Shown here: positions 1-64,000 of the stretch, one piece after another
Layout: the number at the start of each line of letters is the position of its first letter
Position numbering within the stretch: position 1 is the stretch's first letter
DNA from: Cyanobacteria bacterium P01_D01_bin.156
Lineage (GTDB): Bacteria > Cyanobacteriota > Cyanobacteriia > Phormidesmidales > Phormidesmidaceae
Assembly (NCBI GenBank): GCA_039024555.1
Contig: JBCCQQ010000001.1
Span: forward strand, 64,001 to 128,000
Length of the DNA stretch: 64,000 nt
Reading direction: 5' to 3'
Translations under genes and position numbers: made by a program
Notes under the pieces: model-generated
Databases searched by the model: none
What the model saw: only the letters and a program-made list of their open reading frames with translations
Told to the model about the DNA's origin: nothing

Positions 1-3000
1 CGTCGGAAACGCCATTGCCATCGATATCAGCATTCGATGTAGTTGTGAGCTGAAGACCCTCATCAATCAGGTTCATATCTGCATTAGCAGCAAAACCACT
101 AAATACAACAATCGAAATATCAACCTGCTCACCGAGTCCTAGCGAAGTCAGCTGTTCATTGAGTGTGATAAATCCTTCGATTTCCGCATCTAATCGGGTA
201 TCGGCTAGACCATCTCCATTGACATCGCCCAGAGGTGAGCCATCAAAGGCAAAATCAGCACTGCCAGAAACATCGATAACGAAGACCACATCAGGATCGC
301 CGCCCTGAATTAATTCAGTATCGCGAAAACCATTCGCATTCAAATCATTCCACTTTATTCCACGAATCTCCCCAGCGGCAGCACTGATGACTGGATCAAC
401 GACGGTAAAACTCTGAGTGTCCTTCCCACCGCGATCATCCGTTACTTCAACCGTAAACACATACTCTGGTTGTAATACTCCAGATGGAGTAAATGTGAGT
501 AAACCTGCCTCATCAATGTCTGTGTCCAGTGGCCCCTCAATAAGGGTATAAGCCAACTCATCCCCATCCGGGTCAGTCGCCTCTAGCTGATACGAATAAG
601 TAGACTGCTCACCTGCATCAAAGGTCGTCTCTGGTGTACTTGTAATCTCTGGAGCACCGTTGATGCCTTCACGGGTCAATAATTCCTGCGTCCATCCTTG
701 ATTGCCTGCTGTATCAATCGTTCTCACCGAGAAAGGAGCAGCCCCTGCTGAGGCCATTGCAGCATCAGTGACAACAAAATTTCCGTCCTCACCAGCAACA
801 ATCGTCTGCTGAGTATTATCAAAGGTAACGGATAGTCCGGGCTCTGTCTGACCTACTAGGGTGACAACACGTTCGGTTGTAATGCCATCTCCTACCGTGC
901 CAGTATCACTTTCAGGAGCCAGCTCAAAACTAATGGGTGGTGGTGTCCGATCTAACGTAAAAGTTACCACTGCCGGAATCGACGTTTGACCGATATCATT
1001 CGTAGCCTGGAGCGTCACTGTATATGCCCCATCAGGCATAGAGCCACTGGTTAAGCGTTCATACTGTTCAAGAGAAAGTGTAAAGCTGTTATCTTCCCCA
1101 TTGAGTGCATCAGAGATATCAATGAAGTTATTGCCGTCTACACGTCCCTCCAGTGTTGTGATCGGGCGCTCACTCACAATGTGCCCTATAACCGTTGGGT
1201 CAAATGTCAAACCATCGGCAGTGTCATCTCCTGTATCCTCTGCCAATTGGGCTGTTATTTCGGGAGGACTCGCATCAACACTTCCTAAAAAGACAAGATC
1301 ATACGTAAACTGATTCCTTTGAGGATTCTTAAAGCGGAGAGTAGCATTCTCAGTGTGCTCTCCTGGAGTGAGGGTACTACCGTTTATCGCATTAGAGAGG
1401 TCATAGTAAGGCAATCCATTAAGGGTCAGCCCATCTGCACCTAATACAGTTACCGTTGGGTCACTAATGTTCGTGACTGCCATAATTAATGGCGTGTCTA
1501 TGTCAGACTGCCCCGTATTGCGCACCGTAAAGTCTGCGAGTAATGTCTCAGTTTCTCCATTAAATGACGTGAGGCCATAGTCAACAACAAGGTTTGCAGA
1601 GACATCTTGAATGCCATCAAAAATCAATGATTCTGTGAGTTCTGCTGTTGACTGCTGTGTTGATGTGGGAGGTGTTACCGTTGAAGGCAGTACATCAGCT
1701 GCTAAGGTTTGAATATCCTTGATGCGGGCCTGTGTAGTGGTGTCCTCGTCGTTGTTGATGAGTCGTAGAATCAGGGTTGCCTCTGTCCCTGATACGATGC
1801 CTGCCAGATTAACGGTAATGGTTTGACCGTCCTGACTGACGCCATCTGCTAGTTGATGAGTTTCTCCTTCTGTCCAGTTAAAGAAGGCGTCTCGATTACC
1901 GGAAATAGTAGGAACCAGGGAATTCCCTTGACTATCGACTAGGGCTACCTCAAATGCATCATTAATGGCATCATCATCAGTCGTGTCGAAGGCGAGATTT
2001 GCGATCGTAAACTGGAGCGTTGATGATTGACCTGAAATGCTGATCGATGACCGATGACTGACCTCAAATTCGCTTCCCTCTGTCAGAATAATTTCACCCT
2101 CAACTTGCTGAGGTGCCTTGAGCGTGTAGCTGAAAATTAGGTCATCGTAGTCGCGATCTCCACCACTACCCAAATCCTCCCACGCCATCGTATTGGCATC
2201 GATAAAGTGGACATGACTCAGCCCATCGGGATTGGCACCTGGATATGAAAAGAAGGCGTGTGGTCCTTGGCCCAGGATATTATCTGGATTTTGAGTTAAA
2301 AATTCAGCAGTGGTTGCATTTTGAATAAGATACCAGCCAATAAACCGCTGTGCTTCAAAATTAGGAGTGGCAATAGTTCCTGCATCCTGACCTTGAGTAA
2401 ATACCACCTGTGAGCGAGTAGCATTTAAGGCAGCGAGGGCATAGCCAGGATCACCTGGATTCAGGTTGCCAATCCGACCTGTCTCGTCATCGACATAGAA
2501 AAAGCCCATTTCATTGAGGAAGCGGGCATTATGGCTGTGCAGTGTGATTTCGCTTGGGATGGTTTGACCGAGCACACCAGGGGTGTGTATCCCTGATTCA
2601 CTGACCGTGAAGACGACATCATTGAAGTCCTGATCGCCACCGCCAGTGATATCTTCCCACTTGAATTGCCATACCCCATCGCTGATTTCGCTGCTTCGAG
2701 TATGGTCAAAGCCATCAGGATTACCGGACGCCAGTGAAAAAAATGCAACGGGGCCGTTATCAATCAGATTGTCTGGATTTTGTGCCAGCCAATTGGCTTG
2801 GCTACTATTTTGAATCAGGTAAAACCCGAGCTGTGTGCCGCCCTGGAATTCGAGTTCTTTCCACGCCCCAGCAGACTCACCGCTGAAAAATAGGACATGG
2901 CGCTCAGCCTGCGTCAATACTGCCTGAGCATAGCCTGCCTCTCCTGGCTGAATACCATTGACACTACCTTGCACATCATCCAGTAAATAGACCCCAACCT

Positions 3001-3415
3001 CATTGTTGAAAGCCGCGTCACGTTCAGCCCATTGAAACCGGATGGACATAGATTCAGAGGTAGGACCAGCAATCTGTAGTGCGTCACTAAGGCCATCAAC
3101 TGCGGTAATGGCCTCTACCTCAGAAAATGTGGCATCACTTTGCAATAGCGCAGTATTTTCAGCTAATCGTGTAACGCTATCATCCGGTGTGCCAGGGGTA
3201 TGCTCTTCTTGCTCATATCCCTGCGATCTCGGATCGCTGATATCTGTAAACGGAAAGACAGTTGGAATAGATGAAGTATCCGGTTCGGATACAATCGCTG
3301 TACCTTGGGGTGAGCCGATTAGAGGTTGCTCAGCATCTGTAAATGGTTTTTGTAGGAGGGGAACTACAACAGGGGAGTCTTGAGTGACGTCAGGGAACAC
3401 AGTCACATTATCCAT
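1..3415 (-). CDS. Giant surface/secreted protein, 5' part (>1138 aa, runs off window): 2x DUF4114-like, Ig/cadherin-like, vWA
   Basis: Not in ORF track (no stop in window). Manual minus-strand translation from ATG 3415 (MDNVTVFPDVTQDSP; in-frame TAA just upstream) stays in one frame at the points checked. Motifs WEDITGGGDQDFNDVVF (~2610-2665), WEDLGSGGDRDYDDLIF (~2135-2185), APEITSTP..YQLEATDPDGD (~560-655), PDVVFVIDVSGS (vWA DxSxS, ~260-297). Confidence 0.85.
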   Translation of the reverse strand, partial: MDNVTVFPDVTQDSPVVVPLLQKPFTDAEQPLIGSPQGTAIVSEPDTSSIPTVFPFTDISDPRSQGYEQEEHTPGTPDDSVTRLAENTALLQSDATFSEVEAITAVDGLSDALQIAGPTSESMSIRFQWAERDAAFNNEVGVYLLDDVQGSVNGIQPGEAGYAQAVLTQAERHVLFFSGESAGAWKELEFQGGTQLGFYLIQNSSQANWLAQNPDNLIDNGPVAFFSLASGNPDGFDHTRSSEISDGVWQFKWEDITGGGDQDFNDVVFTVSESGIHTPGVLGQTIPSEITLHSHNARFLNEMGFFYVDDETGRIGNLNPGDPGYALAALNATRSQVVFTQGQDAGTIATPNFEAQRFIGWYLIQNATTAEFLTQNPDNILGQGPHAFFSYPGANPDGLSHVHFIDANTMAWEDLGSGGDRDYDDLIFSYTLKAPQQVEGEIILTEGSEFEVSHRSSISISGQSSTLQFTIANLAFDTTDDDAINDAFEVALVDSQGNSLVPTISGNRDAFFNWTEGETHQLADGVSQDGQTITVNLAGIVSGTEATLILRLINNDEDTTTQARIKDIQTLAADVLPSTVTPPTSTQQSTAELTESLIFDGIQDVSANLVVDYGLTSFNGETETLLADFTVRNTGQSDIDTPLIMAVTNISDPTVTVLGADGLTLNGLPYYDLSNAINGSTLTPGEHTENATLRFKNPQRNQFTYDLVFLGSVDASPPEITAQLAEDTGDDTADGLTFDPTVIGHIVSERPITTLEGRVDGNNFIDISDALNGEDNSFTLSLEQYERLTSGSMPDGAYTVTLQATNDIGQTSIPAVVTFTLDRTPPPISFELAPESDTGTVGDGITTERVVTLVGQTEPGLSVTFDNTQQTIVAGEDGNFVVTDAAMASAGAAPFSVRTIDTAGNQGWTQELLTREGINGAPEITSTPETTFDAGEQSTYSYQLEATDPDGDELAYTLIEGPLDTDIDEAGLLTFTPSGVLQPEYVFTVEVTDDRGGKDTQSFTVVDPVISAAAGEIRGIKWNDLNANGFRDTELIQGGDPDVVFVIDVSGSADFAFDGSPLGDVNGDGLADTRLDAEIEGFITLNEQLTSLGLGEQVDISIVVFSGFAANADMNLIDEGLQLTTTSNADIDGNGVSD

Positions 3416-3588
3416 AGTCAGACGAAGTCTGTAGAAGGCGTGGAACGTTTAACTGGCACCCTGGGCTCTAGCTACACTGAGAAAAACCTCGATTTACGAT
3501 CAAATACCCAATTTTTTTTGATACAACCGGATAAACGTAGTCATACTTAAGATTACTTTTGGGTTCTCAGCAGTAGCGCATGATTGGT

Positions 3589-3693
3589 TCACTCACTGCC
3601 CTTTGCCTGCTCGACAGCCAGCTGCAATCGCTCTTCTAGTAGTTCCTTTTGCGGAAGTTCGGTGAGGTATTCAGCAACGCGGATTTCACCTTT
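3589..3693 (-). pseudogene. 3' remnant of a YhcG/DUF1016-like gene
   Basis: Translates KGEIRVAEYLTELPQKELLEERLQLAVEQAKGSE*, resembling DUF1016 C-termini; ends next to the IS1 left end. Confidence 0.5.
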
Positions 3694-4226
3694 CTAAACT
3701 ATTGGATGTCCTACATCATTCCTGCCTGCCCAAGGTGTCACTCTGAATCGGTTAGTTTCAAGGGTCACACTCGTCATGGCAAACGAAATCACAAATGCCG
3801 AGATTGTGGCCGTCAGTTTGTTGTCCATCCTCAATGGTCACCATTATCCCAAGAGAACCGGGACCTGATTGACCGTCTTCTACTGGAACGACTGTCATTC
3901 GCAGGCATTGCGCGTGTGATGCAGCGTTCAGAAGGCTGTATTCAGCGCTATGTCAATCAGAAGGCTAAGACCGTGCCCACACAAGTAGAGGTCACCAATA
4001 AGCCCAAAAAGCCGCTAACGCTCCAAATGGATGAATTGTGGTCCTTTGTCGATGACAAAGGCAATGAACAATGGGTTTGGTTGGCGTTGGATGTCGACAC
4101 TCGTGAGATTGTCGGTGTCTATATCGGTGACCGCAGTGGTGAGTCAGCTCAGGCCGTATGGAATCGTTACCTGCCGTGTATCGTCAATGTGCGGTGATTT
4201 ACACGGATCGCTTAAGTTCCTATTCT

Positions 4227-5410
4227 GGAGTGCATCCCAAATATGTAATGAGCATAAATGCTTAAGCTCATATAAGCAGAGTAGCGATAAGCTTTGAGCA
4301 GTTTACAGAAGGATAGCCCTGGACATGGATGCCTCTAAAGAAGCGCGATTCAAAGCCCTGACTGAAGAGCTAGCCGCATTACTCTACGAGGAGACGGATC
4401 CTGAGCAAGTCAAGACCCTCGCAGGCATCGAAGAAGCGATTCGAGATCACCTGTTAGAGCGTGTGGGTCCAGAGCTTGGAAATTTTTTATTGCAACAAGC
4501 AGCGGCACGACAAATGGGCGAAAACGGAGTCTCCAAAGCATTGTCGGACAATTGAGTATCAGCGAGAAACAAGGGACGTATTTAGGTGTTAAACCGTACA
4601 GTCGTTGGAGCCCCTACCTTGAGAAGTGCTGTCTTCTAGTGAGTGCGAACGAATCCTATCAGCGGGCCGCTGAAGATATTGCCGTGCTGACTGGAGTGCG
4701 CGTTTCAGGGAGCACGCAACAGCGACTGGTCCACCGTCAAGCCTTTGAACCAGAGCCCGTTGACGTTGGCGTCAAGGAGATGAGTATTGACGGCGGCAAA
4801 GTACGTCTGCGAACACCGCTCGGTCAACCCAGTGAGTGGCGTGACTACAAAGGCGTCAACCTACATCAGTGTGCTGTCAGCGCCTTCTTCCGAGCGAACG
4901 ACACGTTGGTGAATTGGCTAAACCAACAACCCTTGGCCTCGCCGTTAGTCTGCTTGGGGGATGGGCATGACGGTATCTGGAATCTGTTTGAGCAGATTGA
5001 TGGGTCACTTGAACGGCTGGAGATTTTAGACTGGTACCACCTGGTCGAAAATTTAGGCAAGGTGGGCGGTTCGCAGCAGCGGCTTGATGCCGTAGAAGCC
5101 AGGTTATGGCAAGGGGATGTGGATGGAGCCGTCAGGCTGTTTGATGACTGGTCCCATGAGCGGGTTGAGCGGTTCATCGCTTATCTCTCCGAACATCGGC
5201 ATCGGATTGTCAACTACAGTTACTACCAAGCAGAAGGTATTTCGATTGGGTCCGGTGAGATTGAGTCATCGATTAAACAGATTGGCAGACGCGTTAAAAT
5301 CTCGGGTGCTCAGTGGAATCCAGACAATGTACAACAAGTACTGCTGCATCGGTGTGCTTATCTCAATGGGATGTTCTCAACCTAAAATCTGCAAAACTGG
5401 GATGCACTCC
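4227..5410 (+). mobile_element. ISKra4-family IS, apparently intact (1184 bp)
   Basis: Perfect 13-bp terminal IRs GGAGTGCATCCCA/TGGGATGCACTCC; 6-bp target duplication TATTCT at 4221-4226 and 5411-5416. Confidence 0.9.
4325..5385 (+). CDS. ISKra4-family transposase (orfA 4325-4555, orfB to 5385; probable -1 frameshift)
   Basis: Motifs SIDGGKVRLR, CLGDGHDGIW, ILDWYHL, IGSGEIES; T-run AATTTTTTA at ~4481-4489 links to the -1 frame FFIATSSGTTNGRKR. Confidence 0.85.
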
Positions 5411-5666
5411 TATTCTGTAGCCTTACTCAGCAACCATCATCGTCCTGTGGATAAGGATAGCGGTCAGACCAGTTATATTGAGCGATTTAACAACACCCTA
5501 CGGCAGCGCGTTTCTCGATTGGTGCGTAAAACGTTATCTTGCTCGAAAAAGTTGGCAAATCACATAGCCGCAATTTGGTATTTCATTCATCACTACAACG
5601 ATCAGTTACGACTCAAACAAAAACACCTTGCTTCTTTTTATCCATCCTTTCCTTAATAGGACTACC

Positions 5667-6040
5667 CTCGACGAGTCCACAAGGCGCTGTCAATGTCATA
5701 GTCGTCTGCAAAATCATCCCGAATCGCAGCCTTCACTTTCGTTTCTAACGCCTCACTTAGTGTTCGTCCTGAGCCGACTTGACGACCTCGGTCGCGTTGA
5801 CACAACGCGGCGTTTCCTCGCTGCTTGTACTGTCGATACCATTTGGTCACGGTATTCGGATTGCCCCCGAGATAGGCGCTAATATTCTTGCCCCGCTGGC
5901 CCTCTTTGCGAAGCAGGATTGCATGTTGACGAAGGTAATTTTGAGTCTCCATCGATAGATGACGACCATCCGAATGCTGCATGAAGACTGTTGCTCGATT
6001 ACACCTCTATTGTCATCCTTATTTCATGGCTGGGGTGATA
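5667..6040 (-). mobile_element. IS630-family remnant (N-terminal HTH, ORF 5662-5982), truncated at the IS1 right end
   Basis: MQHSDGRHLSMETQNYLR..GRTLS..ALWTRR HTH without DDE domain; terminal TATCACCCCAGCCATGAAATA. Confidence 0.7.
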
Positions 6041-6170
6041 GATAAACCTGTTTTAGTCTTGTGCTACAACGTTGCCTTTGCATCAATGCTACGACAAAAG
6101 CTTCATGCAGAGGAAATTTCTAAGCAGGTCATAGTTCATAACATCCATAAATAGTGGAATGATACGCTCT
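6041..6170 (+). pseudogene. Fragment of an SF1/UvrD-like helicase (motif Ia region)
   Basis: DKPVLVLCYNVAFASMLRQKLH..VIVHNIHK* followed by stops; begins at the IS630 end. Confidence 0.45.
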
Positions 6171-6679
6171 GAAACTAGAAACAACCAAAGCCTAGCGGCA
6201 CCCAGTTTTTCGAAAGTACAAGTATAGCCCATGCTTAAGAGTGTGACACTAGTTAGACAATACTGCTCCCAAAACGACTGACCGCATTTACTTGGTGATC
6301 AAAAGAGAATTGAAGATAGTCCAATTCATAAAGTGTAATATTTAAGATGCAATATGGAAAGGTATGCCTATTTTTTAAGGAGTATGTTCATATTGGTCAA
6401 AAAGACTACTCATACTTTAGATTATCGAGACTAGTATTACCCCTTTGGGTACTGTACAAAATCGAATTTCCTTGCAAAATATCGTTAGTGGAATCATCCA
6501 AAATCATGATTGGTACATAACTAGAGATCAAATTCGTAATTTTCTATTATTCTTTAATCGTTTGATTCAGAACTCTTAAATATTTTTTAATCGTCCATTC
6601 AGTCTGATTACATTCTGAGAATTCTTATGCTGTTAGAAGGAGCCCCCCCCTAAAGAATTAGCATTAGTGGTTGGACAGT

Positions 6680-6773
6680 TATAGCGATTTTAGCCCTGGT
6701 GAAGTACATCAGATGCACCTATTGAATGGCTTGAGCTTTGAGTTCGTGCCTCACTGGATAGGAAAACGCTGTA
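6680..6773. mobile_element. MITE-like element with IS630-type ends (94 bp)
   Basis: Imperfect terminal IRs TATAGCGATTTT..GTGAAGTAC and GTGCCTCAC..AAAACGCTGTA; resemble the IS630 end at 10960-10987 (GGGAAACGCTATA). Confidence 0.55.
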
Positions 6774-6869
6774 TATGATTTGCTGACAGAGTGACAAGTA
6801 GATTGTAAACCAGTTTCAGCTGACTAGCAGAAGAGCTAAACATAAAGTTCTACCAATAATGGAACAGCA

Positions 6870-7110
6870 GTTTTCTTGACCAGCTAAACGTGCTTTTCAA
6901 AGCTCAGACTTGTTACCTCGTGATAAGAAAAGATCAATTCGAAGTATTGAAGCAAGTAAAGATGAAATTCAATTTGAAGAACCAGACAAAGACTCTGTGT
7001 CTGAGATTTTGAAAAACTACTAATGTCCTGAAAAAAGCTAGTGAGACAGTACAAGTTATAATAAATCTTTGACACAAATAAAGCCGATTTGAGAAATCAG
7101 TAACTTATAG
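6870..7110 (+). pseudogene. Decayed small helical protein upstream of the NACHT gene
   Basis: Frameshifted pieces LDQLNVLF / SSDLLPRDKKRSIRSIEASKDEIQFEEPDKDSVSEILK / TTNVLKKASETV, recalled as similar to small cyanobacterial EPDKD-motif proteins. Confidence 0.4.
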
Positions 7111-7151
7111 TTGGGTATAGCCTATAGCTTTTTAGTTTGAAAAAATAGAAA

Positions 7152-9422
7152 ATGGTCAATCAACACCCTCAAGAATCTAATCAAGAGATAAACATTGTAG
7201 ATAGCTCTCTTGAAAAAGTTCAAATTGGTGGTCAGGCAAATAGAGACCTTTATCTTAATCAGATCCAGGGAGATGTAATAAATCTAAGTGTTATTGACCA
7301 TATCTCAGCGTGTGTAGGATTTGGGCAACAGTCTTCACATGAACTGAAAACATTAACCTATACGGCGTATCGCCAACGTAGAGTGTTACTTAACAAAGTA
7401 AAGCTTTTTTGGATTAAGGGGGTGTTGGAAAAGGCTCTACATCATCCGTCAATAATTGAATTAGCGTTAACAAGAGAGACAGACGCCGTACAGCATCCAT
7501 TTGATGGTATAGATGAGTTTTCAGATCAATCTAAAAAGAAAATTCGTCAAGACACTGAGATAATAGATATTTTTGAAAATATGGGGACAGGGCGCACCTT
7601 ATTACTTCTTGGTGAACCAGGCTCTGGCAAAACAACAACTCTTCTAAAATTAACTCGCACTTTAATTAATCGCATCGAAGATAATTTGAGTCAACCGATA
7701 CCGGTCGTATTTAATCTCTCAAGCTGGGTTAATAATAAGCTCTTTTCTGATTGGTTAATTGAAGAACTCTATAGTAAATATCAAATACCTAAAAACCTTG
7801 GCCATCAGTGGATTGAGAATCAAGACTTAATATTAATGTTAGATGGCTTGGATGAAGTTAAAAATAGCCTTCGAAATGAATGTGTACAAGAGTTAAATGA
7901 ATTCATTCAAACACATGGCATGACAGAAATTGTAGTATGCTGTCGCCTTGCAGAATATAAGAAAATTTCTAACAAATTGAGACTGCATGGAGCAATTTGT
8001 CTTCAACCACTAACTTGCACTCAAGTAATGCAATACCTGAGTCAGAAGGGAGATAAGTTAAAAGCCGTCAAAGATCTTTTGCAAAAAGATACAGAATTGC
8101 AAGACTTTGCCCGAAATCCTTTAATATTAAATATAATCAGTCTTGCTTATCAAGATCAATCGGTTGAAGATATAGAGCAGACTAGATCAATGGTTGAACT
8201 TCGTGAGTTGATCTTCAGAAAATATATCAACAGAGTTATTAACCGAAAGCTTCATAAACAAAAATATGCTGAATGTGATAGTCTCTTTTGGCTGACTTGG
8301 TTAGCAAAAAAAATGAAAGAAGAGTCTAAAACAATTTTTTTTGTTGAGGAACTTCAACCCACAGTCCTAAATAACAACCAAAAGAACACTTATAAGATAT
8401 TTAGCCAAACTACATTAATAACAATATATGCATTACTCTTTTTGCCTTCAGTGATTTTCATTGATTTTCTTATATTACATAATTCCACTCGTCTCTTTCA
8501 AGGAATACTAGGTGATGCAGTCATAGCTCTTATACTAGGCATAATCAGTAGTTCGTCAGTAGAAGAGATACGCCTTGTAGAAAAGATAGATTTTTCCTGG
8601 AGCAGAGCATTAAAGGGGATGTTGTTCTACGGCTTAATATTAGGCCCGACAATAGGAACTTTTTATGATTTACTCACTCGCGGAATCATATTCAAATTCC
8701 GAAAAGCTATTAGATTTATTGATAAAGTAAGACAATATACAGCGTTAATCGGAGCATTTATAGGATTTATATCAGGTGTTATTACTAGTACATATAATTC
8801 TGTCTATTATGCTTGGGATTTAACGAGCCTTATGCATAATATAATTCAGATTTTATTGTCTATAGTAACTATAATTTCAGCAAGCATAGTTGGGCTTTTG
8901 TCAGGCTATGCATTGTTATCTTTTGGTTGGCTATTAACATTGATTTGGTTCTTAGCCTATGTCTTTTCTGGTACAGTAGCAGGAGCAGTTGAAGGTATTA
9001 AATGTGGATTAAGTGTATCAAAGATAAAGACAAAGACTTATCCAAATGAAGGATTAATAGAGTCAGTTAAAAACTCTCTTATGATAGGTTTGGTCGTGGG
9101 ATTAATATCGGCTGTTATCATATACCCAGTAGTAAAGGTTGTTGCCAATGCAATACTAGTAAGTATATTTATTGGTACATCTTTAGGCTTACTTACCTTA
9201 TTTATCTTTGGTGGCCAAGCCTTTTCTAAATATTTTTTGCTGCGTGTTTTTCTATATCATAAAGGATTAGTTCCATGGCATTATTCTGATTTTCTTGATT
9301 ATGCTTCTGAACGCATTATTCTGCAAAAGGTGGGTGGGGGCTATATCTTTATTCATCGAATGTTACTAGAATATTTTACGGAAATAGAGATGGCGAAAAA
9401 ACCTTCGCCTAAGTATTTCTAG
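7152..9422 (+). CDS. NACHT (STAND) NTPase with multi-pass C-terminal membrane region
   Basis: Walker A GEPGSGKTT, Walker B LMLDGLDEV, IPVVFNLSSW, NPLIL, C-terminal LQKVGGGYIFIHRML; hydrophobic segments; AT-rich. Confidence 0.9.
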   Translation: MVNQHPQESNQEINIVDSSLEKVQIGGQANRDLYLNQIQGDVINLSVIDHISACVGFGQQSSHELKTLTYTAYRQRRVLLNKVKLFWIKGVLEKALHHPSIIELALTRETDAVQHPFDGIDEFSDQSKKKIRQDTEIIDIFENMGTGRTLLLLGEPGSGKTTTLLKLTRTLINRIEDNLSQPIPVVFNLSSWVNNKLFSDWLIEELYSKYQIPKNLGHQWIENQDLILMLDGLDEVKNSLRNECVQELNEFIQTHGMTEIVVCCRLAEYKKISNKLRLHGAICLQPLTCTQVMQYLSQKGDKLKAVKDLLQKDTELQDFARNPLILNIISLAYQDQSVEDIEQTRSMVELRELIFRKYINRVINRKLHKQKYAECDSLFWLTWLAKKMKEESKTIFFVEELQPTVLNNNQKNTYKIFSQTTLITIYALLFLPSVIFIDFLILHNSTRLFQGILGDAVIALILGIISSSSVEEIRLVEKIDFSWSRALKGMLFYGLILGPTIGTFYDLLTRGIIFKFRKAIRFIDKVRQYTALIGAFIGFISGVITSTYNSVYYAWDLTSLMHNIIQILLSIVTIISASIVGLLSGYALLSFGWLLTLIWFLAYVFSGTVAGAVEGIKCGLSVSKIKTKTYPNEGLIESVKNSLMIGLVVGLISAVIIYPVVKVVANAILVSIFIGTSLGLLTLFIFGGQAFSKYFLLRVFLYHKGLVPWHYSDFLDYASERIILQKVGGGYIFIHRMLLEYFTEIEMAKKPSPKYF

Positions 9423-9447
9423 AGTTAGAGGTTTGCTGGGTACGGAC

Positions 9448-10752
9448 CTTGGTGATGCAGAAAACTCTGTAGAGTCTCAAGATGAGAATACTGTGACTTT
9501 TGAGAATTCAATACGAGAGTCTAATCGATCTCGTTTTCGTTGAGACGCGCTAGCAGGAATCGGATTGAGCTTGGGTAATCCCTGTAGTGTTGGTAAAGGT
9601 AAACGCAGACAACAGAGTCTGGCGAGTTCTCGGAGCCCGAGCTGCAGAAAACTCAGTCCTCGTTGGCCATGCCAATCGAGACGCGAGCGCTGCCTCGCTT
9701 GAACGACCATCATTCCGAGGACAACGGCAAGTAACGAGGCACAGTCGAGGAGCATAAATAGGCAGGTGAGTGCGGTAGAGTTGCGTAAGCCAGAACGTAG
9801 GACGTCAAAGGTCGCAGATTTGTAATCTTTGAAGTGTGGTTCAATGCCCCCAAAGCGTTTCCCATACATGGCAAAGGTTTGTAAGGAAGGTGATTAGTTT
9901 GATAAAACAGCCCACGCCTCTCCGGCAAGAGGTACATTAGCCGTGGCAAGATGCCCCTTGATATCATCGAGAACGGTCACGTCATGGAATAGGTAAGCCT
10001 GCTGATCCGGGGGTAGGAGATGCTCAACGGATATGGGCATTCCTGTTGTCAGAGTCACCTGCAAATCAGATTTAACCCGAATCGCCCAGTCCCACTTTTG
10101 GTGTTGCAACCAACGTAGCAAGGCTCCATGCTGAAAGCCTCTGTCAGCTAGAAATGTGATACTACAGTTCGATGGCAAAACAGCTCTAGCACGCTCTAAA
10201 ACAGGCTGATAATCGTCAAAACCAACCGTTGCACTGCCATGCTCTAAAACAACTTGGGCTAAGGTCAGAGACCGTCCACCCCAGGCAAGGCACACTTCAA
10301 TCAGACAAAACTCATCCCACAACATACTGGTATCGAGCACCAATGTCAGAGCACTCCCGGCAAATGCCTTCAGAACCTGACGGAGAAGAGGAGCATAGAA
10401 TCGTTCAGCATTGATGTGCTCATTGTGGACCAAATAACTCAGACGTTCCAAGTGACCACGCGCCTGACAGGTCCGATGGCTCAGATACGGAATCCATTTC
10501 CCCATCGATGCACTTTGGGATTGTAGAATGGCCGAAACAGCCTCTGCAACGCCTTGGAGATGACGTTGGTCTTTAGGATTCACCCATTGACGCAATTGCA
10601 TTTGAAGTTGACGATACAGGAGAGGTGTTTCCATGAGACGGACTGTGAGTTGGGGAACTTCAGCCTCTCACGAAATGCCTCTTCCACACGGCCTTGTCTC
10701 AAATAAGACTCCAGATATAGAGAGACTTTCAAGACTTTTCTGCATCACTAAG
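9448..10752 (-). mobile_element. IS4-family IS (1305 bp)
   Basis: 17-bp IRs CTTGGTGATGCAGAAAA / TTTTCTGCATCACTAAG (1 mismatch); 10-bp duplication GGGTACGGAC at 9438-9447 and 10753-10762. Confidence 0.9.
9477..10634 (-). pseudogene. IS4-family transposase with in-frame nonsense codon at 9894-9896
   Basis: ORFs 9894-10634 and 9477-9869 share a frame; motifs LVLDTS, FLADRGF, YGKRFGGIEPHFKDYKS (YREK). Confidence 0.85.
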
Positions 10753-11163
10753 GGGTACGGACTTTGGGGGCAACATGGTCCGTCTCTCGATATTGCTTGA
10801 GCAATTTACCAACAAAGCTGGGGGCCACTCTGAATTGTTCTGCTAGCTTACGTTGAGAAATCCCACTGGCCACATAGGCGTCTACAATCTTCTGACGCAA
10901 GTCAATTGAATACGGCTTCATAACGTCGCAGAATCAGTCTGTTGGACAATACTAGTGTCATACCTTATCTGCATGGGAAACGCTATATGCTCATTAGTTG
11001 CTAAGAATTAGGCAATAGTTAATGAGTTGAAAAAGGCTGATAAATATTAACAACGCAAAGCAGCTATTGAAATATCCCAGGACTAATCACTACAAGCTAG
11101 AGGCTATCTGTTCCAATTAGTGAATAGTCAAGTAACAAAGGATAGGATCTTATATACTTTGTT

Positions 11164-13008
11164 CTACGGGACCATTTTTCGAATTACTTGCAAAGCTAAA
11201 TTTGCATCTATTCTGCCCTTACCATAACGAGCATGCCATTCTGTATCTGGTAGAGTTGAGCGAGCAGATTCAGCTAAGACTTCACGAATTTTTTCGATGG
11301 AAAGATCTTTGTTCAAATTACGAGCTTCAGCAAGCATAAGGGCTATAACTCCAGAAACAGCTGGTGCAGCCATACTAGTTCCAGATTTGCTAGTAACGCC
11401 TATCCCACTCGCTGAACTTGCCGCCATTACATTATGCCCAGGCGCACTTATCTCTGGTTTTTGACGTTTATCCCTAGTCGGTCCTGCACTTGAAAAGTCA
11501 GATATCGGCTGCCCAGGAGAGTAGGCATCATACGAGCCAACAACTATGCTGCATTTTCCGCAAGCAATAGAACTCAATGTATGGGAACTATCATGAGGTG
11601 AAGCAAATCGAGATGGCCCATCATCGTCACGTTCTATCCAGGCATGAAAATTACCATCCGTTATACTGATACCGTGAAGACGGACTGTGATTTTTGAAGG
11701 GGGAATTGGAGCTCCAGAACTAGCATTCATAAAAATGCCAATGCTGTTATCTCCATTCAAAGGGTCTTCTCGATTATGAGCTATAAAAAATATAAGTTCT
11801 CCATTTTCGTTACTGATTTTAGAGGAAGTTCCTAAATCTGTTAGACCTATGGTTTGACCCGTTTCATCAATTAATTCAACTCTTAGCTGATCTACTTTAC
11901 TGTACCAAATTTCCATTTCATTATGAGTGAAATCAAAATCTGCTGGATTAAAGTCATCATCAAAACCAACTTCCCATATCAAATCCGTAAAACATCCTTC
12001 TGCAACCCTACCTTGAGCATGAATACCGTCTGCAAAAGAATTGCTAGCCGCCACGACTACTGCACGGTTAGGCTTTGATTGGACTATTACATCAATTGCT
12101 TGCTCAACCAAGTTGGTGCCATCATGAGGGCCTCCATTAGTGCCAAGACTGACATTAATTACGCAAGGGTGATTTCCAGCTTGCTCAAATATATAGCAGA
12201 TAGCCTCTATGAGTTGACTTGAGCTGCCATAATTAGCTCGATTATTATCTGTATCAACAACATCTGTTCCTACCCACGCAACGTCACTCTTGCTAAGATG
12301 AACAAAAATAATATCTGATTGAGGAGCGATTCCAGCAACACCACTACCAAGACCATTGCCACAAGCAATGTCCATTACATGTGTTCCATGGCTTTTGAAA
12401 CCTGGAGAATAACCAAGAGTTATAAAGGGACTAGTATCAGCTGAAGTAAGTGCAGCATTAATTTCAGCTTGTGTATGAACTTTTCCATAGCCAAAAGGGC
12501 TTGTAGGATCTGATGTGGCCGTTTGATCCCACAACTTGAGAATTCGTGAAGTGCCATCAGAGTTGCGAAAATTACGGTGTAAGAAGTCACACCCTGTATC
12601 AATAATGCCAACTATTGTTCCTTGGCCCTGTTGCCCTTGATCCGGTTTTGGTAATAACTCTGTACGAACACCGATTTCTTGTACAGTCTTCCCTAAAGTT
12701 GTCTTTAGAGGTTGAGTCACCTGAATACTTTGAACATAAGGTAGTTGCATTAAAGCTTCTACTCTTGCTAATGGGATTTTTGCAGTTACAATATGAGCTC
12801 CCTCAGATGTCTTACCTAAGTCAGCTCCGGCAGAGACTTCACTAATATCTAACCAGCTTGTTAAATCAGAGACTTTAGCTAAAATGGCCATCTTATTGTT
12901 CGAAGTTGAACATGTCGCAGGAATCACCATTCCTTCTGACATAAGCTCCAGATAGAATTGGATTCTCGGATCAACTTTATGAGCAATCTGATTCGTTTCA
13001 AAATACAT
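11164..13008 (-). CDS. S8 subtilisin-like serine protease (CspA-like), no evident signal peptide
   Basis: Triad motifs IIDTG, HGTHV, GTSMAAP; QKPEISAPG. Confidence 0.9.
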   Translation of the reverse strand: MYFETNQIAHKVDPRIQFYLELMSEGMVIPATCSTSNNKMAILAKVSDLTSWLDISEVSAGADLGKTSEGAHIVTAKIPLARVEALMQLPYVQSIQVTQPLKTTLGKTVQEIGVRTELLPKPDQGQQGQGTIVGIIDTGCDFLHRNFRNSDGTSRILKLWDQTATSDPTSPFGYGKVHTQAEINAALTSADTSPFITLGYSPGFKSHGTHVMDIACGNGLGSGVAGIAPQSDIIFVHLSKSDVAWVGTDVVDTDNNRANYGSSSQLIEAICYIFEQAGNHPCVINVSLGTNGGPHDGTNLVEQAIDVIVQSKPNRAVVVAASNSFADGIHAQGRVAEGCFTDLIWEVGFDDDFNPADFDFTHNEMEIWYSKVDQLRVELIDETGQTIGLTDLGTSSKISNENGELIFFIAHNREDPLNGDNSIGIFMNASSGAPIPPSKITVRLHGISITDGNFHAWIERDDDGPSRFASPHDSSHTLSSIACGKCSIVVGSYDAYSPGQPISDFSSAGPTRDKRQKPEISAPGHNVMAASSASGIGVTSKSGTSMAAPAVSGVIALMLAEARNLNKDLSIEKIREVLAESARSTLPDTEWHARYGKGRIDANLALQVIRKMVP

Positions 13009-13538
13009 TCATTGTCTCCTAATTGAAAAATTGTTTCTTATATATCGTTGTATGCTCAATAAATAATTTAAGGAGATAAAAAAAGGCTAGATCATGGATA
13101 TATATTTAGGGGGGAAAATAGATATCGTACCTAAGATATGCTTAGGAATGCTCACGACTAGTACTGCTAAGATCACATTAACGAGCCTAACCAATGATAC
13201 CAAACGTTATGAAGCCGTTTAACGGTTGCATTAACTAGCAGGACGAATATAGCCTTGTACTATCTTGAGTTACACGAAGTTTTACACAATAGTTAGCCTG
13301 TGTTTTGTAGTATCTCTATAGATGAAAAATTGTTGTTGTCTTTGCGTCAAGAGATAATGTTGCTTCAGAAACTTCGGCATAGTTTTTTGCAGAAACTTAG
13401 CATAGAAGTTAAGGAGTGCCATGAATAACCAGCGTTACATAATTGAATAATTTTCGAAGGCAGTTATGATGTGGTTCAAGTGTTCTACTACCAAGGAACT
13501 CTTCAGCCTATGGATCATAAATACTGAATATCTGCTCT

Positions 13539-14618
13539 ATGCCTTCGCAATCACCGTTAATTCTATCTGATGCTTACGAACGGTTTTTAACCGACCTCAA
13601 GACGCTGATCAAAACTTCACAGATCAAAGCTGCGCTTGCGGTTAATTCTGAACTCATCAAACTCTACTGGAAAATCGGTCGAGACATTCTTCACCGTCAG
13701 CAACAGGAAGGCTGGGGTAGTAAGGTCATTGACCGCCTATCCCAAGATTTGAAACGGGAATTCCCTACGATGAAAGGGTTTTCTCCTAGAAATCTCAAGT
13801 ACATGAGGGCATTTGCTGAAGCCAATCCAGACCAGCAAATTGTGCAAGAGGTGCTTGCACAAATCACTTGGTACCACAATATTGCCCTGCTGGAAAAGCT
13901 TAAAGTCCCCGAAACTCGCTACTGGTATGCTCAGCAGACGGTTATTCATGGCTGGAGCCGTAATATTCTGGTCATGCAAATTGAAAATGGCTTGTTTGAG
14001 CGCCAGGGCAATGCCATCAATAATTTCCAGCAAACTTTACCACCTGAGCAAACTGATCTCAGCCATAGTTTGCTCAAAGACCCCTATAATTTTGACTTTT
14101 TAACATTACAGGATGCCTATCAAGAGCGTGACCTGGAACAGGCATTGATCGTACGAATCCGCGATTTTTTGCTGGAACTAGGCGTAGGCTTTGCCTTTGT
14201 GGGTAGTCAATATCGTTTAGAAGTAGAAGGCGACGAGTTCTTTCTTGATATGCTTCTCTACCATGTCAAGCTCCATCGATACGTGGTCCTCGAACTTAAG
14301 GTCACCGATTTCAAGCCAGAATATGCTGGAAAAATGAACTTCTACATCACTGCCGTTAATCAACTGCTGTGTGGTGACCGTGATGATCCAACCATTGGCA
14401 TCATCCTATGCCGCTCCAAGAAGCAAACGATAGTCGAGTTTGCTTTGGGAACTGTTCAGAACCCTATCGGTGTTTCAACCTATAAACTGCGTGACGAGTT
14501 ACCGCCAGCTCTGCAAGAAAGTCTACCGACTGTCGAGCAATTGGAGATGGAGCTGGATACAGCATTTCAAGAACTTAAATCCCAAAGCAATACATCCTTT
14601 AACCAAAGTGATGATTGA
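13539..14618 (+). CDS. YhcG/DUF1016 PD-(D/E)xK nuclease-domain protein
   Basis: LYWKIG, GFSPRNLKYMR, KDPYNFDFL, FLLELGVGFAFVG, ELK..FKPEYAGKMNFY, IGIILC. Confidence 0.92.
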   Translation: MPSQSPLILSDAYERFLTDLKTLIKTSQIKAALAVNSELIKLYWKIGRDILHRQQQEGWGSKVIDRLSQDLKREFPTMKGFSPRNLKYMRAFAEANPDQQIVQEVLAQITWYHNIALLEKLKVPETRYWYAQQTVIHGWSRNILVMQIENGLFERQGNAINNFQQTLPPEQTDLSHSLLKDPYNFDFLTLQDAYQERDLEQALIVRIRDFLLELGVGFAFVGSQYRLEVEGDEFFLDMLLYHVKLHRYVVLELKVTDFKPEYAGKMNFYITAVNQLLCGDRDDPTIGIILCRSKKQTIVEFALGTVQNPIGVSTYKLRDELPPALQESLPTVEQLEMELDTAFQELKSQSNTSFNQSDD

Positions 14619-14631
14619 GATTGCCATCAAT

Positions 14632-14850
14632 GAGCAAAGGTAACAAGACCTAACTTAGCTGAGCGTGAGGAGTTTTCTTCCTTGTCCTAAGACGCTAGTT
14701 GAGTAGCCGTATGACGTCAAAGGTAAAATGCACGCTCCTCCGTCGCGCCCTTGACATCATACGGCTACTCAACTCTCAGAAAGGACAGAAAGAAAAAACT
14801 CTCAAACGAAGTCATTGTTAATCAGGACAACCTAGACAAGGTTATTGCTC
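14632..14850. repeat. Long imperfect inverted repeat (fold-back element)
   Basis: Core arms 14697-14720 and 14751-14774 match 23/24; outer imperfect pairings extend the stem. Confidence 0.7.
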
Positions 14851-14986
14851 AAAAGATCAGTTCTGAATACACCGCTCATTCTTCTACATTGAACGCCACC
14901 TATTTCAAGAGCAGTTCTGAGTAGCAGAATAAGGCTTTCTGTCTTCGTGCTTTTTGAACTTGAAATAGCCCAAATTTACTTCGCCA

Positions 14987-15030
14987 TACTAAAAGGATTT
15001 GCGGCAAACTTGCGGCAAATCCTTTTAGTA
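14987..15030 (-). terminator. Hairpin downstream of tRNA-Gln, likely intrinsic terminator
   Basis: Perfect 16-bp IR TACTAAAAGGATTTGC/GCAAATCCTTTTAGTA with 12-nt loop; overlaps tandem TTGCGGCAAA x2. Confidence 0.7.
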
Positions 15031-15045
15031 AATCTCTGAAACTAA

Positions 15046-15117
15046 CTGGGGCGGTAGGATTCGAACCTACGAATGACGGGACCAAAACCCGCTGCCTTAC
15101 CGCTTGGCCACGCCCCA
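15046..15117 (-). tRNA. trnQ: tRNA-Gln (UUG)
   Basis: TGGGGCGTGGCCAAGCGGTAAGGCAGCGGGTTTTGGTCCCGTCATTCGTAGGTTCGAATCCTACCGCCCCAG; anticodon TTG, GTTCGAATC T-loop, no encoded CCA. Confidence 0.97.
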
Positions 15118-15323
15118 ACGTGTCCATACAAGCACTAGATTTACCAATACTTGACTGGTTTGATTTACCAGCTCATGTATATTAGCAGTTTTTATCCTTG
15201 TGCTGTCAATAACTACCGCTAATTTTTTTGAATTCCGCCCTATACCTCTGAATTAGTCGCTACAAGAACCTATTGCAGAGTTATGTAATAGTGAAGTCTT
15301 AAACATCAGCACTGCGTCCCCCA

Positions 15324-16415
15324 ATGAGTTCCATCCCATATCAAGCACCCTGGCCATTGAATCATGGCTTACTGATGACGATTCATACGGGGTTATGGGC
15401 TGGCAAAAACTGGCAGGCTACCCTCAACGAACCTGAACCCACCTATCAAGAGACGATTTTTACCGGTGCTCAGGGTATACCCATCTTCGGCCTCGTTGCC
15501 ATACCCCCCAATCCAAAAGGAACAATTATTGGCACCTACGGCATCACGGGCGACCTAGAAAATCAGTGGTTTCTGCGCATTATGGGTCGCAAAGCCTATG
15601 CCCAAGGCTATGCGGTCGTTCTTTACGATTGGCGTGCCCATGGAAAAACAGCCCAGCTATCTCCCACGCTAACGTCCGATGGCCTTTACGAAGGGGAGGA
15701 CTTTGTCAGAATTGCAGCGGCAGCCAAAGCGATGGGTTGTCCAGCGTCCTTTTGGTTTACGGCATTTTCGCTGGGAGGGCTACTGGCTCTATGGGGTGTC
15801 AACGCCGCCCAGGACTTACCTGCATGGGGTCCCAATCTGGACCTGACACCAGATGACATTGGTGGTTGTGCCGTTATTTGTCCAGCATTGGAATCGTTGC
15901 GATCGCTCCAATATTTAGTCAAGGCCCCCATCGGCAAATATCTAGAAAAATCCATCACTCGCAAGCTCAAGCTGCTGCTCCACGATCTACAGGAGGCCCA
16001 TCCTGGTGAATTTGATCCGGCGGCGGCTGCACGGGTACACAGCATTTGGAGCTTTGACCACGAAATGGTGATCGGTCGTTTGGGTTTCCAATCAGTAGCA
16101 GACTACTACCGGGCTACCAGCGGATTGTACCTATTGCCAGCGCTCAAAAAGCCCACCCTAATTCTCTATGCCGCTGACGATCCGCTGTTTGACCCCACAC
16201 TGGTACCGGATATTCAAGAACAGTGCGCAGCAAATCCGGCCATTGATTTGATCATGACAGCCCAGGGTGGCCATGTGGGCTACATTAGCAGCGCCGCTTG
16301 CCAACAAACAATTCAAGATCCTGACTGCTGGTGGGCTTGGAACCGTGTTCTAGATTGGTGTAATGCTCAGACGGCAAGCACTCAGCCTATGTCTCTGGCT
16401 GTGGACAGGGTTTAA
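15324..16415 (+). CDS. YheT-family alpha/beta hydrolase
   Basis: AFSLGG nucleophile elbow, YAADDP, GGHVGY. Confidence 0.88.
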   Translation: MSSIPYQAPWPLNHGLLMTIHTGLWAGKNWQATLNEPEPTYQETIFTGAQGIPIFGLVAIPPNPKGTIIGTYGITGDLENQWFLRIMGRKAYAQGYAVVLYDWRAHGKTAQLSPTLTSDGLYEGEDFVRIAAAAKAMGCPASFWFTAFSLGGLLALWGVNAAQDLPAWGPNLDLTPDDIGGCAVICPALESLRSLQYLVKAPIGKYLEKSITRKLKLLLHDLQEAHPGEFDPAAAARVHSIWSFDHEMVIGRLGFQSVADYYRATSGLYLLPALKKPTLILYAADDPLFDPTLVPDIQEQCAANPAIDLIMTAQGGHVGYISSAACQQTIQDPDCWWAWNRVLDWCNAQTASTQPMSLAVDRV

Positions 16416-16439
16416 GCCTAGACTGGAGGAGCTTTGGGG

Positions 16440-16520
16440 ATTGGGATTAAATTCGGAAGTCGGAATTTTGAAGTCGGAATTTTCACCCTTTCAGAATTGC
16501 GAACTCCGAATTCCAAATCC
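16440..16520. repeat. Short tandem heptamer-like repeats in inverted arrangement (STRR-like)
   Basis: TCGGAAG TCGGAAT TTTGAAG TCGGAAT followed by complementary AATTGCGAACTCCGAATT. Confidence 0.55.
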
Positions 16521-16576
16521 TAGATGCCTCAAAAAATCATCCTGCTTTGTGTTGATATCCAGCGTCCTGGCTATCT

Positions 16577-17710
16577 ATGTTTCTTCAATCTCTACACCTC
16601 AAACAGTTTCGAAACTACGGTGACCAGGCCGTTGAATTTTTGGCACCCAAAACTATACTCCTGGGGGAAAATGCCCAGGGTAAATCGAACCTGCTAGAAG
16701 CGGTAGAACTGCTGGCTACGCTCAAGTCCCACCGCACAAGTCGCGATCGCGACCTAGTTCAAAATGATGAAAACATTGCCCAAGTCCAGGCTAGCCTAAA
16801 ACGAGAGCTAGGCGTTGCCGCACTCCAACTCACCCTGCGACGGGGGAGTCGCCGTACAGCGATTATTAATGGGGAAACCCTCAAACGCCAACAGGATTTT
16901 CTCGGTCATCTCAATGCCGTACAGTTCTCCTGCCTAGACTTAGACCTCGTACGCGGTGGCCCCGGCATTCGCCGCACCTGGACCGATACTTTGCTGATGC
17001 AGCTAGAACCGATTTATGTGCATATTCTGCAGCAGTATAACCAGGTACTAAAACAGCGAAATGCCCTGTTCAAACACCACGCAAAACAACACTCAGCTGA
17101 GGAACAGCTGCCGCCCCTAGATCCCACACAGCTTGCCCTCTGGGATGCCCAGCTGGCCACCCTGGGGACTAGGGTCATTCGTCGCCGGTCCAGAATGCTG
17201 CAGCGGTTGATTCCCATCGCCCAAGCCTGGCACCAGTCCATTAGCGGCAGCACCGAACAGCTAACCATTCACTACAGTCCCAATGTCGATTTGGACAGCG
17301 ATAATCCTGTTGAAATTCAGCAGGCATTTCTGGATCAACTCAAGTCTCGCACCATGGCAGAACACTATCAGCGAACAACATTGGTAGGCCCCCACCGCGA
17401 TGACATCCAGTTTTTTATTAACGAAACACCCGCAAGACAATATGGCTCCCAAGGGCAACAGCGCACCCTAGTGTTAGCCCTAAAACTATCAGAACTCCAG
17501 TTAATAGAAGAAGTGGTGGGAGAGCCCCCACTCCTATTGTTAGACGATGTTTTAGCAGAGCTAGATCTCAATCGTCAAAATCAGCTACTAGAGACTATTC
17601 AAGACCGATTTCAAACGCTCATTACCACTACCCATTTAGGCTCATTTGATGCCCAATGGCTCAAATCTTCTCAGATTTTACGGGTTAGCCAAGGTCATTT
17701 ATCGCAGTAG
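16577..17710 (+). CDS. recF: DNA replication/repair protein RecF
   Basis: [41 protein letters not shown]. Confidence 0.97.
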
Positions 17711-17722
17711 TAAGAGAGTTTT

Positions 17723-19006
17723 TTAACTAACTGTCTTGATAGCCGCTGCCAGCTTCTGTAATGCTTCATCGATCTCAGCAGCCGTAATTATCAGGGGAGG
17801 CACAAACCGGACAACATTAGGTCCTGCAGGCACCAATAACAGCTTTTCTGCAATGGCGGCTTTGACAATATCAATGGATTTAATCGGTGCATCGGCATTG
17901 AGCACTAGACCATTGATCAAGCCCCAGCCCCGTGCCTGTTCAAACAGATTAGGATAAGCGTCTACTAACTTCAAAAGCCCCTGACGCAGCTGTTGTCCTC
18001 GGGCGCTGGCATTCGCTATCAGTTTTTGCGATTCAACCGTCTGGCAAACAGCAAGAGCAACACCACACACAAAGGGATTACCGCCATAGGTGCTGGCATG
18101 GTCACCGGGCTGCAATACATCGCAGCTGGACTTACATAGCATGGCGCCAATGGGCACGCCACCGCCTAGGCCCTTAGCCACGGTAAAGACATCGGGTTCA
18201 ATGCCAAGATTTTCATAGCCCCAGAGTTTACCGGTACGGCCTACACCCACCTGCACTTCGTCCATGATCAACAAAATCTTATGCTGGTCGCACAGCTGTC
18301 GCACCCGCTGAAAGTATTGAGCATTGCCAGGGTTTACACCGCCTTCTCCCTGTAGGGCTTCGAGCAAAATACCGGCGACACGGGGGCCATTAGCATTTAA
18401 GGATGCGATCGCACTTTCTAAAGCGTCGCCATCGTTAAAGGGTACGTAATGAAATCCAGGAACCAACGGGGCAAAGTTCTTTTGATATTTAGGCTGTCCT
18501 GTAGCCGTGATAGTAGCCAGGGTGCGTCCATGGAAGCTGGCATTGGCCGTGATAATAACTGGCTCTTCAATACCTAGCCGAGTGTGGCCATACTTACGAG
18601 CCAGTTTGATCGCCCCTTCATTCGCCTCCGCTCCAGAATTACAAAAGAAAACCCGGTCAGTACAGGAATGCTCCGTCAACCATTGAGCCAATGCCCCCTG
18701 CTCTGGGATGTAATACAGGTTTGAGACATGATGAAGCTGCTGCATTTGGTGCGTTACCGCTTCGACCATCACTGGATTGGCATGGCCTAGGGTGCAGGTG
18801 GCAATTCCCGCCACCATATCGAGGTACTCATTACCCTGGTCATCCCACACACGACAGCCCGCACCGCGTGTCAAGGTCAAGGGAAATCGCCCGTATGTGG
18901 TCATCACATGGCGGTCAAAAACCTCTGGCTGAAAGCTCTGGGAGGATTTTGATCCATTACTAAAAACCTGAAGTGGATTTTTAACAAGCTGTTTGAGACT
19001 GACCAC
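17723..19006 (-). CDS. argD: Acetylornithine aminotransferase
   Basis: FFCNSGAEANE, SFHGRT, DEVQVG, AKGLGGG, HASTYGGNP. Confidence 0.93.
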   Translation of the reverse strand: MVSLKQLVKNPLQVFSNGSKSSQSFQPEVFDRHVMTTYGRFPLTLTRGAGCRVWDDQGNEYLDMVAGIATCTLGHANPVMVEAVTHQMQQLHHVSNLYYIPEQGALAQWLTEHSCTDRVFFCNSGAEANEGAIKLARKYGHTRLGIEEPVIITANASFHGRTLATITATGQPKYQKNFAPLVPGFHYVPFNDGDALESAIASLNANGPRVAGILLEALQGEGGVNPGNAQYFQRVRQLCDQHKILLIMDEVQVGVGRTGKLWGYENLGIEPDVFTVAKGLGGGVPIGAMLCKSSCDVLQPGDHASTYGGNPFVCGVALAVCQTVESQKLIANASARGQQLRQGLLKLVDAYPNLFEQARGWGLINGLVLNADAPIKSIDIVKAAIAEKLLLVPAGPNVVRFVPPLIITAAEIDEALQKLAAAIKTVS

Positions 19007-19229
19007 GGGCTGACCTCTAGAGGAGAAAAAGGACGGTAGGGTTTGTGCCGCTGCTGATGTAAGGGATAAAACAAGCCGCAGAACTTGGCGAGGTTCAGCA
19101 TTGGAGAACCAACGTTATCCCAAAGATTAGCAACGGTAGAATTTTTAATTCCCTAAAAGATTGTAGAAAATTGCTGGCGTTTTAACCGCTAAATCATTCG
19201 ATAGGTATTATCAAACTGAGCAATGTAAG

Positions 19230-21506
19230 CTATCTTCCGGCCCGGCGCAATTCACGCAGTTCGGACTGAACACCCTCTATATTCACGGTTTCACCACCGT
19301 AGCGCCAACGGACATAGCGATCAATCATTTGACCCACCAAATTACCCTGGGTAAAGTCGCTGCGCTGTTGTAATTCTGCTGCATACTCCAGCGGTGTTTG
19401 GCTAGGCCGTTTACTAAATCCTTGTCGCTCTAAGATATGCAACATTTGTCGATAACCTTTCTCAACCGGTGCCAACCGAGCCAGCGTTAGCTGACGCTGC
19501 CATCGTCGCCAGCCTTGCCAACCAAGCCATCCTAGAAAGCTGACACCAGTTAAACCAGCAATTCCCCACAGCAGACTTAACCAGCCTTGACCACCCAACC
19601 GAGAAATCAATCGCAGCAGGGTACCAATCCCCCCCATTAATATCTGAAAGCCTCGTTGGATGAGCTGGGTAACAGGCGGTGGTAGAGTCCCTGCCAGTAA
19701 ATCCCATAGTTGACGCAACACACTAAAGGGGTTAAATCCATTGTCTTCTGGAGAGAACAACAGACTGTTGGGAATCGGATTAAAGTAAAACCAACCTTGG
19801 CCTGGGAAATAGACCTCGGTCTGGGCGTAGGCATCGGTGTTGCGAACAATATAAAACCCGGTAAAGGGGTTAAACTGCCCTGGACCAAAACCAGTAGCTA
19901 ATCTAGCGGGAATACCAATGGAACGGAGCATCACAGTTAGCACGGTGGCAAACTGGTCGCGGCTGCCGCCTTGATAGTCAAACAAAAAGGCACTGACCAG
20001 ATCTTCACCTTCTTCAAAGTAGGGTAGCTCTGCATCAATGGTGTAGTTTTCTCGCAGAACCTGGGCTAGAAACGTCGCTTTTTCGTAGGGTGTGGTGAGC
20101 GGTTCCTCAGAGGTGGCTAGCCAGCGCTCTGTTTCGGTGCGAATGCGATCGCCAATAGCGTCGGGGAGCTGTAAATAGTATTGACTAATATACTTGCCAT
20201 AGTCAGTTCCACTCTGATTAAGACGCTCCGGAATCCGCAGAGGCACCCGCGATACCACCGTATAGGTCAAACCCTCCGGTAACAAACCTGATGGCCGTAG
20301 CGTCCCTTCAGGATCCATGGCCAAATTTTCGGCTGGAAAATAAACCGATTCTGGAGAATACAGGACCGGTACTAGGTTCTGAAAGTCCTGCACCATAGTG
20401 TAAGTTTGCACGACTTCTTCGGCTGGCCCAATGGGCTGAGGGGTAATGGGTAAAAAACGATAGGACAGGGGGGAACGGCGTAAATCCACCAATTCATTAG
20501 AACGTGAGGCTTCCCAACCCTGCCCCGTATACTGGTTAAAGGCCATGACTCGCCAGAAACCAGCCCGTTGAGACCGGACTCGCATAATCACCTGGGGCTC
20601 CAGCTCTCCCTTTAGGTTTTGATTAATGCGACGATTAAAACCATAGTAAAAGTCAGGGCTCATTCGGCCAGGTCCCGTTTCAGGGCTGCCTCCAGCATTC
20701 GAATTATTGCCATCACCGTCGTCAGACGCTGGATTATTACCGCGGCTAACATAACCAGGGTTAAAAATTTGCCGACTAGAGGCATCGCCCGTCACATCGA
20801 TACTTCCACTCACTGGAAACGTTTGGAGCTGATACCCCGGAACCCTAGGCATGGCCGTGAATATCACCATCCCTAGGGTTAGGACAATAGCAATAATGCC
20901 CGCCAACTGTTTTAAGGGGACTCCAATAGCACCTCGTTTCCAGTCCAGCAGTCCCAACCTTGAGCGATAGTCCAGCACTAACACTGGTAGCGCTATAAGA
21001 AAAAATAAAAGCAAAAATGGCCCAAACCAAAGTGTTTGGCTAATGGTGGCAGCCACACCAATCAGCACCAGACCAATCATCATCGAATACCCCAAATCCT
21101 TGCGTCGGGGTAAGTCAAAACTATGGAGTACCTGTAGATGAATTAACAGCTCTGCTAAAACAATACGAGTATCCCCGGGCACACGTAGCATCTGGCCTAA
21201 AAAAAACGCCAGGGCAATTAACATACCCAAGGCGATCAAAAACTTAGCTGCAATATTACGGCGACGGCGGCTGCGCCAGCTCCAGTAGGCTCCAGCCATA
21301 CTCAGAGGAATCGCCAGCAGATTCCAAATAGAGGTATCAGTCACCCCAGCGGCGGCTACGCTCAAACTGCAGATACCAATGGTCACCAGGCACTGTACCA
21401 GTCCTCTCAGGGCCATGGAATCTTCAGGCACTGATGGCGGCTGGGCTGAAAGCCGTTGCCGCCATCGTGAGGTCAAATCACCGACCAAAGTATTAGAGCG
21501 AAACAT
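19230..21506 (-). CDS. Membrane transglutaminase-like protein (TgpA/DUF3488 family)
   Basis: N-terminal TM block, LRSIGIPARLATGF, EVYFPGQGW, C-terminal DUF4129-like TPLEYA..RYGG. Confidence 0.88.
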   Translation of the reverse strand: MFRSNTLVGDLTSRWRQRLSAQPPSVPEDSMALRGLVQCLVTIGICSLSVAAAGVTDTSIWNLLAIPLSMAGAYWSWRSRRRRNIAAKFLIALGMLIALAFFLGQMLRVPGDTRIVLAELLIHLQVLHSFDLPRRKDLGYSMMIGLVLIGVAATISQTLWFGPFLLLFFLIALPVLVLDYRSRLGLLDWKRGAIGVPLKQLAGIIAIVLTLGMVIFTAMPRVPGYQLQTFPVSGSIDVTGDASSRQIFNPGYVSRGNNPASDDGDGNNSNAGGSPETGPGRMSPDFYYGFNRRINQNLKGELEPQVIMRVRSQRAGFWRVMAFNQYTGQGWEASRSNELVDLRRSPLSYRFLPITPQPIGPAEEVVQTYTMVQDFQNLVPVLYSPESVYFPAENLAMDPEGTLRPSGLLPEGLTYTVVSRVPLRIPERLNQSGTDYGKYISQYYLQLPDAIGDRIRTETERWLATSEEPLTTPYEKATFLAQVLRENYTIDAELPYFEEGEDLVSAFLFDYQGGSRDQFATVLTVMLRSIGIPARLATGFGPGQFNPFTGFYIVRNTDAYAQTEVYFPGQGWFYFNPIPNSLLFSPEDNGFNPFSVLRQLWDLLAGTLPPPVTQLIQRGFQILMGGIGTLLRLISRLGGQGWLSLLWGIAGLTGVSFLGWLGWQGWRRWQRQLTLARLAPVEKGYRQMLHILERQGFSKRPSQTPLEYAAELQQRSDFTQGNLVGQMIDRYVRWRYGGETVNIEGVQSELRELRRAGR

Positions 21507-21559
21507 CCCAGGAACCCTACCAGGTAGATACAGACAAACGTATGCCTATCCTAGCGGGC

Positions 21560-22555
21560 CTAACTGGCAGATGGTTCTAATACCATTACGGAAAATCGTA
21601 GGGGACGCTGGCAATCATTATCTAATGACACCTCTAGCGAATAAGACGAACCTACAACTGGAGCCGTTTGGGCCAGAGTTAAGATACCGGCCTCAGGTCG
21701 AGAGGCCTGACTATCCACATCCGGACCCACCAGTTGAATGCCGCCCCCCATGGGCAACATGGCATTGATGATTAAAACTGCACCTGTATAATTCACATCT
21801 ACGTGAATTACGCCTTCCGGGGTGACCCAGTCGCGCTTCAGGCTTGGTTCCTCAGTGGATACTGTCAACGCTAAGGCTGACATAATTTCCATGGACGCCA
21901 GCATAGTTAACGCAATCTGCTGTTCTGGCGTCGCTTGGTCATAGCCATCTGCAAGATTCTCAACTTCCTGCAGCGCGGCCTCCTTGAAGCCGGTATCTCG
22001 ATAAGCAGGCGTTAAGACAATATTGGCAATGGGATCCAAGACATCCAAGGATTCTGGAAACAGAGATTCTGCAATCTGCACCAGCTTAACGCCCTGCTTC
22101 TGGGTAGACTGAGCCATACTCTGGCAACGGTCTAGTAAATGATGCAGAACAGTCTGGGGCAGCTTACTGGAAATACTAAAGTGGAGTGGATTTTCAATCC
22201 ACATCCGACTCATGGGTTGAGCATACGCAGGGATTTCAGCTGGATACTCGCGCACCTCAGCCTCCCACGGGAATAATGGAGGACGATTTGCAAATTCCGT
22301 TTGGAAACGGTGCTTTAAAAGTGTGTGGAAACGATCTTGCACAGTGGTTTTATCTCCGAAGTGAAACGACTGACCCGTTTCAAATAAAGTGTCAAATGAT
22401 ACAGCGTCAGATCCGACTTCAGATGCACAGACTGCTGATGGATTGGATTCTGTCAAAGAGGTAGACTTCTTCCCTGATTTTGGGGACGCCGAGCGGTCAT
22501 CAAAAGTTAAGAACTCTAGCAATAAGCGTTTCAAATTTTCTGACTCACTATTCAT
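21560..22555 (-). CDS. patU: PatU-like protein
   Basis: VQDRFHTLLKHRFQTEFANRPPLFPWE motif; directly downstream of hetZ as in Anabaena. Confidence 0.7.
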   Translation of the reverse strand: MNSESENLKRLLLEFLTFDDRSASPKSGKKSTSLTESNPSAVCASEVGSDAVSFDTLFETGQSFHFGDKTTVQDRFHTLLKHRFQTEFANRPPLFPWEAEVREYPAEIPAYAQPMSRMWIENPLHFSISSKLPQTVLHHLLDRCQSMAQSTQKQGVKLVQIAESLFPESLDVLDPIANIVLTPAYRDTGFKEAALQEVENLADGYDQATPEQQIALTMLASMEIMSALALTVSTEEPSLKRDWVTPEGVIHVDVNYTGAVLIINAMLPMGGGIQLVGPDVDSQASRPEAGILTLAQTAPVVGSSYSLEVSLDNDCQRPLRFSVMVLEPSAS

Positions 22556-22647
22556 GGTGAAATGTCCCTGATCCGGATGATAAAACCGACGGTGTAAAAA
22601 ATTTAGCTCGACCCGATACCCACAAGTACGACCTATAAATTAAGGAA

Positions 22648-23844
22648 TTACCCCACTGATAGATTACGCAATTCCCAGGCTTGTTCAAGTAATTTAGACC
22701 AATGCTTTCTAATTTGAGTCAAACTCAGGCCAAGGGTTTGAGAGATATCTGTATCAGACAGACCTTGCTGCTTTAACTGCAGCAGCTTAGTTTGACTTTG
22801 GTCCATTTTTTCTTTTAGGTGATCCCACTGTTGAGGCGTGAGTCCTAGATTTTTATCTAACTCAATACCGAGCCACTCATGAACGAGTTCCCAATGATGG
22901 GCGAGGGCAAATCTCAGTAAATGATATTTAAAGCGCTGTTGTAAGTAGTCTCGCTGACGCGATGTTAACCCCAGCAGTTCCTCAATTTCACTAGCAGGTA
23001 AGTCCTTGAGGCGCAGCGTAAAGTAGTCTGCACAGTCCTCTTGCTTTTTTTCTTTGAGATAGACCATCAGTTCATCCACCACTCGCTCCCGTAGGCTGTC
23101 TTCTGGAGGAATATCCGACTGCTGCAAAATTTCTTCCCGCAGTCGTTGTACCGGTGCATTTTTCCAAGCCTGATCGCTGTCATTGGCGGCCTCAGTCGCT
23201 TGTTCAATGTCTACGGTTGTTTCGGGAGGCTGCTGCTTAGAAAAGGTTTGGGCCCGCAAAATAATTAATTGCTGGCTCCGTCCCCCCCTTAAGGGAATGC
23301 GACGTTTCCCATAGCGTTCGGTAAACGCCATATATTCTGCTAGTTCTAATGCGGTACGTGGCTGAAAATTATCTACCATCTGATTTTCTCGACGAAACGC
23401 ATTGATAGCTTCACCGTAAAAATTTTGGAGAAAATCTTCAATTAGGGAAAGACGGGCTTGGTAACTGGTCTGGGCATGGGGAACCGAAATGTAGCGATAG
23501 ACAATAGCACTTAGGGTACTATGCAACTCGATTCTGCCCCGTTCAGAGCTAAGTTTGTAATAGCGAATGCACTGATCAACTCGATGATTAGCGAGGTTAA
23601 ATGCCCAACTTCTTACATCGCCAGAGTCCTGAATACGTTGACTCTCCGTACAAATACGTAGAGATTCACTACAGATGCGATCGGCAACGGCCTGGCAGCT
23701 TCTTTCAGAGGTCCTGGTTGCCTGCTTTAGTAACTGCAATACTTCCTTATTTAGAGCGTCTACCAGATTGGTGGATGTGTCCTCAAGCATTAGCAGCGTG
23801 GTCATTAGAGCTTGCGCGTCCCAGGCAATATATGACCTGAGCAT
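22648..23844 (-). CDS. hetZ: HetZ-family regulator
   Basis: RGRIELHSTLSAIVYRY, AEYMAFTERYGKR, SRQRDYLQQRFKYH, WELVHEWL; C-terminal HTH. Start may be ~23805. Confidence 0.85.
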   Translation of the reverse strand: MLRSYIAWDAQALMTTLLMLEDTSTNLVDALNKEVLQLLKQATRTSERSCQAVADRICSESLRICTESQRIQDSGDVRSWAFNLANHRVDQCIRYYKLSSERGRIELHSTLSAIVYRYISVPHAQTSYQARLSLIEDFLQNFYGEAINAFRRENQMVDNFQPRTALELAEYMAFTERYGKRRIPLRGGRSQQLIILRAQTFSKQQPPETTVDIEQATEAANDSDQAWKNAPVQRLREEILQQSDIPPEDSLRERVVDELMVYLKEKKQEDCADYFTLRLKDLPASEIEELLGLTSRQRDYLQQRFKYHLLRFALAHHWELVHEWLGIELDKNLGLTPQQWDHLKEKMDQSQTKLLQLKQQGLSDTDISQTLGLSLTQIRKHWSKLLEQAWELRNLSVG

Positions 23845-23907
23845 AGACAGTTTTCCGTAGGTTCTAACAAAAGTCAGTAATTTTCACGAAACTATCAAAA
23901 AAGTCGA

Positions 23908-24369
23908 ATGGATATTGAACAACAAATTGCAATTTTAATTGAAGAAGCTCCGGATCAAACAACAGGGCAAGCGATCGCACTGGTAGCACCACTATTAAAA
24001 GAAGTTGCTGGGCAACTACCGGTACAAACCTACTATGTGGTCCAATCCCTGGGGCAGGGATGGGTCATGAGCACCCTACGAGGGCGACAGGATCCCAAGG
24101 CAACAAAAACGGTGATTTATGCCTATCCGTCTTTGGAAACAGCTGCCATGGGTGTGGCGGACAATCCGCAGATGATGGCACTGCCCCATCCTAGTACCCA
24201 TTTATTGTTTCAGCTTCTGTCGATGAAACAGGTGGACAGTCTGATTTTTATGCAGGAAAAGGGAAAAGGCCAAGGGGTGGAGGTGCCTAGAACCATGTTG
24301 GAGCAGGTGATGCGATCGCAGCTTCAACAGCTTAAAGACAACCAAGACGCCCCCACAGATATCGCATAG
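23908..24369 (+). CDS. Hypothetical protein
   Basis: Clean 153-aa ORF divergent from hetZ; no recognised family. Confidence 0.75.
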   Translation: MDIEQQIAILIEEAPDQTTGQAIALVAPLLKEVAGQLPVQTYYVVQSLGQGWVMSTLRGRQDPKATKTVIYAYPSLETAAMGVADNPQMMALPHPSTHLLFQLLSMKQVDSLIFMQEKGKGQGVEVPRTMLEQVMRSQLQQLKDNQDAPTDIA

Positions 24370-24837
24370 CTAACTGCAGGCTTCCTGCGTCACCTTGTGG
24401 CGATACTCAAACATATCTTGCAATCGCTGCAACACAAACCAGCCAATCATCGGCTCGCTGGCCCATTCCACCGGCAGGGTAAAGGTAATATCATCCGTCA
24501 GTCGGGTATAGTCGCCCTCCGGCTCAAATCGGTGGCGGTGAGTCCAGGCGTCGAGGGGACCACTTTCTTGAATATCGGTGAATAGTCGATTGGGCTCATA
24601 TTCGTCGGTATGGCGAGCAATCCAGGTAATGGGAACAGGACCGAGCCATAAACGAAACTCACTAATAGCCCCTGGGCCAAGTCCACCCTCGCGACGGACC
24701 GCCTCAACCGGTTGCCACGGTGGTGTGAGCAATTTCAGAATTTCAGGCCTTTCGTGAAAGCGCCATACCGCTTCAGGAGAAGCAGAAATCAGACTGCTGT
24801 GTTGAAAATGGGTCATAACCTCAGGGGAGCTGTGCAC
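24370..24837 (-). CDS. SRPBCC family protein
   Basis: VWRFHE..LTPPW, FTDIQESGP..WTHRHRF, FEYRH. Confidence 0.88.
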   Translation of the reverse strand: MHSSPEVMTHFQHSSLISASPEAVWRFHERPEILKLLTPPWQPVEAVRREGGLGPGAISEFRLWLGPVPITWIARHTDEYEPNRLFTDIQESGPLDAWTHRHRFEPEGDYTRLTDDITFTLPVEWASEPMIGWFVLQRLQDMFEYRHKVTQEACS

Positions 24838-24886
24838 AATGTGACATTTGTCATACCTCCATCATGACCTTTTCCTCAAGTTCTAG

Positions 24887-25126
24887 AATAAGTTTCGTCT
24901 ATTTCACGGTGTCATCATTAGTCAGATGCTCTTGGCCGTTGCTCTGTTAAAGCCAGTTGCCCAACGGGTGGGCCAACGTGATGACTTTACGGTTGAAGAG
25001 ATGATGCAACATTTACAGCAGGCCTATCAGCGAGGGCGTCAATCTCAGCTAGATCCTGATCGTTGGCAACCAGAACAACTATGGAATCTGCCGTTAGACG
25101 AGGTAAAAGCCATGTTTCATGTCTAA
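24887..25126 (+). pseudogene. Possible C-terminal fragment of a Coq4-like protein
   Basis: AYQRGRQSQLDPDRWQPEQLWNLPLDEV resembles Coq4-like C-termini; frame closed by TAG just upstream. Confidence 0.4.
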
Positions 25127-25435
25127 AAATTCAGCTTAAGCATCGGGATTAGTGTCAAGGGCAAAACCTGCAGAGACCTAGTACCATATCGGCGAAAATT
25201 ATCGTTTTTAATAAAGGGCTCAATCGTCAGTGATGGCCGCCACAAAATTGTTAAGCTATTCTTGCGGCAAAAAACAAATTGAGCCCACCAAAAACAGAAG
25301 ACCTTCAGCAAGATGAACAAACGCTATGGACGAAAAAGCATTAACCATCTCATTCATAGCATCCAAAACAAATAAGCTGGAGCCAAAAATAAACAACCAG
25401 CAGCCCAAAGCCAGGCGATTTTTCATTTGCAAGCT

Positions 25436-27145
25436 TTAAAATAAAAAGTAGCGCTGAGCCATGGGTAGCTCATCTGCCGGTTCACAGGTGAGCAACTGCC
25501 CATCTGCACGCACTTCATAGGTTTCTGGATCGACTTCCATATTGGGCTGATAGTCGTTGAGCTTCATGTCAGCCTTACTGAGATTACGGCAGCCGCTGAC
25601 AGCCACGGTGGTTGTTTGAAGCCCAATCTGGCTAGCAATATCTGCCTCAGCCGCCGCTTTCGAGATAAAGGTGAGCGACGTACTGCCAATAGCGCCACCA
25701 TAGCTGCCGAACATGGGGCGCATGTGAATGGGCTGCGGTGTAGGAATACTAGCATTGGGGTCGCCCATTTGCGCCCAGGCAATGGTGCCCCCCTTAATGA
25801 CAATCTCGGGCTTTACGCCAAAGAAAGCAGGCTTCCATAGACAAATATCGGCAAGCTTTCCTTCCTCTAAAGAACCCACCTCATGGGCAATACCGTGGGT
25901 AATAGCTGGGTTGATAGTGTACTTAGCCACGTAGCGTTTAGCCCGATGGTTGTCGTTGCGCTCAGAATCTTCTGTTAAAGCCCCACGCTGTACTTTCATT
26001 TTGTGGGCCGTTTGCCAGGTACGGATAACAACTTCCCCCACTCGCCCCATGGCCTGGGAGTCGGAGGCAATCATACTAAAGGCTCCAAGATCGTGAAGAA
26101 TATCTTCAGCCGCAATGGTTTCACGACGAATGCGAGACTCGGCAAAGGCAACATCTTCAGGAATACTAGGGCTGAGGTGGTGACACACCATCAGCATGTC
26201 TAAATGCTCATCCAGGGTATTGCGCGTGTAGGGTCGGGTGGGGTTTGTGGAGGATGGCAGCACATTCGCTTCACCACACACTTTGATAATGTCTGGGGCA
26301 TGGCCACCGCCTGCCCCTTCGGTGTGATAGGTGTGAATTACCCGGTTTTTGAAAGCCGCAATTGTGTTTTCCACAAACCCGGCCTCGTTCAAGGTATCGG
26401 TATGAATAGCAACCTGGACATCAAACTCATCGGCCACCCCTAGACAGGTATCGATGGAGCCCGGTGTGGTGCCCCAGTCCTCGTGGAGCTTTAGGCCCAT
26501 GGCTCCAGCCTGAACTTGCTCCACAAGTCCCAGGGGCTGGGCGCTATTGCCTTTGCCCATGAATCCTAAATTCATCGGGAAGGCATCGGCGGCTTGCAGC
26601 ATCCGGTAGATGTTCCACGCCCCTGGAGTACAGGTGGTTGCATTGGTGCCTGTAGCCGGGCCAGTACCACCGCCAATCATGGTGGTTACACCGCTCGCGA
26701 TCGCAGTTTCAATCTGCTGTGGACAGATAAAGTGAATGTGGGAATCAATACCCCCAGCGGTGACAATCATCCCCTCGCCCGCAACCGCCTCGGTAGCAGG
26801 GCCAATAATAATGTCTACATTGTCTTGAATGTAAGGATTGCCCGCTTTACCAATTTTGGCAATCCGACCATCCTTGATGCCAATATCCGCTTTGACGATG
26901 CCCCACCAATCCAAAATAAGGGCATTGGTAATCACCATATCCACCGCACCATCGGCTCGCGATATGGGCGACTGCCCCATACCGTCACGGATTACTTTGC
27001 CGCCCCCAAACTTAACTTCATCTCCATAGGTCGTAAAGTCTCGTTCTACTTCGATAATCAAAGCAGTATCTGCCAAACGAACCCGGTCGCCCACAGTGGG
27101 GCCATAGGTTTCAGCATAGGCGCGGCGATCCATGCGGTAGCTCAT
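25436..27145 (-). CDS. ureC: Urease alpha subunit
   Basis: [49 protein letters not shown]. Confidence 0.99.
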
Positions 27146-27265
27146 TTGGAGTCTCCTAGGCGAACGGGAAAATGCAAAGCCACTGGATAGCTTACGCTAC
27201 CTCCGCTGAGCCAACGAGTCTATGACAAACATTTTAAAGAATTGGAGAGGGTAGCTTATGGGTAG

Positions 27266-28048
27266 CTAGCCAGCACAGTCCTCTCGACTGGGCAACATCA
27301 GCACATCACCCGCCAAGTTTTTCCACTGGAGCCAGCCTTCTTCTTCACGGGCGCCGGTTAGGGGTTGGCAACCATTCACCGGCCGGGTAACTCGAACCCG
27401 GACCCAATTATCCTGTATTTCCAAGGGTTCGATCAGGCTGTTGGTACTCACTAAGCTCAGAACATTTCGCCCCCGCGCAGGCTGCGATCGCAAAACCTGG
27501 GCATTGCTGCCATCCCGCAAAGATAGGCTGTCGGCATCTTCTAGCCCCTCTTCCCAAGAATAAAAGGCCAACTCCAGACCGCGATCATCAAACTGAGCGC
27601 GATGGACCCAAGCACTACCGCCATCGGTATATTGCATTTGCATCCAGCCATCTTCACGGGCTTGCAATATGGGGAATGCCAGTTTGAGGGGTTCCACACT
27701 AACCATGGTGAAGCTAGCATCACGACCAATGGCAAATGCCTGCTGCCCATTGGGTATCAACCACCCTTGCCAGATCCACCCCCAATGTTCACCACCGGGT
27801 TGACTATAGAGAGGAAGTTCCACCTCTGACAGCCAGTTCGCCTGAATTCCTGATGAACGTTTGGGAGCTAAGTAACCAACACCCAACGGCATATCAGTCT
27901 CTGCTAAATCCACAATCCCCTCTAGGGCAGGGTTAATAGCTTCTGGCAGAGCATCTGCGCCAGTGGTTTGTCCCCATGCTGGCGCATTACCCAACAGTAG
28001 TCCGCACTGTAGGCAAGCGATGGCAGCAAATTGGTGTATTCGTAGCAT
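27266..28048 (-). CDS. Secreted hypothetical protein, possibly SH3-like
   Basis: Signal peptide ending APAWG; WVRVRV..EGWL pattern. Confidence 0.7.
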   Translation of the reverse strand: MLRIHQFAAIACLQCGLLLGNAPAWGQTTGADALPEAINPALEGIVDLAETDMPLGVGYLAPKRSSGIQANWLSEVELPLYSQPGGEHWGWIWQGWLIPNGQQAFAIGRDASFTMVSVEPLKLAFPILQAREDGWMQMQYTDGGSAWVHRAQFDDRGLELAFYSWEEGLEDADSLSLRDGSNAQVLRSQPARGRNVLSLVSTNSLIEPLEIQDNWVRVRVTRPVNGCQPLTGAREEEGWLQWKNLAGDVLMLPSREDCAG

Positions 28049-28305
28049 GTTGAATGTCAGTAAATCTCTAAAAAGTGTGTGTAATTAGGTGCTGAACTTA
28101 AATCAGGCCAACGGCCTCTAAAAACAGCATACAATTACATTTCAGCTCTGCACATTGAACAGGTAGCATTTCCTATTTCAAGCAGTTAGCAGCTTTATCA
28201 GACATACTCAATTTTTTGTAGCAACGTCACTTGAGTAGGTACTGATTTTCTAAGTGATTTACAGCAAATTCCTAAATTTATTGAGTTTTTGCACCGATTT
28301 AGGCT

Positions 28306-28623
28306 TTATACAGCCCCTTCAACCCGTTGGTTAAACCCATAAACGCGGCGCTCTCCCGCCAACGCAACTAAGGTAACAGAGCGTTCATCGCCCGGCTCAA
28401 ATCTCACTGCTGTCCCCGCTGGGATATCCAAACGCATGCCCTTCGACTGATCACGATCAAACTGTAGCGCGTCGTTCACTTCATAAAAGTGGAAATGAGA
28501 CCCCACCTGGATAGGACGATCGCCGCTATTGGCAACCGTTAAGGTGACAGTATCACGACCCACATTGAGTTCAATATCGCCTTCAGCAGGCAGTAGTTCT
28601 CCTGGAATTGAGCTACGGACCAT
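28306..28623 (-). CDS. ureB: Urease beta subunit
   Basis: [28 protein letters not shown]. Confidence 0.98.
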
Positions 28624-29687
28624 TATCGTAATCCTCCAAGCTGACTAATTAAATCTTGCTGCATTTGATCCAGCTGTTTTTTGACCGTTTCCAGGGCGGC
28701 ATCCAGTTCCTGGCTTGGGTGCTGCGATCGCTTTCTAAAATCAGTTAGCCCCATGTAGTGGGCTGTTTTCAAGGCCAGCTCCTCCGGCACCTTAAAGTCT
28801 GGTAAGACACCACTGCTCTCCCAGTTTTCTCCAGTCACAGAACTGAGCACCTGCCCTGTGGGCAAAAACATCCAGAAATGATCGTGCAACCGCTGCCCAG
28901 CACCTGGGTTTGCCTTACCAGCCGTGGTTTCGCCAATGAGTGTGGCTCGCTTCAGTTGCTTTAGGGTGTAAGCAAATTCCTCTGCCGCTGTTGCTGTTTC
29001 CGGCCCGATCAACAGATAAATTGGTCGGCCCAAATAGCGAGGTCCGGCCACATGGGGCACCGTCCAACTCTGCTCCACACGTTGCTCCACAGGCCAGCAC
29101 ACATCACTGATGTGCACCGCTGGATAGGCTGGCAGCAAATAACTACATAACAAGGCCACCATCGCTGGGGACCCACCTCGGTTGTACCGGAGATCAATGA
29201 TCAGCCCATCGGTATAGGCAATACAGGTCATCGCAGCCGCTAGGGTTTCCCCAGCAAACTCAGGGGGTTCAAAGCCATAGAGCTGTAAAAAACCAATATT
29301 GCCAGCCAAACGCTCAACTCGATTAATGTCAAAGTTACGGCGCTGGCTTTGCTGATGTTGATAATCGAGTTCTTCTGCCGTAGGTGCGGTGTCTGCACTC
29401 AGGTTAGGCAGCGGTGTAGCACTGCAGTAAACCTTGACGCTGCGATCGCTAGTCAAGGTCTGGAGCTGTGTGGTCAGGGTTTCAGCAAACTGGTGACCGC
29501 TCACAATATCACCGTATCCCCCCTGATCTAACCGTTGGCGAATATCGGTTTGGGCCTTATTTGCAGCTTCTGGAAAAGCATAGCGGTCCAATACTTCAAC
29601 AATGGCCTCTAGAACCTCAGTGCGGCTCGTTTGATCCAGGTCAATGTCTTGTAAATAACCACCATCAGTACTGCCCGACTCCATCAT
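28623..29687 (-). CDS. S41-family peptidase (IRBP-like)
   Basis: [41 protein letters not shown]. Confidence 0.88.
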
Positions 29688-29727
29688 AAGAAACCTACTC
29701 GCAACTCACTCGTGCAACCCACTCGCC

Positions 29728-30030
29728 TTACTGAATTGGATTATGTACGGTTACCAGCTTAGTACCATCTGGGAAAGTCGCTTCCACCTGTACTTCATGG
29801 ATCATCTCGGCAATACCGTCCATGACGTCATCCCGCTTGAGTAACGTTGTACCGTAGGTCATGAGTTCGGCAACGGTCCGTCCATCCCGTGCACCTTCTA
29901 AAATCGCTGCAGAAATATAGGCGACCGACTCTGGATGGTTGAGCTTCAGGCCACGCTCTTTACGGCGTTCAGCCACCAGAGCAGCGGTAAAAATCAGCAG
30001 CTTGTCTTTTTCCTGGGGAGTAAGTTGCAT
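29728..30030 (-). CDS. ureA: Urease gamma subunit
   Basis: [28 protein letters not shown]. Confidence 0.99.
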
Positions 30031-30186
30031 AGGTGCGGACTGACCACGACGGGTAACTTCTATGTCAAGGCAATATTAAACCAGGATATTGACAGGTCAA
30101 GGGTGGGTTAAACCTTATCTAAATAAAAGGTTATTGTGTCTGCCATTCACGACTTTTGTAATTGTGCGGCAGTCGGCTGCCCGCAA

Positions 30187-31053
30187 CTACACTCCCCACA
30201 CTCTGGGCACATACGTGGCTTGTTCCAAAACATTATTACGAAGCCATTGCCAAAGCTGAATAAAGTATTGACGGGCCATTTGGCTAGATGGACCACGATA
30301 GCGGGCAACTAAACCATGCTCTAGCTGAGTGATACCCATATCCCCAGAATGCATGGACGGGCACAGGGTCCTCAGAGCAGTGATGTGTTCAGGTGTAATC
30401 TCACACCCCAATAGTAAAAACGTCCCTACAACGGGATGCCCCGCTAACCCGTTCTGACTGGTGAGTACCTCAGAACCTCCCGTCAGCTGCTGACGGTCAA
30501 TCCACAGTGGACGTCCCTGCTGCCAAACCTCCGTAGCAGAACACCACTGCCCTGCCTGCAGAGTTTCTCCCCGAGCGCTACGGCCAAAGCGAGTTATGTC
30601 CCACCCCAGCCACACGCCGTCAGTCGCCAGCTCTACCCGCAGAGATTGCTTAAACCGCCCCCCGTTAAACAAAATCAGCTCCTGAGGGAACCACTCCACA
30701 TAGGCACCTTCTTTCACCGTCAGCTGAATCGTTTGTTGTGCCCAGTCTCCAGCACTGCGATACACCTTGTGGGCAGCAGCAGTAGTGACCAACGCTTGAG
30801 TATGGGGCTCTGCAGTAATGGCCATGTCCAGCCGATCGCCAGCCACCATCCCCCCTGCCGTATGGACAATCACACTCTGACAGTTGTCCGGTGCTGCCGC
30901 TGGATAAAACGGTCGCTGAATCCGGAGGGGAGATGTCGTATAGCTTTTGGTAGGAAATGTGGTGTCACCTACTTTTGTAAAGCAGAGATCCAAGGTGCCG
31001 TGCCAGCTGCGGTCTGGAAAGGGCTTAGCGGGAAGAGTCTTCGTCGTTTCCAT
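30187..31053 (-). CDS. ureD: Urease accessory protein UreD
   Basis: PLRIQRPFYP, HTAGGMVAGD, VEWFPQE, PRVW. ATG 31053 chosen over the track start 31083. Confidence 0.93.
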   Translation of the reverse strand: METTKTLPAKPFPDRSWHGTLDLCFTKVGDTTFPTKSYTTSPLRIQRPFYPAAAPDNCQSVIVHTAGGMVAGDRLDMAITAEPHTQALVTTAAAHKVYRSAGDWAQQTIQLTVKEGAYVEWFPQELILFNGGRFKQSLRVELATDGVWLGWDITRFGRSARGETLQAGQWCSATEVWQQGRPLWIDRQQLTGGSEVLTSQNGLAGHPVVGTFLLLGCEITPEHITALRTLCPSMHSGDMGITQLEHGLVARYRGPSSQMARQYFIQLWQWLRNNVLEQATYVPRVWGV

Positions 31054-32269
31054 TGGCACAGAATTTTTCAACACAGCGTACAAAAATCTCCACCCCTGTA
31101 CTCAAAACCGTCTCATCAAAGTCAAATCGAGGATGGTGGTGAGGGAAAGCAAGATTCAAATCTGGATTCGCCGAACCCAAAAAGAAATAACAGCCTGGTT
31201 TCTCTTGCAAGAAGAACGACATGTCTTCTCCCCCCATGGTTTGGCACTCAGGCACCACACCAGCTGGAGTCTCAATAACCTTACTAGCCACAGAACGGAC
31301 CAAATCGGTGATGGTCGGATCGTTGACCACAGGTGGATACAACCGAGTGTAGTCAAACTGATAGCGAGCACCATGGGCCTGACAAATACCAGCAATAATT
31401 GCCTCAATCCGATCCGGCAACAGATCGTGGTATTCAGACTTGAAATACCGCACAGTACCACTCAAGCGAGCACTGTCGGCCACTACATTGACAGCCGTAC
31501 CCGAGTGGAATTCTCCAATGGTGACCACGGCGGATTCTAGAGGGCTAACATTACGAGACACAACTGTTTGGAGTGCATTGACCACCTGGGCACCTACCAC
31601 AATCGAATCCACCGTTTGGTGGGGCAGGGCGCCGTGGCCACCACGACCTTGAATGGTGCAGTGAAAAAATTCAGTAGCGGCCATCAGCGGGCCATTGCGA
31701 ACACCTACGGTTCCCAGCGGCATATTGTTCCAGATATGCAAACCGATAATGGCATCGACTTCAGGCTGACTGAGTACCCCCGCGTCAATCATGGGTTTGG
31801 CACCACCCGGCCCTTCTTCCGCAGGCTGAAAAATGATTTTGACCGTACCGGCAAAGGTGTCACGATGCTGGGACAAATAGTAAGCGGTTCCCAAGGCAAT
31901 GGTGACGTGGCCATCATGACCACAGGCGTGCATTTTGCCATCGTGGAGTGACCGATAAGGCACCTTATTTAACTCTTGGATAGGAAGTGCATCCATATCC
32001 GCTCTAATCGCTAACACGGGTCCCGGAGCAGCCCCCGGAATCGTTGCCACAATGCCGGTTTTAGCAATGCCCGTTTGGTGCTCAATACCCCATTGGGTCA
32101 ACTGTCGAGCAATAAAGTCTGCAGTCAACGTTTCTTCGAAGCCGAGCTCTGGCCGCTGGTGCAAATGCCGCCGCCATTCTACGAGCTGGGTCTGCAGTGC
32201 ATAAATCTGCGATCGCACCTGTGCAGGTTGTTTAGAAATTATCGTGTTAGCAGGCAGCGTAGAAACCAT
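31025..32269 (-). CDS. M20D amidohydrolase
   Basis: RRHLHQRPELGFEE, RADMDALP, MHACGHDGH, QPAEEG, GGEDMS, HHHPRFDFDE. Confidence 0.95.
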   Translation of the reverse strand: MVSTLPANTIISKQPAQVRSQIYALQTQLVEWRRHLHQRPELGFEETLTADFIARQLTQWGIEHQTGIAKTGIVATIPGAAPGPVLAIRADMDALPIQELNKVPYRSLHDGKMHACGHDGHVTIALGTAYYLSQHRDTFAGTVKIIFQPAEEGPGGAKPMIDAGVLSQPEVDAIIGLHIWNNMPLGTVGVRNGPLMAATEFFHCTIQGRGGHGALPHQTVDSIVVGAQVVNALQTVVSRNVSPLESAVVTIGEFHSGTAVNVVADSARLSGTVRYFKSEYHDLLPDRIEAIIAGICQAHGARYQFDYTRLYPPVVNDPTITDLVRSVASKVIETPAGVVPECQTMGGEDMSFFLQEKPGCYFFLGSANPDLNLAFPHHHPRFDFDETVLSTGVEIFVRCVEKFCANGNDEDSSR

Positions 32270-32364
32270 GGGAGCCCAACGGATATAGCATCTATAGTCA
32301 GTATATTAATCTTGAGAATTTTTGCTTTTGAGCCGTGACAAACCGCTGTGGAAATTTCCCGCGG

Positions 32365-32419
32365 GGTGCCGTTAGCAAAGCGTAACGCACCTCTGGACAT
32401 TACCGAAGCGTGACGCACC
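32365..32419. repeat. Two REP-like small palindromic repeats
   Basis: GGTGCCGTTAGCAAAGCGTAACGCACC (32365-32391) and partial TTACCGAAGCGTGACGCACC. Confidence 0.55.
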
Positions 32420-32449
32420 GCAATCAGGTATCTTATTTTCAAAAATCTC

Positions 32450-33145
32450 TTAAGCCGCCCAAAATGCCTTAGGCATCAGGGTCTCTAACGTAAGCTGGCG
32501 AGCCGCATCGCTCAGCTGGCCAAGATCTGTCGGATCTTGAAAATAAGGCAGTACCCCTAGAACAGGCACGCGGGTGAGACTACTGATCATGTCCGGTGGA
32601 GTGAGCTGACCTACCTGGTCTACCGCCTCTGGCGTAGTGCAGTTGAGTACAATGCCCCGGAGCTGTAAGCGATGCTGACGGGCTAAGGCAGCATTAGCCA
32701 CAGCAGCTGCGATCGCACCTAGCTTGACCGGAACCACCAAGACTATCGGCAGTCGCCAATCTGCAGCTAAGTCAGCCACCGTCATCTCGTCAGTCACGGG
32801 TGACCCTAGCCCTCCCAGACCTTCTACCAATACCCAATCATGCTGCTGAGCGAGCGCTTGGTATCGCTGCCAGGCCGGAGCTAAATCCACCAAGGTATTT
32901 TCCAGGGCCGCTGCCACAGGAGGTGCCAACGGAGCCTGATAAAAAACTGGATTGAGCTCTGCCAAGGACTGTTCTAGCTGAAATAACGATTGGAATAATT
33001 CGCGATCGCCCACACCCGCCTGAATTGGCTTGAGCAACCCCAAGCGACGGGACCCACAATACTTTTGCCAGTAAGCAACCAACGCACAGGTCAAAACAGT
33101 TTTTCCACACTCTGTGTCCGTTGCCGTAATCAATAATCCACTCAC
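32450..33145 (-). CDS. bioD: Dethiobiotin synthase
   Basis: TATDTECGKT, LKPIQAG, LVEGLGG, LGVLP. Confidence 0.95.
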   Translation of the reverse strand: MSGLLITATDTECGKTVLTCALVAYWQKYCGSRRLGLLKPIQAGVGDRELFQSLFQLEQSLAELNPVFYQAPLAPPVAAALENTLVDLAPAWQRYQALAQQHDWVLVEGLGGLGSPVTDEMTVADLAADWRLPIVLVVPVKLGAIAAAVANAALARQHRLQLRGIVLNCTTPEAVDQVGQLTPPDMISSLTRVPVLGVLPYFQDPTDLGQLSDAARQLTLETLMPKAFWAA

Positions 33146-33240
33146 TGCTTTCTTCGCTCAATCACCTAAATGTCTGGGCAAGAAGCATCGCCCATCCTTA
33201 TACAAGAATCCTCCACAATTTAGCAGAATGAGCAACCTCC

Positions 33241-35247
33241 TCATTCCTCAGTGCCACTACCAACAACTTGAATATCCAACGTAAACTCTGATGTACTTGG
33301 GGAACGAACATCAATTTGATAATCTCCCCCTAATGGCAAATAACTGTTCCAGTACAATACTCCCTCAGCATCTGCCATGGGTTCTCCTCCAGGGAACAAC
33401 ACATCAAATGTCACCGGACCACTAGCCTGAACAATCCTGACCGTCATAATCTGTTGTTGTTGAGCATTCACCACGTATCGTTGAACTCTTCCAGGCCCCA
33501 CAGAGTTAGACCGCAGGGTACCTGTTTCTCCATCAGGAAATTGAACCCGCTGGCTCAAAATTTGTTCTTGTACTTCTGAAGACTCCTCAACAGGATCGGG
33601 ACTTTCCTGCTGTTCATTATCTCCATTGTCTGCTGGTAGTTCATCTTCGGGCAGAGTATCCTCTGGACCATCAGTGTCACCAGCCTCAGGACCGGCTGCT
33701 GCTGGCACCAAATTTAACGACAGTTGATAGGTGCCCTGCTCCGTGCCACGGGTTGTCAAAACTTGTACTGAGTAAGCGCCATCTTCCGGTAATTCACCTT
33801 GCCAGTCCGCAACTCGTCGTCCCCCACGCAGCTCCTTACCCTCAGGATCTAAGACCGACAGCACCACACCTTCACCGGCCAAACTTGTACGTAATGTTTG
33901 GCCCGCTTTTCCTGCAAATCGATAGCTGACCGTATCTCCACGATTGATACCGCCTTCAACAGTTTTTTGACTCCCAGGGGTTAACTCTATATCCGAGGCA
34001 TAGTTGGTGGGCCGATTATCCGGCTCTAGGGGCTCAGCCTCCGGCGAGCCGGGCTGCTGATCAATAGTCTCTATCTCGTCCGGTAGGGGTAATGGCTGGA
34101 TGCCGCCGCTTTGCTCTGGGGGGTCTGGTTTTACCACATAGTTCACCGTTGCCCAGCCACCAAATCCCGCTAGGGCGACAGCTCCGGCAAACATTGCCGT
34201 TAACGCTAAGGGGCTATCCTTACCTTGCTTCTGAGAGGTAACTACCTGGGTCTTTTTGGTGTAGGTTTTGACCTTCGGAGATGATATTTCTGGCCTAGTA
34301 CTGGTCTGTGTGACTGGGCTACCGACAGCAACCGTCCTCATTTCAGAAACCGGCGGCTGTTGAGTAACCGGTTTAGCAGGGGGTGGTACAGAGGCAACTG
34401 CCTCAGGACGAACGCTTCCTCCTTGTTGTAGAGCACGACTTATGTCACTGACAGACTGGTAGCGATCGCTCGGTCGATAGCTTAGGGCTTTATCCAAAAC
34501 TGCGGCTAGAGCGTCGCTCACCTGGGTGTGCGATCGCCAATTCCAGCTAAGACTAATATCGTCAAATAGCTCGTGGGGTTCTTTCGCTGTCAACAATACA
34601 ATGACAGTTACCGCCAGGGCATAGAGATCGCTACTTGGGTAGGCCCGGCCCGACTGCAGCTGCTCGCTGGGGGCATACCCGGCCTTGCCCACCGTTGTGG
34701 CCTGGACTACGGTGGCCTCTGTTTGCAGTCGTGTCACTACCTCTTTGACCACACCAAAATCAATCAGCACAGGCTTTTGGTCGCTACGACGCAAAATAAT
34801 ATTGTCAGGGCTAATATCGCGATGAATAATTCCTTTAGCGTGAATATGCGCTAAAACAGGCAACAGCTGTCCAAGAAACGCGCGTATCTCCGTTTCAGAG
34901 AATGCTTGGCCAGGACGCTGCTGCAAAATATCTCGATATGTCAGTCCCTCAATGTAATCCTGAACTAGGAATAAGCGCTGGTCCTGCTCAAAGGTGGCAC
35001 GGAACTGTGGAATCTGAGGATGACTAATCTGGTATAGGATTTCGGCCTCTCGCTGGAATAATTGAGCCGCTTTACTCGAAAAGCGATCGCTTCCCGCAAG
35101 TGGCATGAATTCTTTAATAACGCAGTCCTCTTCAAAACGCCCTTGATCTTTCGCCAAGTAGGTACGTCCAAAACCGCCCTGCCCCAATAATCGGGCAACA
35201 CGATATCGATTTTGTAAAAGAATACCGACAGCAAGAGCAGACTGCAT
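33241..35247 (-). CDS. Membrane Ser/Thr kinase with extracytoplasmic PPC-like domains
   Basis: LGQGGFGRTY, VIKE, HRDISPDN, DFG, GYAPSEQ; one TM; two beta-rich C-terminal repeats. ATG 35247 preferred. Confidence 0.92.
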   Translation of the reverse strand: MQSALAVGILLQNRYRVARLLGQGGFGRTYLAKDQGRFEEDCVIKEFMPLAGSDRFSSKAAQLFQREAEILYQISHPQIPQFRATFEQDQRLFLVQDYIEGLTYRDILQQRPGQAFSETEIRAFLGQLLPVLAHIHAKGIIHRDISPDNIILRRSDQKPVLIDFGVVKEVVTRLQTEATVVQATTVGKAGYAPSEQLQSGRAYPSSDLYALAVTVIVLLTAKEPHELFDDISLSWNWRSHTQVSDALAAVLDKALSYRPSDRYQSVSDISRALQQGGSVRPEAVASVPPPAKPVTQQPPVSEMRTVAVGSPVTQTSTRPEISSPKVKTYTKKTQVVTSQKQGKDSPLALTAMFAGAVALAGFGGWATVNYVVKPDPPEQSGGIQPLPLPDEIETIDQQPGSPEAEPLEPDNRPTNYASDIELTPGSQKTVEGGINRGDTVSYRFAGKAGQTLRTSLAGEGVVLSVLDPEGKELRGGRRVADWQGELPEDGAYSVQVLTTRGTEQGTYQLSLNLVPAAAGPEAGDTDGPEDTLPEDELPADNGDNEQQESPDPVEESSEVQEQILSQRVQFPDGETGTLRSNSVGPGRVQRYVVNAQQQQIMTVRIVQASGPVTFDVLFPGGEPMADAEGVLYWNSYLPLGGDYQIDVRSPSTSEFTLDIQVVGSGTEE

Positions 35248-35500
35248 AGCAACCATCCAAATGATGCAAACACTGTTAGCAATGAGTCGAGCGCCTATGG
35301 TGACGCCAGACAGCCATACCACTCTAGCCCAATGCTCTAGCTATGCTCTATCGCTTCAAGGTACGTTAATGAATGAGTAAATCGCAGCAATAAAAAAGAA
35401 GTCATATTCAAATTACTTGCTAAGAAAGGGTTTACGGTTAGTGACACCCTATTCCGGGAAAAATGGAGTCATCAGAACCCGATTTTTTCGCAGTACCGCA

Positions 35501-37006
35501 ATGCACTACGGTGTCACTCCAGCTGAAACTAGTCATCAGCCAACTCCACTCCTTACTCCTCGGCTCGCCTGCTCGCTGGATGGAACCTCTCCCGCAGAGC
35601 GGGAACAGTTGCGCATAAATACATTGGAAGCATTAAGCCTCCTAGGCATAGGTCCTATCCCTGTCTTTGAGGAAGCCGCTCAGAGCGTGTCTCGATTACT
35701 AGCTGCCCCCATTTGTTTAATTAGCATTTTTGACGAGCAACACCAGATTTTCAAAGCCTCCATGGGGCTTTCCAGTCTGGGGCTAATGAATCAATTGGCC
35801 GCTACTCGTGAACTGCCTAAAAATGAAGCATTTGGCACTCAGATCATTGACACTGGCCAATCATTGATGCTGTCCGATGTGAATCAGCATCCCGTTTTCA
35901 GCCAGAGTCTCCTGGTCCAAAAATACGGTGTCCAAGCATATTTGGGAGTTCCCCTGCTCACCTCCGATCGCTGCTGCATAGGCACACTAGAGGTAATGGA
36001 CATTATGCCCAGACAATACACACAGCAAGATTTAGCATTACTAGAGTTAAATGCTCGCTGGGCCATGAGCGAATACGAGAAACAATCTTGGTTAGAAAAC
36101 GGAAAAATCCAACCGAAAGCAAGCTCTGCTTCTTCTGGATCTTCGCCAAAAACAACGACTCAAGAAAAAATTGATACTTTACGCACTCACCTAATTTCTG
36201 ACCTGACTCAAGAGTTACGCAATCCATTAACCGCCATTACGGGCATGGCTAGCATGCTGAGTCGTAAAATTTATGGTCCCCTGACCGAGAAACAACAGGA
36301 ATACGCCAACATTGTTTTGAGCAGCAGCCAAAATCTGTTGACGTTGACCAATGAGATTATGGAACTAGGTGCTCTTGATGAACAACCCAGCAAATTAACA
36401 TTCTCACCAGTAGATATTGAGATGCTCGCTCAACAGAGCTTACAGCCTATCGAAGCAAGTTATCAGGATAAAGATCTAGACTTTAACCTCACCGTTGAAC
36501 CTGGCTCACGCATTTGGGCATTAGATAAACGTATTATCAAACAACTGCTTTACAATCTTATTCGCAGCATGGCGAAAGCATCCACGGAGGGTAGCACTAT
36601 TCGTCTACACGTTTCACGCAAAGATAACCGACTTAACTTAGCCACCTGGGTTTCAAATCCCTGGTTGGGGGAAGATCTTCCCCAGCCAGTCATCACGTGG
36701 GGGCAACATAATCATTTACTCCCTCAGCCGCCTGCATTCGAAACTGCCTACGATTTTGGCATGCCGACAGATATGACACCTGAATCTATTGAGGCAGGGT
36801 CAAACGAATCTTATGAAATTGATAAGCGCCAAGAACTCGGTTTGCTCTTGAGCCAACAGTTAGCAGAAGCCCATGGTGGAGAAATTATTATGCAAGGCTC
36901 TTATAACCATGGATATCGCTATATCGTGAGTTTCCCACAATTTGAAGCCAAGCAATCCACAGCAGATGGTACTGTTCAGCCATCAATGAGTTTTGCCTAT
37001 AGCTAA
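35501..37006 (+). CDS. GAF-domain histidine-kinase-like protein (H-box His replaced by Gln)
   Basis: GAF AYLGVPL..IGTL; DHp LTQELRNPL; degenerate ATPase ..LGLLLSQQLAEAHGG. ATG 35501 preferred. Confidence 0.85.
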   Translation: MHYGVTPAETSHQPTPLLTPRLACSLDGTSPAEREQLRINTLEALSLLGIGPIPVFEEAAQSVSRLLAAPICLISIFDEQHQIFKASMGLSSLGLMNQLAATRELPKNEAFGTQIIDTGQSLMLSDVNQHPVFSQSLLVQKYGVQAYLGVPLLTSDRCCIGTLEVMDIMPRQYTQQDLALLELNARWAMSEYEKQSWLENGKIQPKASSASSGSSPKTTTQEKIDTLRTHLISDLTQELRNPLTAITGMASMLSRKIYGPLTEKQQEYANIVLSSSQNLLTLTNEIMELGALDEQPSKLTFSPVDIEMLAQQSLQPIEASYQDKDLDFNLTVEPGSRIWALDKRIIKQLLYNLIRSMAKASTEGSTIRLHVSRKDNRLNLATWVSNPWLGEDLPQPVITWGQHNHLLPQPPAFETAYDFGMPTDMTPESIEAGSNESYEIDKRQELGLLLSQQLAEAHGGEIIMQGSYNHGYRYIVSFPQFEAKQSTADGTVQPSMSFAYS

Positions 37007-37020
37007 CATCTATCTAACAA

Positions 37021-37072
37021 CTTAATAACAAAAGGGGGCGGCTGAATTCAGCCGCCCCCTTTTGTTATTAAG
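37021..37072. terminator. Bidirectional intrinsic terminator, perfect 52-bp palindrome
   Basis: CTTAATAACAAAAGGGGGCGGCTGAA|TTCAGCCGCCCCCTTTTGTTATTAAG. Confidence 0.88.
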
Positions 37073-37644
37073 CTTATCGACAGAACAACATAACTTGAAC
37101 CGTTAGTCAATTCCCGAGGATCCAAGGTCAGCATTTACCGTACCATATGACCTCAACCTCAACGATCAAACATGTACTTTGGTATAAATACCAACAATTT
37201 ACAACAAAGCCTGAACAACCACTGAGACAATATCGTTAAAAAAGACAAGCGATTTAACTGAGCAGGAACCTGCTGTTTTTTGGGTATCCAAAGTATGCAG
37301 GCAAAAACGAGTGATTTCAAGATACCTCTAAATCCTTAGCTCTCTCACTCAGAGTTAATGACTTTAGAAATCTTTTATCGCCTTATCTAACAGGATGAAA
37401 AGTTTAAAGCTAGCTATCTAATAAATAAATACTGGCTTTTAGAAAACCATCCGGACAAAAGGACATATTTATTGCTGATTTTTTCCTGAATTTATCAGCG
37501 TGTTAGCAATTGCTGCCTAGGGTCTCATCGCTTTAATGCTGTTGATGGCCACGGTCCTTACCCAACTTTCCTTAGCCGCCCTGTTGCTTGCAACAAGGTG
37601 GTTGAACAACCTGCCTAATTTGTTTTCATTGGTTTTCAGAAATA

Positions 37645-40437
37645 ATGACAAAGACTAAAAGTTCTAAGGGACTCAGCTGGCAGCTTTGCAAGCCAGTCAT
37701 TGCATCCGCTCTTGCCATCGGCGGTGCATTTAACATGGTGAACCTCGTACTAGCCGAGGGCACTGACGCTGGTACACAAATTACCAACACCGCGACAGCG
37801 ACCTATCGTGACCCAGATGGGACTCCCCAAACCTCTACTTCCAACACCGTTGTTGTTGAAGTTGCAGAGATTGCTGGTATCACCGTTGTTAACACCTCTG
37901 CTGGAGAAGCAGCCACCAATAGCAACGGTAACAGTACTGTTGAGCCGGGTGAAGATGCGGCTTACGTTTTCACCGTGACTAACGTAGGTAACGATGAAAC
38001 GGATATTAGTCTGCCTGCTGTTGCCGACTTTACAGGGCCTGTCGATAGTGTTGTCAGCATTATTGCTGACCTAGATAATGATGGTAATTTTGAGCCATCA
38101 GAAGAGATTACTAGCCGTACTGATTTTGAAAACCTCGCCCCTGGTGCTTCCTTTAAGGTTCAGGTAATCGTCAAAACCTCCACCAGTGCACAGGACGATG
38201 ATATTATCACCGTGCAGTATGGTGACACCCCCGGTGATGGTCAGAACCAACCCTACGACTCCTCGGGTGGTAGTGTATTCACAGATGATAACGACAGTGA
38301 TGATGAAAATAACCTAAATGGTGCCAGTCAAACATCTGAAGAAGCTGGCCCTGAAGCTCCGGCAAACGGCGAACGTGAGGCCAGTGCAACCGGTGAAGTC
38401 ACCATTGGTAAAGAGCCTCTGCAACAGCCTCTAGTCAAATTAGAAAAGGATTTTACTAGTTACACGGCTGGAACCAGCAATGTTAATGATGATCAGCTCA
38501 CATATCAACTTAATGTTGATGTTCTAGACTCAACCAATGATGTTCCCACGGGTAGTGATGCAGAGCCTGCCGACCTACAGCCCATAACTATTAATATTGA
38601 TAGTGGTACGGCTAGGCACGTTTTAATCGCAGATGCCATCCCTGAGAAAACATCTTTGGTGAGTGCATCTGTAACAGGTGATGCAGCCACTGACAGCTGG
38701 GTAGCTGTTTATTCAACGGATGACCCAACCACAGTCAGCGCACTTGAAGCACAGTGGAGCACCACTGACCCAGGTACAGGTGTGAGACGAGTTGGTTTTA
38801 TTGCACCTGTTAATACCGAGATTGAAAGGACAGATCCAGTACTCACTGGATTCTCGATTACGATTGTTGCCGATGGTTATAACAATACAGATGCACCGGT
38901 AACGATTGCTAATATTGCCCAGGTCTTTGGTTCAGGAGCTGATGCGGATGATCCACTAACACCGGAGGATGAAACCCTTAAGTTCCCCGTAATGGATGAG
39001 TCTGGAGATCAAACACCCAGTAACTACGATCCTGCAACGAATACTTACAGTAACTTTGACCCCAACACAACTGATACCTCAGGAGTTGATGAGCCTCCCA
39101 GTGGCTTTACCCCCGGTGATGGCTACATTGATGACCCCACTGACCTGATCACCACTGGCGTCAGCGACAGGATCACCAGCAATGATCCTACTGACCCTGA
39201 AAGACTAGATGGTGGAACCAATGACACTGGCGACGACAACTCTGGTGACGATACGGATGGGAATGGTGAAGCCGTTGTTGTTGAGCTAGTTCCTCCCACA
39301 GAATCTGACTTACTAAACGGACCTGATGGCGCTCCTGATGCAGTTGGTCCCACTGGCCTCAATGATGACTTTACCAACAAGTCTGCGCCCTTCTCTGATG
39401 GCGACCCACCGGTTGTTGAATTTACTAACACCGTGGATAACTCCAGTACCGAAGGTGGTTGGGTCCGTCTAGAGCCTATTACACCTACAGATGCCAACGA
39501 TTTACCTGACGGTACAAAGGCTACCATCATCGCACCTAGTGGTACTCGCGTTGAATATACCTATACGGGTGGTACCTGGGCTAAAACTAACTCAAGCGAT
39601 CCTGACATCATCGTTCAAGTTCAGGCAGATGATGGTACTCCTGGTGGTGACGATGAATTTGACTATGGTGTTGAGGTTGATTTACCCAACGATCCGGCAT
39701 CTGACCCCACTGACCCAACAGTAGAACCAAACAAGATTCATGAACTAGATAGCTTCCCCGTACCCATCCAGGCAACCTTTGCTGGTGCAACTGCTGTCCA
39801 AACTGAAGATACGAATAACGGTGGTAATGGTATCGACAATACCGATATCTCCAATGTTTTGGATAGTTCAACAGTTCAGAACACAACTATCGATCGTGTC
39901 TACACTGGGTTCTTAAAACTGGTTAAGACCGCTCAAGTTGTTCGTGGTGATGGTCCAGAAGTTTCTGGTAACCCTGCACCAGGTAACCACATTCTTTATC
40001 GTGTTACCTACACCAACATCTCTGAAAGTGAAATTGCACCGATGCAGGGCAATGTGCTGCTAACAGCATCTGACCTAGTGATCATTGAGGATGGTACTGA
40101 GCGGGGTTGTTCTCTAGCAGCGTCTGATTCCAATAACTGGGCCTTTGACACCGATGGTAACAGTGAGCTGGATACTCGCCATGTGGCTGGTGCAGTAGAT
40201 ATGACTCACCTAGACAATGGTTCTACAGGTACTGTCTTGTTCTACAGTGGTGGTCCAGATTGTGATGGCACTGGAACAACTGGCAACCCAGACTTTAACC
40301 CAGATACAGCTGTTCAATCGTCTGAGCTCTCGGGCACGTCTTATAACACTGACACCACTAAGTACGCCTTTGACATCGAAGGTGACATTGAGCCCCTAGA
40401 GTCTGGCTACGTTGAATTCGAGCGTCGGATTAATTAA
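37645..40437 (+). CDS. Secreted acidic DUF11/Ig-repeat protein; candidate major fibre subunit
   Basis: Signal peptide (..VLA|EG), N-terminal GTQITNTATATY, internal LEK..IADAIP..IANIAQ domain, C-terminal LVK..YRVTYTN..IIED..GYVEFERRIN*. Confidence 0.8.
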   Translation: MTKTKSSKGLSWQLCKPVIASALAIGGAFNMVNLVLAEGTDAGTQITNTATATYRDPDGTPQTSTSNTVVVEVAEIAGITVVNTSAGEAATNSNGNSTVEPGEDAAYVFTVTNVGNDETDISLPAVADFTGPVDSVVSIIADLDNDGNFEPSEEITSRTDFENLAPGASFKVQVIVKTSTSAQDDDIITVQYGDTPGDGQNQPYDSSGGSVFTDDNDSDDENNLNGASQTSEEAGPEAPANGEREASATGEVTIGKEPLQQPLVKLEKDFTSYTAGTSNVNDDQLTYQLNVDVLDSTNDVPTGSDAEPADLQPITINIDSGTARHVLIADAIPEKTSLVSASVTGDAATDSWVAVYSTDDPTTVSALEAQWSTTDPGTGVRRVGFIAPVNTEIERTDPVLTGFSITIVADGYNNTDAPVTIANIAQVFGSGADADDPLTPEDETLKFPVMDESGDQTPSNYDPATNTYSNFDPNTTDTSGVDEPPSGFTPGDGYIDDPTDLITTGVSDRITSNDPTDPERLDGGTNDTGDDNSGDDTDGNGEAVVVELVPPTESDLLNGPDGAPDAVGPTGLNDDFTNKSAPFSDGDPPVVEFTNTVDNSSTEGGWVRLEPITPTDANDLPDGTKATIIAPSGTRVEYTYTGGTWAKTNSSDPDIIVQVQADDGTPGGDDEFDYGVEVDLPNDPASDPTDPTVEPNKIHELDSFPVPIQATFAGATAVQTEDTNNGGNGIDNTDISNVLDSSTVQNTTIDRVYTGFLKLVKTAQVVRGDGPEVSGNPAPGNHILYRVTYTNISESEIAPMQGNVLLTASDLVIIEDGTERGCSLAASDSNNWAFDTDGNSELDTRHVAGAVDMTHLDNGSTGTVLFYSGGPDCDGTGTTGNPDFNPDTAVQSSELSGTSYNTDTTKYAFDIEGDIEPLESGYVEFERRIN

Positions 40438-40447
40438 GGCGAATGCA

Positions 40448-40493
40448 TGGATAGCGACGGGGCAATCATCCATAGGGCTCCATCGCTATTCAT
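40448..40493 (+). terminator. Intergenic stem-loop after the 930-aa gene
   Basis: ATGGATAGCGACGGGGC..GCTCCATCGCTATTCAT; no clear U tract. Confidence 0.5.
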
Positions 40494-40559
40494 CCTTAAA
40501 TGCCGTTGTTAACAACGGCAAAACACCGAAGAAATCTTTGAAGTTGAACGAGAAAAATT

Positions 40560-41141
40560 ATGATGCAACGTCTTTTTGCAAAGAAACGTCTTTTGTTAGG
40601 TCTAGGAACGTTAGCGCTAATGGGTGCTGTTCCTTTTGCTACTAACCAGCCAGTAATGGCCCAGCTCCAGGAAGTCAAAGAAGCTATTGTACAGGCCGTT
40701 ATCCGTCCTGAGGTTAAGCTCACTTTAGGTGCAGAAAAGCAAATTGTTAGTTTAGACAAAAATGGCCAAGAGAAAATCTCTTGGGAAGCTCTGCAAGGCA
40801 AGGTCACCGTACAACCTGGTGATGTTATTCGCTATACCGTAGATGGTGCGAACTCTGGTGATGTAGAAGCTCAGGGTCTCTCCGTTACCCAGCCTATCCC
40901 TAGCCAGACAAGCTACATTCTAAAGTCTGCATACACTGATAGCAGTGCTGATATTGTCTACAGCATTGATGGTGGTGCAAGCTTTGTAGCTGAGCCCATG
41001 GTTGAAGTCACCCTACCTGACGGAACTGTTGAACTACAGCCTGCTCCTGCTGAAATGTATACCCACATTCAGTGGAACTTTGGTGGTGATTTAGCCTCTG
41101 CTCAATCTGTTAAGGCATCCTACAACGTCAAGGTTAAGTAA
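40560..41141 (+). CDS. Small secreted single-DUF11 protein; candidate chaperone or cap
   Basis: Signal peptide ..PVMA|Q; AEKQ..VQPGDVIRYTV..N..TQPIP..YSIDGG..YTHIQW..YNVKVK*. Confidence 0.8.
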   Translation: MMQRLFAKKRLLLGLGTLALMGAVPFATNQPVMAQLQEVKEAIVQAVIRPEVKLTLGAEKQIVSLDKNGQEKISWEALQGKVTVQPGDVIRYTVDGANSGDVEAQGLSVTQPIPSQTSYILKSAYTDSSADIVYSIDGGASFVAEPMVEVTLPDGTVELQPAPAEMYTHIQWNFGGDLASAQSVKASYNVKVK

Positions 41142-41150
41142 ATCGACTAC

Positions 41151-41173
41151 GGGGAGGGTTTTACAATCCTCCC
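41151..41173 (+). terminator. Stem-loop, likely terminator
   Basis: GGGAGGGTT-TTAC-AATCCTCCC followed by a pyrimidine-rich tail. Confidence 0.55.
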
Positions 41174-41489
41174 TATCCTTCTCTTCAGAACCAGTATTTT
41201 TTCACCTTAAATACTCTCATATCAATGCTCTAACCTCTTTTAAGAGAAAGCCATTTTCTAGATCATTGATAACATCTGCGCCCTAGATATCAGGTGTGCT
41301 TGATTTTTGGCGACCTAAACCGACACTCTCTGAAGATCTCTGAACTGTATATACAACAATTCAGAAATGCTTCCGGCAATAAATCAAAGTGAGTGAGATC
41401 AGGTTTACGCCAACACTGAGCAGCTAGTTCGCGATTAGATAACCGCTGCTATCGCTAGTTTTTTTGATTATTCAGGTTTGAGGCTAAAT

Positions 41490-43025
41490 ATGAAGCTATC
41501 CCAGCCACCTAAACCAAAGCCAGCCACTTGGCGCAGATGGGCATATCGCACGGTGAACGTCTTATTGGCAAGCAGCTTATGTCAAGCACCTTTTGCTGCG
41601 ATCGCAAATGCCGAAGAGATTTACAATCGGGCTGATTATAACTATCGAGATGCCGAACGTAACATTGTTCTCGGCGGTACATCTGCAGAAGTTGTTATTG
41701 ATCCAGGAGAGCTGATTGACCCATTGGGTCAAATTCTCGGGTGTAATGGCTCCCTGCTACCTAATTATGAGGGGTTTTCCGTTGCCCTATATGAGCCTGA
41801 TGCCAGTGGCTTAGAGCTAGGCAACATCGTTCCTCTAACTAGAACAGAATTCCCTGACATCGAGAACAACGGAATTTCCGGTGGTAAGGAGCCCAATACC
41901 GAAAATAGCAACCCCTTCTTCTTAACCAATGCGGATGCAGGACAATATAACTTCCTGTTTGATACAGCGACACCTTTAGAAAGCCCCGTTAATGCAGGGT
42001 TAACCCAAACCAGTACAAATGCCCAATATATCTTGGTGGTCAATCCACCAGCAGATTCCGTATTTCCCCAACGACGAATCAAACTTGAACTAACGGACAG
42101 TACAGGTGGCGTTAACAACTCAGTCATTCGCTACACGGCGACAGCGTTAGATGGCATTCCCATCTCTACTAGTGGCGGTTCCCAGGTAAGTGCCACTGTA
42201 GTTGAAATCTTTAATGCAGAAACCCAGGGTCTGAATCTATTCTCTCTAGCTTTAGGAATGGTCATGTGCGAACCTGACCAAATTAGCATTACAAAAACGG
42301 CTGACCGAGCATCGGCCCAACCTGGCGATACGGTTGTCTATCGCTTAGGACTTAGAAACTTAACTGACATTGAATTAGATTCAGTCACTGTTGAAGATTT
42401 ATTGCCTCAGGGATTTCAATTGATTCCAGAGTCAGTAACCGGTGTTCTCAATGAACAAACCGTTGCCCTAGAGGCAGAAGCATCGGGTTCTGAAGTTATC
42501 TTTACAACTCCCACACCGTTACCTGTAGATGAGACCCTCAGTGTTCTCTATGCGACTCGGGTAACACCAGACGCCGTTCGAGGCGATGGTGAGAATTTAG
42601 CATCAGTAAGTGCTGAGCGTAGTGACAATGGTTACTTTGTTCAAGATGGTCCAGCCATCCATCGGCTCGTCATCGATCCAGGTATCGTCAATGACTGCGG
42701 TACTTTGATTGGCCGTGTCTTTATAGATAACAACTTTGACGGAGAACAACAACCCGGTGAAGCTGGCATCCCCAATGCTGTTGTCTTTTTAGACGATGGC
42801 AATCGGATTCTTACCGATGCCGATGGACTATTTTCGGTTACCTGCATGCTCCCAGGTACCCGCAGCGGCGTACTGGACTTTACGAGTCTCCCCGGTTACG
42901 CCCTAGCCCCCAATCTTTACTTTAAAGAACGCAACAGCCAGTCCCGCATGGTGAATATTTCTCCCGGTGGCATGGTGCGCATGAACTTTGGCGTCACGCC
43001 CACGTTCCAGGAGGAAGCTCAGTAA
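41490..43025 (+). CDS. Secreted DUF11 + SdrD-B-like protein; candidate base subunit
   Basis: Signal ..IANA|EEIYNRADYNY; ITKTADRASAQPGDTVVY..EDLLP..ENLASV; GRVFIDNNFDGEQQPGEAGIPNA..TDADG..MNFG. Stop overlaps next ATG (TAATG). ATG 41490 preferred over TTG 41478. Confidence 0.85.
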   Translation: MKLSQPPKPKPATWRRWAYRTVNVLLASSLCQAPFAAIANAEEIYNRADYNYRDAERNIVLGGTSAEVVIDPGELIDPLGQILGCNGSLLPNYEGFSVALYEPDASGLELGNIVPLTRTEFPDIENNGISGGKEPNTENSNPFFLTNADAGQYNFLFDTATPLESPVNAGLTQTSTNAQYILVVNPPADSVFPQRRIKLELTDSTGGVNNSVIRYTATALDGIPISTSGGSQVSATVVEIFNAETQGLNLFSLALGMVMCEPDQISITKTADRASAQPGDTVVYRLGLRNLTDIELDSVTVEDLLPQGFQLIPESVTGVLNEQTVALEAEASGSEVIFTTPTPLPVDETLSVLYATRVTPDAVRGDGENLASVSAERSDNGYFVQDGPAIHRLVIDPGIVNDCGTLIGRVFIDNNFDGEQQPGEAGIPNAVVFLDDGNRILTDADGLFSVTCMLPGTRSGVLDFTSLPGYALAPNLYFKERNSQSRMVNISPGGMVRMNFGVTPTFQEEAQ

Positions 43026-46000
43026 TGAACCCGAATCGTCACTCGAAAATTTACTATTGGAGCATCTTGGCTGGTTCAGTTGCTCTATCAACGGTATCAC
43101 CGGATGGTTGGGCCTATGCCTCTCAGGATATGCCTGAGACCATCGACCCTAACAAAGCTCAGGATGTTTTACCGGAGGAATCAGCCTATGGTAACGCCGC
43201 TGACCTTAGCGTTAGTGCAATACCTGATACACCTCTTGATTCTTCTGTAGATGCTCAGTTTTTGTCATCTCAAACAGGTCCCGAGATTTTGGGGTTACAG
43301 GTTGCCCCTGAAGAGTCCTCTGATAATGATACGGCCACATTAGTCTTTCCTTCCCTAACATCGGGTATTCCTCAATTTTCGGACCCACAGTTAGCCCAGG
43401 CAACAACGACAGCCTTGGCTGAAGCACAGGAAAATCAAACTGATACAGCAGCAGATACAACCGTAGCAGACAACACTGACACAGCGGCATCTAGGTATAT
43501 CGATAACGAACTGCCTAAACTCTCTCCCAACGAAACGAAACTCGAACCATTACCGACTGCTGAGTCAGCCAACATAACTCAAATTGAACCTACTGTTACT
43601 CCCCAGGTTCAGCCCCTGCCTGCTGATAACCCAACGGTTACGAGTCAAGCTACTCCCCTCGAACTCGCAGTAACAGAGAGCGATAAATCTACGACGATAG
43701 AACAAGATGCAACAGATTCTGAAACAGGAACAACCACCGTTCAAGCCTCAGCTGAATCCGTAGCAATAGAGCAGAGTACAATAGCGCCTGAGGAGGAAGC
43801 GACTACCGCTGAGGCTGAACCAGAGATAGCCCAGTCTGTTGCATCTGGAGAAATTGAAATCCTCAACCCCACAGCGGGTAGCGTCGTTGATGTACCTGCA
43901 ATTACCGTTATTGTTCGCTTTCCAGCCACTGCTGACATTCAGTTGCAGATAAATGGTGATTCTGTCGATAACGACCTGATTGGCCGTACTGAATCGAACC
44001 CTACCACTAACCTGGTCACCCAAACTTGGTATGGGGTCCCCTTACAAGAAGGCAGCAACAGCTTAACCGTACTGGATAAGAGTGATGGTAGCCTGGTGCA
44101 ATCCACCACAGTAGAGGTCAGAGGTGCGCCTATCGAGATGACCCTGAGATCGCGAGAATCAAGGGTACCGGCTGATGGGCGTTCAATTGCGACCTTACAG
44201 GGACAATTATTAGACAGCAATGGCAATGTCTCAAACTGGGATACAATCGTCACCCTCAATGCCAGCGATGGTGAGTTTGTTGGTGTTGATTTTGCTCCAG
44301 ATCAGCCTGGGTTTCAGGTAGAAGCCCAGAACGGACGATTTAAGGCAGAACTACAGTCATCTCTAGAGTCTCATATCGTTCAGCTACAGGCAACCACAAA
44401 CGGTTTAGAAGCGTTTAACCAGGTACAGTTTGTAACACCTAAGCGCCCTAGCATTGCCACTGGTATTGTTGACCTTAGATTCGGTGCCAGAGGAACCAAC
44501 TTTTACAGTAGTCTACGAGATTTCTTACCCGAAGATGAGGACAATGATTACGCTCTAGATCTAGATGCCTCATTCTTTACCATGGGGAACGTGGGTGAGT
44601 GGCTCTTAACCAGTGCATTTAATAGCGATCGCCCCTTAAATGAAGATTGTCGAGGTGAAACCTCCCTATTCCGGCAGGGAGCAGGCAGCTGCAACAACCT
44701 ATATCCCGTATACGGTGATGACTCTTCAATCGATGTCACAACTCCATCCACCGACAGACTATATGTTCGACTAGAGCGCACATCTCCTGTAGAAGGTGCA
44801 ACGGTAGACTATGCCATGTGGGGAGACTTCAATACTGAAGAGTTTGCCAATTCATCTCAGTTGTTTACATCCACATCCCGCCAGTTACATGGATTTAAGC
44901 TCAACTATAATCTTGGCAACTTAGCCATTACGGGTCTTTATGGTGACAATATTGAGGGCTTCCAACGCGATACGATTGCTCCCGATGGTACGAGCGGCCT
45001 ATACTTTTTGTCGCGTCGGTTGGTGACCTCTGGCAGTGAACAGGTCTATCTCGAAACAGAAGAGCTGGATAGACCCGGTACTGTGCTCGAAAGAGAGCGC
45101 CTATTTCGTAATACTGATTACGATATTGATTATGATCGCGGCACATTGTTATTTGAAGATCCAGTCACTCAAACTGCGATCGGCGACTTTGGTGAAGTTT
45201 TGCTTCGCCGTATTGTTGTCACCTATCAGTTTGAGGGAGAAAATACAGATACCAATATCATTGCTGGGCGTCTACAGTATAACTTTAACCGCACCCTCAG
45301 CCAAGAATCTTGGCTAGGCACATCTTACCTAACAGAAGATCAGGGCAGTCGTAACTTTACTCTGTTTGGGGCAGATGCTCAATTTGCGTTGGGTAACAAC
45401 AACCGCTTAGTTGCAGAAATTGCCCACTCTGAAAGCGATTTTGATTTGTCTGGTCCCATCAGCGGCTCAGCCTATCGGGTTGAACTAGATGGGGTTGTGA
45501 GTGACTGGTTGAGTGGTAGAGCCTATTGGCGTTCCACCGATGCTGGCTTTACCAATGCGGCAACTACGAGTTTTGTTCCTGGTCAGACTCGGTATGGTGC
45601 CCAGGCCAATGTCAAAGTCAGTCGGAACACCACACTGCGTGCACAGTTTGATCATGAAGATAATGATGGTGTAGCCCCTCGTCCGATTACGGATCTTGAA
45701 GACTTACTGACACCGGGACAAAATCCGGTGCCAGGTTCCCGGGTCGATAACTCATTGACCACCTATTCCCTAGGACTAGCCCAGCGCCTGGGAGATACCA
45801 ATCTAGAATTTGACTGGGTTCATCGCGATCGCACTGACCGCACTAACCCAAGCCAGTTCAATACCAGTTCAGATCAGCTTAGAACACGAGTAACCACCCG
45901 AGTCTCTGACAAGCTCACTCTGCGGGCTCAAAATGAGCTAAATCTTTCATCGGAGAGCGATCCCATTTATCCCAGTCGCACCTATCTAGGACTGGATTGG

Positions 46001-47218
46001 GAAGCACTACCGGGCATTAAAGTGGGACTGGGCCAGGTATTCTACGGCGACAATGGTTTTAGCGATCGCGACTCTTACACTATTTTTGATGTATCTGGCG
46101 AACGCTCCCTAGGGGAAGACACGACCATTCGCGGTCGTTTTAGCAGCGTTGACGGTCAACATCTCGGCGGTGCCATCGGTGTTGAACATGGCTTTAATCT
46201 AGGTCCTGGTCTCCGACTTGATTTAGGCTATGAACGAGTCTTTAACAGTCTTGGCGGCACCGCTTCCGGTAGTCAGTTTAGCCAACCCTTTGCCGTAGGT
46301 ACTGGCGGCTCCTCCGTTGGCACCGTTGACAGCAACACCTATACCCTCGGATTGTCCTACACAGACAATCCCGATTTACAAGCCAGCGCACGGATTGAGC
46401 ATCGCGATTCTTCCCAGAGCAGCAACACGGTACTGAATGCCTCTGCAGTAGGCCGTCTCTCGCCAGCCGTCAGTGCGTTATTTAACTATCAGCTCAATCG
46501 GGCAGCCAACCAGAGCATTAGCAACATTGGTACCACCAGCAACCTCAAACTAGGTCTCGCCTACCGCGATCCTAACGATGATCGACTCAATGCGTTGCTA
46601 CGGTATGAACATCGCATCAATCCAAACACACTGCCAACAAATGCTCTATTTGGCCGCAGTCTTGATACCTCTGAGCATGTATTCTCAGGCGAAGCTCTAT
46701 ATGCCCCCAATTGGCGATGGGAGCTCTACGGAAAATATGCCTTCCGCACCACTCAGACTCGCATTAACCTACCAGCCGATGAGGGCGGTGACTTTGTCTC
46801 CAATAACAACTTACATCTCGCCCAGATGAGGGCCACCTACCGGTTTGACTACAGCTGGGATGTAAGTGCTGAAGCTCGTTGGTTTGGTGGTCTGGGTGAC
46901 TACAACGAGTTGGGGTATGCCCTGGAAGTCGGTTACTATGCTACCCCTGATTTTCGCATCTACGGTGGCTACAGCGGGGGTGGAGCCTACGATGACGACT
47001 TTGGAATAAATCGCTCGGCTAGTGGGTTTTATATTGGTGTCTCCGCCAAAATCAATAGCCTGTTTGATGGCTTTGGTTTACAGGATGTTGCTCCACGACA
47101 ACAGCGGGAGTCTTCTCTAGAGGCTGAGCCAGACGCTCTCTTTTTTGAAGATCCCAGCACCATTCCCTTTCCTACCAATTCCCCTGTAGAGGATGTTTCA
47201 ACTGAGGAGCAAGGGTGA
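43025..47218 (+). CDS. Large outer-membrane beta-barrel protein with N-terminal Ig-like domains; candidate usher-like pore
   Basis: Signal peptide, acidic low-complexity linker, invasin-like VPADGRS, YPVYGDDS, DYDIDYDRGTL, long run of alternating amphipathic strands ending GFYIGVSAK. Confidence 0.8.
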   Translation: MNPNRHSKIYYWSILAGSVALSTVSPDGWAYASQDMPETIDPNKAQDVLPEESAYGNAADLSVSAIPDTPLDSSVDAQFLSSQTGPEILGLQVAPEESSDNDTATLVFPSLTSGIPQFSDPQLAQATTTALAEAQENQTDTAADTTVADNTDTAASRYIDNELPKLSPNETKLEPLPTAESANITQIEPTVTPQVQPLPADNPTVTSQATPLELAVTESDKSTTIEQDATDSETGTTTVQASAESVAIEQSTIAPEEEATTAEAEPEIAQSVASGEIEILNPTAGSVVDVPAITVIVRFPATADIQLQINGDSVDNDLIGRTESNPTTNLVTQTWYGVPLQEGSNSLTVLDKSDGSLVQSTTVEVRGAPIEMTLRSRESRVPADGRSIATLQGQLLDSNGNVSNWDTIVTLNASDGEFVGVDFAPDQPGFQVEAQNGRFKAELQSSLESHIVQLQATTNGLEAFNQVQFVTPKRPSIATGIVDLRFGARGTNFYSSLRDFLPEDEDNDYALDLDASFFTMGNVGEWLLTSAFNSDRPLNEDCRGETSLFRQGAGSCNNLYPVYGDDSSIDVTTPSTDRLYVRLERTSPVEGATVDYAMWGDFNTEEFANSSQLFTSTSRQLHGFKLNYNLGNLAITGLYGDNIEGFQRDTIAPDGTSGLYFLSRRLVTSGSEQVYLETEELDRPGTVLERERLFRNTDYDIDYDRGTLLFEDPVTQTAIGDFGEVLLRRIVVTYQFEGENTDTNIIAGRLQYNFNRTLSQESWLGTSYLTEDQGSRNFTLFGADAQFALGNNNRLVAEIAHSESDFDLSGPISGSAYRVELDGVVSDWLSGRAYWRSTDAGFTNAATTSFVPGQTRYGAQANVKVSRNTTLRAQFDHEDNDGVAPRPITDLEDLLTPGQNPVPGSRVDNSLTTYSLGLAQRLGDTNLEFDWVHRDRTDRTNPSQFNTSSDQLRTRVTTRVSDKLTLRAQNELNLSSESDPIYPSRTYLGLDWEALPGIKVGLGQVFYGDNGFSDRDSYTIFDVSGERSLGEDTTIRGRFSSVDGQHLGGAIGVEHGFNLGPGLRLDLGYERVFNSLGGTASGSQFSQPFAVGTGGSSVGTVDSNTYTLGLSYTDNPDLQASARIEHRDSSQSSNTVLNASAVGRLSPAVSALFNYQLNRAANQSISNIGTTSNLKLGLAYRDPNDDRLNALLRYEHRINPNTLPTNALFGRSLDTSEHVFSGEALYAPNWRWELYGKYAFRTTQTRINLPADEGGDFVSNNNLHLAQMRATYRFDYSWDVSAEARWFGGLGDYNELGYALEVGYYATPDFRIYGGYSGGGAYDDDFGINRSASGFYIGVSAKINSLFDGFGLQDVAPRQQRESSLEAEPDALFFEDPSTIPFPTNSPVEDVSTEEQG

Positions 47219-49392
47219 TGAAACAGAATCCTGTTACTCAACTACTTTCTCATTTATTTAATGACTCGGATGCCAGGACCATGACTTATCGACCCTCTAT
47301 ACGTACCTTAGCCACGTCTCTACTATTAGCGACTGTTGCCACAGCAGCTGTGGCACAAACGCCATCAGAGCCCAATTTACCTAAGGTGCAAGTGATGGTA
47401 AATAGTTCCCAGGATGGTCCGATTACGCCTGACGATCAGCTGACATTACGAGAAGCGATCGCACTCACCAATGGCACTCTCCTCCAGGATGAACTGAGTA
47501 ATCTAGAGCGGCAACAGATAGCACCCAGCTCGGGCAACTCCGTTATCGCCTTTGACTTACCTACTGACAGTACTACTATTCAGCTACAGTCACTCTTACC
47601 GGCACTGACGCAGCCTGGGCTAGCCATTGATGGCACGACCCAGCCTGGTTACGATGCCACCAAATCAGCAACGGCAGAAATTTTAGTAGCAACTCCTGTG
47701 GTAGAAATCACCGCTGCCGAGAACGCCGAGGTATTTCGAGGGCTAACCATCGTCGCCGATAATATTGCCATTCGTGGCCTGAGTCTCCATGGCTTCAGTT
47801 CTCAGCATAGTGCAACTGAGTCTACACCACCTGCTGATATTTTTATTGCCCACGAACTCTCTCCACCAGACATTAGTGAGCAATATATTCCCAATAATGC
47901 GTTCTCATTTTACGACGAGAACCATCCACCCAAGGGCATTGTTATTGAACAAAATTGGATTGGCATTCCCAGTAATAACAGCATTCCTCAAAAGCCTTCT
48001 GCCTTTGGTGTTTCTGTGTTTAACAGCACGGGAGTAACCCTTAAACACAACCGCATTTCATATCATGACGGAAGCGGTGTAATTACGGGTGCCCGGGCCG
48101 AGAATTTAGCAATTATTGAAAATCTTATTGTTAACAATGGATTAGCCGGCATGCCCGACGCTATTCGACTGGATGGTCGAATCGACAATGGGTTAATTAC
48201 CGGCAACCTCATGTGTGGCAATGATGGTAGTGGCATCTTTTTGTTTAAGCCCCAAGGCTCTGTTGAGATTAGCAATAACGATATTCGCTTTAATGGTCAA
48301 CGGCTACGTCGAGCAGCTATTTACCTAATGGGCAACGATCATCGGGTAGTCGATAATCACATTGCTAACCAAAAAGGTCCCGGTGTGGTCGTCACGGCCT
48401 TTAGCCAAGGGGGCACCACCCACAGCCAACGGAACATCATTGAAAACAATCACTTCAAGAATATTGAAGGCTTGAGCATTGACCTCAACACTCGCCGTAA
48501 TCGGGGTGTGCAAGACTTCCAGAGGGGAGATGGCCCTAACCCCCTCAGAGATTCTCACAACCGTCGTCGCGACACTGGCAACAGCGCTATTAACCCCCCC
48601 CAGTTTGACAGTGATGAGTTTTTTGCCATTGATGGCCAAGTTACCCTACAAGGGAAATCCGATAGTGGCTCTACGGTACAGCTCTACCTGACCCAGGGAA
48701 ATACAGGAGAATATGGCCCCTTGACTAGGCCCCTAGCAACCGTTGAAGTGAACGACGAAGGTTATTTTAGCTACGGTTCCACGGATTTGAAACCTGGAGA
48801 TGTGATCAGCGGTATTGCCACCGACCCTCGGTATGGCACCTCGGAGCCTGCCCTAAACACAGTGATAGTAGCTCTGGGAGAATCCAGCACCACACGGCCT
48901 AATCGTATGACTTTTGCCACTGATAATCCTCAGTGTACGACGCCCCCTGTGGTGCCTGAGCCGGTTACTCCGGAGCCTGAGCCTGAGGCGATCAAGCTAG
49001 AGGTACCTCGCAATGTTCACTTTGGTCTCGATGAAGATTTTATCAATCCAGACAGTGCTTTGGTGCTTAATAACATTATTACTGTCCTTCAGCAATATCC
49101 AACGATTGTTGTTGATTTACACGGGCATACTGACTCTAGAGCTAGTATCGCCTATAACCAGGGCTTAGCTAAACGTCGTGCCAATAATGCTCGACAATAC
49201 TTGATACAAAAAGGCATTGCCCCCGAGCGGATGACAATTCGCTCTTTTGGTGAGACTGAACTGCTGGTGGATGAAACCGACCGGGTAAACTACGCCCGCA
49301 ACCGTCGAGTGGAGTTTGTCTTTAGCGATGTACGCGGGATCGATATTACTTTTATAAATCAAGAAAATGATTTACAGCTTGAAGCTGAATAA
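47215..49392 (+). CDS. Right-handed beta-helix protein with C-terminal OmpA-like peptidoglycan-binding domain
   Basis: LTLREAI (CSLREA-like), beta-helix repeats, PEPEPE linker, GHTDSRAS..YNQGLAKRRA..NRRVEF; start overlaps barrel stop. Confidence 0.9.
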   Translation: MMKQNPVTQLLSHLFNDSDARTMTYRPSIRTLATSLLLATVATAAVAQTPSEPNLPKVQVMVNSSQDGPITPDDQLTLREAIALTNGTLLQDELSNLERQQIAPSSGNSVIAFDLPTDSTTIQLQSLLPALTQPGLAIDGTTQPGYDATKSATAEILVATPVVEITAAENAEVFRGLTIVADNIAIRGLSLHGFSSQHSATESTPPADIFIAHELSPPDISEQYIPNNAFSFYDENHPPKGIVIEQNWIGIPSNNSIPQKPSAFGVSVFNSTGVTLKHNRISYHDGSGVITGARAENLAIIENLIVNNGLAGMPDAIRLDGRIDNGLITGNLMCGNDGSGIFLFKPQGSVEISNNDIRFNGQRLRRAAIYLMGNDHRVVDNHIANQKGPGVVVTAFSQGGTTHSQRNIIENNHFKNIEGLSIDLNTRRNRGVQDFQRGDGPNPLRDSHNRRRDTGNSAINPPQFDSDEFFAIDGQVTLQGKSDSGSTVQLYLTQGNTGEYGPLTRPLATVEVNDEGYFSYGSTDLKPGDVISGIATDPRYGTSEPALNTVIVALGESSTTRPNRMTFATDNPQCTTPPVVPEPVTPEPEPEAIKLEVPRNVHFGLDEDFINPDSALVLNNIITVLQQYPTIVVDLHGHTDSRASIAYNQGLAKRRANNARQYLIQKGIAPERMTIRSFGETELLVDETDRVNYARNRRVEFVFSDVRGIDITFINQENDLQLEAE

Positions 49393-49523
49393 GAAATATT
49401 CTGTTGTCTTATCAGCCGCCATAGATCTTCTGAAAGATTGAAATACTCTGTTTCAATTTCGCAACGCTATTTATTGCAGGAGTCAAGTTTTCTCTTGCAT
49501 CTAGACAAGGAATTTGTTTGATT

Positions 49524-52500
49524 ATGAAATGGTCTCGTCAACAGCTTAACCACGATAATGCTGGCATCAAGCTGCTTACTAACTCTTTACGGTTAGGGCT
49601 GGGTGCCATGACCTCCGCTGCAAGCCTGTGGTTAGCGTATGGAGCAGTCTCTAGCCAAAGTGCAAATGCGGGACCACTGACCTCCATAACAACAACAACC
49701 CCACCGGCAACAAACAGCTTTATCTACACAGCGGGAGGACAGGAGCATCGATTTGGTCAAGGAAATGATGTGATCCTTCAGAGCGTTACAGATGCCTCAG
49801 GCACCTACTCTCCCGATACAGTAGCTGACCAAGTCATTGTCCGTCGAGTTGACAATGCCAATGTCTCTGGAGAAAAGTGTGGTATATTTGCCGCTCAAAG
49901 TGGTTCTAATGTGCGACATTACGGCCCAACCTATCCACACTTTTCTCCCCAAGATGCCAACGGAAACTGCTCCTATGAAGCAATTCTCAGCGGTTTTAAT
50001 ATTGGTCTTGGTGCCCTCGATTTATTTAGCAACACTCCCTCAGGTGGAGATAATGAATATAACAATGTCGAACGCATTGACTTTATCTTTAATGATGGCA
50101 TCCATGCACCATTTAACTCATCTCTGTTGAACCAGGCAGGCCACATTGTTACCGAGAAAAGTGCCAATAATGCCTACATGATTGCAGCGGTTACGGCTGT
50201 TGATGGGGCTGGCAACCCGACTGCCTATGCCACTCCAGTATGGGTGGCAGGCTATGAGGATACTTACACTCCCGCAGGCTTAACCGTAGTGCGGATGGCT
50301 CAAGTGGGAAGTGCCACTCAGAATGGGTTTTTAACCAGTGACTCCAACTCAGCACCCCATGGCGCACCTAGTAGGAAGGGAGGCCAAGCTGAAAAATTCG
50401 GTGGTGCCTTTGTCACACTCCAAGACATGGGCCTAGCAGCAGGGCAGAAGTATTATGGCTTTTCGTTTATTCCGGCAGACGTAGAGAGTGCTATCGGTAC
50501 TAGCTCCGCTGATTTATTAGATTATACGAGCTTTCCGACTACAACATCGCGGCATGCATCTGGGTATGAGCCGGGTGACGGCGATATGTTTGGGGGGACA
50601 GCGGGTTATTTTATCGCTTATTCCAGCAATAATATTAGCGGTAGTCTGTATGAAGACGACAGCCCTCAGAACAATAGCTTTGACAGTGGTAGCGAGTCGA
50701 AACTCGGTAACAATATTGAGGTAATTCTCTATGGAGATGTCAATGGTAACAACACCTACGATGCTGGGTCTGATACCATTATTGATACCACTGACACCAC
50801 TAATGGAGACTATAGTTTTACCAATATTCCAGAAGGAACCTATGGCATCTATGTCAATACAGCAGATGGTGATATTGCTAGTAATCTTAGTCTAGGTACA
50901 CCTAACAATCTCAGCGTCACTCTCAACGGAAGCGACATTACCAACCAAAACTTTGGTTTTGATTCTACAGTCGTGGGAGGTATCTGCGCTAACCCAATAT
51001 CAGGTCCATTCAACAGTTCCAACTATGCTCTAAATACTCCGCTTCAAGGCTCTCTACCGCTCTCGTTTTATGGCGGCGGCATGTTGTTCGACGCCAACCT
51101 ATCAGGAATCGCTACTTGGAAGGATGGGGTCCAGATACGGAATGATTCTACCGTAGGCCAACAAATCTTCCTGCAGCCCGAGAACGCAAGTGACTACCTC
51201 AACACAAACAACGAGGCTATTTACACCTTTACCTTTCCCAACCCAGTTACAGACCTGACGCTACAGGGGGCTGGGCTCAACAATGAAGATGGCACCACCA
51301 TTTTGCCTAGCTATCAGGGGGTACCCATTCCTACTACCTCCGCTAACTTCAGTGGCTTGAATCCTGTCCCTGGCATGAGGCTGGAAGATGCTGACGGTAA
51401 CGGTGAAAGTGATACTGTCGTTGGCAGCTCGACAGCAGGAGGGGTATCAGTAACTACCAATATTTACACCTTTACGATTCCAGGACCGGTAGACACCCTT
51501 ACTATCGTCTCAGGTAAAGACGATGTAAATAGGAATAGTACTGTCACTATTGGTTTACACTCCTTCGGATTCTGTGGAGATGGCGTTTTAGACTACGGCG
51601 ATGCGCCGGACAGCTATGGGACCAATGCTACGGATGATGGTGGAGAGGGTATTGGTCCTAGCCATGCCATTGTTAGTGGTATTCATTTAGGTACTGCACC
51701 CGATGCGGAGAGTGATGCAGAGACGCCCTTAGATGGTAGCGGTGATGGTGCTGAGGATAATGGGATTACGCTGCCTACGCTAACGGAAGGTGACACCAGC
51801 TATTCCATACCAGCAGCTAATATTAATGCAACCGGCAGTGGTACCCTTCACGCTTGGATTGATTTTAATAAGAGTGGTACGTTTGAGCCAGGTGAACACA
51901 AAAGTGTTGAGGTGATAAGTGGCACTCCAAGTGGTGCGCTGATCTGGAGTGGGATTACAGCGGGAGCGGCTGGTGATACCTATGCTCGATTTAGATTTAC
52001 ATCGGATACTAGCATTACCCTGAATACTCCTGGGGGCGCTGCCGGTGATGGTGAGGTAGAAGATTATCAGGTTGCGATTTCCACATCTGTTTTACCAACC
52101 TTTTCTTGCTCCACAAACGCTAACTTATTCAACACTGGCTACAGTGGCAGCGGTAAAGCCGCTACAGGAACACGCGATCTCAACTGGGATGTCGGGTATA
52201 TCTCCGCTGCTACTGGTTCTCCAGACATTGTTGCAGCACCGAGTAGCATTACAAATTGGGTAGATGCATATGTCACGGGAAGAGTCACAACTGCCTGGGA
52301 CCCTAGTGTGTTTGGACAAGCAGAATGGATTTCCCATGTTAATGATACTGACCATACCGGGCAGAAAGTAGATGTCTTCTATCGGTATCAATTCAATATT
52401 GATCCAGCCGTTACCTTAGACTCTTTTGCCGTACACATGGATTGGATGGCAGATAACTCCATCTGGGAGATTTACGTCAATGGCACACCCCAAAGTGGAA

Positions 52501-55373
52501 ATTTAGGTGACATACCTCAAGATCCAACCAGCCCTTACTTTCACCTAGGCTTCAAACAGGCCAATCGAGCACAAACTGTTTTAACTGAAAACTGGCAACC
52601 TGGGACTAATGAGTTAATTGTCCGGGTTCGCAGTGAACAACCCCTACAAGGATTTGTAGGAGAAATATCAGCCGATGTTCTTTGTATACCTGATTTTGGG
52701 GATGCCCCCGATACTTATGGCACCGATGCTACCGACGATAGCGGCGAAGGGATTGGCCCTAACCACATTATTGTCGGCGGCATCCATTTGGGTACCATCG
52801 CTCCTGATGCTGAAGCCAATGCTGAGACTCCACTAGATGGCACAGGCGATGGCGCTGAGGATGATGGTGTCACTATGCCTGCCTCTATTCAGCCAGGAGA
52901 GACAATTTCTCTGCCCATCACTGTTACTGGCAGCGGTAATTTGACCGCGTGGATTGACTGGAATGGCGATGGCACGTTTGCAGCGGGAGAACAGATTGCC
53001 ACCGACGCAGTCGATGGGGGTACGGGCGATACGGACGGCAACATTGATGGCACCATCACCCTGAGCGTGACTGCACCAGCCGGAGCCACTGTTATCGGTA
53101 ATACGTATGCCCGATTTCGATACAGCTCCGACACAGGGCTGGGGGCAACAGGCGCTGCCAGTGATGGTGAAGTAGAGGATTATCCACTCACTATATCTTT
53201 GCAAGACATTCCTAAAATTCCAGACTTACCGCCAATAACACCGCCAACTCCAGAGATTCCTGACTCTATTTGCGCTCTACCGGGTTCAGATGGCACAGCT
53301 GCTTTGAGTGGTGTACTGAATACTTACTATCCTGGTGTTTCATCAGCGAGTGCTGGGGCAACAACACTTTCTTTAGGACCTATCCATACTGGAGGTAATA
53401 CAACTACCATTGAAAAAGGTGACAAACTGCTGATTATTCAAATGCAGGATGCCGACATTACTTCAACCAATGCTGACACTTACGGTAGTGGCACATCTGG
53501 CACTGCAGCCAGTGGCTCCACAGCACTGAATACCGCTGGATACTATCAGTATGTTGTTGCCGACAGTGCAGTGGGTGCTGCTGGCGGTACATTACAGCTG
53601 GCGGACCCCCTTGCTTTTACTTTTACCCATAGCGATTTCTCAGGTACCTCTGGTCAGCGACGCTTCCAGGTCATTCGCATGCCACAGTACTATGATGCAT
53701 CCATTACAGGTATAGTCACCGCAGCTCCTTGGAATGGTGCTTCCGGTGGTGTGGTGGGTTTGGATGTGGCCAAAACCTTAACGTTTGCTGGCGGTACTAT
53801 CGACGTCAGTGGTCAAGGGTTTCGTGGCGGCGGTGGTCTCAATGTGCTTGGCGATGGAGTGGCCCTACCTTACCCAGGGAACACCGACTACGTTAGTCTT
53901 GCAACCAATCCTTACCATGGCTCTAAGGGAGAAGGTATTGCCGGAACCCCCCGGTACATTCGTAATGATGTAACCACCACAGTCACAGATACCGGTATTG
54001 AAGGCTACCCCAACGGTAGCTTTGGTCGCGGTGCACCCGGTAACGCAGGCGGTGGTAGCACGGACCCGAAATCGTCGGCCAACGCTGCCAATACTGGCGG
54101 CGGCGGCGGTGCCAACGGTGGCTACGGTGGCCATGGGGGCGATTCATGGATTGATACCCATGGCCGCCAACCCATGGGTGGCTTTGGTGGACAGGCATTC
54201 CCTAGCAGTTCTAGCCGGGTAATTATGGGCGGCGGTGGCGGCGCAGGCACTGCTAACAATTCGGCTGGAGGCGTTACTCCATCTGGTGGGGGCGGTGGGG
54301 GCATTGTCATCCTCCGCGCTGGCGAAATTGCAGGTTCTGGAACTATTGAAGCGAACGGCATCCAAGGGGTGGAGCCCACAGGAACTGACGGCGGCGGCGG
54401 TGGCGGTGCTGGCGGTAGTGTAGTGATGCTTTCTGTCGATCCGTCTAGTGCAACAGTGACCATCAATGCTCGAGGGGGCAGAGGTCTTGATTCTGGCTTC
54501 CGTGAACACGGCCCCGGCGGCGGCGGTGGCGGCGGCTATGTCGCCTATGATGGCATTACGCCTACGGTAGATATTGCTGGGGGTGAACCCGGTAATGACC
54601 AAGCCTCTGCTAGTACCAGCGCCGGGGCTGACCCGGCAGCGGACCCCTATGGCGCTACGGCGGGTGGTAGTGGGCTGGCACAGTCCACTACCATCCCTGA
54701 CCAGGGGGTAGAACCTGGTGGAGAATGTCTAGAGCCACAAGTTCTCTTAGTTAAGCGGATCACCGCTATCAATGGTGCTGTCAGTACCAATAATGGTGAC
54801 GATTTGGCGGCTTACATGGATGAAACATCCAATCCATATGATGACAACACTCTGACTACACCAGTTCCAACTCCCCCAGATACAGATCAGTGGCCTAATC
54901 CGAATATGAGTCTAGTCGGGGGTATCCATGGGGGAAATGTTGCATTTGATGATGAGATTGAATACACCATTTATTTTCTCTCTTCTGGAAATACGACTGC
55001 CGAGAATGTTCTCTTCTGTGACTACGTACCTGAGTTTACGAGCTTTCTCCCCAATGCCTACGCTGGCAACAGCGCCAATCCAGACGGTATCGGCATTGAT
55101 CTCAGCGTAGAACTCTTTCGCAACGGGACTACTGATTATCACACCGGAGCTAACGATGGCGACAGCGCCACCTACTTTGCCCCAGGAGTGGACCCGGCAG
55201 CCACTTTCCCCGGCATCGACTGTGAAGGCGATGAAGATAACGACCCGCTGACACCCACCACAAATACCAATAACAATGGCGCTCTAGTAGTGAATCTAGG
55301 AGATTTACCCGACGCTACATCCGACAGTACTGGAGCCTACGGCTATGTACGATTTAGAACACGGGTCAAGTAA
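49524..55373 (+). CDS. Giant adhesin 1 (SdrD-B, 2x GEVED, Gly-rich region, terminal DUF11-like domain)
   Basis: Signal ..SANA|G; two DYGDAP/DFGDAP..AWID..YARFR..GEVEDY modules; poly-Gly region; LLVKRITAING..YGYVRFRTRVK*. Confidence 0.88.
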   Translation: MKWSRQQLNHDNAGIKLLTNSLRLGLGAMTSAASLWLAYGAVSSQSANAGPLTSITTTTPPATNSFIYTAGGQEHRFGQGNDVILQSVTDASGTYSPDTVADQVIVRRVDNANVSGEKCGIFAAQSGSNVRHYGPTYPHFSPQDANGNCSYEAILSGFNIGLGALDLFSNTPSGGDNEYNNVERIDFIFNDGIHAPFNSSLLNQAGHIVTEKSANNAYMIAAVTAVDGAGNPTAYATPVWVAGYEDTYTPAGLTVVRMAQVGSATQNGFLTSDSNSAPHGAPSRKGGQAEKFGGAFVTLQDMGLAAGQKYYGFSFIPADVESAIGTSSADLLDYTSFPTTTSRHASGYEPGDGDMFGGTAGYFIAYSSNNISGSLYEDDSPQNNSFDSGSESKLGNNIEVILYGDVNGNNTYDAGSDTIIDTTDTTNGDYSFTNIPEGTYGIYVNTADGDIASNLSLGTPNNLSVTLNGSDITNQNFGFDSTVVGGICANPISGPFNSSNYALNTPLQGSLPLSFYGGGMLFDANLSGIATWKDGVQIRNDSTVGQQIFLQPENASDYLNTNNEAIYTFTFPNPVTDLTLQGAGLNNEDGTTILPSYQGVPIPTTSANFSGLNPVPGMRLEDADGNGESDTVVGSSTAGGVSVTTNIYTFTIPGPVDTLTIVSGKDDVNRNSTVTIGLHSFGFCGDGVLDYGDAPDSYGTNATDDGGEGIGPSHAIVSGIHLGTAPDAESDAETPLDGSGDGAEDNGITLPTLTEGDTSYSIPAANINATGSGTLHAWIDFNKSGTFEPGEHKSVEVISGTPSGALIWSGITAGAAGDTYARFRFTSDTSITLNTPGGAAGDGEVEDYQVAISTSVLPTFSCSTNANLFNTGYSGSGKAATGTRDLNWDVGYISAATGSPDIVAAPSSITNWVDAYVTGRVTTAWDPSVFGQAEWISHVNDTDHTGQKVDVFYRYQFNIDPAVTLDSFAVHMDWMADNSIWEIYVNGTPQSGNLGDIPQDPTSPYFHLGFKQANRAQTVLTENWQPGTNELIVRVRSEQPLQGFVGEISADVLCIPDFGDAPDTYGTDATDDSGEGIGPNHIIVGGIHLGTIAPDAEANAETPLDGTGDGAEDDGVTMPASIQPGETISLPITVTGSGNLTAWIDWNGDGTFAAGEQIATDAVDGGTGDTDGNIDGTITLSVTAPAGATVIGNTYARFRYSSDTGLGATGAASDGEVEDYPLTISLQDIPKIPDLPPITPPTPEIPDSICALPGSDGTAALSGVLNTYYPGVSSASAGATTLSLGPIHTGGNTTTIEKGDKLLIIQMQDADITSTNADTYGSGTSGTAASGSTALNTAGYYQYVVADSAVGAAGGTLQLADPLAFTFTHSDFSGTSGQRRFQVIRMPQYYDASITGIVTAAPWNGASGGVVGLDVAKTLTFAGGTIDVSGQGFRGGGGLNVLGDGVALPYPGNTDYVSLATNPYHGSKGEGIAGTPRYIRNDVTTTVTDTGIEGYPNGSFGRGAPGNAGGGSTDPKSSANAANTGGGGGANGGYGGHGGDSWIDTHGRQPMGGFGGQAFPSSSSRVIMGGGGGAGTANNSAGGVTPSGGGGGGIVILRAGEIAGSGTIEANGIQGVEPTGTDGGGGGGAGGSVVMLSVDPSSATVTINARGGRGLDSGFREHGPGGGGGGGYVAYDGITPTVDIAGGEPGNDQASASTSAGADPAADPYGATAGGSGLAQSTTIPDQGVEPGGECLEPQVLLVKRITAINGAVSTNNGDDLAAYMDETSNPYDDNTLTTPVPTPPDTDQWPNPNMSLVGGIHGGNVAFDDEIEYTIYFLSSGNTTAENVLFCDYVPEFTSFLPNAYAGNSANPDGIGIDLSVELFRNGTTDYHTGANDGDSATYFAPGVDPAATFPGIDCEGDEDNDPLTPTTNTNNNGALVVNLGDLPDATSDSTGAYGYVRFRTRVK

Positions 55374-55474
55374 CTAGCCAGCAAAACATCAAGAGAATCT
55401 ATACCCTTGCACCAATTCTAAAGATAAAAACAAACAAGCATATTCCGTAGGAGCGCGTAGTAGATCAACATAAC

Positions 55475-58400
55475 TTGATGTGCATGTTAAGCATGTTCTG
55501 CCATGCCATAGATTCACAATTGCTATCGCACATGCATCATTATGTTCACAATACTACGCTAAGCCAGAGGCCTAATACTTGCTTGTATTTTCTGGGTCAG
55601 CATAGAACCGGTATCTATCGCTGTTTTCTAAATTTAGGGCTCATCAGCCTCATGGGAATTATAGCTGTGCCCAAGGCAACAGCAGCAGTAACCACGTTTG
55701 ACATTGATGTGCGCAAGGATGGTACAGCGCCTTTTGCAGGGACTGATCCGACCTATCCTGGTACTAGCAATGCAGGAAATGATGCTAATGATAGTAATGG
55801 TATTATCCGTACCTATGACATAGCTACCTATCGGGTCCGATATGCTACAGATACTCAGCCCAATGGCAGTACAACCATTACGGCTACTATTGCTGATAAT
55901 TATCATCTTTGGGAGGAAAACCAGGCTGGGTGTCTTGGCAATGTGTCGATTAGTAGCGATCGCAAAACTCTTACCTGTACAGAATCCCTACCCACATCAA
56001 CCACCGGTTTCTTTGATTTTACAGCTGTTGTTCTAGGAACAGCCCCCCACGGTGCAGATCTGATAGTTAACGCTACTTTAAGCTCCAGTGCCACTAATCT
56101 AGCTGCAGGCCCCACCAACATCAAAGTCTCTGCAACACCACAAATGGATCTTGCCAAAGATGATTCTGGCGCTCCACGTCAGGTGGGAATAATGGCCGGA
56201 CCTAGTGGTGAAGAGGGATTAGTATACGCATGGCCCCTTTCAATCGTCGCACCAAAAGGCAGCGAAGTCCTTGGAGATGCTGATTCCACAACCCCTGGCA
56301 ATCAAATTATCATTACCGATGTAGTCAGCGGAATCTCCCCCAATGCCCGTCTATATAACTGGGGAGGCCGCTCGGGCTGTGCGCCTAATACCAAAGACAG
56401 TAATATCGCTGGCGATTGGATTAGAGATATTCCGCTTGGCTCCCTAACAATTGCTGGAGCAGGTCAAGAAGCTAATGCTGTGGCAGACTCTGGAACCTGG
56501 AACTGTAGCCAAAGCAGCGCTGGCACGGATATTACCATCACCATTACGGATGCTGATCTCACAGCAAGCCATCGTCCAACCCTTGATGCCTCTGGAGATA
56601 CCCTAAACGTTACCGACACCCATCTAGTAGCCGGGGTCGTAGAAATCTGGATACCCATGAGTGACTTCCCATCAGGGCAGAACCAATTGACAGTCACCAA
56701 TTACTACGACTTTCTAGACACTCCCAGCATTACTAACCAGACGAACACAGAGCCAGACCGAGGAAATAATAGCGTTGTTCCTATCAGCAATAGTGATGCT
56801 GTTAATAATGACCGCACCTTTACCCTACAGCGTCCACTCTCAGGACGCTCCCAGGATAAATACTATCGAACACCTTACAGCGGTGGCAATTTTAGTAACA
56901 ACAGAGTTCTTTCTCCCATGACGGATATTGAATCCGGCGATGGTGTTGTCATTCCAGGTCAGGTTTTTGGTAGTTATTTCACCATTAACAATAATGGCGT
57001 TGGGGAGCTGACCAATGTGTTTTTGTGCGACAAGTTTGACAATCGCACCCAAATTTTGGCCCCTAATCCGACTAGTGGCGAGTATGTCGAGTTGCGAACC
57101 AATGGCGATCGTCTAAAAGCATCAGATGTCACCATTGAATATGGTGTTGGCGGAGATAATGCAACAGATAATTACTACGGTAGTGAAACAGCCGCCATTG
57201 ATGATGTTAGTCGCTTTGATGCTCAGCGCAATGCCACCTGTGGGGATAGTGATGCCACCTGGTATAGCGAAACTGATTTGGCAAACGATCCGAGTTTAAT
57301 TCCGAATGTGACTCGGGTAAGAATTCGCCCCACTGCTACGAATGGGGTTCTGCCAGAAGGCTTCCGCATTGATGCGGTGCTGCATCTGCAGGCGCTTAAC
57401 GTTGATCCGGTTACTGGAGCACAGATTCCTGACCCAACGATTCTGGCTAATTTTGTGACGTCCCGCACCGATGAAGTTAACAGCGGCAACTGGGCAGTGG
57501 GGTCCTACAACCCTGTGGACCATAGTGGAAATGATGATGGCGATCGTCTACAGCTAACCCGTGCGATCGCTCGCATTGATAAAAGTACCGATGATCCTAG
57601 TAATGCGACCGAGGCAGATGACTCTCTCAGCACCGTTAGAGCCACTGAAAACATTACCTTTGCCCTTGAGTCTACCTTGACCGCCTTAACCAGCGAAGTC
57701 TCTCAGGCACAAATTATAGTCACTGACACCTTACCTGTAGAACTTAGCTATGTCACGGGCTCAGCCAATATTACTCCAGATAGTATTATTGCAAATGGCG
57801 ATGGCACCACTACTCTAAATTGGGACTTAGGCAATTACCCGATCAGTACACCAATTCCTACCATTACTTTTCAGGCCAAAGCTGGTTTTGATGTGGCAGG
57901 CGGGACAGATGCCTTAAACCAAGCATCTATTGCAGCCTTAGATACTAACGGATTAGATCTTGACACCTCCCCTTTAGCATCTCGCACGGATGTTCGGTCG
58001 ATCACTATCATTAACAATGCTGCTTTTACCATCTTCAAAGAAGCCGTTACTCCTGAGATCGATCCGGGAGATGACATTATCTATAATCTTTACCTCGCTA
58101 ACCTAAGTGAGGACACAAATGTAGCAGCAGGGTCCAGATTTATCGATATTCTCCCCTATGAAGGAGATGGAGCCATTCGAGACTCTTTTGATGGGTTAGG
58201 AACTCCTCCCACAGATTACACAGTTGCCCCAGTCTTTCAAGATATTCAGGATATTAATAATGTTGGTTTTACCTTTGAGTACACCAACGATACTCCTAGC
58301 GATATCAGTGATAATCCAGCCACTCAAAATAGCAGCACGATTTGGTGTACCCCATCTGAAATCACCAATAGCACACCAGGCTGTCCAACCACAGACTATT

Positions 58401-60100
58401 CAGATGTCACAGCTGTTTCAATTATTACACCAGCTATCAATGCAGGCGATCCAACGCACCAACTCCGTCTTACCATGACCTCTACCGGTAGCTTAGGCAA
58501 CGACATTTATACCAACAACTTTAAGGGCACCCCTGACCATCCAAGTCTAGGATTTATTCCCTCTGTTGATGCCACTGTGAGAACTCGTGCAGGCACTCCC
58601 AATCCCAGCTGTGCCCTCGGTACTGGCAATGCTGACCTTAGTATTACCCCTAATATCAGCGATGAGGTCAGGGGCAACAATACCACGACCCGAACAATTG
58701 TTGATACTCTGGACGACAGCTGGCGAACACAGGTGGGGCTACCTCAGGCAGGTACTGTTATCCCCTGGTTTGCGGCAGCACAGTCCCTTAGCAACAACGA
58801 ACCAAATTTATTTACCTACACTCTGGATGATCAAGATATCTCTGTTGGAGTAGCCCTAGTCAATATAGACGATGACAATAACTGTACAGGATCAGTCCAC
58901 ACTGGTGCAGCAGCTGAACTCAATGACAGTGACACACTGCAAGATAATGCGCCTCGACCCGCCAGCCTATATGACGACACCGTGGGAGCTGCCAATGGTC
59001 ACCCAGCTATGTGGAATGAGAATGTAGGTGCTACCGACAGCCCCAATGGTGTAATGTTTACCTTTGCCCAACCTGTGCGGGCATTCGGAGCGTGGTTTGG
59101 CGATGTGGAAACTCGCACGGATGGTAATGGAGCAGCAGCTTATTTACGTTTGCTAGATGTCAATGGCGATCGCATCGGAGCCGATATCGCTATTCAGCCC
59201 ACAAATCTCATTGAAAGTGGTGGCACTACCGCCATTAATCAAACGAACTGTGGTGGTACAGCCACCGATATCGGCTGCGGTAATCGCTCTACGCGATGGA
59301 TTAGTTTCGTCGATACAGTTGCTACGCCTAGGGTGAAACAGGCAGTACTGATTGTCGGCGATGACGATGAGGGAGGAGATGCTGGAACTGAGCATATCAG
59401 TTTTATCGGTGCCAATGTGTTAACAGCTTCCAACCCCAATGTGTTGCTTGTAAAACGAATTACCGCCATCAACGGTGAAACAACAACCAGTCAAGGCATA
59501 AATCTGGCTACCCATAATCCCACCGATTATCCCTATGACGATAACGATATTCCCTCGGTTAGCGATCCAAACCATCCTGATTACGATCCAGCCGATCCAG
59601 CTTTTGACCCCCATGAAACCAATCAATGGCCAACACCCTTAAATGCTTCGCTAGCAGGTGGTACTGATGGAGGAAATGTCTTACCCAATGATGAAATTGA
59701 GTACACTATCTATTTCCTCTCATCTGGGGACACTACGGCAGAGAATGTTCTCTTCTGCGACTATGTGCCTGCATTTACTCAATTTATTCCCAACGCCTAC
59801 AACAGCGATACTCCACAAGCCTTAGGAGGCATTGGCGGTGCCGATCTGAGTATCGAGCTCTATAGAAACAACACTACTGATTTTCACACCGGAGCAAACG
59901 ATGGTGACAGTGCCACTTACTTTGGCCCTGGCATCGATCCTGCCAGTAATTTTCCAGGCATTGACTGTGATGGTGATGGCAATGGCAGCAATAACAATAC
60001 CAACGGGGCCATTATTGTCAATTTAGGTAATCTTCCCAATGCAGCCACCAACGCCGCTGAAGCCTATGGCTACGTGAGATTCAGAACACGGGTCAAATAA
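55475..60100 (+). CDS. Giant adhesin 2 (CnaB/DUF11-like repeats, terminal DUF11-like domain)
   Basis: Signal ..KATA|A; GTAPF..GND..NGIIRTYD; K..D..N repeats; LLVKRITAING..YGYVRFRTRVK*. Start uncertain. Confidence 0.85.
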   Translation: MMCMLSMFCHAIDSQLLSHMHHYVHNTTLSQRPNTCLYFLGQHRTGIYRCFLNLGLISLMGIIAVPKATAAVTTFDIDVRKDGTAPFAGTDPTYPGTSNAGNDANDSNGIIRTYDIATYRVRYATDTQPNGSTTITATIADNYHLWEENQAGCLGNVSISSDRKTLTCTESLPTSTTGFFDFTAVVLGTAPHGADLIVNATLSSSATNLAAGPTNIKVSATPQMDLAKDDSGAPRQVGIMAGPSGEEGLVYAWPLSIVAPKGSEVLGDADSTTPGNQIIITDVVSGISPNARLYNWGGRSGCAPNTKDSNIAGDWIRDIPLGSLTIAGAGQEANAVADSGTWNCSQSSAGTDITITITDADLTASHRPTLDASGDTLNVTDTHLVAGVVEIWIPMSDFPSGQNQLTVTNYYDFLDTPSITNQTNTEPDRGNNSVVPISNSDAVNNDRTFTLQRPLSGRSQDKYYRTPYSGGNFSNNRVLSPMTDIESGDGVVIPGQVFGSYFTINNNGVGELTNVFLCDKFDNRTQILAPNPTSGEYVELRTNGDRLKASDVTIEYGVGGDNATDNYYGSETAAIDDVSRFDAQRNATCGDSDATWYSETDLANDPSLIPNVTRVRIRPTATNGVLPEGFRIDAVLHLQALNVDPVTGAQIPDPTILANFVTSRTDEVNSGNWAVGSYNPVDHSGNDDGDRLQLTRAIARIDKSTDDPSNATEADDSLSTVRATENITFALESTLTALTSEVSQAQIIVTDTLPVELSYVTGSANITPDSIIANGDGTTTLNWDLGNYPISTPIPTITFQAKAGFDVAGGTDALNQASIAALDTNGLDLDTSPLASRTDVRSITIINNAAFTIFKEAVTPEIDPGDDIIYNLYLANLSEDTNVAAGSRFIDILPYEGDGAIRDSFDGLGTPPTDYTVAPVFQDIQDINNVGFTFEYTNDTPSDISDNPATQNSSTIWCTPSEITNSTPGCPTTDYSDVTAVSIITPAINAGDPTHQLRLTMTSTGSLGNDIYTNNFKGTPDHPSLGFIPSVDATVRTRAGTPNPSCALGTGNADLSITPNISDEVRGNNTTTRTIVDTLDDSWRTQVGLPQAGTVIPWFAAAQSLSNNEPNLFTYTLDDQDISVGVALVNIDDDNNCTGSVHTGAAAELNDSDTLQDNAPRPASLYDDTVGAANGHPAMWNENVGATDSPNGVMFTFAQPVRAFGAWFGDVETRTDGNGAAAYLRLLDVNGDRIGADIAIQPTNLIESGGTTAINQTNCGGTATDIGCGNRSTRWISFVDTVATPRVKQAVLIVGDDDEGGDAGTEHISFIGANVLTASNPNVLLVKRITAINGETTTSQGINLATHNPTDYPYDDNDIPSVSDPNHPDYDPADPAFDPHETNQWPTPLNASLAGGTDGGNVLPNDEIEYTIYFLSSGDTTAENVLFCDYVPAFTQFIPNAYNSDTPQALGGIGGADLSIELYRNNTTDFHTGANDGDSATYFGPGIDPASNFPGIDCDGDGNGSNNNTNGAIIVNLGNLPNAATNAAEAYGYVRFRTRVK

Positions 60101-60234
60101 TCATGTTTAGATCTTAGAGGCAACATCTTGCTTATGGTTCATACTAAATCTTGAAAAAATGTTGAAGTAACATGTGAGCTCAGGTTTTCAAACTTGCACC
60201 TTGGATGACTAACTCCTTCCTGGCTCTTATCAGC

Positions 60235-63200
60235 TTAATTGACTTTAGCTCTAAACCGGATATAGCCATAGGCTGCACTTGTGGTTCCACCTGGGCCTAC
60301 ATGGGATACATCACCCACATCTACAACAACAGCGCCATTGTCATTAACGGCAGAACAAGTGACAGATGGAGCTTCTCCTGGATTATAGAAAGTTCCTGAA
60401 TCCCCGTCGTTGGCACTCGTGAAAAATATTGACCCTAACGCTGTTGATAATTCAATGCCCAGGTCAGTAGTGCCAATACCATCAATCGAACCAGTATTAG
60501 CATTAAAAGAGTTATTAACAAATGTGGTGTATTGAGGGACCAGATCACAGAAACCTATACCCCTAACATCAGTGCCGCCATTGGATAGGTAATAAATGGT
60601 GTACTCCAGCGTATCCCCTGAGACAATAGTGCCCCCATCGATTTCTCCTTTTAGGTAGTCATCAGGCCAATTATCATCGTTATCATTGACGTCGTTGGGG
60701 TCATCTACGATGTTTGTGAGCAACTCACCATTGATGGCCGTGATACGTTTGACTAGGACTAAATTGCTCGGCACTCGCACTGATACCGGTACGGCATTGG
60801 ATTCAAGTAACCCAAGCAAATCCTCAACTCGCCCACCCCACACGTTTGTATAAACATCACCAGACTGGTTCCCATCAGTATCCATGGTAATCACCAGGGT
60901 GCGGGTGGGAGTATTTTTGAGAAACGCAGGAGTCGCAATGCGGGTAGCTGTTACATCGGCTACTGTTGTGGGGCAGCCTGCTGTACCCAATTGAGGCAGC
61001 GTACACCACTGGGTTGCCCCCCCTGGCTGGTTAGTAGCATCCTCTGGATCAAAGCTAATACTAGCCGGAGTTGCATTGGTATAGCGAAAAGTCTCACCGT
61101 TAGTACCAGTGATACTGAAAAACTCCAAACTTCCAGAATAATTGGTAGCTGGTGTACGGCCATCTCCTATATATGGCAGGATGTCGATGAAGTCACCAGT
61201 ACCTACATCAACGGTGCCGGTGTTGGCATACTTTAGTTCATAGGTAAAACCTTCGTCCTGTTCAATTAGCTGATGCGGAACCTCTTTAACAATGCCAAAG
61301 GCAGCGGCATTACCAATAGTCACACCACGAACAGCAGTTCTAGCCGATTCGGGCGTAGCGTCATCTGGAGATTCAATGACGACTGTATTGAGAGCTTGGG
61401 TATTGTTTGGAACATCGAATTTAGCCTGAGCATCAAAGATAATCTCTGGCAGCGGTTGATTTGGCACACTGGGGCCGAAGTCCCATTGTAAAATGGTAGT
61501 GCCATCCGGATTGACAACAACAGTATCTGGAATAATATTGGCGGAGCCTGGAACATAGGTGAATTCGATGGGTAAAATATCCCGAACCAACACTTCTGGA
61601 TTAACTGGAGCTGGATCAACTATTGCTGTCACCGAAGGTTGCAAACGAAACCCAACGGTATCCCCTGCCACCATAGAGTTAACAGTGTCGTCTGGCATAG
61701 TCTCTTTAGTAACGCGGACGATGCCTCGACTTAAAAACAGACGATCGCCCCAGGCTTTACTACCAGTATGGTTGCTGGGGACATAGGTTCCGTGGTACCA
61801 ACCATTGCGCGCATTGGCGTTAGATACTGTCCACGGCAAGGTAGGTGTACTCACAGCCGAGAAGTTGGGCATCAGAGCACCCGTCGGAATTTTGGTGGTA
61901 GTGCCGGGATAAAAGTTGCGGGCAATGAAGTTTACAGCTAGGTCCATGGTAGAGCCTGCAGGAAAGTCTTCTAATGCAATAAATCGAATTTTGGTGATGA
62001 CATCCACACCACCGGGTACCGCCGTCATATCGGTATACCAGCCGTCAGCACTTTCTGCATCATTACAGGTGGCAGTACGCATGGCATCGTAGCTAGAGTA
62101 GGTGCCAGCATTGCCGTTTTCATCTCCGGTTCCATACTCAATTTTATAGTCATAGGCAGGACCACCGTTAAACACTCGCACAGCGGTCGTTGAGTCACCA
62201 GGGATGGGAGTAAGTTGGAGGGTGTTGCTATCGAACTTTTCGCAGTAGCGGTAATCTTCCCAATCTAAAATAGCATTGTTATGACCATAGAGACGTTTGG
62301 CAAAGTTTTGCCCCGGCATAACTACGCCATCGCCACTGTTGCGATTGGTCATCGGGAAAAGTATGCTCCCTCTAGCAGTAATGCTACGGGAGTAGTATTG
62401 ATTAAAGCTACCGCCTGCAGCAATTAGGGTGAAGGTACGGGTATTGTTATCGGGATCATTATTGGTGCTCGGAGTGGATGGATCGTTGTTAGTTTGACCG
62501 CTAACGCTTTGATTAGTGACTCGGGAGTACTGATTAGTAAGTTTGAGGTCACCACCATTGTCTAGAATTTCGGAGGTGGGAATCCATATTTCAATGGTCC
62601 CTGAAATCAGGTAAGACTCATTTGCCGGTAACGAGCCCCCACTACGGTGCTGTGAGGGTACATGGTTGCCAGTGGTGTCTGCGCCAGTGATGGTAATCGT
62701 AATGGGGTCGCCGGGATTAGCCTGACTACAGCTCCAGTCACCGGAATCGGCTACTGCACGTTCGGGGTTAGCACCTGCCACCGATAGATTACCGTGAGGT
62801 AAGAACCATTCTCCAATATTATTTTGACCTGGCTCTGAGTTCCAGGCACAGCCTCGGTGATTCCCCCCCCAGTCATACAGCCTGGCACCGGGTACCGGAG
62901 ATTCGGCTACACCATCCTTACCATTCGGGTCACTCAAGAAGTCACCAAATAACGTATCGGTGATGACGATATCGCCCACTAGGGGCTCACTTCCTTTGCC
63001 ATTTGGACCTGCCAGCATGGTCAGGGGATAGCGAACAACAACCCCGTCTGTACCATCGGGAGCCTGACGTACACCTAACTGTCGAGAAGAACGATTTTTA
63101 CGCAGGTCGGCTTGGGGGCTCGCAGAAACGATGGTTTCGACGACCGGGGCAGTGACTGAAGCCGATGTATCAGATGAAAACTCACCCGTTGCTGCAACGA

Positions 63201-63687
63201 TATCGTTGTTGGCAACGTAGGTGCTGTCCGGGCGCTGACCAATGACCCGTGCCGAAATTTCGATAAAGCCATTGCTGCCGCTGGCAATATCTCCTAGATA
63301 GCAGTCAACGGTTTGGGAGTCATCAGGCTCAATGACGATAGCTGATGGCGGCTTGCAAACAGCCGGTAGCTCAGTCCATTCTTGATCAGAGGAAATATTA
63401 GCTGTAAGGACGACGTTTTCTGCATCGCCGTTATTGACGGCATATTCCCATTTATAGATAATTTCGTCCAGAGTGCGGATAATGTTATTAGTCGGGCTGG
63501 AGTCGTTTCCAGGCGAGTCATCGGCGCTAAAGGGAGTCGTACCGGTGACGCTGGTGGAGAAGTTAAAGGTAATATCTGCCGCATTGGCCGGTGATGCAAT
63601 GTTGAGAAGTAGCGAAATCGCAACTCCAATCGCAAAATAAAATATTCTCAGCTTTGGTAAAGCTATTGGGTAACGAAACCGTTGCAT
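60235..63687 (-). CDS. Giant adhesin 3, paralog of adhesin 2, convergent
   Basis: Signal ..PANA|A; GTTPF..GNDS..NNIIRTLD; LVLVKRITAING..YGYIRFRAKVN*. ATG 63687 preferred. Confidence 0.88.
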   Translation of the reverse strand: MQRFRYPIALPKLRIFYFAIGVAISLLLNIASPANAADITFNFSTSVTGTTPFSADDSPGNDSSPTNNIIRTLDEIIYKWEYAVNNGDAENVVLTANISSDQEWTELPAVCKPPSAIVIEPDDSQTVDCYLGDIASGSNGFIEISARVIGQRPDSTYVANNDIVAATGEFSSDTSASVTAPVVETIVSASPQADLRKNRSSRQLGVRQAPDGTDGVVVRYPLTMLAGPNGKGSEPLVGDIVITDTLFGDFLSDPNGKDGVAESPVPGARLYDWGGNHRGCAWNSEPGQNNIGEWFLPHGNLSVAGANPERAVADSGDWSCSQANPGDPITITITGADTTGNHVPSQHRSGGSLPANESYLISGTIEIWIPTSEILDNGGDLKLTNQYSRVTNQSVSGQTNNDPSTPSTNNDPDNNTRTFTLIAAGGSFNQYYSRSITARGSILFPMTNRNSGDGVVMPGQNFAKRLYGHNNAILDWEDYRYCEKFDSNTLQLTPIPGDSTTAVRVFNGGPAYDYKIEYGTGDENGNAGTYSSYDAMRTATCNDAESADGWYTDMTAVPGGVDVITKIRFIALEDFPAGSTMDLAVNFIARNFYPGTTTKIPTGALMPNFSAVSTPTLPWTVSNANARNGWYHGTYVPSNHTGSKAWGDRLFLSRGIVRVTKETMPDDTVNSMVAGDTVGFRLQPSVTAIVDPAPVNPEVLVRDILPIEFTYVPGSANIIPDTVVVNPDGTTILQWDFGPSVPNQPLPEIIFDAQAKFDVPNNTQALNTVVIESPDDATPESARTAVRGVTIGNAAAFGIVKEVPHQLIEQDEGFTYELKYANTGTVDVGTGDFIDILPYIGDGRTPATNYSGSLEFFSITGTNGETFRYTNATPASISFDPEDATNQPGGATQWCTLPQLGTAGCPTTVADVTATRIATPAFLKNTPTRTLVITMDTDGNQSGDVYTNVWGGRVEDLLGLLESNAVPVSVRVPSNLVLVKRITAINGELLTNIVDDPNDVNDNDDNWPDDYLKGEIDGGTIVSGDTLEYTIYYLSNGGTDVRGIGFCDLVPQYTTFVNNSFNANTGSIDGIGTTDLGIELSTALGSIFFTSANDGDSGTFYNPGEAPSVTCSAVNDNGAVVVDVGDVSHVGPGGTTSAAYGYIRFRAKVN

Positions 63688-64000
63688 GATAGACCCTGAC
63701 AAGAAACTCTTGGACAGGACAACAAAAATAGCGCGTATTTTGTGATGTCCTCAAGCCTGGTAGATGGCTATGATAATGGACTTAAAGCACCATATTTAAG
63801 CTACCCGTCAGGGATCAATCAATTTATAGGCATATTAGCCGAAAGTAAAAGACTAAATTCATCAGTGATTCAGCAAATTTACAGTCTTTCAACACTCCTC
63901 TCAAATTTTGAAAAACCTAAACATGAGGTTTTTTGCCATTATCCAACGTCATTCATCGTTGCTGATTCAACCAAGAAAACAATGCATTAACATTATTAGC

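Follow-up and report, generated by a model that had tools for sequence, protein, structure and literature searches.

A two-stranded N-terminal hairpin may complete the split C-terminal domain of a cyanobacterial surface protein and build a head-to-tail fibre

Results

Domain layout of the 930-aa protein

The window, a 64,000-nucleotide stretch of contig JBCCQQ010000001.1 from Cyanobacteria bacterium P01_D01_bin.156, encodes a 930-aa protein, P0001, whose N-terminal segment is supported in silico, by co-folding, ten natural fusions and a model of one of them, as the missing end of the C-terminal domain. Hairpin complementarity, residue conservation and the content of the operon fit a head-to-tail, probably covalently locked surface fibre of P0001, a reading to which we give an even chance of being correct. 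A first-pass annotation of the window had pointed to a pattern of donor strand and reactive residues in this protein and had read it as intermolecular Lys-Asn polymerisation. Across an alignment of 41 homologues the pattern itself is confirmed as far from chance, with N48 and K761 invariant and the hairpin region (aa 39-78) the most conserved stretch (column mean 0.82 versus 0.42-0.61 elsewhere), while the interpretation placed on it is partly supported.

The P0001 gene (37645..40437, + strand), defined by its open reading frame and translation and encoding the putative shaft subunit, matches 427 homologues with E<=1e-3; among those that carry a name, the best comes from Leptothoe kymatousa (71% identity). 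A hydrophobic stretch marks the signal peptide (aa 1-37; 37645..37755, +), for which the -3/-1 rule predicts cleavage after VLA37, at a (V/A)LA(E/D)GT junction conserved in the 41 homologues. The mature protein would thus begin at E38/G39, a few residues before the end that the annotation had read as GTQITN, although this motif does lie near the mature terminus. Next comes the donor beta-hairpin (aa 38-73; 37756..37863, +), recognized by conservation, co-folding and fused homologues, in which strand F carries N48 (codon 37786-37788) and, after a turn, strand G carries S66 and N67. Domain 1 (aa 74-255; 37864..38409, +) is a complete Ig-like domain with an AF2 pLDDT of 79-95, and over model residues 74-255 it matched TTHA1873 (VIA-align, Z 8.9). 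Domain 2 (aa 259-552; 38419..39300, +), identified by Pfam and VIA-align, is a CnaA-like DUF7925 domain: aa 264-461 scored 150.7 bits against PF25546, for which the cut-off is 26.5, and model residues 259/263-549/551 matched 9IFR (Z 9.0) and BcpA (Z 9.5) in VIA-align. It is predicted to contain an internal isopeptide formed by K268, D330 and N423, which are kept in 40/41, 41/41 and 41/41 homologues, respectively; the family seed, Q8YS00, has a predicted K264/D326/N415 triad (PMC12617251). Domain 3 (aa 553-756; 39301..39912, +) was delimited by VIA-align, in which model residues 555-756 matched the PorA N-terminal domain 6kjk (Z 10.2, 132/134 residues). The chain closes with an acceptor domain (aa 757-930; 39913..40437, +) that comprises strands A-E only, ends after the strand-E motif and contains K761 (39925-39927), E815 (40087-40089), D816 (40090-40092) and N930 (40432-40434), the last followed by the stop codon.

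The motifs quoted in the annotation were all recovered in P0001, with LVK ending at K761, IIED at 813-816, the terminal GYVEFERRIN930 and ITNTATATY at 46-54 including N48. Its claim that the terminal domain stops before an Asn strand holds, as the chain ends after strand E, which is closed by N930, the last residue and invariant in 41/41 homologues. Its choice of D816 as the catalytic acid does not: position 816 is D in about 84% of cases and otherwise N, S, E or R, while the position that is always acidic is 815. Among non-identical split proteins, K761 was found in 202/202, N48 in 201/202 and E or D at 815 in 202/202, whereas in fused forms the Lys was replaced by Thr in 3/10, one of the three also lacking the acid and the Asn. 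Stricter selection on the Lys/acid/Asn set in split than in fused forms is therefore supported in silico by these alignments.

A Lys on the first strand, an acid in mid-domain and an Asn on the penultimate strand, all conserved, is the arrangement of CnaA-like/CLIPPER domains. In P0001 this arrangement does not occupy one continuous chain segment, strands A-E being supplied by aa 757-930 and strands F-G by aa 38-73; the two parts are contiguous in fused homologues only. In the CLIPPER structure 9IFR, the triad is K715/D748/N806 and the domain extends to 828, placing the Asn about 22 residues before the domain end (PMC12617251), a spacing resembled in P0001, whose hairpin ends 25 residues after N48. 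No Pfam family, DUF11 (PF01345) included, was matched at E<=10 by either aa 742-930 or aa 39-78.

Co-folding and natural fusions join the hairpin to the end domain in silico

The annotation had proposed that the N-terminal strand inserts into the C-terminal domain. When aa 742-930 and aa 39-78 were co-folded with our own alignment, the hairpin was placed as the missing strands F-G with an ipSAE of 0.76 (0.75, 0.89 and 0.76 in individual runs), compared with 0.03 for the best control. This mark was reached by 116/157 solved complexes and 2/215 mismatched pairs, reference counts that are only rough because our own alignment was used. The runs agreed in at least 90% of contacts with a partner pLDDT of at least 78, pairing residues 50-55 with 808-814 and residues 64-69 with 759-761, and the interface included E815, N930 and N48; the lowest-error contacts of K761 were S66 and N67, not N48. 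Such a result shows likeness rather than binding: the test can be passed by near relatives of a real partner as well, and the pair may have passed because it resembles solved intact CnaA-like domains. Covariation between hairpin and end domain was at background, with 0.32 of the top 50 pairs falling in the interface versus 0.31 expected.

None of the top 50 rows for the AF2 monomer (all Z>=8) matched the end domain as a single whole domain, compared with a Z of 12.8 for the model of a fused form. Nor does the N-terminal strand appear to belong to Domain 1, since the hairpin has a pLDDT of 55-63 in the monomer beside 79-95 for Domain 1, and about half of the natural fusions described below continue after the hairpin with something other than Domain 1, as judged by reading the sequences by eye.

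The end domain alone is matched by 388 representatives at 50% identity, and the best 150 of these were surveyed for fusions. The survey contained 10 internal copies of the end domain, each followed within 8 residues by a hairpin (9 detected by HMM and 1 by eye). Two of the fusions are RTX adhesins from other cyanobacteria: L041 carries a homologue of aa 556-930, then a hairpin and then unrelated domains, and in L042 a homologue of aa 556-930 runs straight into one of aa 40-321. An AF2 model of the L042 junction (pLDDT 77.6, pTM 0.77) suggests one Ig-like, CnaA-type domain spanning the hairpin; in VIA-align it matched BcpA (3kpt_A; Z 12.8, rmsd 2.1, 128 aligned, model 19-213) and CLIPPER 9IFR (Z 10.7, rmsd 2.6, 120/123 aligned, model 15-212), while its match to 6to1 (Mfa5; Z 10.8), from the type V pili of Bacteroidota, which rely on a lipoprotein precursor and on strand exchange released by a protease, is to a generic Ig domain only. 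The hairpin part of this model has a pLDDT of only 45-72 because only 2/25 alignment rows cover it. The fold is accordingly CnaA-like/CLIPPER and not CnaB-type as first proposed, and the idea of a missing strand at the N-terminus stands as regards the missing end, supplied however by a two-stranded hairpin, F plus G, and not by one strand.

The operon encodes acceptor-only and donor-only proteins

The gene order of 930-, 193-, 515- and 1397-aa proteins followed by one to three adhesins was kept in 11/11 loci examined, and homologues of the split-form 930-aa protein and of the full-length 515-aa protein occurred in exactly the same 31/301 genomes of a phylum sample. The 193-aa secreted protein (P0003; 40560..41141, +), recognized by half-DUF11 matches, is acceptor-only: it ends after strand E, and by hhalign it matched the complete CLIPPER domain of the 515-aa protein (prob 95.9) and an adhesin end domain (prob 88.7). 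Lys and acid were both present in 0/12 of its orthologues, and it is a candidate chaperone or cap. The 515-aa protein (P0004; 41478..43025, +), assigned by Pfam and hairpin homology, is donor-only and a candidate root. The hairpin at its N-terminus (aa 44-85; nt 41607-41732), which by hhalign is a homologue of the P0001 hairpin (prob 95.5, E 1.5e-8) and whose Asn is kept in 12/12, is followed by a middle domain, a CLIPPER domain and an SdrD_B-like domain. The CLIPPER domain (Pfam DUF11, 269-384, E 1.2e-10, 42.2 bits versus 24.6) is complete, with K273/D306/N373, and is one of three domains that the annotation had called complete and that are real; this one bears its motifs ITKT/EDLLP/ENLASV, and the others lie in the 1541-aa frame (IDKS/TDTLP/LNQASI) and, on the minus strand, in the 1155-aa frame (VTKE/RDILP/LNTVVI).

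At 43025, the stop codon of the 515-aa gene and the start of its downstream neighbour overlap. The product of the latter, a putative outer-membrane protein of 1397 aa (P0005; 43025..47218, +), is syntenic in 11/11 loci and would be a barrel, judging from sub-threshold Pfam matches, to porin-like families only, and from the Atlas neighbours of residues 470-1345, which are clusters of ~850-aa 'outer membrane protein' (score 0.97-0.98). An accessory 725-aa protein with beta-helix and OmpA-like peptidoglycan-binding regions (P0006; 47215..49392, +; Pfam OmpA, Beta_helix and NosD) has a counterpart in 2/11 other loci. Three adhesin-like proteins follow. The 1951-aa protein (49518..55373, +), recognized by its GEVED domains, has an acceptor-like end domain with the Lys of LVKRIT and the Asp of CD..P that stops at ..YGYVRFRTRVK, and comparison of end domains places the same kind in the 1541-aa (55475..60100, +) and 1155-aa (60235..63702, -) proteins. 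These adhesin end domains keep Lys and Asp in 16/16, and weak homology suggests that they are incomplete, the match to the P0001 end domain being a weak profile match (hhalign prob 38); against incompleteness, one local alignment put their NGAVVV stretch on the Asn strand. The 1155-aa protein has a sub-threshold DUF11 match over profile positions 9-64 of 114 only. The genome also carries, on contig C17, a second set without a shaft, made up solely of a root with a hairpin, a barrel, an OmpA-like protein and an adhesin that ends in the kind of domain seen in the three adhesins above. As the operon holds both acceptor-only and donor-only proteins, complementation between chains emerges as a probable design principle.

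Discussion

Proposed fibre

What follows is our inference as regards the trans mode of assembly, the bond, the sequence of the parts and what the 193-, 515- and 1397-aa proteins do. P0001, with four Ig-like domains in a row, would be the shaft subunit of a snap-together fibre built on a split CnaA-like (CLIPPER-type) domain, in which the last domain (aa 757-930) provides the reactive K761 on strand A and the catalytic acid E815 on strand C, and the mature N-terminus (aa 38-73) provides the missing strands F-G with the reactive N48. After Sec export, the hairpin of one subunit would enter the last domain of another, F pairing with C and G with A to complete the beta-sandwich; K761 would then attack N48 with loss of ammonia under catalysis by E815, yielding an enzyme-free covalent joint whose repetition would give a head-to-tail polymer. 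At the tip, one of the three neighbouring adhesins would receive the free hairpin end in its acceptor-type end domain, and at the root the free acceptor end would be filled by the hairpin of the 515-aa protein, whose gene is translationally coupled to that of the 1397-aa outer-membrane protein. The 193-aa acceptor-only protein, having no Lys/acid pair, would act as a chaperone or cap whose grip on hairpins is reversible.

The likeliest alternative to this fibre, though we consider it unlikely, is that the hairpin completes the end domain of its own chain, the K761-N48 bond then making a covalently closed ring and a stable monomeric surface protein. Both halves do sit in one protein in 28/29 orthologues, the 29th being truncated by a contig end, and in 95/150 representatives (the best 150 of 388); moreover, the fused homologues are circular permutations of P0001, which fits neighbouring termini; this relation is predicted equally well by self-closure and by a fibre. 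An intramolecular reaction is also kinetically favoured. Discontinuous isopeptide domains have precedents in pilins, among them the SpaA and GBS104-like entries in Table 1 of the CLIPPER survey (PMC12617251). Against a ring, however, the junctions among the four Ig-like domains are short, the domains abutting at about 73/74, 255/259, 552/553 and 756/757, and the sole long flexible stretch is a low-confidence loop (aa 466-541) inside Domain 2, so the model appears to leave P0001 little slack to fold back on itself. The fused proteins carry this junction between hairpin and end domain within a linear chain, and the monomer model gave neither a confidently placed hairpin nor, among the top 50 rows, a match to the end domain as a single whole. 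Even with a ring, the acceptor-only and donor-only neighbours would require partners, and for the 193-aa protein the 515-aa protein would be the sole candidate.

Rather improbable, in our judgement, is that a single P0001 joins one adhesin to one root in a three-part stalk with no homopolymer. The operon has two types of hairpin and two types of end domain, the shaft-less C17 set indicates that adhesin and root can probably join directly, and the co-fold might be passed by cousins of the true partner too. In the natural fusions, nevertheless, the hairpin that follows a P0001-type end domain is itself P0001-type, and in L042 a P0001-type Domain 1 comes next, so the like-with-like pairing, which co-folded at 0.76, is a native fold.

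Slightly less probable again is complementation of the kind seen in chaperone-usher pili, with a hairpin that completes the domain non-covalently and a packing or other function for K761, N48 and E815. The model contacts of K761 with S66 and N67 and the 3/10 fused forms that have no Lys would agree with this, as would the existence of some CLIPPER domains that the survey describes as having no isopeptide bond (PMC12617251). K761, N48 and E815 nonetheless occupy the CLIPPER triad positions, and split proteins retain them (in 202/202, 201/202 and 202/202, respectively) more strictly than the fused forms do. Finally, we regard as very improbable that the outer-membrane protein reads the end domain as no more than a tag for sorting or secretion, with the hairpin as a part of Domain 1 or a separate signal. 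Several unrelated adhesins do finish in an end domain of this kind, much as C-terminal sorting domains close proteins in other secretion systems, but this reading is opposed by the co-fold, by 10/10 fusions, by the absence of Domain 1 after the hairpin in about half of them and by the low pLDDT of the hairpin beside a confident Domain 1. The end domain may serve as a tag as well, but this would leave the hairpin unexplained.

Returning to the fibre, we tentatively propose, at somewhat less than an even chance, that it represents a new class of diderm pilus: a natural Tag/Catcher fibre based on a CnaA-like domain split in its E-F loop, with an inverted chaperone, a giant outer-membrane barrel as root and exit and clip-on adhesins interchangeable via the same joint. 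Joints in this fibre would be covalent and would need neither a sortase nor an usher homologue nor an ATPase, and a dedicated, catalytically dead acceptor, the 193-aa protein, would keep donor hairpins until exchange. If true, an enzyme-free covalent route would join chaperone-usher, type IV, type V and curli among the diderm pilus classes, the split-isopeptide-domain trick of protein engineering would also be an invention of nature, and the display of very large adhesins by filamentous cyanobacteria would be explained. With several hairpin and acceptor types within one operon and a large family, the system could also supply orthogonal self-ligating peptide/protein pairs.

Comparison with known systems

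SpyTag/SpyCatcher is an engineered split of the CnaB2 domain of a Streptococcus pyogenes adhesin, whose small piece, with one reactive residue, and large piece, with the other and the catalytic acid, reconstitute and bond spontaneously. That pair is man-made and CnaB-type, forms a Lys-Asp bond and donates one strand, whereas P0001 would be natural, CnaA-type, Lys-Asn, two-stranded and polymerising. Chaperone-usher pili (type 1, P) are built from incomplete Ig-like subunits, in each of which one strand from the N-terminal extension of a neighbour fills the gap non-covalently. The proposed fibre shares this logic, with tip adhesin, shaft, terminator, periplasmic holder and outer-membrane protein in the same operon; however, the chaperone there donates a strand, and P0003 would instead offer an acceptor domain. 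Neither a PF00577-type usher nor a PapD-like chaperone was detected when the six operon proteins were scanned with Pfam and NCBIfam. The best structural matches to the completed domain are the sortase pilins BcpA (3kpt, Z 12.8), RrgB (2x9z) and SpaD (4hss), whose CnaA/CnaB domains make up covalent fibres. In these pilins a sortase, acting at an LPXTG motif, links one subunit to the next, unlike in P0001, which has a diderm host and a C-terminus that ends in GYVEFERRIN without an LPXTG sorting signal, the hallmark of sortase-dependent pilins.

The CLIPPER/DUF11 (PF01345) and DUF7925 domains are described as carrying intramolecular isopeptides, with a crystal structure in 9IFR (PMC12617251). The split domain shares their fold and the placement of Lys, acid and Asn, but the bonds presented in the survey are intramolecular, with domain and bond in one chain and Asp as the acid, whereas the P0001 chain is cut in the E-F loop and carries Glu. 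Our literature search turned up neither a paper on this system nor any description of fibres or ladders of this type from cyanobacteria. Close in mechanism are the BsaA fibres of Clostridium perfringens, members of the TasA family, for which 'donor-strand exchange and lock' was described: an N-terminal segment enters the beta-sheet of the next subunit, a spontaneous intermolecular isopeptide is proposed for the N35/E56/K74 triad, and the oligomers are heat- and SDS-resistant without sortase (bioRxiv 10.1101/2024.11.04.621531). The N-terminal donor, the Asn/Glu/Lys triad and the sortase-free lock are thus like those proposed for P0001. BsaA differs in its TasA-like fold, single donor strand and Gram-positive host, compared with the CnaA/CLIPPER fold and hairpin of P0001, and in the account given of its secretion, which involves the SipW signal peptidase and a type IV pilus-linked route with no outer-membrane barrel; P0001 itself has no TasA-type Pfam match, and the fold matches of the completed domain are CnaA-like pilin domains. 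The thread of Sulfolobus acidocaldarius, built from Saci_0406, likewise combines donor-strand complementation with proposed intermolecular isopeptides in a Sec-exported, sortase-free filament, but it is archaeal, with an unrelated subunit and no outer membrane (PMC9715654). The mechanism proposed for P0001 has precedents in BsaA and the archaeal threads, and a fibre of this kind would probably be the first described for bacteria with two membranes.

Architecture of the 930-aa protein

The 930-aa ORF (P0001; 37645-40437, + strand) encodes a protein with a signal peptide, whose mature part is the subject of the analysis. The motifs highlighted in the first-pass annotation lie where it had placed them, with N48 within ITNTATATY (46-54), K761 within FLKLVK, IIED at 813-816 and the C-terminus reading GYVEFERRIN930, and the three complete Lys/Asp/Asn domains that it cited are found in ORFs neighbouring the 930-aa gene. 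Homology searches returned 427 proteins at E<=1e-3, of which all named ones are cyanobacterial, with the best match to Leptothoe kymatousa (71% identity), and a PDB sequence search with the whole protein gave a single weak match (7avh, E 0.0028). Its sole Pfam family is DUF7925 (aa 264-461; 150.7 bits versus a cut-off of 26.5). AF2 (mean pLDDT 75.6 and pTM 0.48 for the entire protein) and VIA-align indicate four Ig-like domains joined by short junctions: domain 1 (aa 74-255; best match TTHA1873, Z 8.9), domain 2, which holds DUF7925 (aa 259-552; BcpA, Z 9.5; 9IFR, Z 9.0), domain 3 (aa 553-756, window positions 39301-39912; PorA N-terminal domain 6kjk, Z 10.2), and an end domain (aa 757-930) that would be the acceptor half, completed by the N-terminal hairpin (aa 38-73). 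A long low-confidence stretch in the AF2 model, residues 466-541, is a loop within domain 2. Domain 3 also resembles enterococcal WxL-interacting proteins (9i1y, Z 8.4); both PorA and the WxL-interacting proteins are parts of other surface-display systems. A survey of intramolecular isopeptide bonds founded DUF7925 on the Nostoc sp. PCC 7120 homologue Q8YS00 and predicted a K264/D326/N415 triad there (PMC12617251). As the equivalent residues are retained among 41 homologues (K268 in 40/41, D330 and N423 each in 41/41), domain 2 is predicted to be an ordinary self-crosslinked stalk domain.

The N-terminal hairpin as the probable missing part of the end domain

The hairpin is modelled by AF2 with strands at 45-48, 51-55, 61-65, and 69-72. 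As its pLDDT in the AF2 monomer is 55-63, versus 79-95 for the adjoining domain 1, the hairpin is not integral to domain 1. The first-pass annotation had proposed modelling the N-terminal segment with the C-terminal domain, and in a co-fold of aa 742-930 with aa 39-78 the hairpin docks with a score of 0.76, versus 0.03 for the best control; that mark was reached or exceeded in 116/157 solved complexes and 2/215 mismatched pairs, counts that are only approximate because an author-built alignment was used. As intact CnaA-like domains have already been solved, this pass may mirror likeness to such domains rather than binding. The runs share at least 90% of contacts, with a partner pLDDT of at least 78. 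The model pairs residues 50-55 of the hairpin with the strand that runs into E815 (808-814) and residues 64-69 with the Lys strand (759-761), and the C-terminal residues 929-930 contact the first residues of the hairpin; in the model these pairings occupy the canonical positions of an Ig sandwich, F with C and G with A. The predicted register lines up K761 (strand A), S66/N67 (G), N48/T49 (F), and E815/D816 (C) in a single row.

Profile methods returned little for these segments. The excised end domain and hairpin had no Pfam match at E<=10, a PDB sequence search with a profile of the end domain-hairpin junction gave no matches, and local hhalign against a complete CLIPPER domain gave a probability of 6 for the end domain and no match for the hairpin; it is therefore the predicted structures and the fusions, rather than profile similarity, that underlie the strand assignment. 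MI-APC covariation between hairpin and end domain (202 sequences, Neff 118) gave an interface share of 0.32 among the top 50 pairs versus a background of 0.31, and of the 25 listed contacts one (55-810) came third in the ranking. Searching all ORFs of the genome with hairpin and end-domain HMMs returned the 930-aa protein alone, so that the hairpins and end domains of its neighbours form separate subfamilies.

Natural fusions

Two RTX-repeat adhesins from loci of other cyanobacteria, one of 2451 aa (L042:9411-16763, + strand) and one of 2711 aa (L041:8265-16397, - strand), carry end domain and hairpin in one chain, the hairpin directly following a homologue of aa 556-930. The L042 junction has the sequence ..FQRQVN/FTTAGTLITNKATVTYEE.., and the protein goes on with a homologue of aa 40-321; L042 amounts to a circularly permuted version of a portion of the 930-aa protein. 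In L041 the hairpin is followed by unrelated domains, and the 515-aa protein encoded beside the 930-aa gene is absent from the genomes of both loci. A search with the end-domain profile matched 388 representatives. Among the best 150 of these 388, 95 have the end domain at or near the C-terminus together with an N-terminal hairpin, 10 have an internal end domain with the hairpin no more than 8 residues downstream in every case (9 by HMM, 1 by eye), and in 45 no hairpin was detected. Of these 45, the starts of 38 were read; they begin inside domains like those of P0001 and lack a signal peptide, and thus look like truncated gene calls. In roughly half of the 10 fusions, read by eye, the sequence after the hairpin is not domain 1, which indicates that the hairpin goes with the end domain.

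The junction alignment that was used has no separate hairpin rows; MAFFT scattered the hairpins when these were included. The L042 junction models as a single domain (AF2 pLDDT 77.6, pTM 0.77) that, with the hairpin included, matches BcpA (Z 12.8, rmsd 2.1, 128 aligned, model 19-213) and the CLIPPER domain 9IFR (Z 10.7, rmsd 2.6, 120/123 aligned, model 15-212), although the hairpin part of the model is weak (pLDDT 45-72) because just 2/25 alignment rows cover it. In 9IFR the triad is K715/D748/N806 and the domain ends at 828 (PMC12617251), placing the Asn on the penultimate strand some 22 residues from the end, and N48 lies 25 residues ahead of the end of the hairpin. The fold of the fusion and this similar position of the Asn therefore place the split, which falls between N930 and G39, at the E-F loop of a domain of CnaA-like type. 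Taken together, the co-fold, the fusions, and the fusion fold are three independent lines which strongly support, in silico, that the hairpin supplies the end which the last domain lacks. The observation made in the first-pass annotation is confirmed and its interpretation supported in part; its choice of catalytic acid does not stand.

Conservation of the Lys-acid-Asn triad

In 41 diverse homologues no substitution is seen at N48, K761, S66, N67, or the terminal N930, and aa 39-78 are the best-conserved part of the protein (0.82 versus 0.42-0.61 in other regions). Across a wider set of 202 non-identical proteins carrying hairpin and end domain at opposite ends of the chain, K761 is present in 202/202 and N48 in 201/202. 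Position 815 is acidic in all 202 (E in 195, D in 7), while position 816 is variable, with D in 170/202 and N, S, E, or R in the remainder; the conserved acid is thus E815 and not D816, which had been named originally. When the two parts are fused, and so joined already by the peptide chain, Thr replaces the Lys in 3/10 proteins, one of which also lacks the acid and the Asn; as the sequences are related, this contrast does not amount to a statistical test. Selection on the Lys, acid, and Asn, which are near-invariant when the domain is split, is the best indirect evidence for the predicted bond. N930 was rejected as the reactive Asn; other subfamilies have E, Y, S, T, or L at this position (representatives P0126, P0141, P0162, P0203, P0221, and some 20 others), followed by short Pro-rich tails, in these representatives 4-24 residues rich in Pro/Thr/Asn and often Pro-terminated.

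Operon partners and a second, smaller set

The order of the genes for the 930-, 193-, 515-, and 1397-aa proteins is kept in 11/11 loci fetched from other cyanobacteria; between one and three adhesin genes come next, and 2 of the 11 loci also have the OmpA-like gene. Base 43025 belongs both to the stop codon that ends the 515-aa gene and to the ATG with which the 1397-aa gene begins (window 43022-43028), and the 1397- and 725-aa genes overlap at 47215-47218; these overlaps suggest translational coupling. A scan of 36900-43200 for promoters and terminators gave counts no different from shuffles, with no terminator 3' of the 930-aa gene. Upstream, positions 33241-37006 encode a Ser/Thr protein kinase (693 aa, - strand) and a GAF-domain histidine kinase (529 aa, + strand), which are possible regulators, and a 638-nt gap of lower G+C separates the latter from the 930-aa gene. 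Elsewhere in the window, a low-G+C island at 6001-10000 (0.36-0.38 versus ~0.48), possibly foreign DNA, contains a 756-aa ORF (7152-9422) whose C-terminus is hydrophobic.

Of 301 sampled genomes, 31 encode both a split-form homologue of the 930-aa protein and a full-length homologue of the 515-aa protein, a candidate root, and no other genome of the sample has either. The 515-aa protein begins with a hairpin homologous to that of the 930-aa protein (hhalign probability 95.5, E 1.5e-8), whose Asn is kept in 12/12, and its remaining domains are all complete. The adhesin end domains carry an invariant Lys (LVKRIT) and Asp (CD..P) and stop at ..YGF(V/I)RFR.KVK in 16/16 cases (3 in the window, 13 in other loci); they probably lack strands F-G, with an end-to-end hhalign match to the 930-aa end domain that is weak (probability 38) and a competing local alignment that lays their NGAVVV stretch on the Asn strand of a complete domain. 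The 1951-aa adhesin (49518-55373) contains two GEVED domains (PF20009, E 7.8e-26); the 1541- and 1155-aa adhesins have no Pfam match at E<=0.01, though Lys/Asp/Asn domains are visible by eye. The 193-aa protein is an acceptor-type half domain (hhalign probability 95.9 to CLIPPER, 88.7 to the adhesin end domain) in which Lys and acid occur together in 0/12, which fits a putative role as a reversible holder or cap.

A smaller set of the same kind lies outside the window on another contig of this genome (C17:4596-14340, - strand). It encodes a 302-aa candidate root with a hairpin directly ahead of a complete CLIPPER domain, a 1185-aa homologue of the putative barrel, a 691-aa beta-helix/OmpA protein, and a 990-aa adhesin closing with a LIKRIT/CDE-type end domain, as in the window adhesins, while homologues of the 930- and 193-aa proteins are absent from the set. 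Some genomes that lack the 930-aa protein likewise have short root paralogues similar to the 302-aa protein.

Polymerisation and its alternatives

Head-to-tail covalent polymerisation is the best reading of these data, and one in which our confidence is about even. The main alternative, which we consider unlikely, is that the hairpin completes the end domain of its own chain, as would suit the finding that the two always occur together in one protein. For such closure the four-domain chain offers little slack, as judged by AF2 and VIA-align, and the hairpin is not confidently docked in the AF2 monomer; VIA-align of the full-length monomer likewise gave no row with the hairpin docked in cis, long models being poorly tested this way. 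None of the top 50 rows, all with Z of at least 8, matched the whole of the end domain as one domain, versus Z 12.8 for the fusion model, the same junction sits within a linear chain in the fusions, and the operon includes proteins that can be completed only by another chain. That a single 930-aa molecule serves as an adaptor joining one adhesin to one root is the other main alternative, and we regard it as quite improbable.

Comparison with known systems

The literature covered yielded no natural split of a CnaA-like/CLIPPER isopeptide domain building a diderm fibre and no experiments on any member of the 930-aa family. The operon logic is similar to that of chaperone-usher pili, from which the present system differs in that usher and PapD-type families are absent from the operon proteins in Pfam and NCBIfam scans. 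Fold and triad of the split domain are shared with CLIPPER/DUF11 and Gram-positive pilin domains. For an archaeal thread, a related N-terminal isopeptide has been modelled (PMC9715654). In BsaA of Clostridium perfringens, a member of the TasA family, donation of a strand that is then locked by a spontaneous Lys-Asn bond has been proposed with mutational support (bioRxiv 10.1101/2024.11.04.621531); this is the mechanism that we propose for the 930-aa protein.

Follow-up and report, generated by a model that had tools for sequence, protein, structure and literature searches.

The window, a 64,000-nucleotide stretch of cyanobacterial DNA, carries genes for a putative shaft subunit (A), an acceptor-like protein (B), a putative base subunit (C), a predicted outer-membrane barrel (D) and a protein with an OmpA domain (E), together with three putative adhesins (T1, T2 and T3; Table 1). 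The start codons and signal-peptide cuts of the adhesins were assessed by eye, and promoter and terminator scans of the locus remained at chance level (24 vs 22.8 and 10 vs 12.5, respectively). T1, T2 and T3 share one common C-terminal domain of ~175–220 aa, referred to here as the tail, which, by an ORF check in the window, closes a long and intact ORF in each of the three cases, just as the first-pass annotation had described for three stretches with a common C-terminal motif. In all three tails the stop codon follows directly after the last strand.

Table 1. Coordinates of the genes and half-domains at the adhesin locus, numbered within the window
Feature	Position	Strand	Details
A, putative shaft subunit, 930 aa	37645..40437	+	N-terminal donor hairpin, DUF7925 domain, C-terminal acceptor
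Donor hairpin of A, residues ~44-74	37774..37866	+	Asn48 at 37786
B, acceptor-like protein, 193 aa	40560..41141	+	without donor
C, putative base subunit, 515 aa	41478..43025	+	donor hairpin, complete CLIPPER domain, SdrD_B-like end; overlaps start of D
Donor hairpin of C, residues ~47-75	41616..41702	+	Asn50 at 41625
D, predicted very large outer-membrane beta-barrel, 1397 aa	43025..47218	+	from structure model
E, beta-helix and OmpA peptidoglycan-binding protein, 725 aa	47215..49392	+	optional in relatives
T1, putative adhesin, 1951 aa	49518..55373	+	SdrD_B-like, two GEVED domains, AgmC_N-like region, acceptor tail
T1 putative acceptor half-domain, C-terminal	54735..55373	+	K1746 at 54753, C1834-D1835 at 55017-55022, C1902 at 55221
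T2, putative adhesin, 1541 aa	55475..60100	+	body 36% identical to that of T3 over ~1000 aa
T2 putative acceptor half-domain, C-terminal	59435..60100	+	K1327 at 59453, C1428-D1429 at 59756-59761, C1498 at 59966
T3, putative adhesin, 1155 aa	60235..63702	-	convergent with T2
T3 putative acceptor half-domain, C-terminal	60235..60768	-	K985 at 60750, C1052-D1053 at 60549-60544, C1116 at 60357

In local alignments the tails reached scores of 673, 332 and 338, as compared with maxima of 76, 68 and 66 in 300 shuffles. Over aligned columns, the tails of T2 and T3 are 67% and 45% identical to that of T1, and the BLAST identities are 58–59% between T1 and T2 and 35–39% against T3. All three tails exceed the TIGR01451 cut-off of 24 bits (25.4 for T1, 36.5 for T2 and 29.6 for T3), while PF01345 was unreported for T1–T3 at E 0.01. 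The tails of T1 and T2 are sisters (100/100) on unrelated bodies, whereas T2 and T3 have related bodies and distant tails. The three copies noticed at first are thus all real, but a fourth, divergent copy from the same genome had been overlooked (contig C17, 4596–7787, - strand; E 1.4e-12 and 7.5e-39); it was missed by a three-sequence profile at E 1 and picked up by a wider one.

Conservation of the tail was assessed in 123 rows, comprising 120 matches listed of 210 (one of them T3 itself) and the three window tails. The Lys, an Arg, the first Cys and the Asp are present in 123/123 rows and the second Cys in 122, while among the locus tails the Lys is kept in 47/48, the Asp in 48/48 and the two Cys in 46/48. 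Since the two Cys are co-conserved, a disulfide between the Cys beside the catalytic Asp and the second Cys, suggested earlier from an FCD..C motif, is likely on sequence grounds. The Asn of an NG motif (N1120 in T3) is also conserved, in 98 of the 123 rows.

The C-terminal position claimed for the domain is upheld among its relatives, as the protein ends at most 3 aa from the domain in 119 of the 120 listed and 14 aa further in one. Among the best 150 matches of the tail profile against 1.8 billion representatives, 60 terminal and no internal stretches scored at least 80 bits; internal stretches numbered 38 at 30 bits or more and one at 50 or more. Giant DUF11 repeat proteins, whose matches are partial and weak, dominate the results of this whole-library search. 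Because the internal matches are all weak, a description of the domain as often internal applies to the generic DUF11 core only and not to the tail. The cargoes ahead of the tail include lectin-like, SdrD_B, DUF11, GEVED and DUF7933 arrays, and a separate search for short stand-alone carriers yielded 29 matches, several of them labelled partial. The relatives are cyanobacterial, and an Atlas search returned only DUF11 clusters and clusters without a name.

The AlphaFold2 model of the T3 tail is all-beta (pLDDT 90.6), and its best structural matches are mostly CnaA-type pilin and adhesin domains with Z scores of 5.7–7.9, which lie below 8, the tool's level for more than a common arrangement; the match to 9IFR has Z 6.1 and an rmsd of 2.2 over 87 aligned residues. 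The tail is predicted to be a CnaA-like beta-sandwich, with middling scores, and its large insertions could cover the open edge, the tail being modelled confidently alone. Foldseek gave no match for this model at E <= 0.001, and a PDB sequence search with the tail profile yielded 0 matches at E 1. In profile-to-profile comparison with complete repeats the tail reached 94% over 44 columns, and the matches were weak for the hairpin (probability 0.7%) and the acceptor of A (16%), with a score of 2.0.

Residues 1/2–177 of the model were aligned to 2X9Z 187–307, 4HSS 182–289, 7LGR 172–282 and 3TXA 182–680. The model residue K7 (K985 of T3) falls on the bonding Lys of these entries (193, 187, 177 and 188, respectively), and the alignment stops 11, 10, 9 and 12 residues ahead of their bonding Asn (318, 299, 291 and 692; bonding positions from Table 1 of PMC12617251). 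This register holds for 4/4 checkable entries and, as it is read from alignment range ends without residue pairs or coordinates, assumes that there is no early gap; 3OPU, where the domain differs from the tabulated one, and 9IFR, which is numbered otherwise, were left out of the count. The tail chain thus ends 9–12 residues before the Asn position and lacks the Asn strand. In the ordinary upstream repeats of 25 tail proteins, used as an internal control, the Asn and then the last strand are present in 70/70. Conservation and structural register therefore agree with the proposal that the domain keeps Lys and Asp without an Asn strand, as an acceptor-type half-domain.

The absence of a donor strand from the N-termini of T1–T3 was likewise confirmed, as a regular-expression search found no donor motif in their first 150 aa and the donor profile matched none of the three proteins (0/3) at any position. 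On the other hand, the expectation of a single-strand donor on A alone did not hold. The putative donor is an N-terminal two-strand hairpin, which is found on A and also on C, and its Asn is present in 38/38 aligned hairpins of both proteins. The donor profile matches 21/22 A and 35/37 C proteins, counts that are circular because A and C proteins also supplied the training set (from which three loci were dropped).

The acceptor of A retains K761 in 22/22 sequences and an acidic residue at E815 (E/D) in 22/22. In B, the Lys is in register in 0/21 sequences and the Asp is mostly absent, with Gln instead in 17/21; B probably acts on A as a cap or chaperone that does not react. The complete CLIPPER domain of C keeps K273 in 36/37, D307 in 37/37 and N373 in 37/37 sequences, and among PDB sequences this DUF11 domain matched 9IFR at no better than E 0.24. 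The model of D is predicted to contain about 39 long strands (the author's count from the model strand list). D has no Pfam or NCBIfam match to usher families, and its fold matches include PapC/FimD among generic barrels only (TM about 0.2), with SprA entries among the weak ones.

Among 301 sampled genomes of the cyanobacterial phylum, two profile searches detected the tail in 41 or 42, with a union of 43, or about one in seven. The tail is present in 43/44 barrel genomes and in 0/257 others, counts that are not independent because the genomes are kin, and barrel-side loci were the source of the broad tail profile. In the remaining barrel genome (G115) neither the tail nor C was found. After a second fragment had been dropped from each of the two match lists (tail and barrel), 57 of the 64 tail matches had a barrel match no more than 16 kb away and seven were on contigs without one. 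The predicted co-occurrence with the barrel gene is therefore borne out, but the domain does not depend on the shaft gene, as A and B were found in the same 34 cyanobacterial genomes (with a lone A gene at locus L070) and seven further cyanobacterial genomes have tail, C and barrel with no A or B found. Similarly, 17 short loci consist of C, barrel D, one or more adhesins and optionally E, with no A or B found. The window represents the long operon and contig C17 of the same genome the short one, and C lies beside every fetched tail-bearing barrel locus with visible upstream DNA. On the tail tree, from which locus L048 was left out (as from alignment A2), operon type, long vs short, changes once (95/75, not starred). 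Tail and donor hairpin occur on one protein in 11 of the 120 listed homologues and 2 of the 44 locus proteins, and the hairpins of these dual carriers resemble those of A. The earlier term acceptor-only suits T1–T3, which lack a donor, but the domain itself is not restricted to tips.

The residues, terminal position and register of the tail, the hairpins of A and C, the linkage of the genes and the existence of two types of operon suggest that the tail is probably the acceptor part of a CLIPPER isopeptide domain (DUF11, CnaA-type) divided between proteins, and that it likely attaches exchangeable adhesins to a surface fibre of donor-strand type. Because the tail is predicted to lack two strands and the N-termini of neighbouring gene products carry them, the adhesin likely snaps onto the fibre or the membrane anchor. 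Following Sec export, the tail would accept the N-terminal Asn-bearing hairpin of A or C as its missing last two strands, and completion of the domain by this hairpin is very likely; given such completion, there is equally good reason to expect a covalent lock, in which a self-made Lys–Asn bond would join tail and hairpin. The Cys beside the catalytic Asp would pair with the second Cys and stabilize the unfinished fold. In the long operon, the predicted order of the chain is adhesin–(A)n–C–barrel D, and B would cap the hairpin of A without reaction, while in the short operon C would catch the adhesin directly, leaving a one-subunit stub on D. As T1, T2 and T3 have no hairpins, they would start the chain as three alternative tips and thus lie at its far end, and this distal position is highly probable. 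The ~10% of carriers that also have a hairpin may be adaptor or in-chain adhesins. The first-pass notion of a sorting tag fits less well than an attachment half-domain, which is preferred because the catalytic pair is invariant.

Capture of the tail by C only, with one adhesin per barrel, A and B forming a separate polymer and T1–T3 anchored rather than placed at tips, would suit the 17 short loci, which encode only C, D, adhesins and the optional E, as well as the presence of C at every fetched tail-bearing barrel locus with visible upstream DNA. However, the tails group by long and short operon, as if tuned to different donors, the dual-carrier hairpins resemble those of A, and a polymer of A needs an acceptor-only starter, B having no reactive pair; this arrangement is considered unlikely.

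Type IX secretion substrates carry a C-terminal domain that SprA reads, and the tail could analogously serve D as an export signal, either non-covalent or cleaved, in which case the hairpins would be there for A and C only. Such a signal could explain a strictly terminal domain that follows very varied cargo, is never found without the barrel and is often found without the shaft, and D is a very large barrel with SprA among its weak fold matches. It would leave unexplained why the isopeptide-site residues Lys and Asp are invariant and lie in register, and why C of the short loci keeps its Asn hairpin where the adhesin tail is the sole encoded acceptor; together with the lack of any Por_Secre_tail match on T1–T3, this makes an export signal rather improbable. 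Least probable is a self-contained DUF11-like terminal domain without its former Asn strand, which its own insertions and disulfide would close or which would bond to an Asn of its own. In its favour are the confident model of the tail alone, long insertions and two Cys that set it apart from ordinary repeats, the conserved NG-motif Asn (N1120, 98/123) and the lack of the bond in some DUF11 domains (PMC12617251). These are outweighed by the invariant Lys and Asp, unexpected without an Asn, and by the position of the NG Asn ahead of an inner strand rather than the Asn strand. Nor would this explanation account for the Asn hairpins that A and C carry as orphans, or for the lack of the tail in all 257 genomes without a barrel.

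If the split-domain reading is correct, it would provide a mechanism and a parts list for an operon whose products are labelled hypothetical or "DUF11/beta strand repeat", and it predicts a sortase-free covalent pilus type in outer-membrane bacteria. Its shaftless minimal form of base, barrel and adhesin would allow the mechanism to be tested with three genes, and a long operon is present on a plasmid of a named cultured strain (AP017960.1, NIES970_28270–28230). The chances are about even that the natural split isopeptide domain amounts to an encoded catcher/tag pair for a distinct class of sortase-free covalent display in two-membrane bacteria, with cargo attached to the A polymer or base C, long and short systems kept apart by orthogonal tail–hairpin pairs, and three tips switched on one fibre by the genome. 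Tail–hairpin pairs would then supply natural reagents of the catcher/tag type, perhaps as orthogonal sets, as well as a route to cyanobacterial surface display. A literature search, mostly without subscription papers and supplements, found no published description of the tail/hairpin/barrel system; DUF11 papers dealing with the grappling hooks of Litorilinea and with signal peptides in Synechococcus concern, in their accessible parts, other subjects.

In chaperone–usher pili, the adhesins FimH and PapG end in an unfinished Ig-like domain that is completed by the N-terminal strand of the next subunit. The present adhesins similarly appear to end in an incomplete domain, with N-terminal donors on their partners, in an operon that combines an outer-membrane barrel, a shaft and a small chaperone-like protein. 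However, the fold family is different, the donor has two strands with an invariant Asn and a predicted covalent lock, the subunits are multi-domain (500–2000 aa) and a shaftless form exists; the PapD-like chaperone family has no match on the eight operon proteins, and B is DUF11-like. Jo-In, which derives from an RrgA isopeptide domain split by engineering, reportedly consists of two CnaA-type fragments that join covalently. Its structure (PDB 5MKC) is among the matches of the tail model, but here the split appears natural, across a gene cluster.

Sulfolobus threads are donor-strand filaments with intermolecular isopeptide bonds, in which the bond joins Asn57 and the amine at the N-terminus of subunit n+2 and the putative cap is donor-only (PMC9715654, accessible text); their proteins are unrelated to the tail/hairpin system. 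In the CLIPPER/DUF11 (PF01345) domain of PDB 9IFR, Lys, Asp and Asn lie in one chain and the domains are internal stalk repeats, which share with the tail a first-strand Lys, a catalytic Asp, the TIGR01451 match and, by prediction, a CnaA-like sandwich and frequent disulfides (PMC12617251, in the text available). In contrast, the half-domain of the tail always comes last, and the Asn hairpin is carried by the product of a different gene.

The WxL/Elr tip adhesins of Enterococcus combine an invariant C-terminal module, completed by a pilin donor strand, with a variable payload, and a few WxL adhesins both donate and accept; these pili are sortase-anchored and found in Bacillota only, and the available text does not mention an isopeptide triad (bioRxiv 10.64898/2026.10.17.759780). 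The likeness extends to the C-terminal attachment module with variable payload and to carriers that both donate and accept, although the system described here has DUF11-family tails, an outer-membrane barrel, an OmpA protein, an Asn hairpin and cyanobacterial relatives, and the WxL family has no match on T1–T3. For BsaA of Clostridium perfringens, an "exchange and lock" mechanism was described with donor N35 and with K74 and E56 in the acceptor; it is a TasA-family homopolymer of a one-membrane bacterium, and involves SipW, and the accessible text describes no barrel and no family of cargo-bearing acceptor tails such as that found here (bioRxiv 10.1101/2024.11.04.621531). No match to the TasA/camelysin Pfam family was detected on A, B, C or T1–T3, and the likeness to BsaA, an N-terminal donor Asn with Lys and an acid in the acceptor, concerns the distribution of residues. 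By analogy, BsaA may be regarded as a precedent for an intermolecular lock and the WxL adhesins as one for a C-terminal attachment module.

Three stretches of the window, which the first-pass annotation had claimed to share one domain, proved to be the final domains of the putative adhesins T1, T2 and T3, and they align as claimed (scores of 673, 332 and 338 vs shuffled-control maxima of 76, 68 and 66). This shared tail, a predicted acceptor half-domain with a Lys and an Asp, is a real feature, encoded in a cluster of a window (G000 C1:64001-128000) with cyanobacterial relatives. The three tails match TIGR01451 above its cut-off, while no match to Pfam DUF11 was reported for them. Across 123 rows (120 listed matches out of 210, T3 among them, together with the tails of T1-T3 from the window), the Lys, the next Arg, a Cys and the Asp are invariant, and a second Cys is present in 122. 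Exactly two Cys occur in 46 of 48 locus tails, and this co-conservation suggests a disulfide between them. The Arg directly following the Lys is not invariant in the acceptor of A or in ordinary repeats.

Genes and other features of the window and related loci (G, sampled genomes, G000 being the genome under study; C with a number, contigs; L, fetched loci)
Feature	Location	Strand	Size
A, putative shaft subunit	window	plus	930 aa
B, small acceptor-like protein	window 40560-41141	plus	193 aa
C, putative base subunit	window	plus	515 aa
D, predicted outer-membrane barrel	window	plus	1397 aa
E, beta-helix and OmpA protein	window	plus	725 aa
T1, putative adhesin	window	plus	1951 aa
T2, putative adhesin	window	plus	1541 aa
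T3, putative adhesin	window	minus, convergent	1155 aa
Ser/Thr kinase and GAF histidine kinase genes, just 5' of A	window 33241-37006		
AgmC-like segment, T1 residues 1264-1681	window 53300-54560		
Arg directly after tail Lys (with equivalents)	window 54753-54758		
Second locus	G000 C17:4596-14415 (L001)		
Partial match to second half of A	G023 C1:1825475-1826542		
Partial match to second half of A	G213 C1:2431232-2432206		
Tail gene trio	L068:1666-9949 (G243)		
B between two A paralogues	L058:5630-11580 (G273)		
Solitary A-like gene	L070:6669-9068 (G217)		
Solitary barrel gene	L046:7630-11559 (G115)		
Operon of another class	L048 (G016)		
Plasmid-borne long operon	L072:4974-20844 (AP017960.1)		

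The tail ends within three residues of the C-terminus in 119 of 120 homologues (those listed, of 210, all proteins of 635-2022 aa), the remaining one having 14 extra residues. The C-terminal position, proposed earlier as a check, was also confirmed when 1.8 billion representatives were searched with a profile: matches of at least 80 bits among the best 150 were terminal in 60 cases and internal in none, and giant DUF11 repeat proteins frequently gave weak matches to part of the profile. The tails of T1 and T2 are sisters (100/100) with bodies that give no BLAST match, and the bodies of T2 and T3 are 36% identical over about 1000 aa with distant tails, so that, judging from these sequences, tails and bodies have been shuffled. 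The families of cargo domains found in relatives (lectin-like, SdrD_B, DUF11, GEVED and DUF7933) suggest that tail-bearing proteins are adhesins. One segment of T1 resembles Myxococcus AgmC, matching the model for its N-terminal domain with E 9e-35, under the curated cut-off.

The T3 tail was modelled with AlphaFold2 from a 47-row alignment (pLDDT 90.6); the best structural matches of the model are mostly CnaA-type pilin and adhesin domains, with middling scores (Z up to 7.9), and Foldseek gave none at E 0.001. Over its full length, the model aligns to 2X9Z 187-307, 4HSS 182-289, 7LGR 172-282 and 3TXA 182-680, which places the tail Lys, assuming a gapless first strand, on the bonding Lys 193, 187, 177 and 188, respectively. 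In all four checkable entries, the chain stops 9-12 residues short of the bonding Asn (318, 299, 291 and 692). Ordinary upstream repeats in such proteins retain the Asn and a further strand in 70 of 70 cases (25 proteins), the repeats having been chosen via a start motif that includes the Lys. On the modelled fold, the tail is predicted to be an unfinished isopeptide domain.

The missing strands would be those of a two-strand hairpin, I-x-N-(T/Q/R)-A ... S-N-x-V, located directly after the apparent signal peptide in relatives of A and C. Its Asn is invariant in 38 of 38 aligned A and C sequences, and the hairpin resembles the final two strands of a complete repeat, although a piece this short gives weak profile scores. 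A donor profile matches A in 21 of 22 and C in 35 of 37 sequences, a circular result since it was trained on both, and detects no N-terminal hairpin in the window adhesins (0/3), B (0/20), D (0/39) or E (0/18). The first-pass annotation regarded the three adhesins as acceptor-only tips, and the acceptor-only part of this stands for T1-T3; however, the tail is no tip-only mark, since the hairpin occurs in two of the 44 tail-carriers from the loci and in 11 of the 120 homologues listed (of 210), or 10 of 100 homologues with a crude signal-like start. One further homologue, with a donor-profile score of 7, looks real. The C-terminal acceptor of A retains both the Lys and the acid in 22 of 22 sequences, and C contains a complete Lys-Asp-Asn domain. 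B has no in-register Lys (0/21), with Ala or Gly in its place and a Lys two places further in 15 of 21, and its Asp is replaced by Gln in 17 of 21. D was modelled (pLDDT 81) as a succession of some 39 long strands; every fold match of this model is an outer-membrane barrel, with low TM-scores and no specific link to ushers.

The tail was found in 41 of 301 genomes sampled across the phylum with a narrow profile and in 42 with a wide one (union 43), and D in 44, absence here meaning not found with the queries used and the counts not being independent, as the genomes are kin. The anticipated co-occurrence of tail and barrel was borne out: the barrel is present in all tail genomes, and the other 257 genomes gave no tail match. 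Fifty-seven of 64 tail matches lie at most 16 kb from a barrel match, the remaining seven being on contigs without one. A occurs in 36 genomes, two of which hold partial matches inside much longer proteins (2400-2700 aa) and no barrel; B also occurs in 36, sharing 34 cyanobacterial genomes with A. With these queries, A and B were not found in seven cyanobacterial genomes with tail and barrel (G002, G047, G083, G089, G093, G173 and G247). The 41 fetched loci comprise 19 long operons (A-B-C-D-[E]-adhesins), 17 short ones and five that are partial, lone or of another class. Short loci encode a C of 260-370 aa, D, [E] and, where the contig extends far enough, adhesins; the DNA upstream, 3.7 kb or more, lacks A and B. 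A tree built from 47 tails splits those of long operons from those of short ones with one change (95/75, not starred), even where one genome has both types; two loci were called short on genome-level absence of A and B.

The genome under study carries both types. On contig C17, a fourth, divergent tail ends a 1063-aa protein, in which three repeats, by eye with Lys, Asp and Asn retained, precede it. This locus encodes relatives of C (short), D and E (the OmpA protein), no relative of A or B having been found there, and is adjoined by ORFs that by eye resemble glycosyltransferases and sulfotransferases. Elsewhere, L068 contains three consecutive tail genes, one without and two with the hairpin, a candidate tip and adaptor chain by sequence. 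L058 has an adhesin upstream of its A paralogues, and contig C86 of the same genome bears two more tail genes. The solitary A-like gene belongs to no operon, and the solitary barrel gene has neither C nor tail within the fetched stretch. Outside the cyanobacterial class, the operon of L048 starts with B and an A-like gene, followed by a long C (1421 aa) and D, its A-like protein combining the hairpin with a Cys-free acceptor. A plasmid of Synechococcus sp. NIES-970 carries a full long operon, in which every gene is annotated hypothetical and the barrel has an OmpA-like match at its C-terminus, as if the anchor of E were fused to D. Distant barrel relatives (24-28% identity; H3-H15), several of them labelled TonB-dependent receptors, are encoded on plasmids of proteobacteria, and one (L073) comes after an SdrD_B-domain gene.

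The best overall explanation, which we consider probable, is that the tail serves as a catcher for the Asn hairpin of A or C. The tail would most likely accept the hairpin, completing the sandwich, whereupon a Lys-Asn bond would likely form, catalysed by the tail's Asp. The strongest genetic argument for this predicted pairing is that the C of short operons retains the hairpin, the adhesin tail being the sole encoded acceptor. The tally of donors and acceptors suggests a single chain order, from acceptor-only adhesin through dual carriers, if any, and A repeats to donor-only C, which likely docks on D, since their genes overlap and their linkage is constant. Short operons would yield adhesin-C-D with no shaft. 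Since B is found only alongside A and lacks the reactive pair, it may cap the hairpin of A until assembly, as a candidate unreactive chaperone.

No published description of the tail system was found in the main texts of the openly accessible papers searched. Chaperone-usher and WxL tip adhesins likewise combine a C-terminal attachment module with a variable payload, and BsaA employs exchange-and-lock chemistry; the mechanism proposed here would unite both features. By the tests run, the tail system belongs to none of these families. PMC12617251 shows that DUF11, renamed CLIPPER, adopts a CnaA-like fold in which Lys and Asn are bonded and an Asp is catalytic; its definition places the Asn in the same chain, and it is at exactly this feature that the tail fails.
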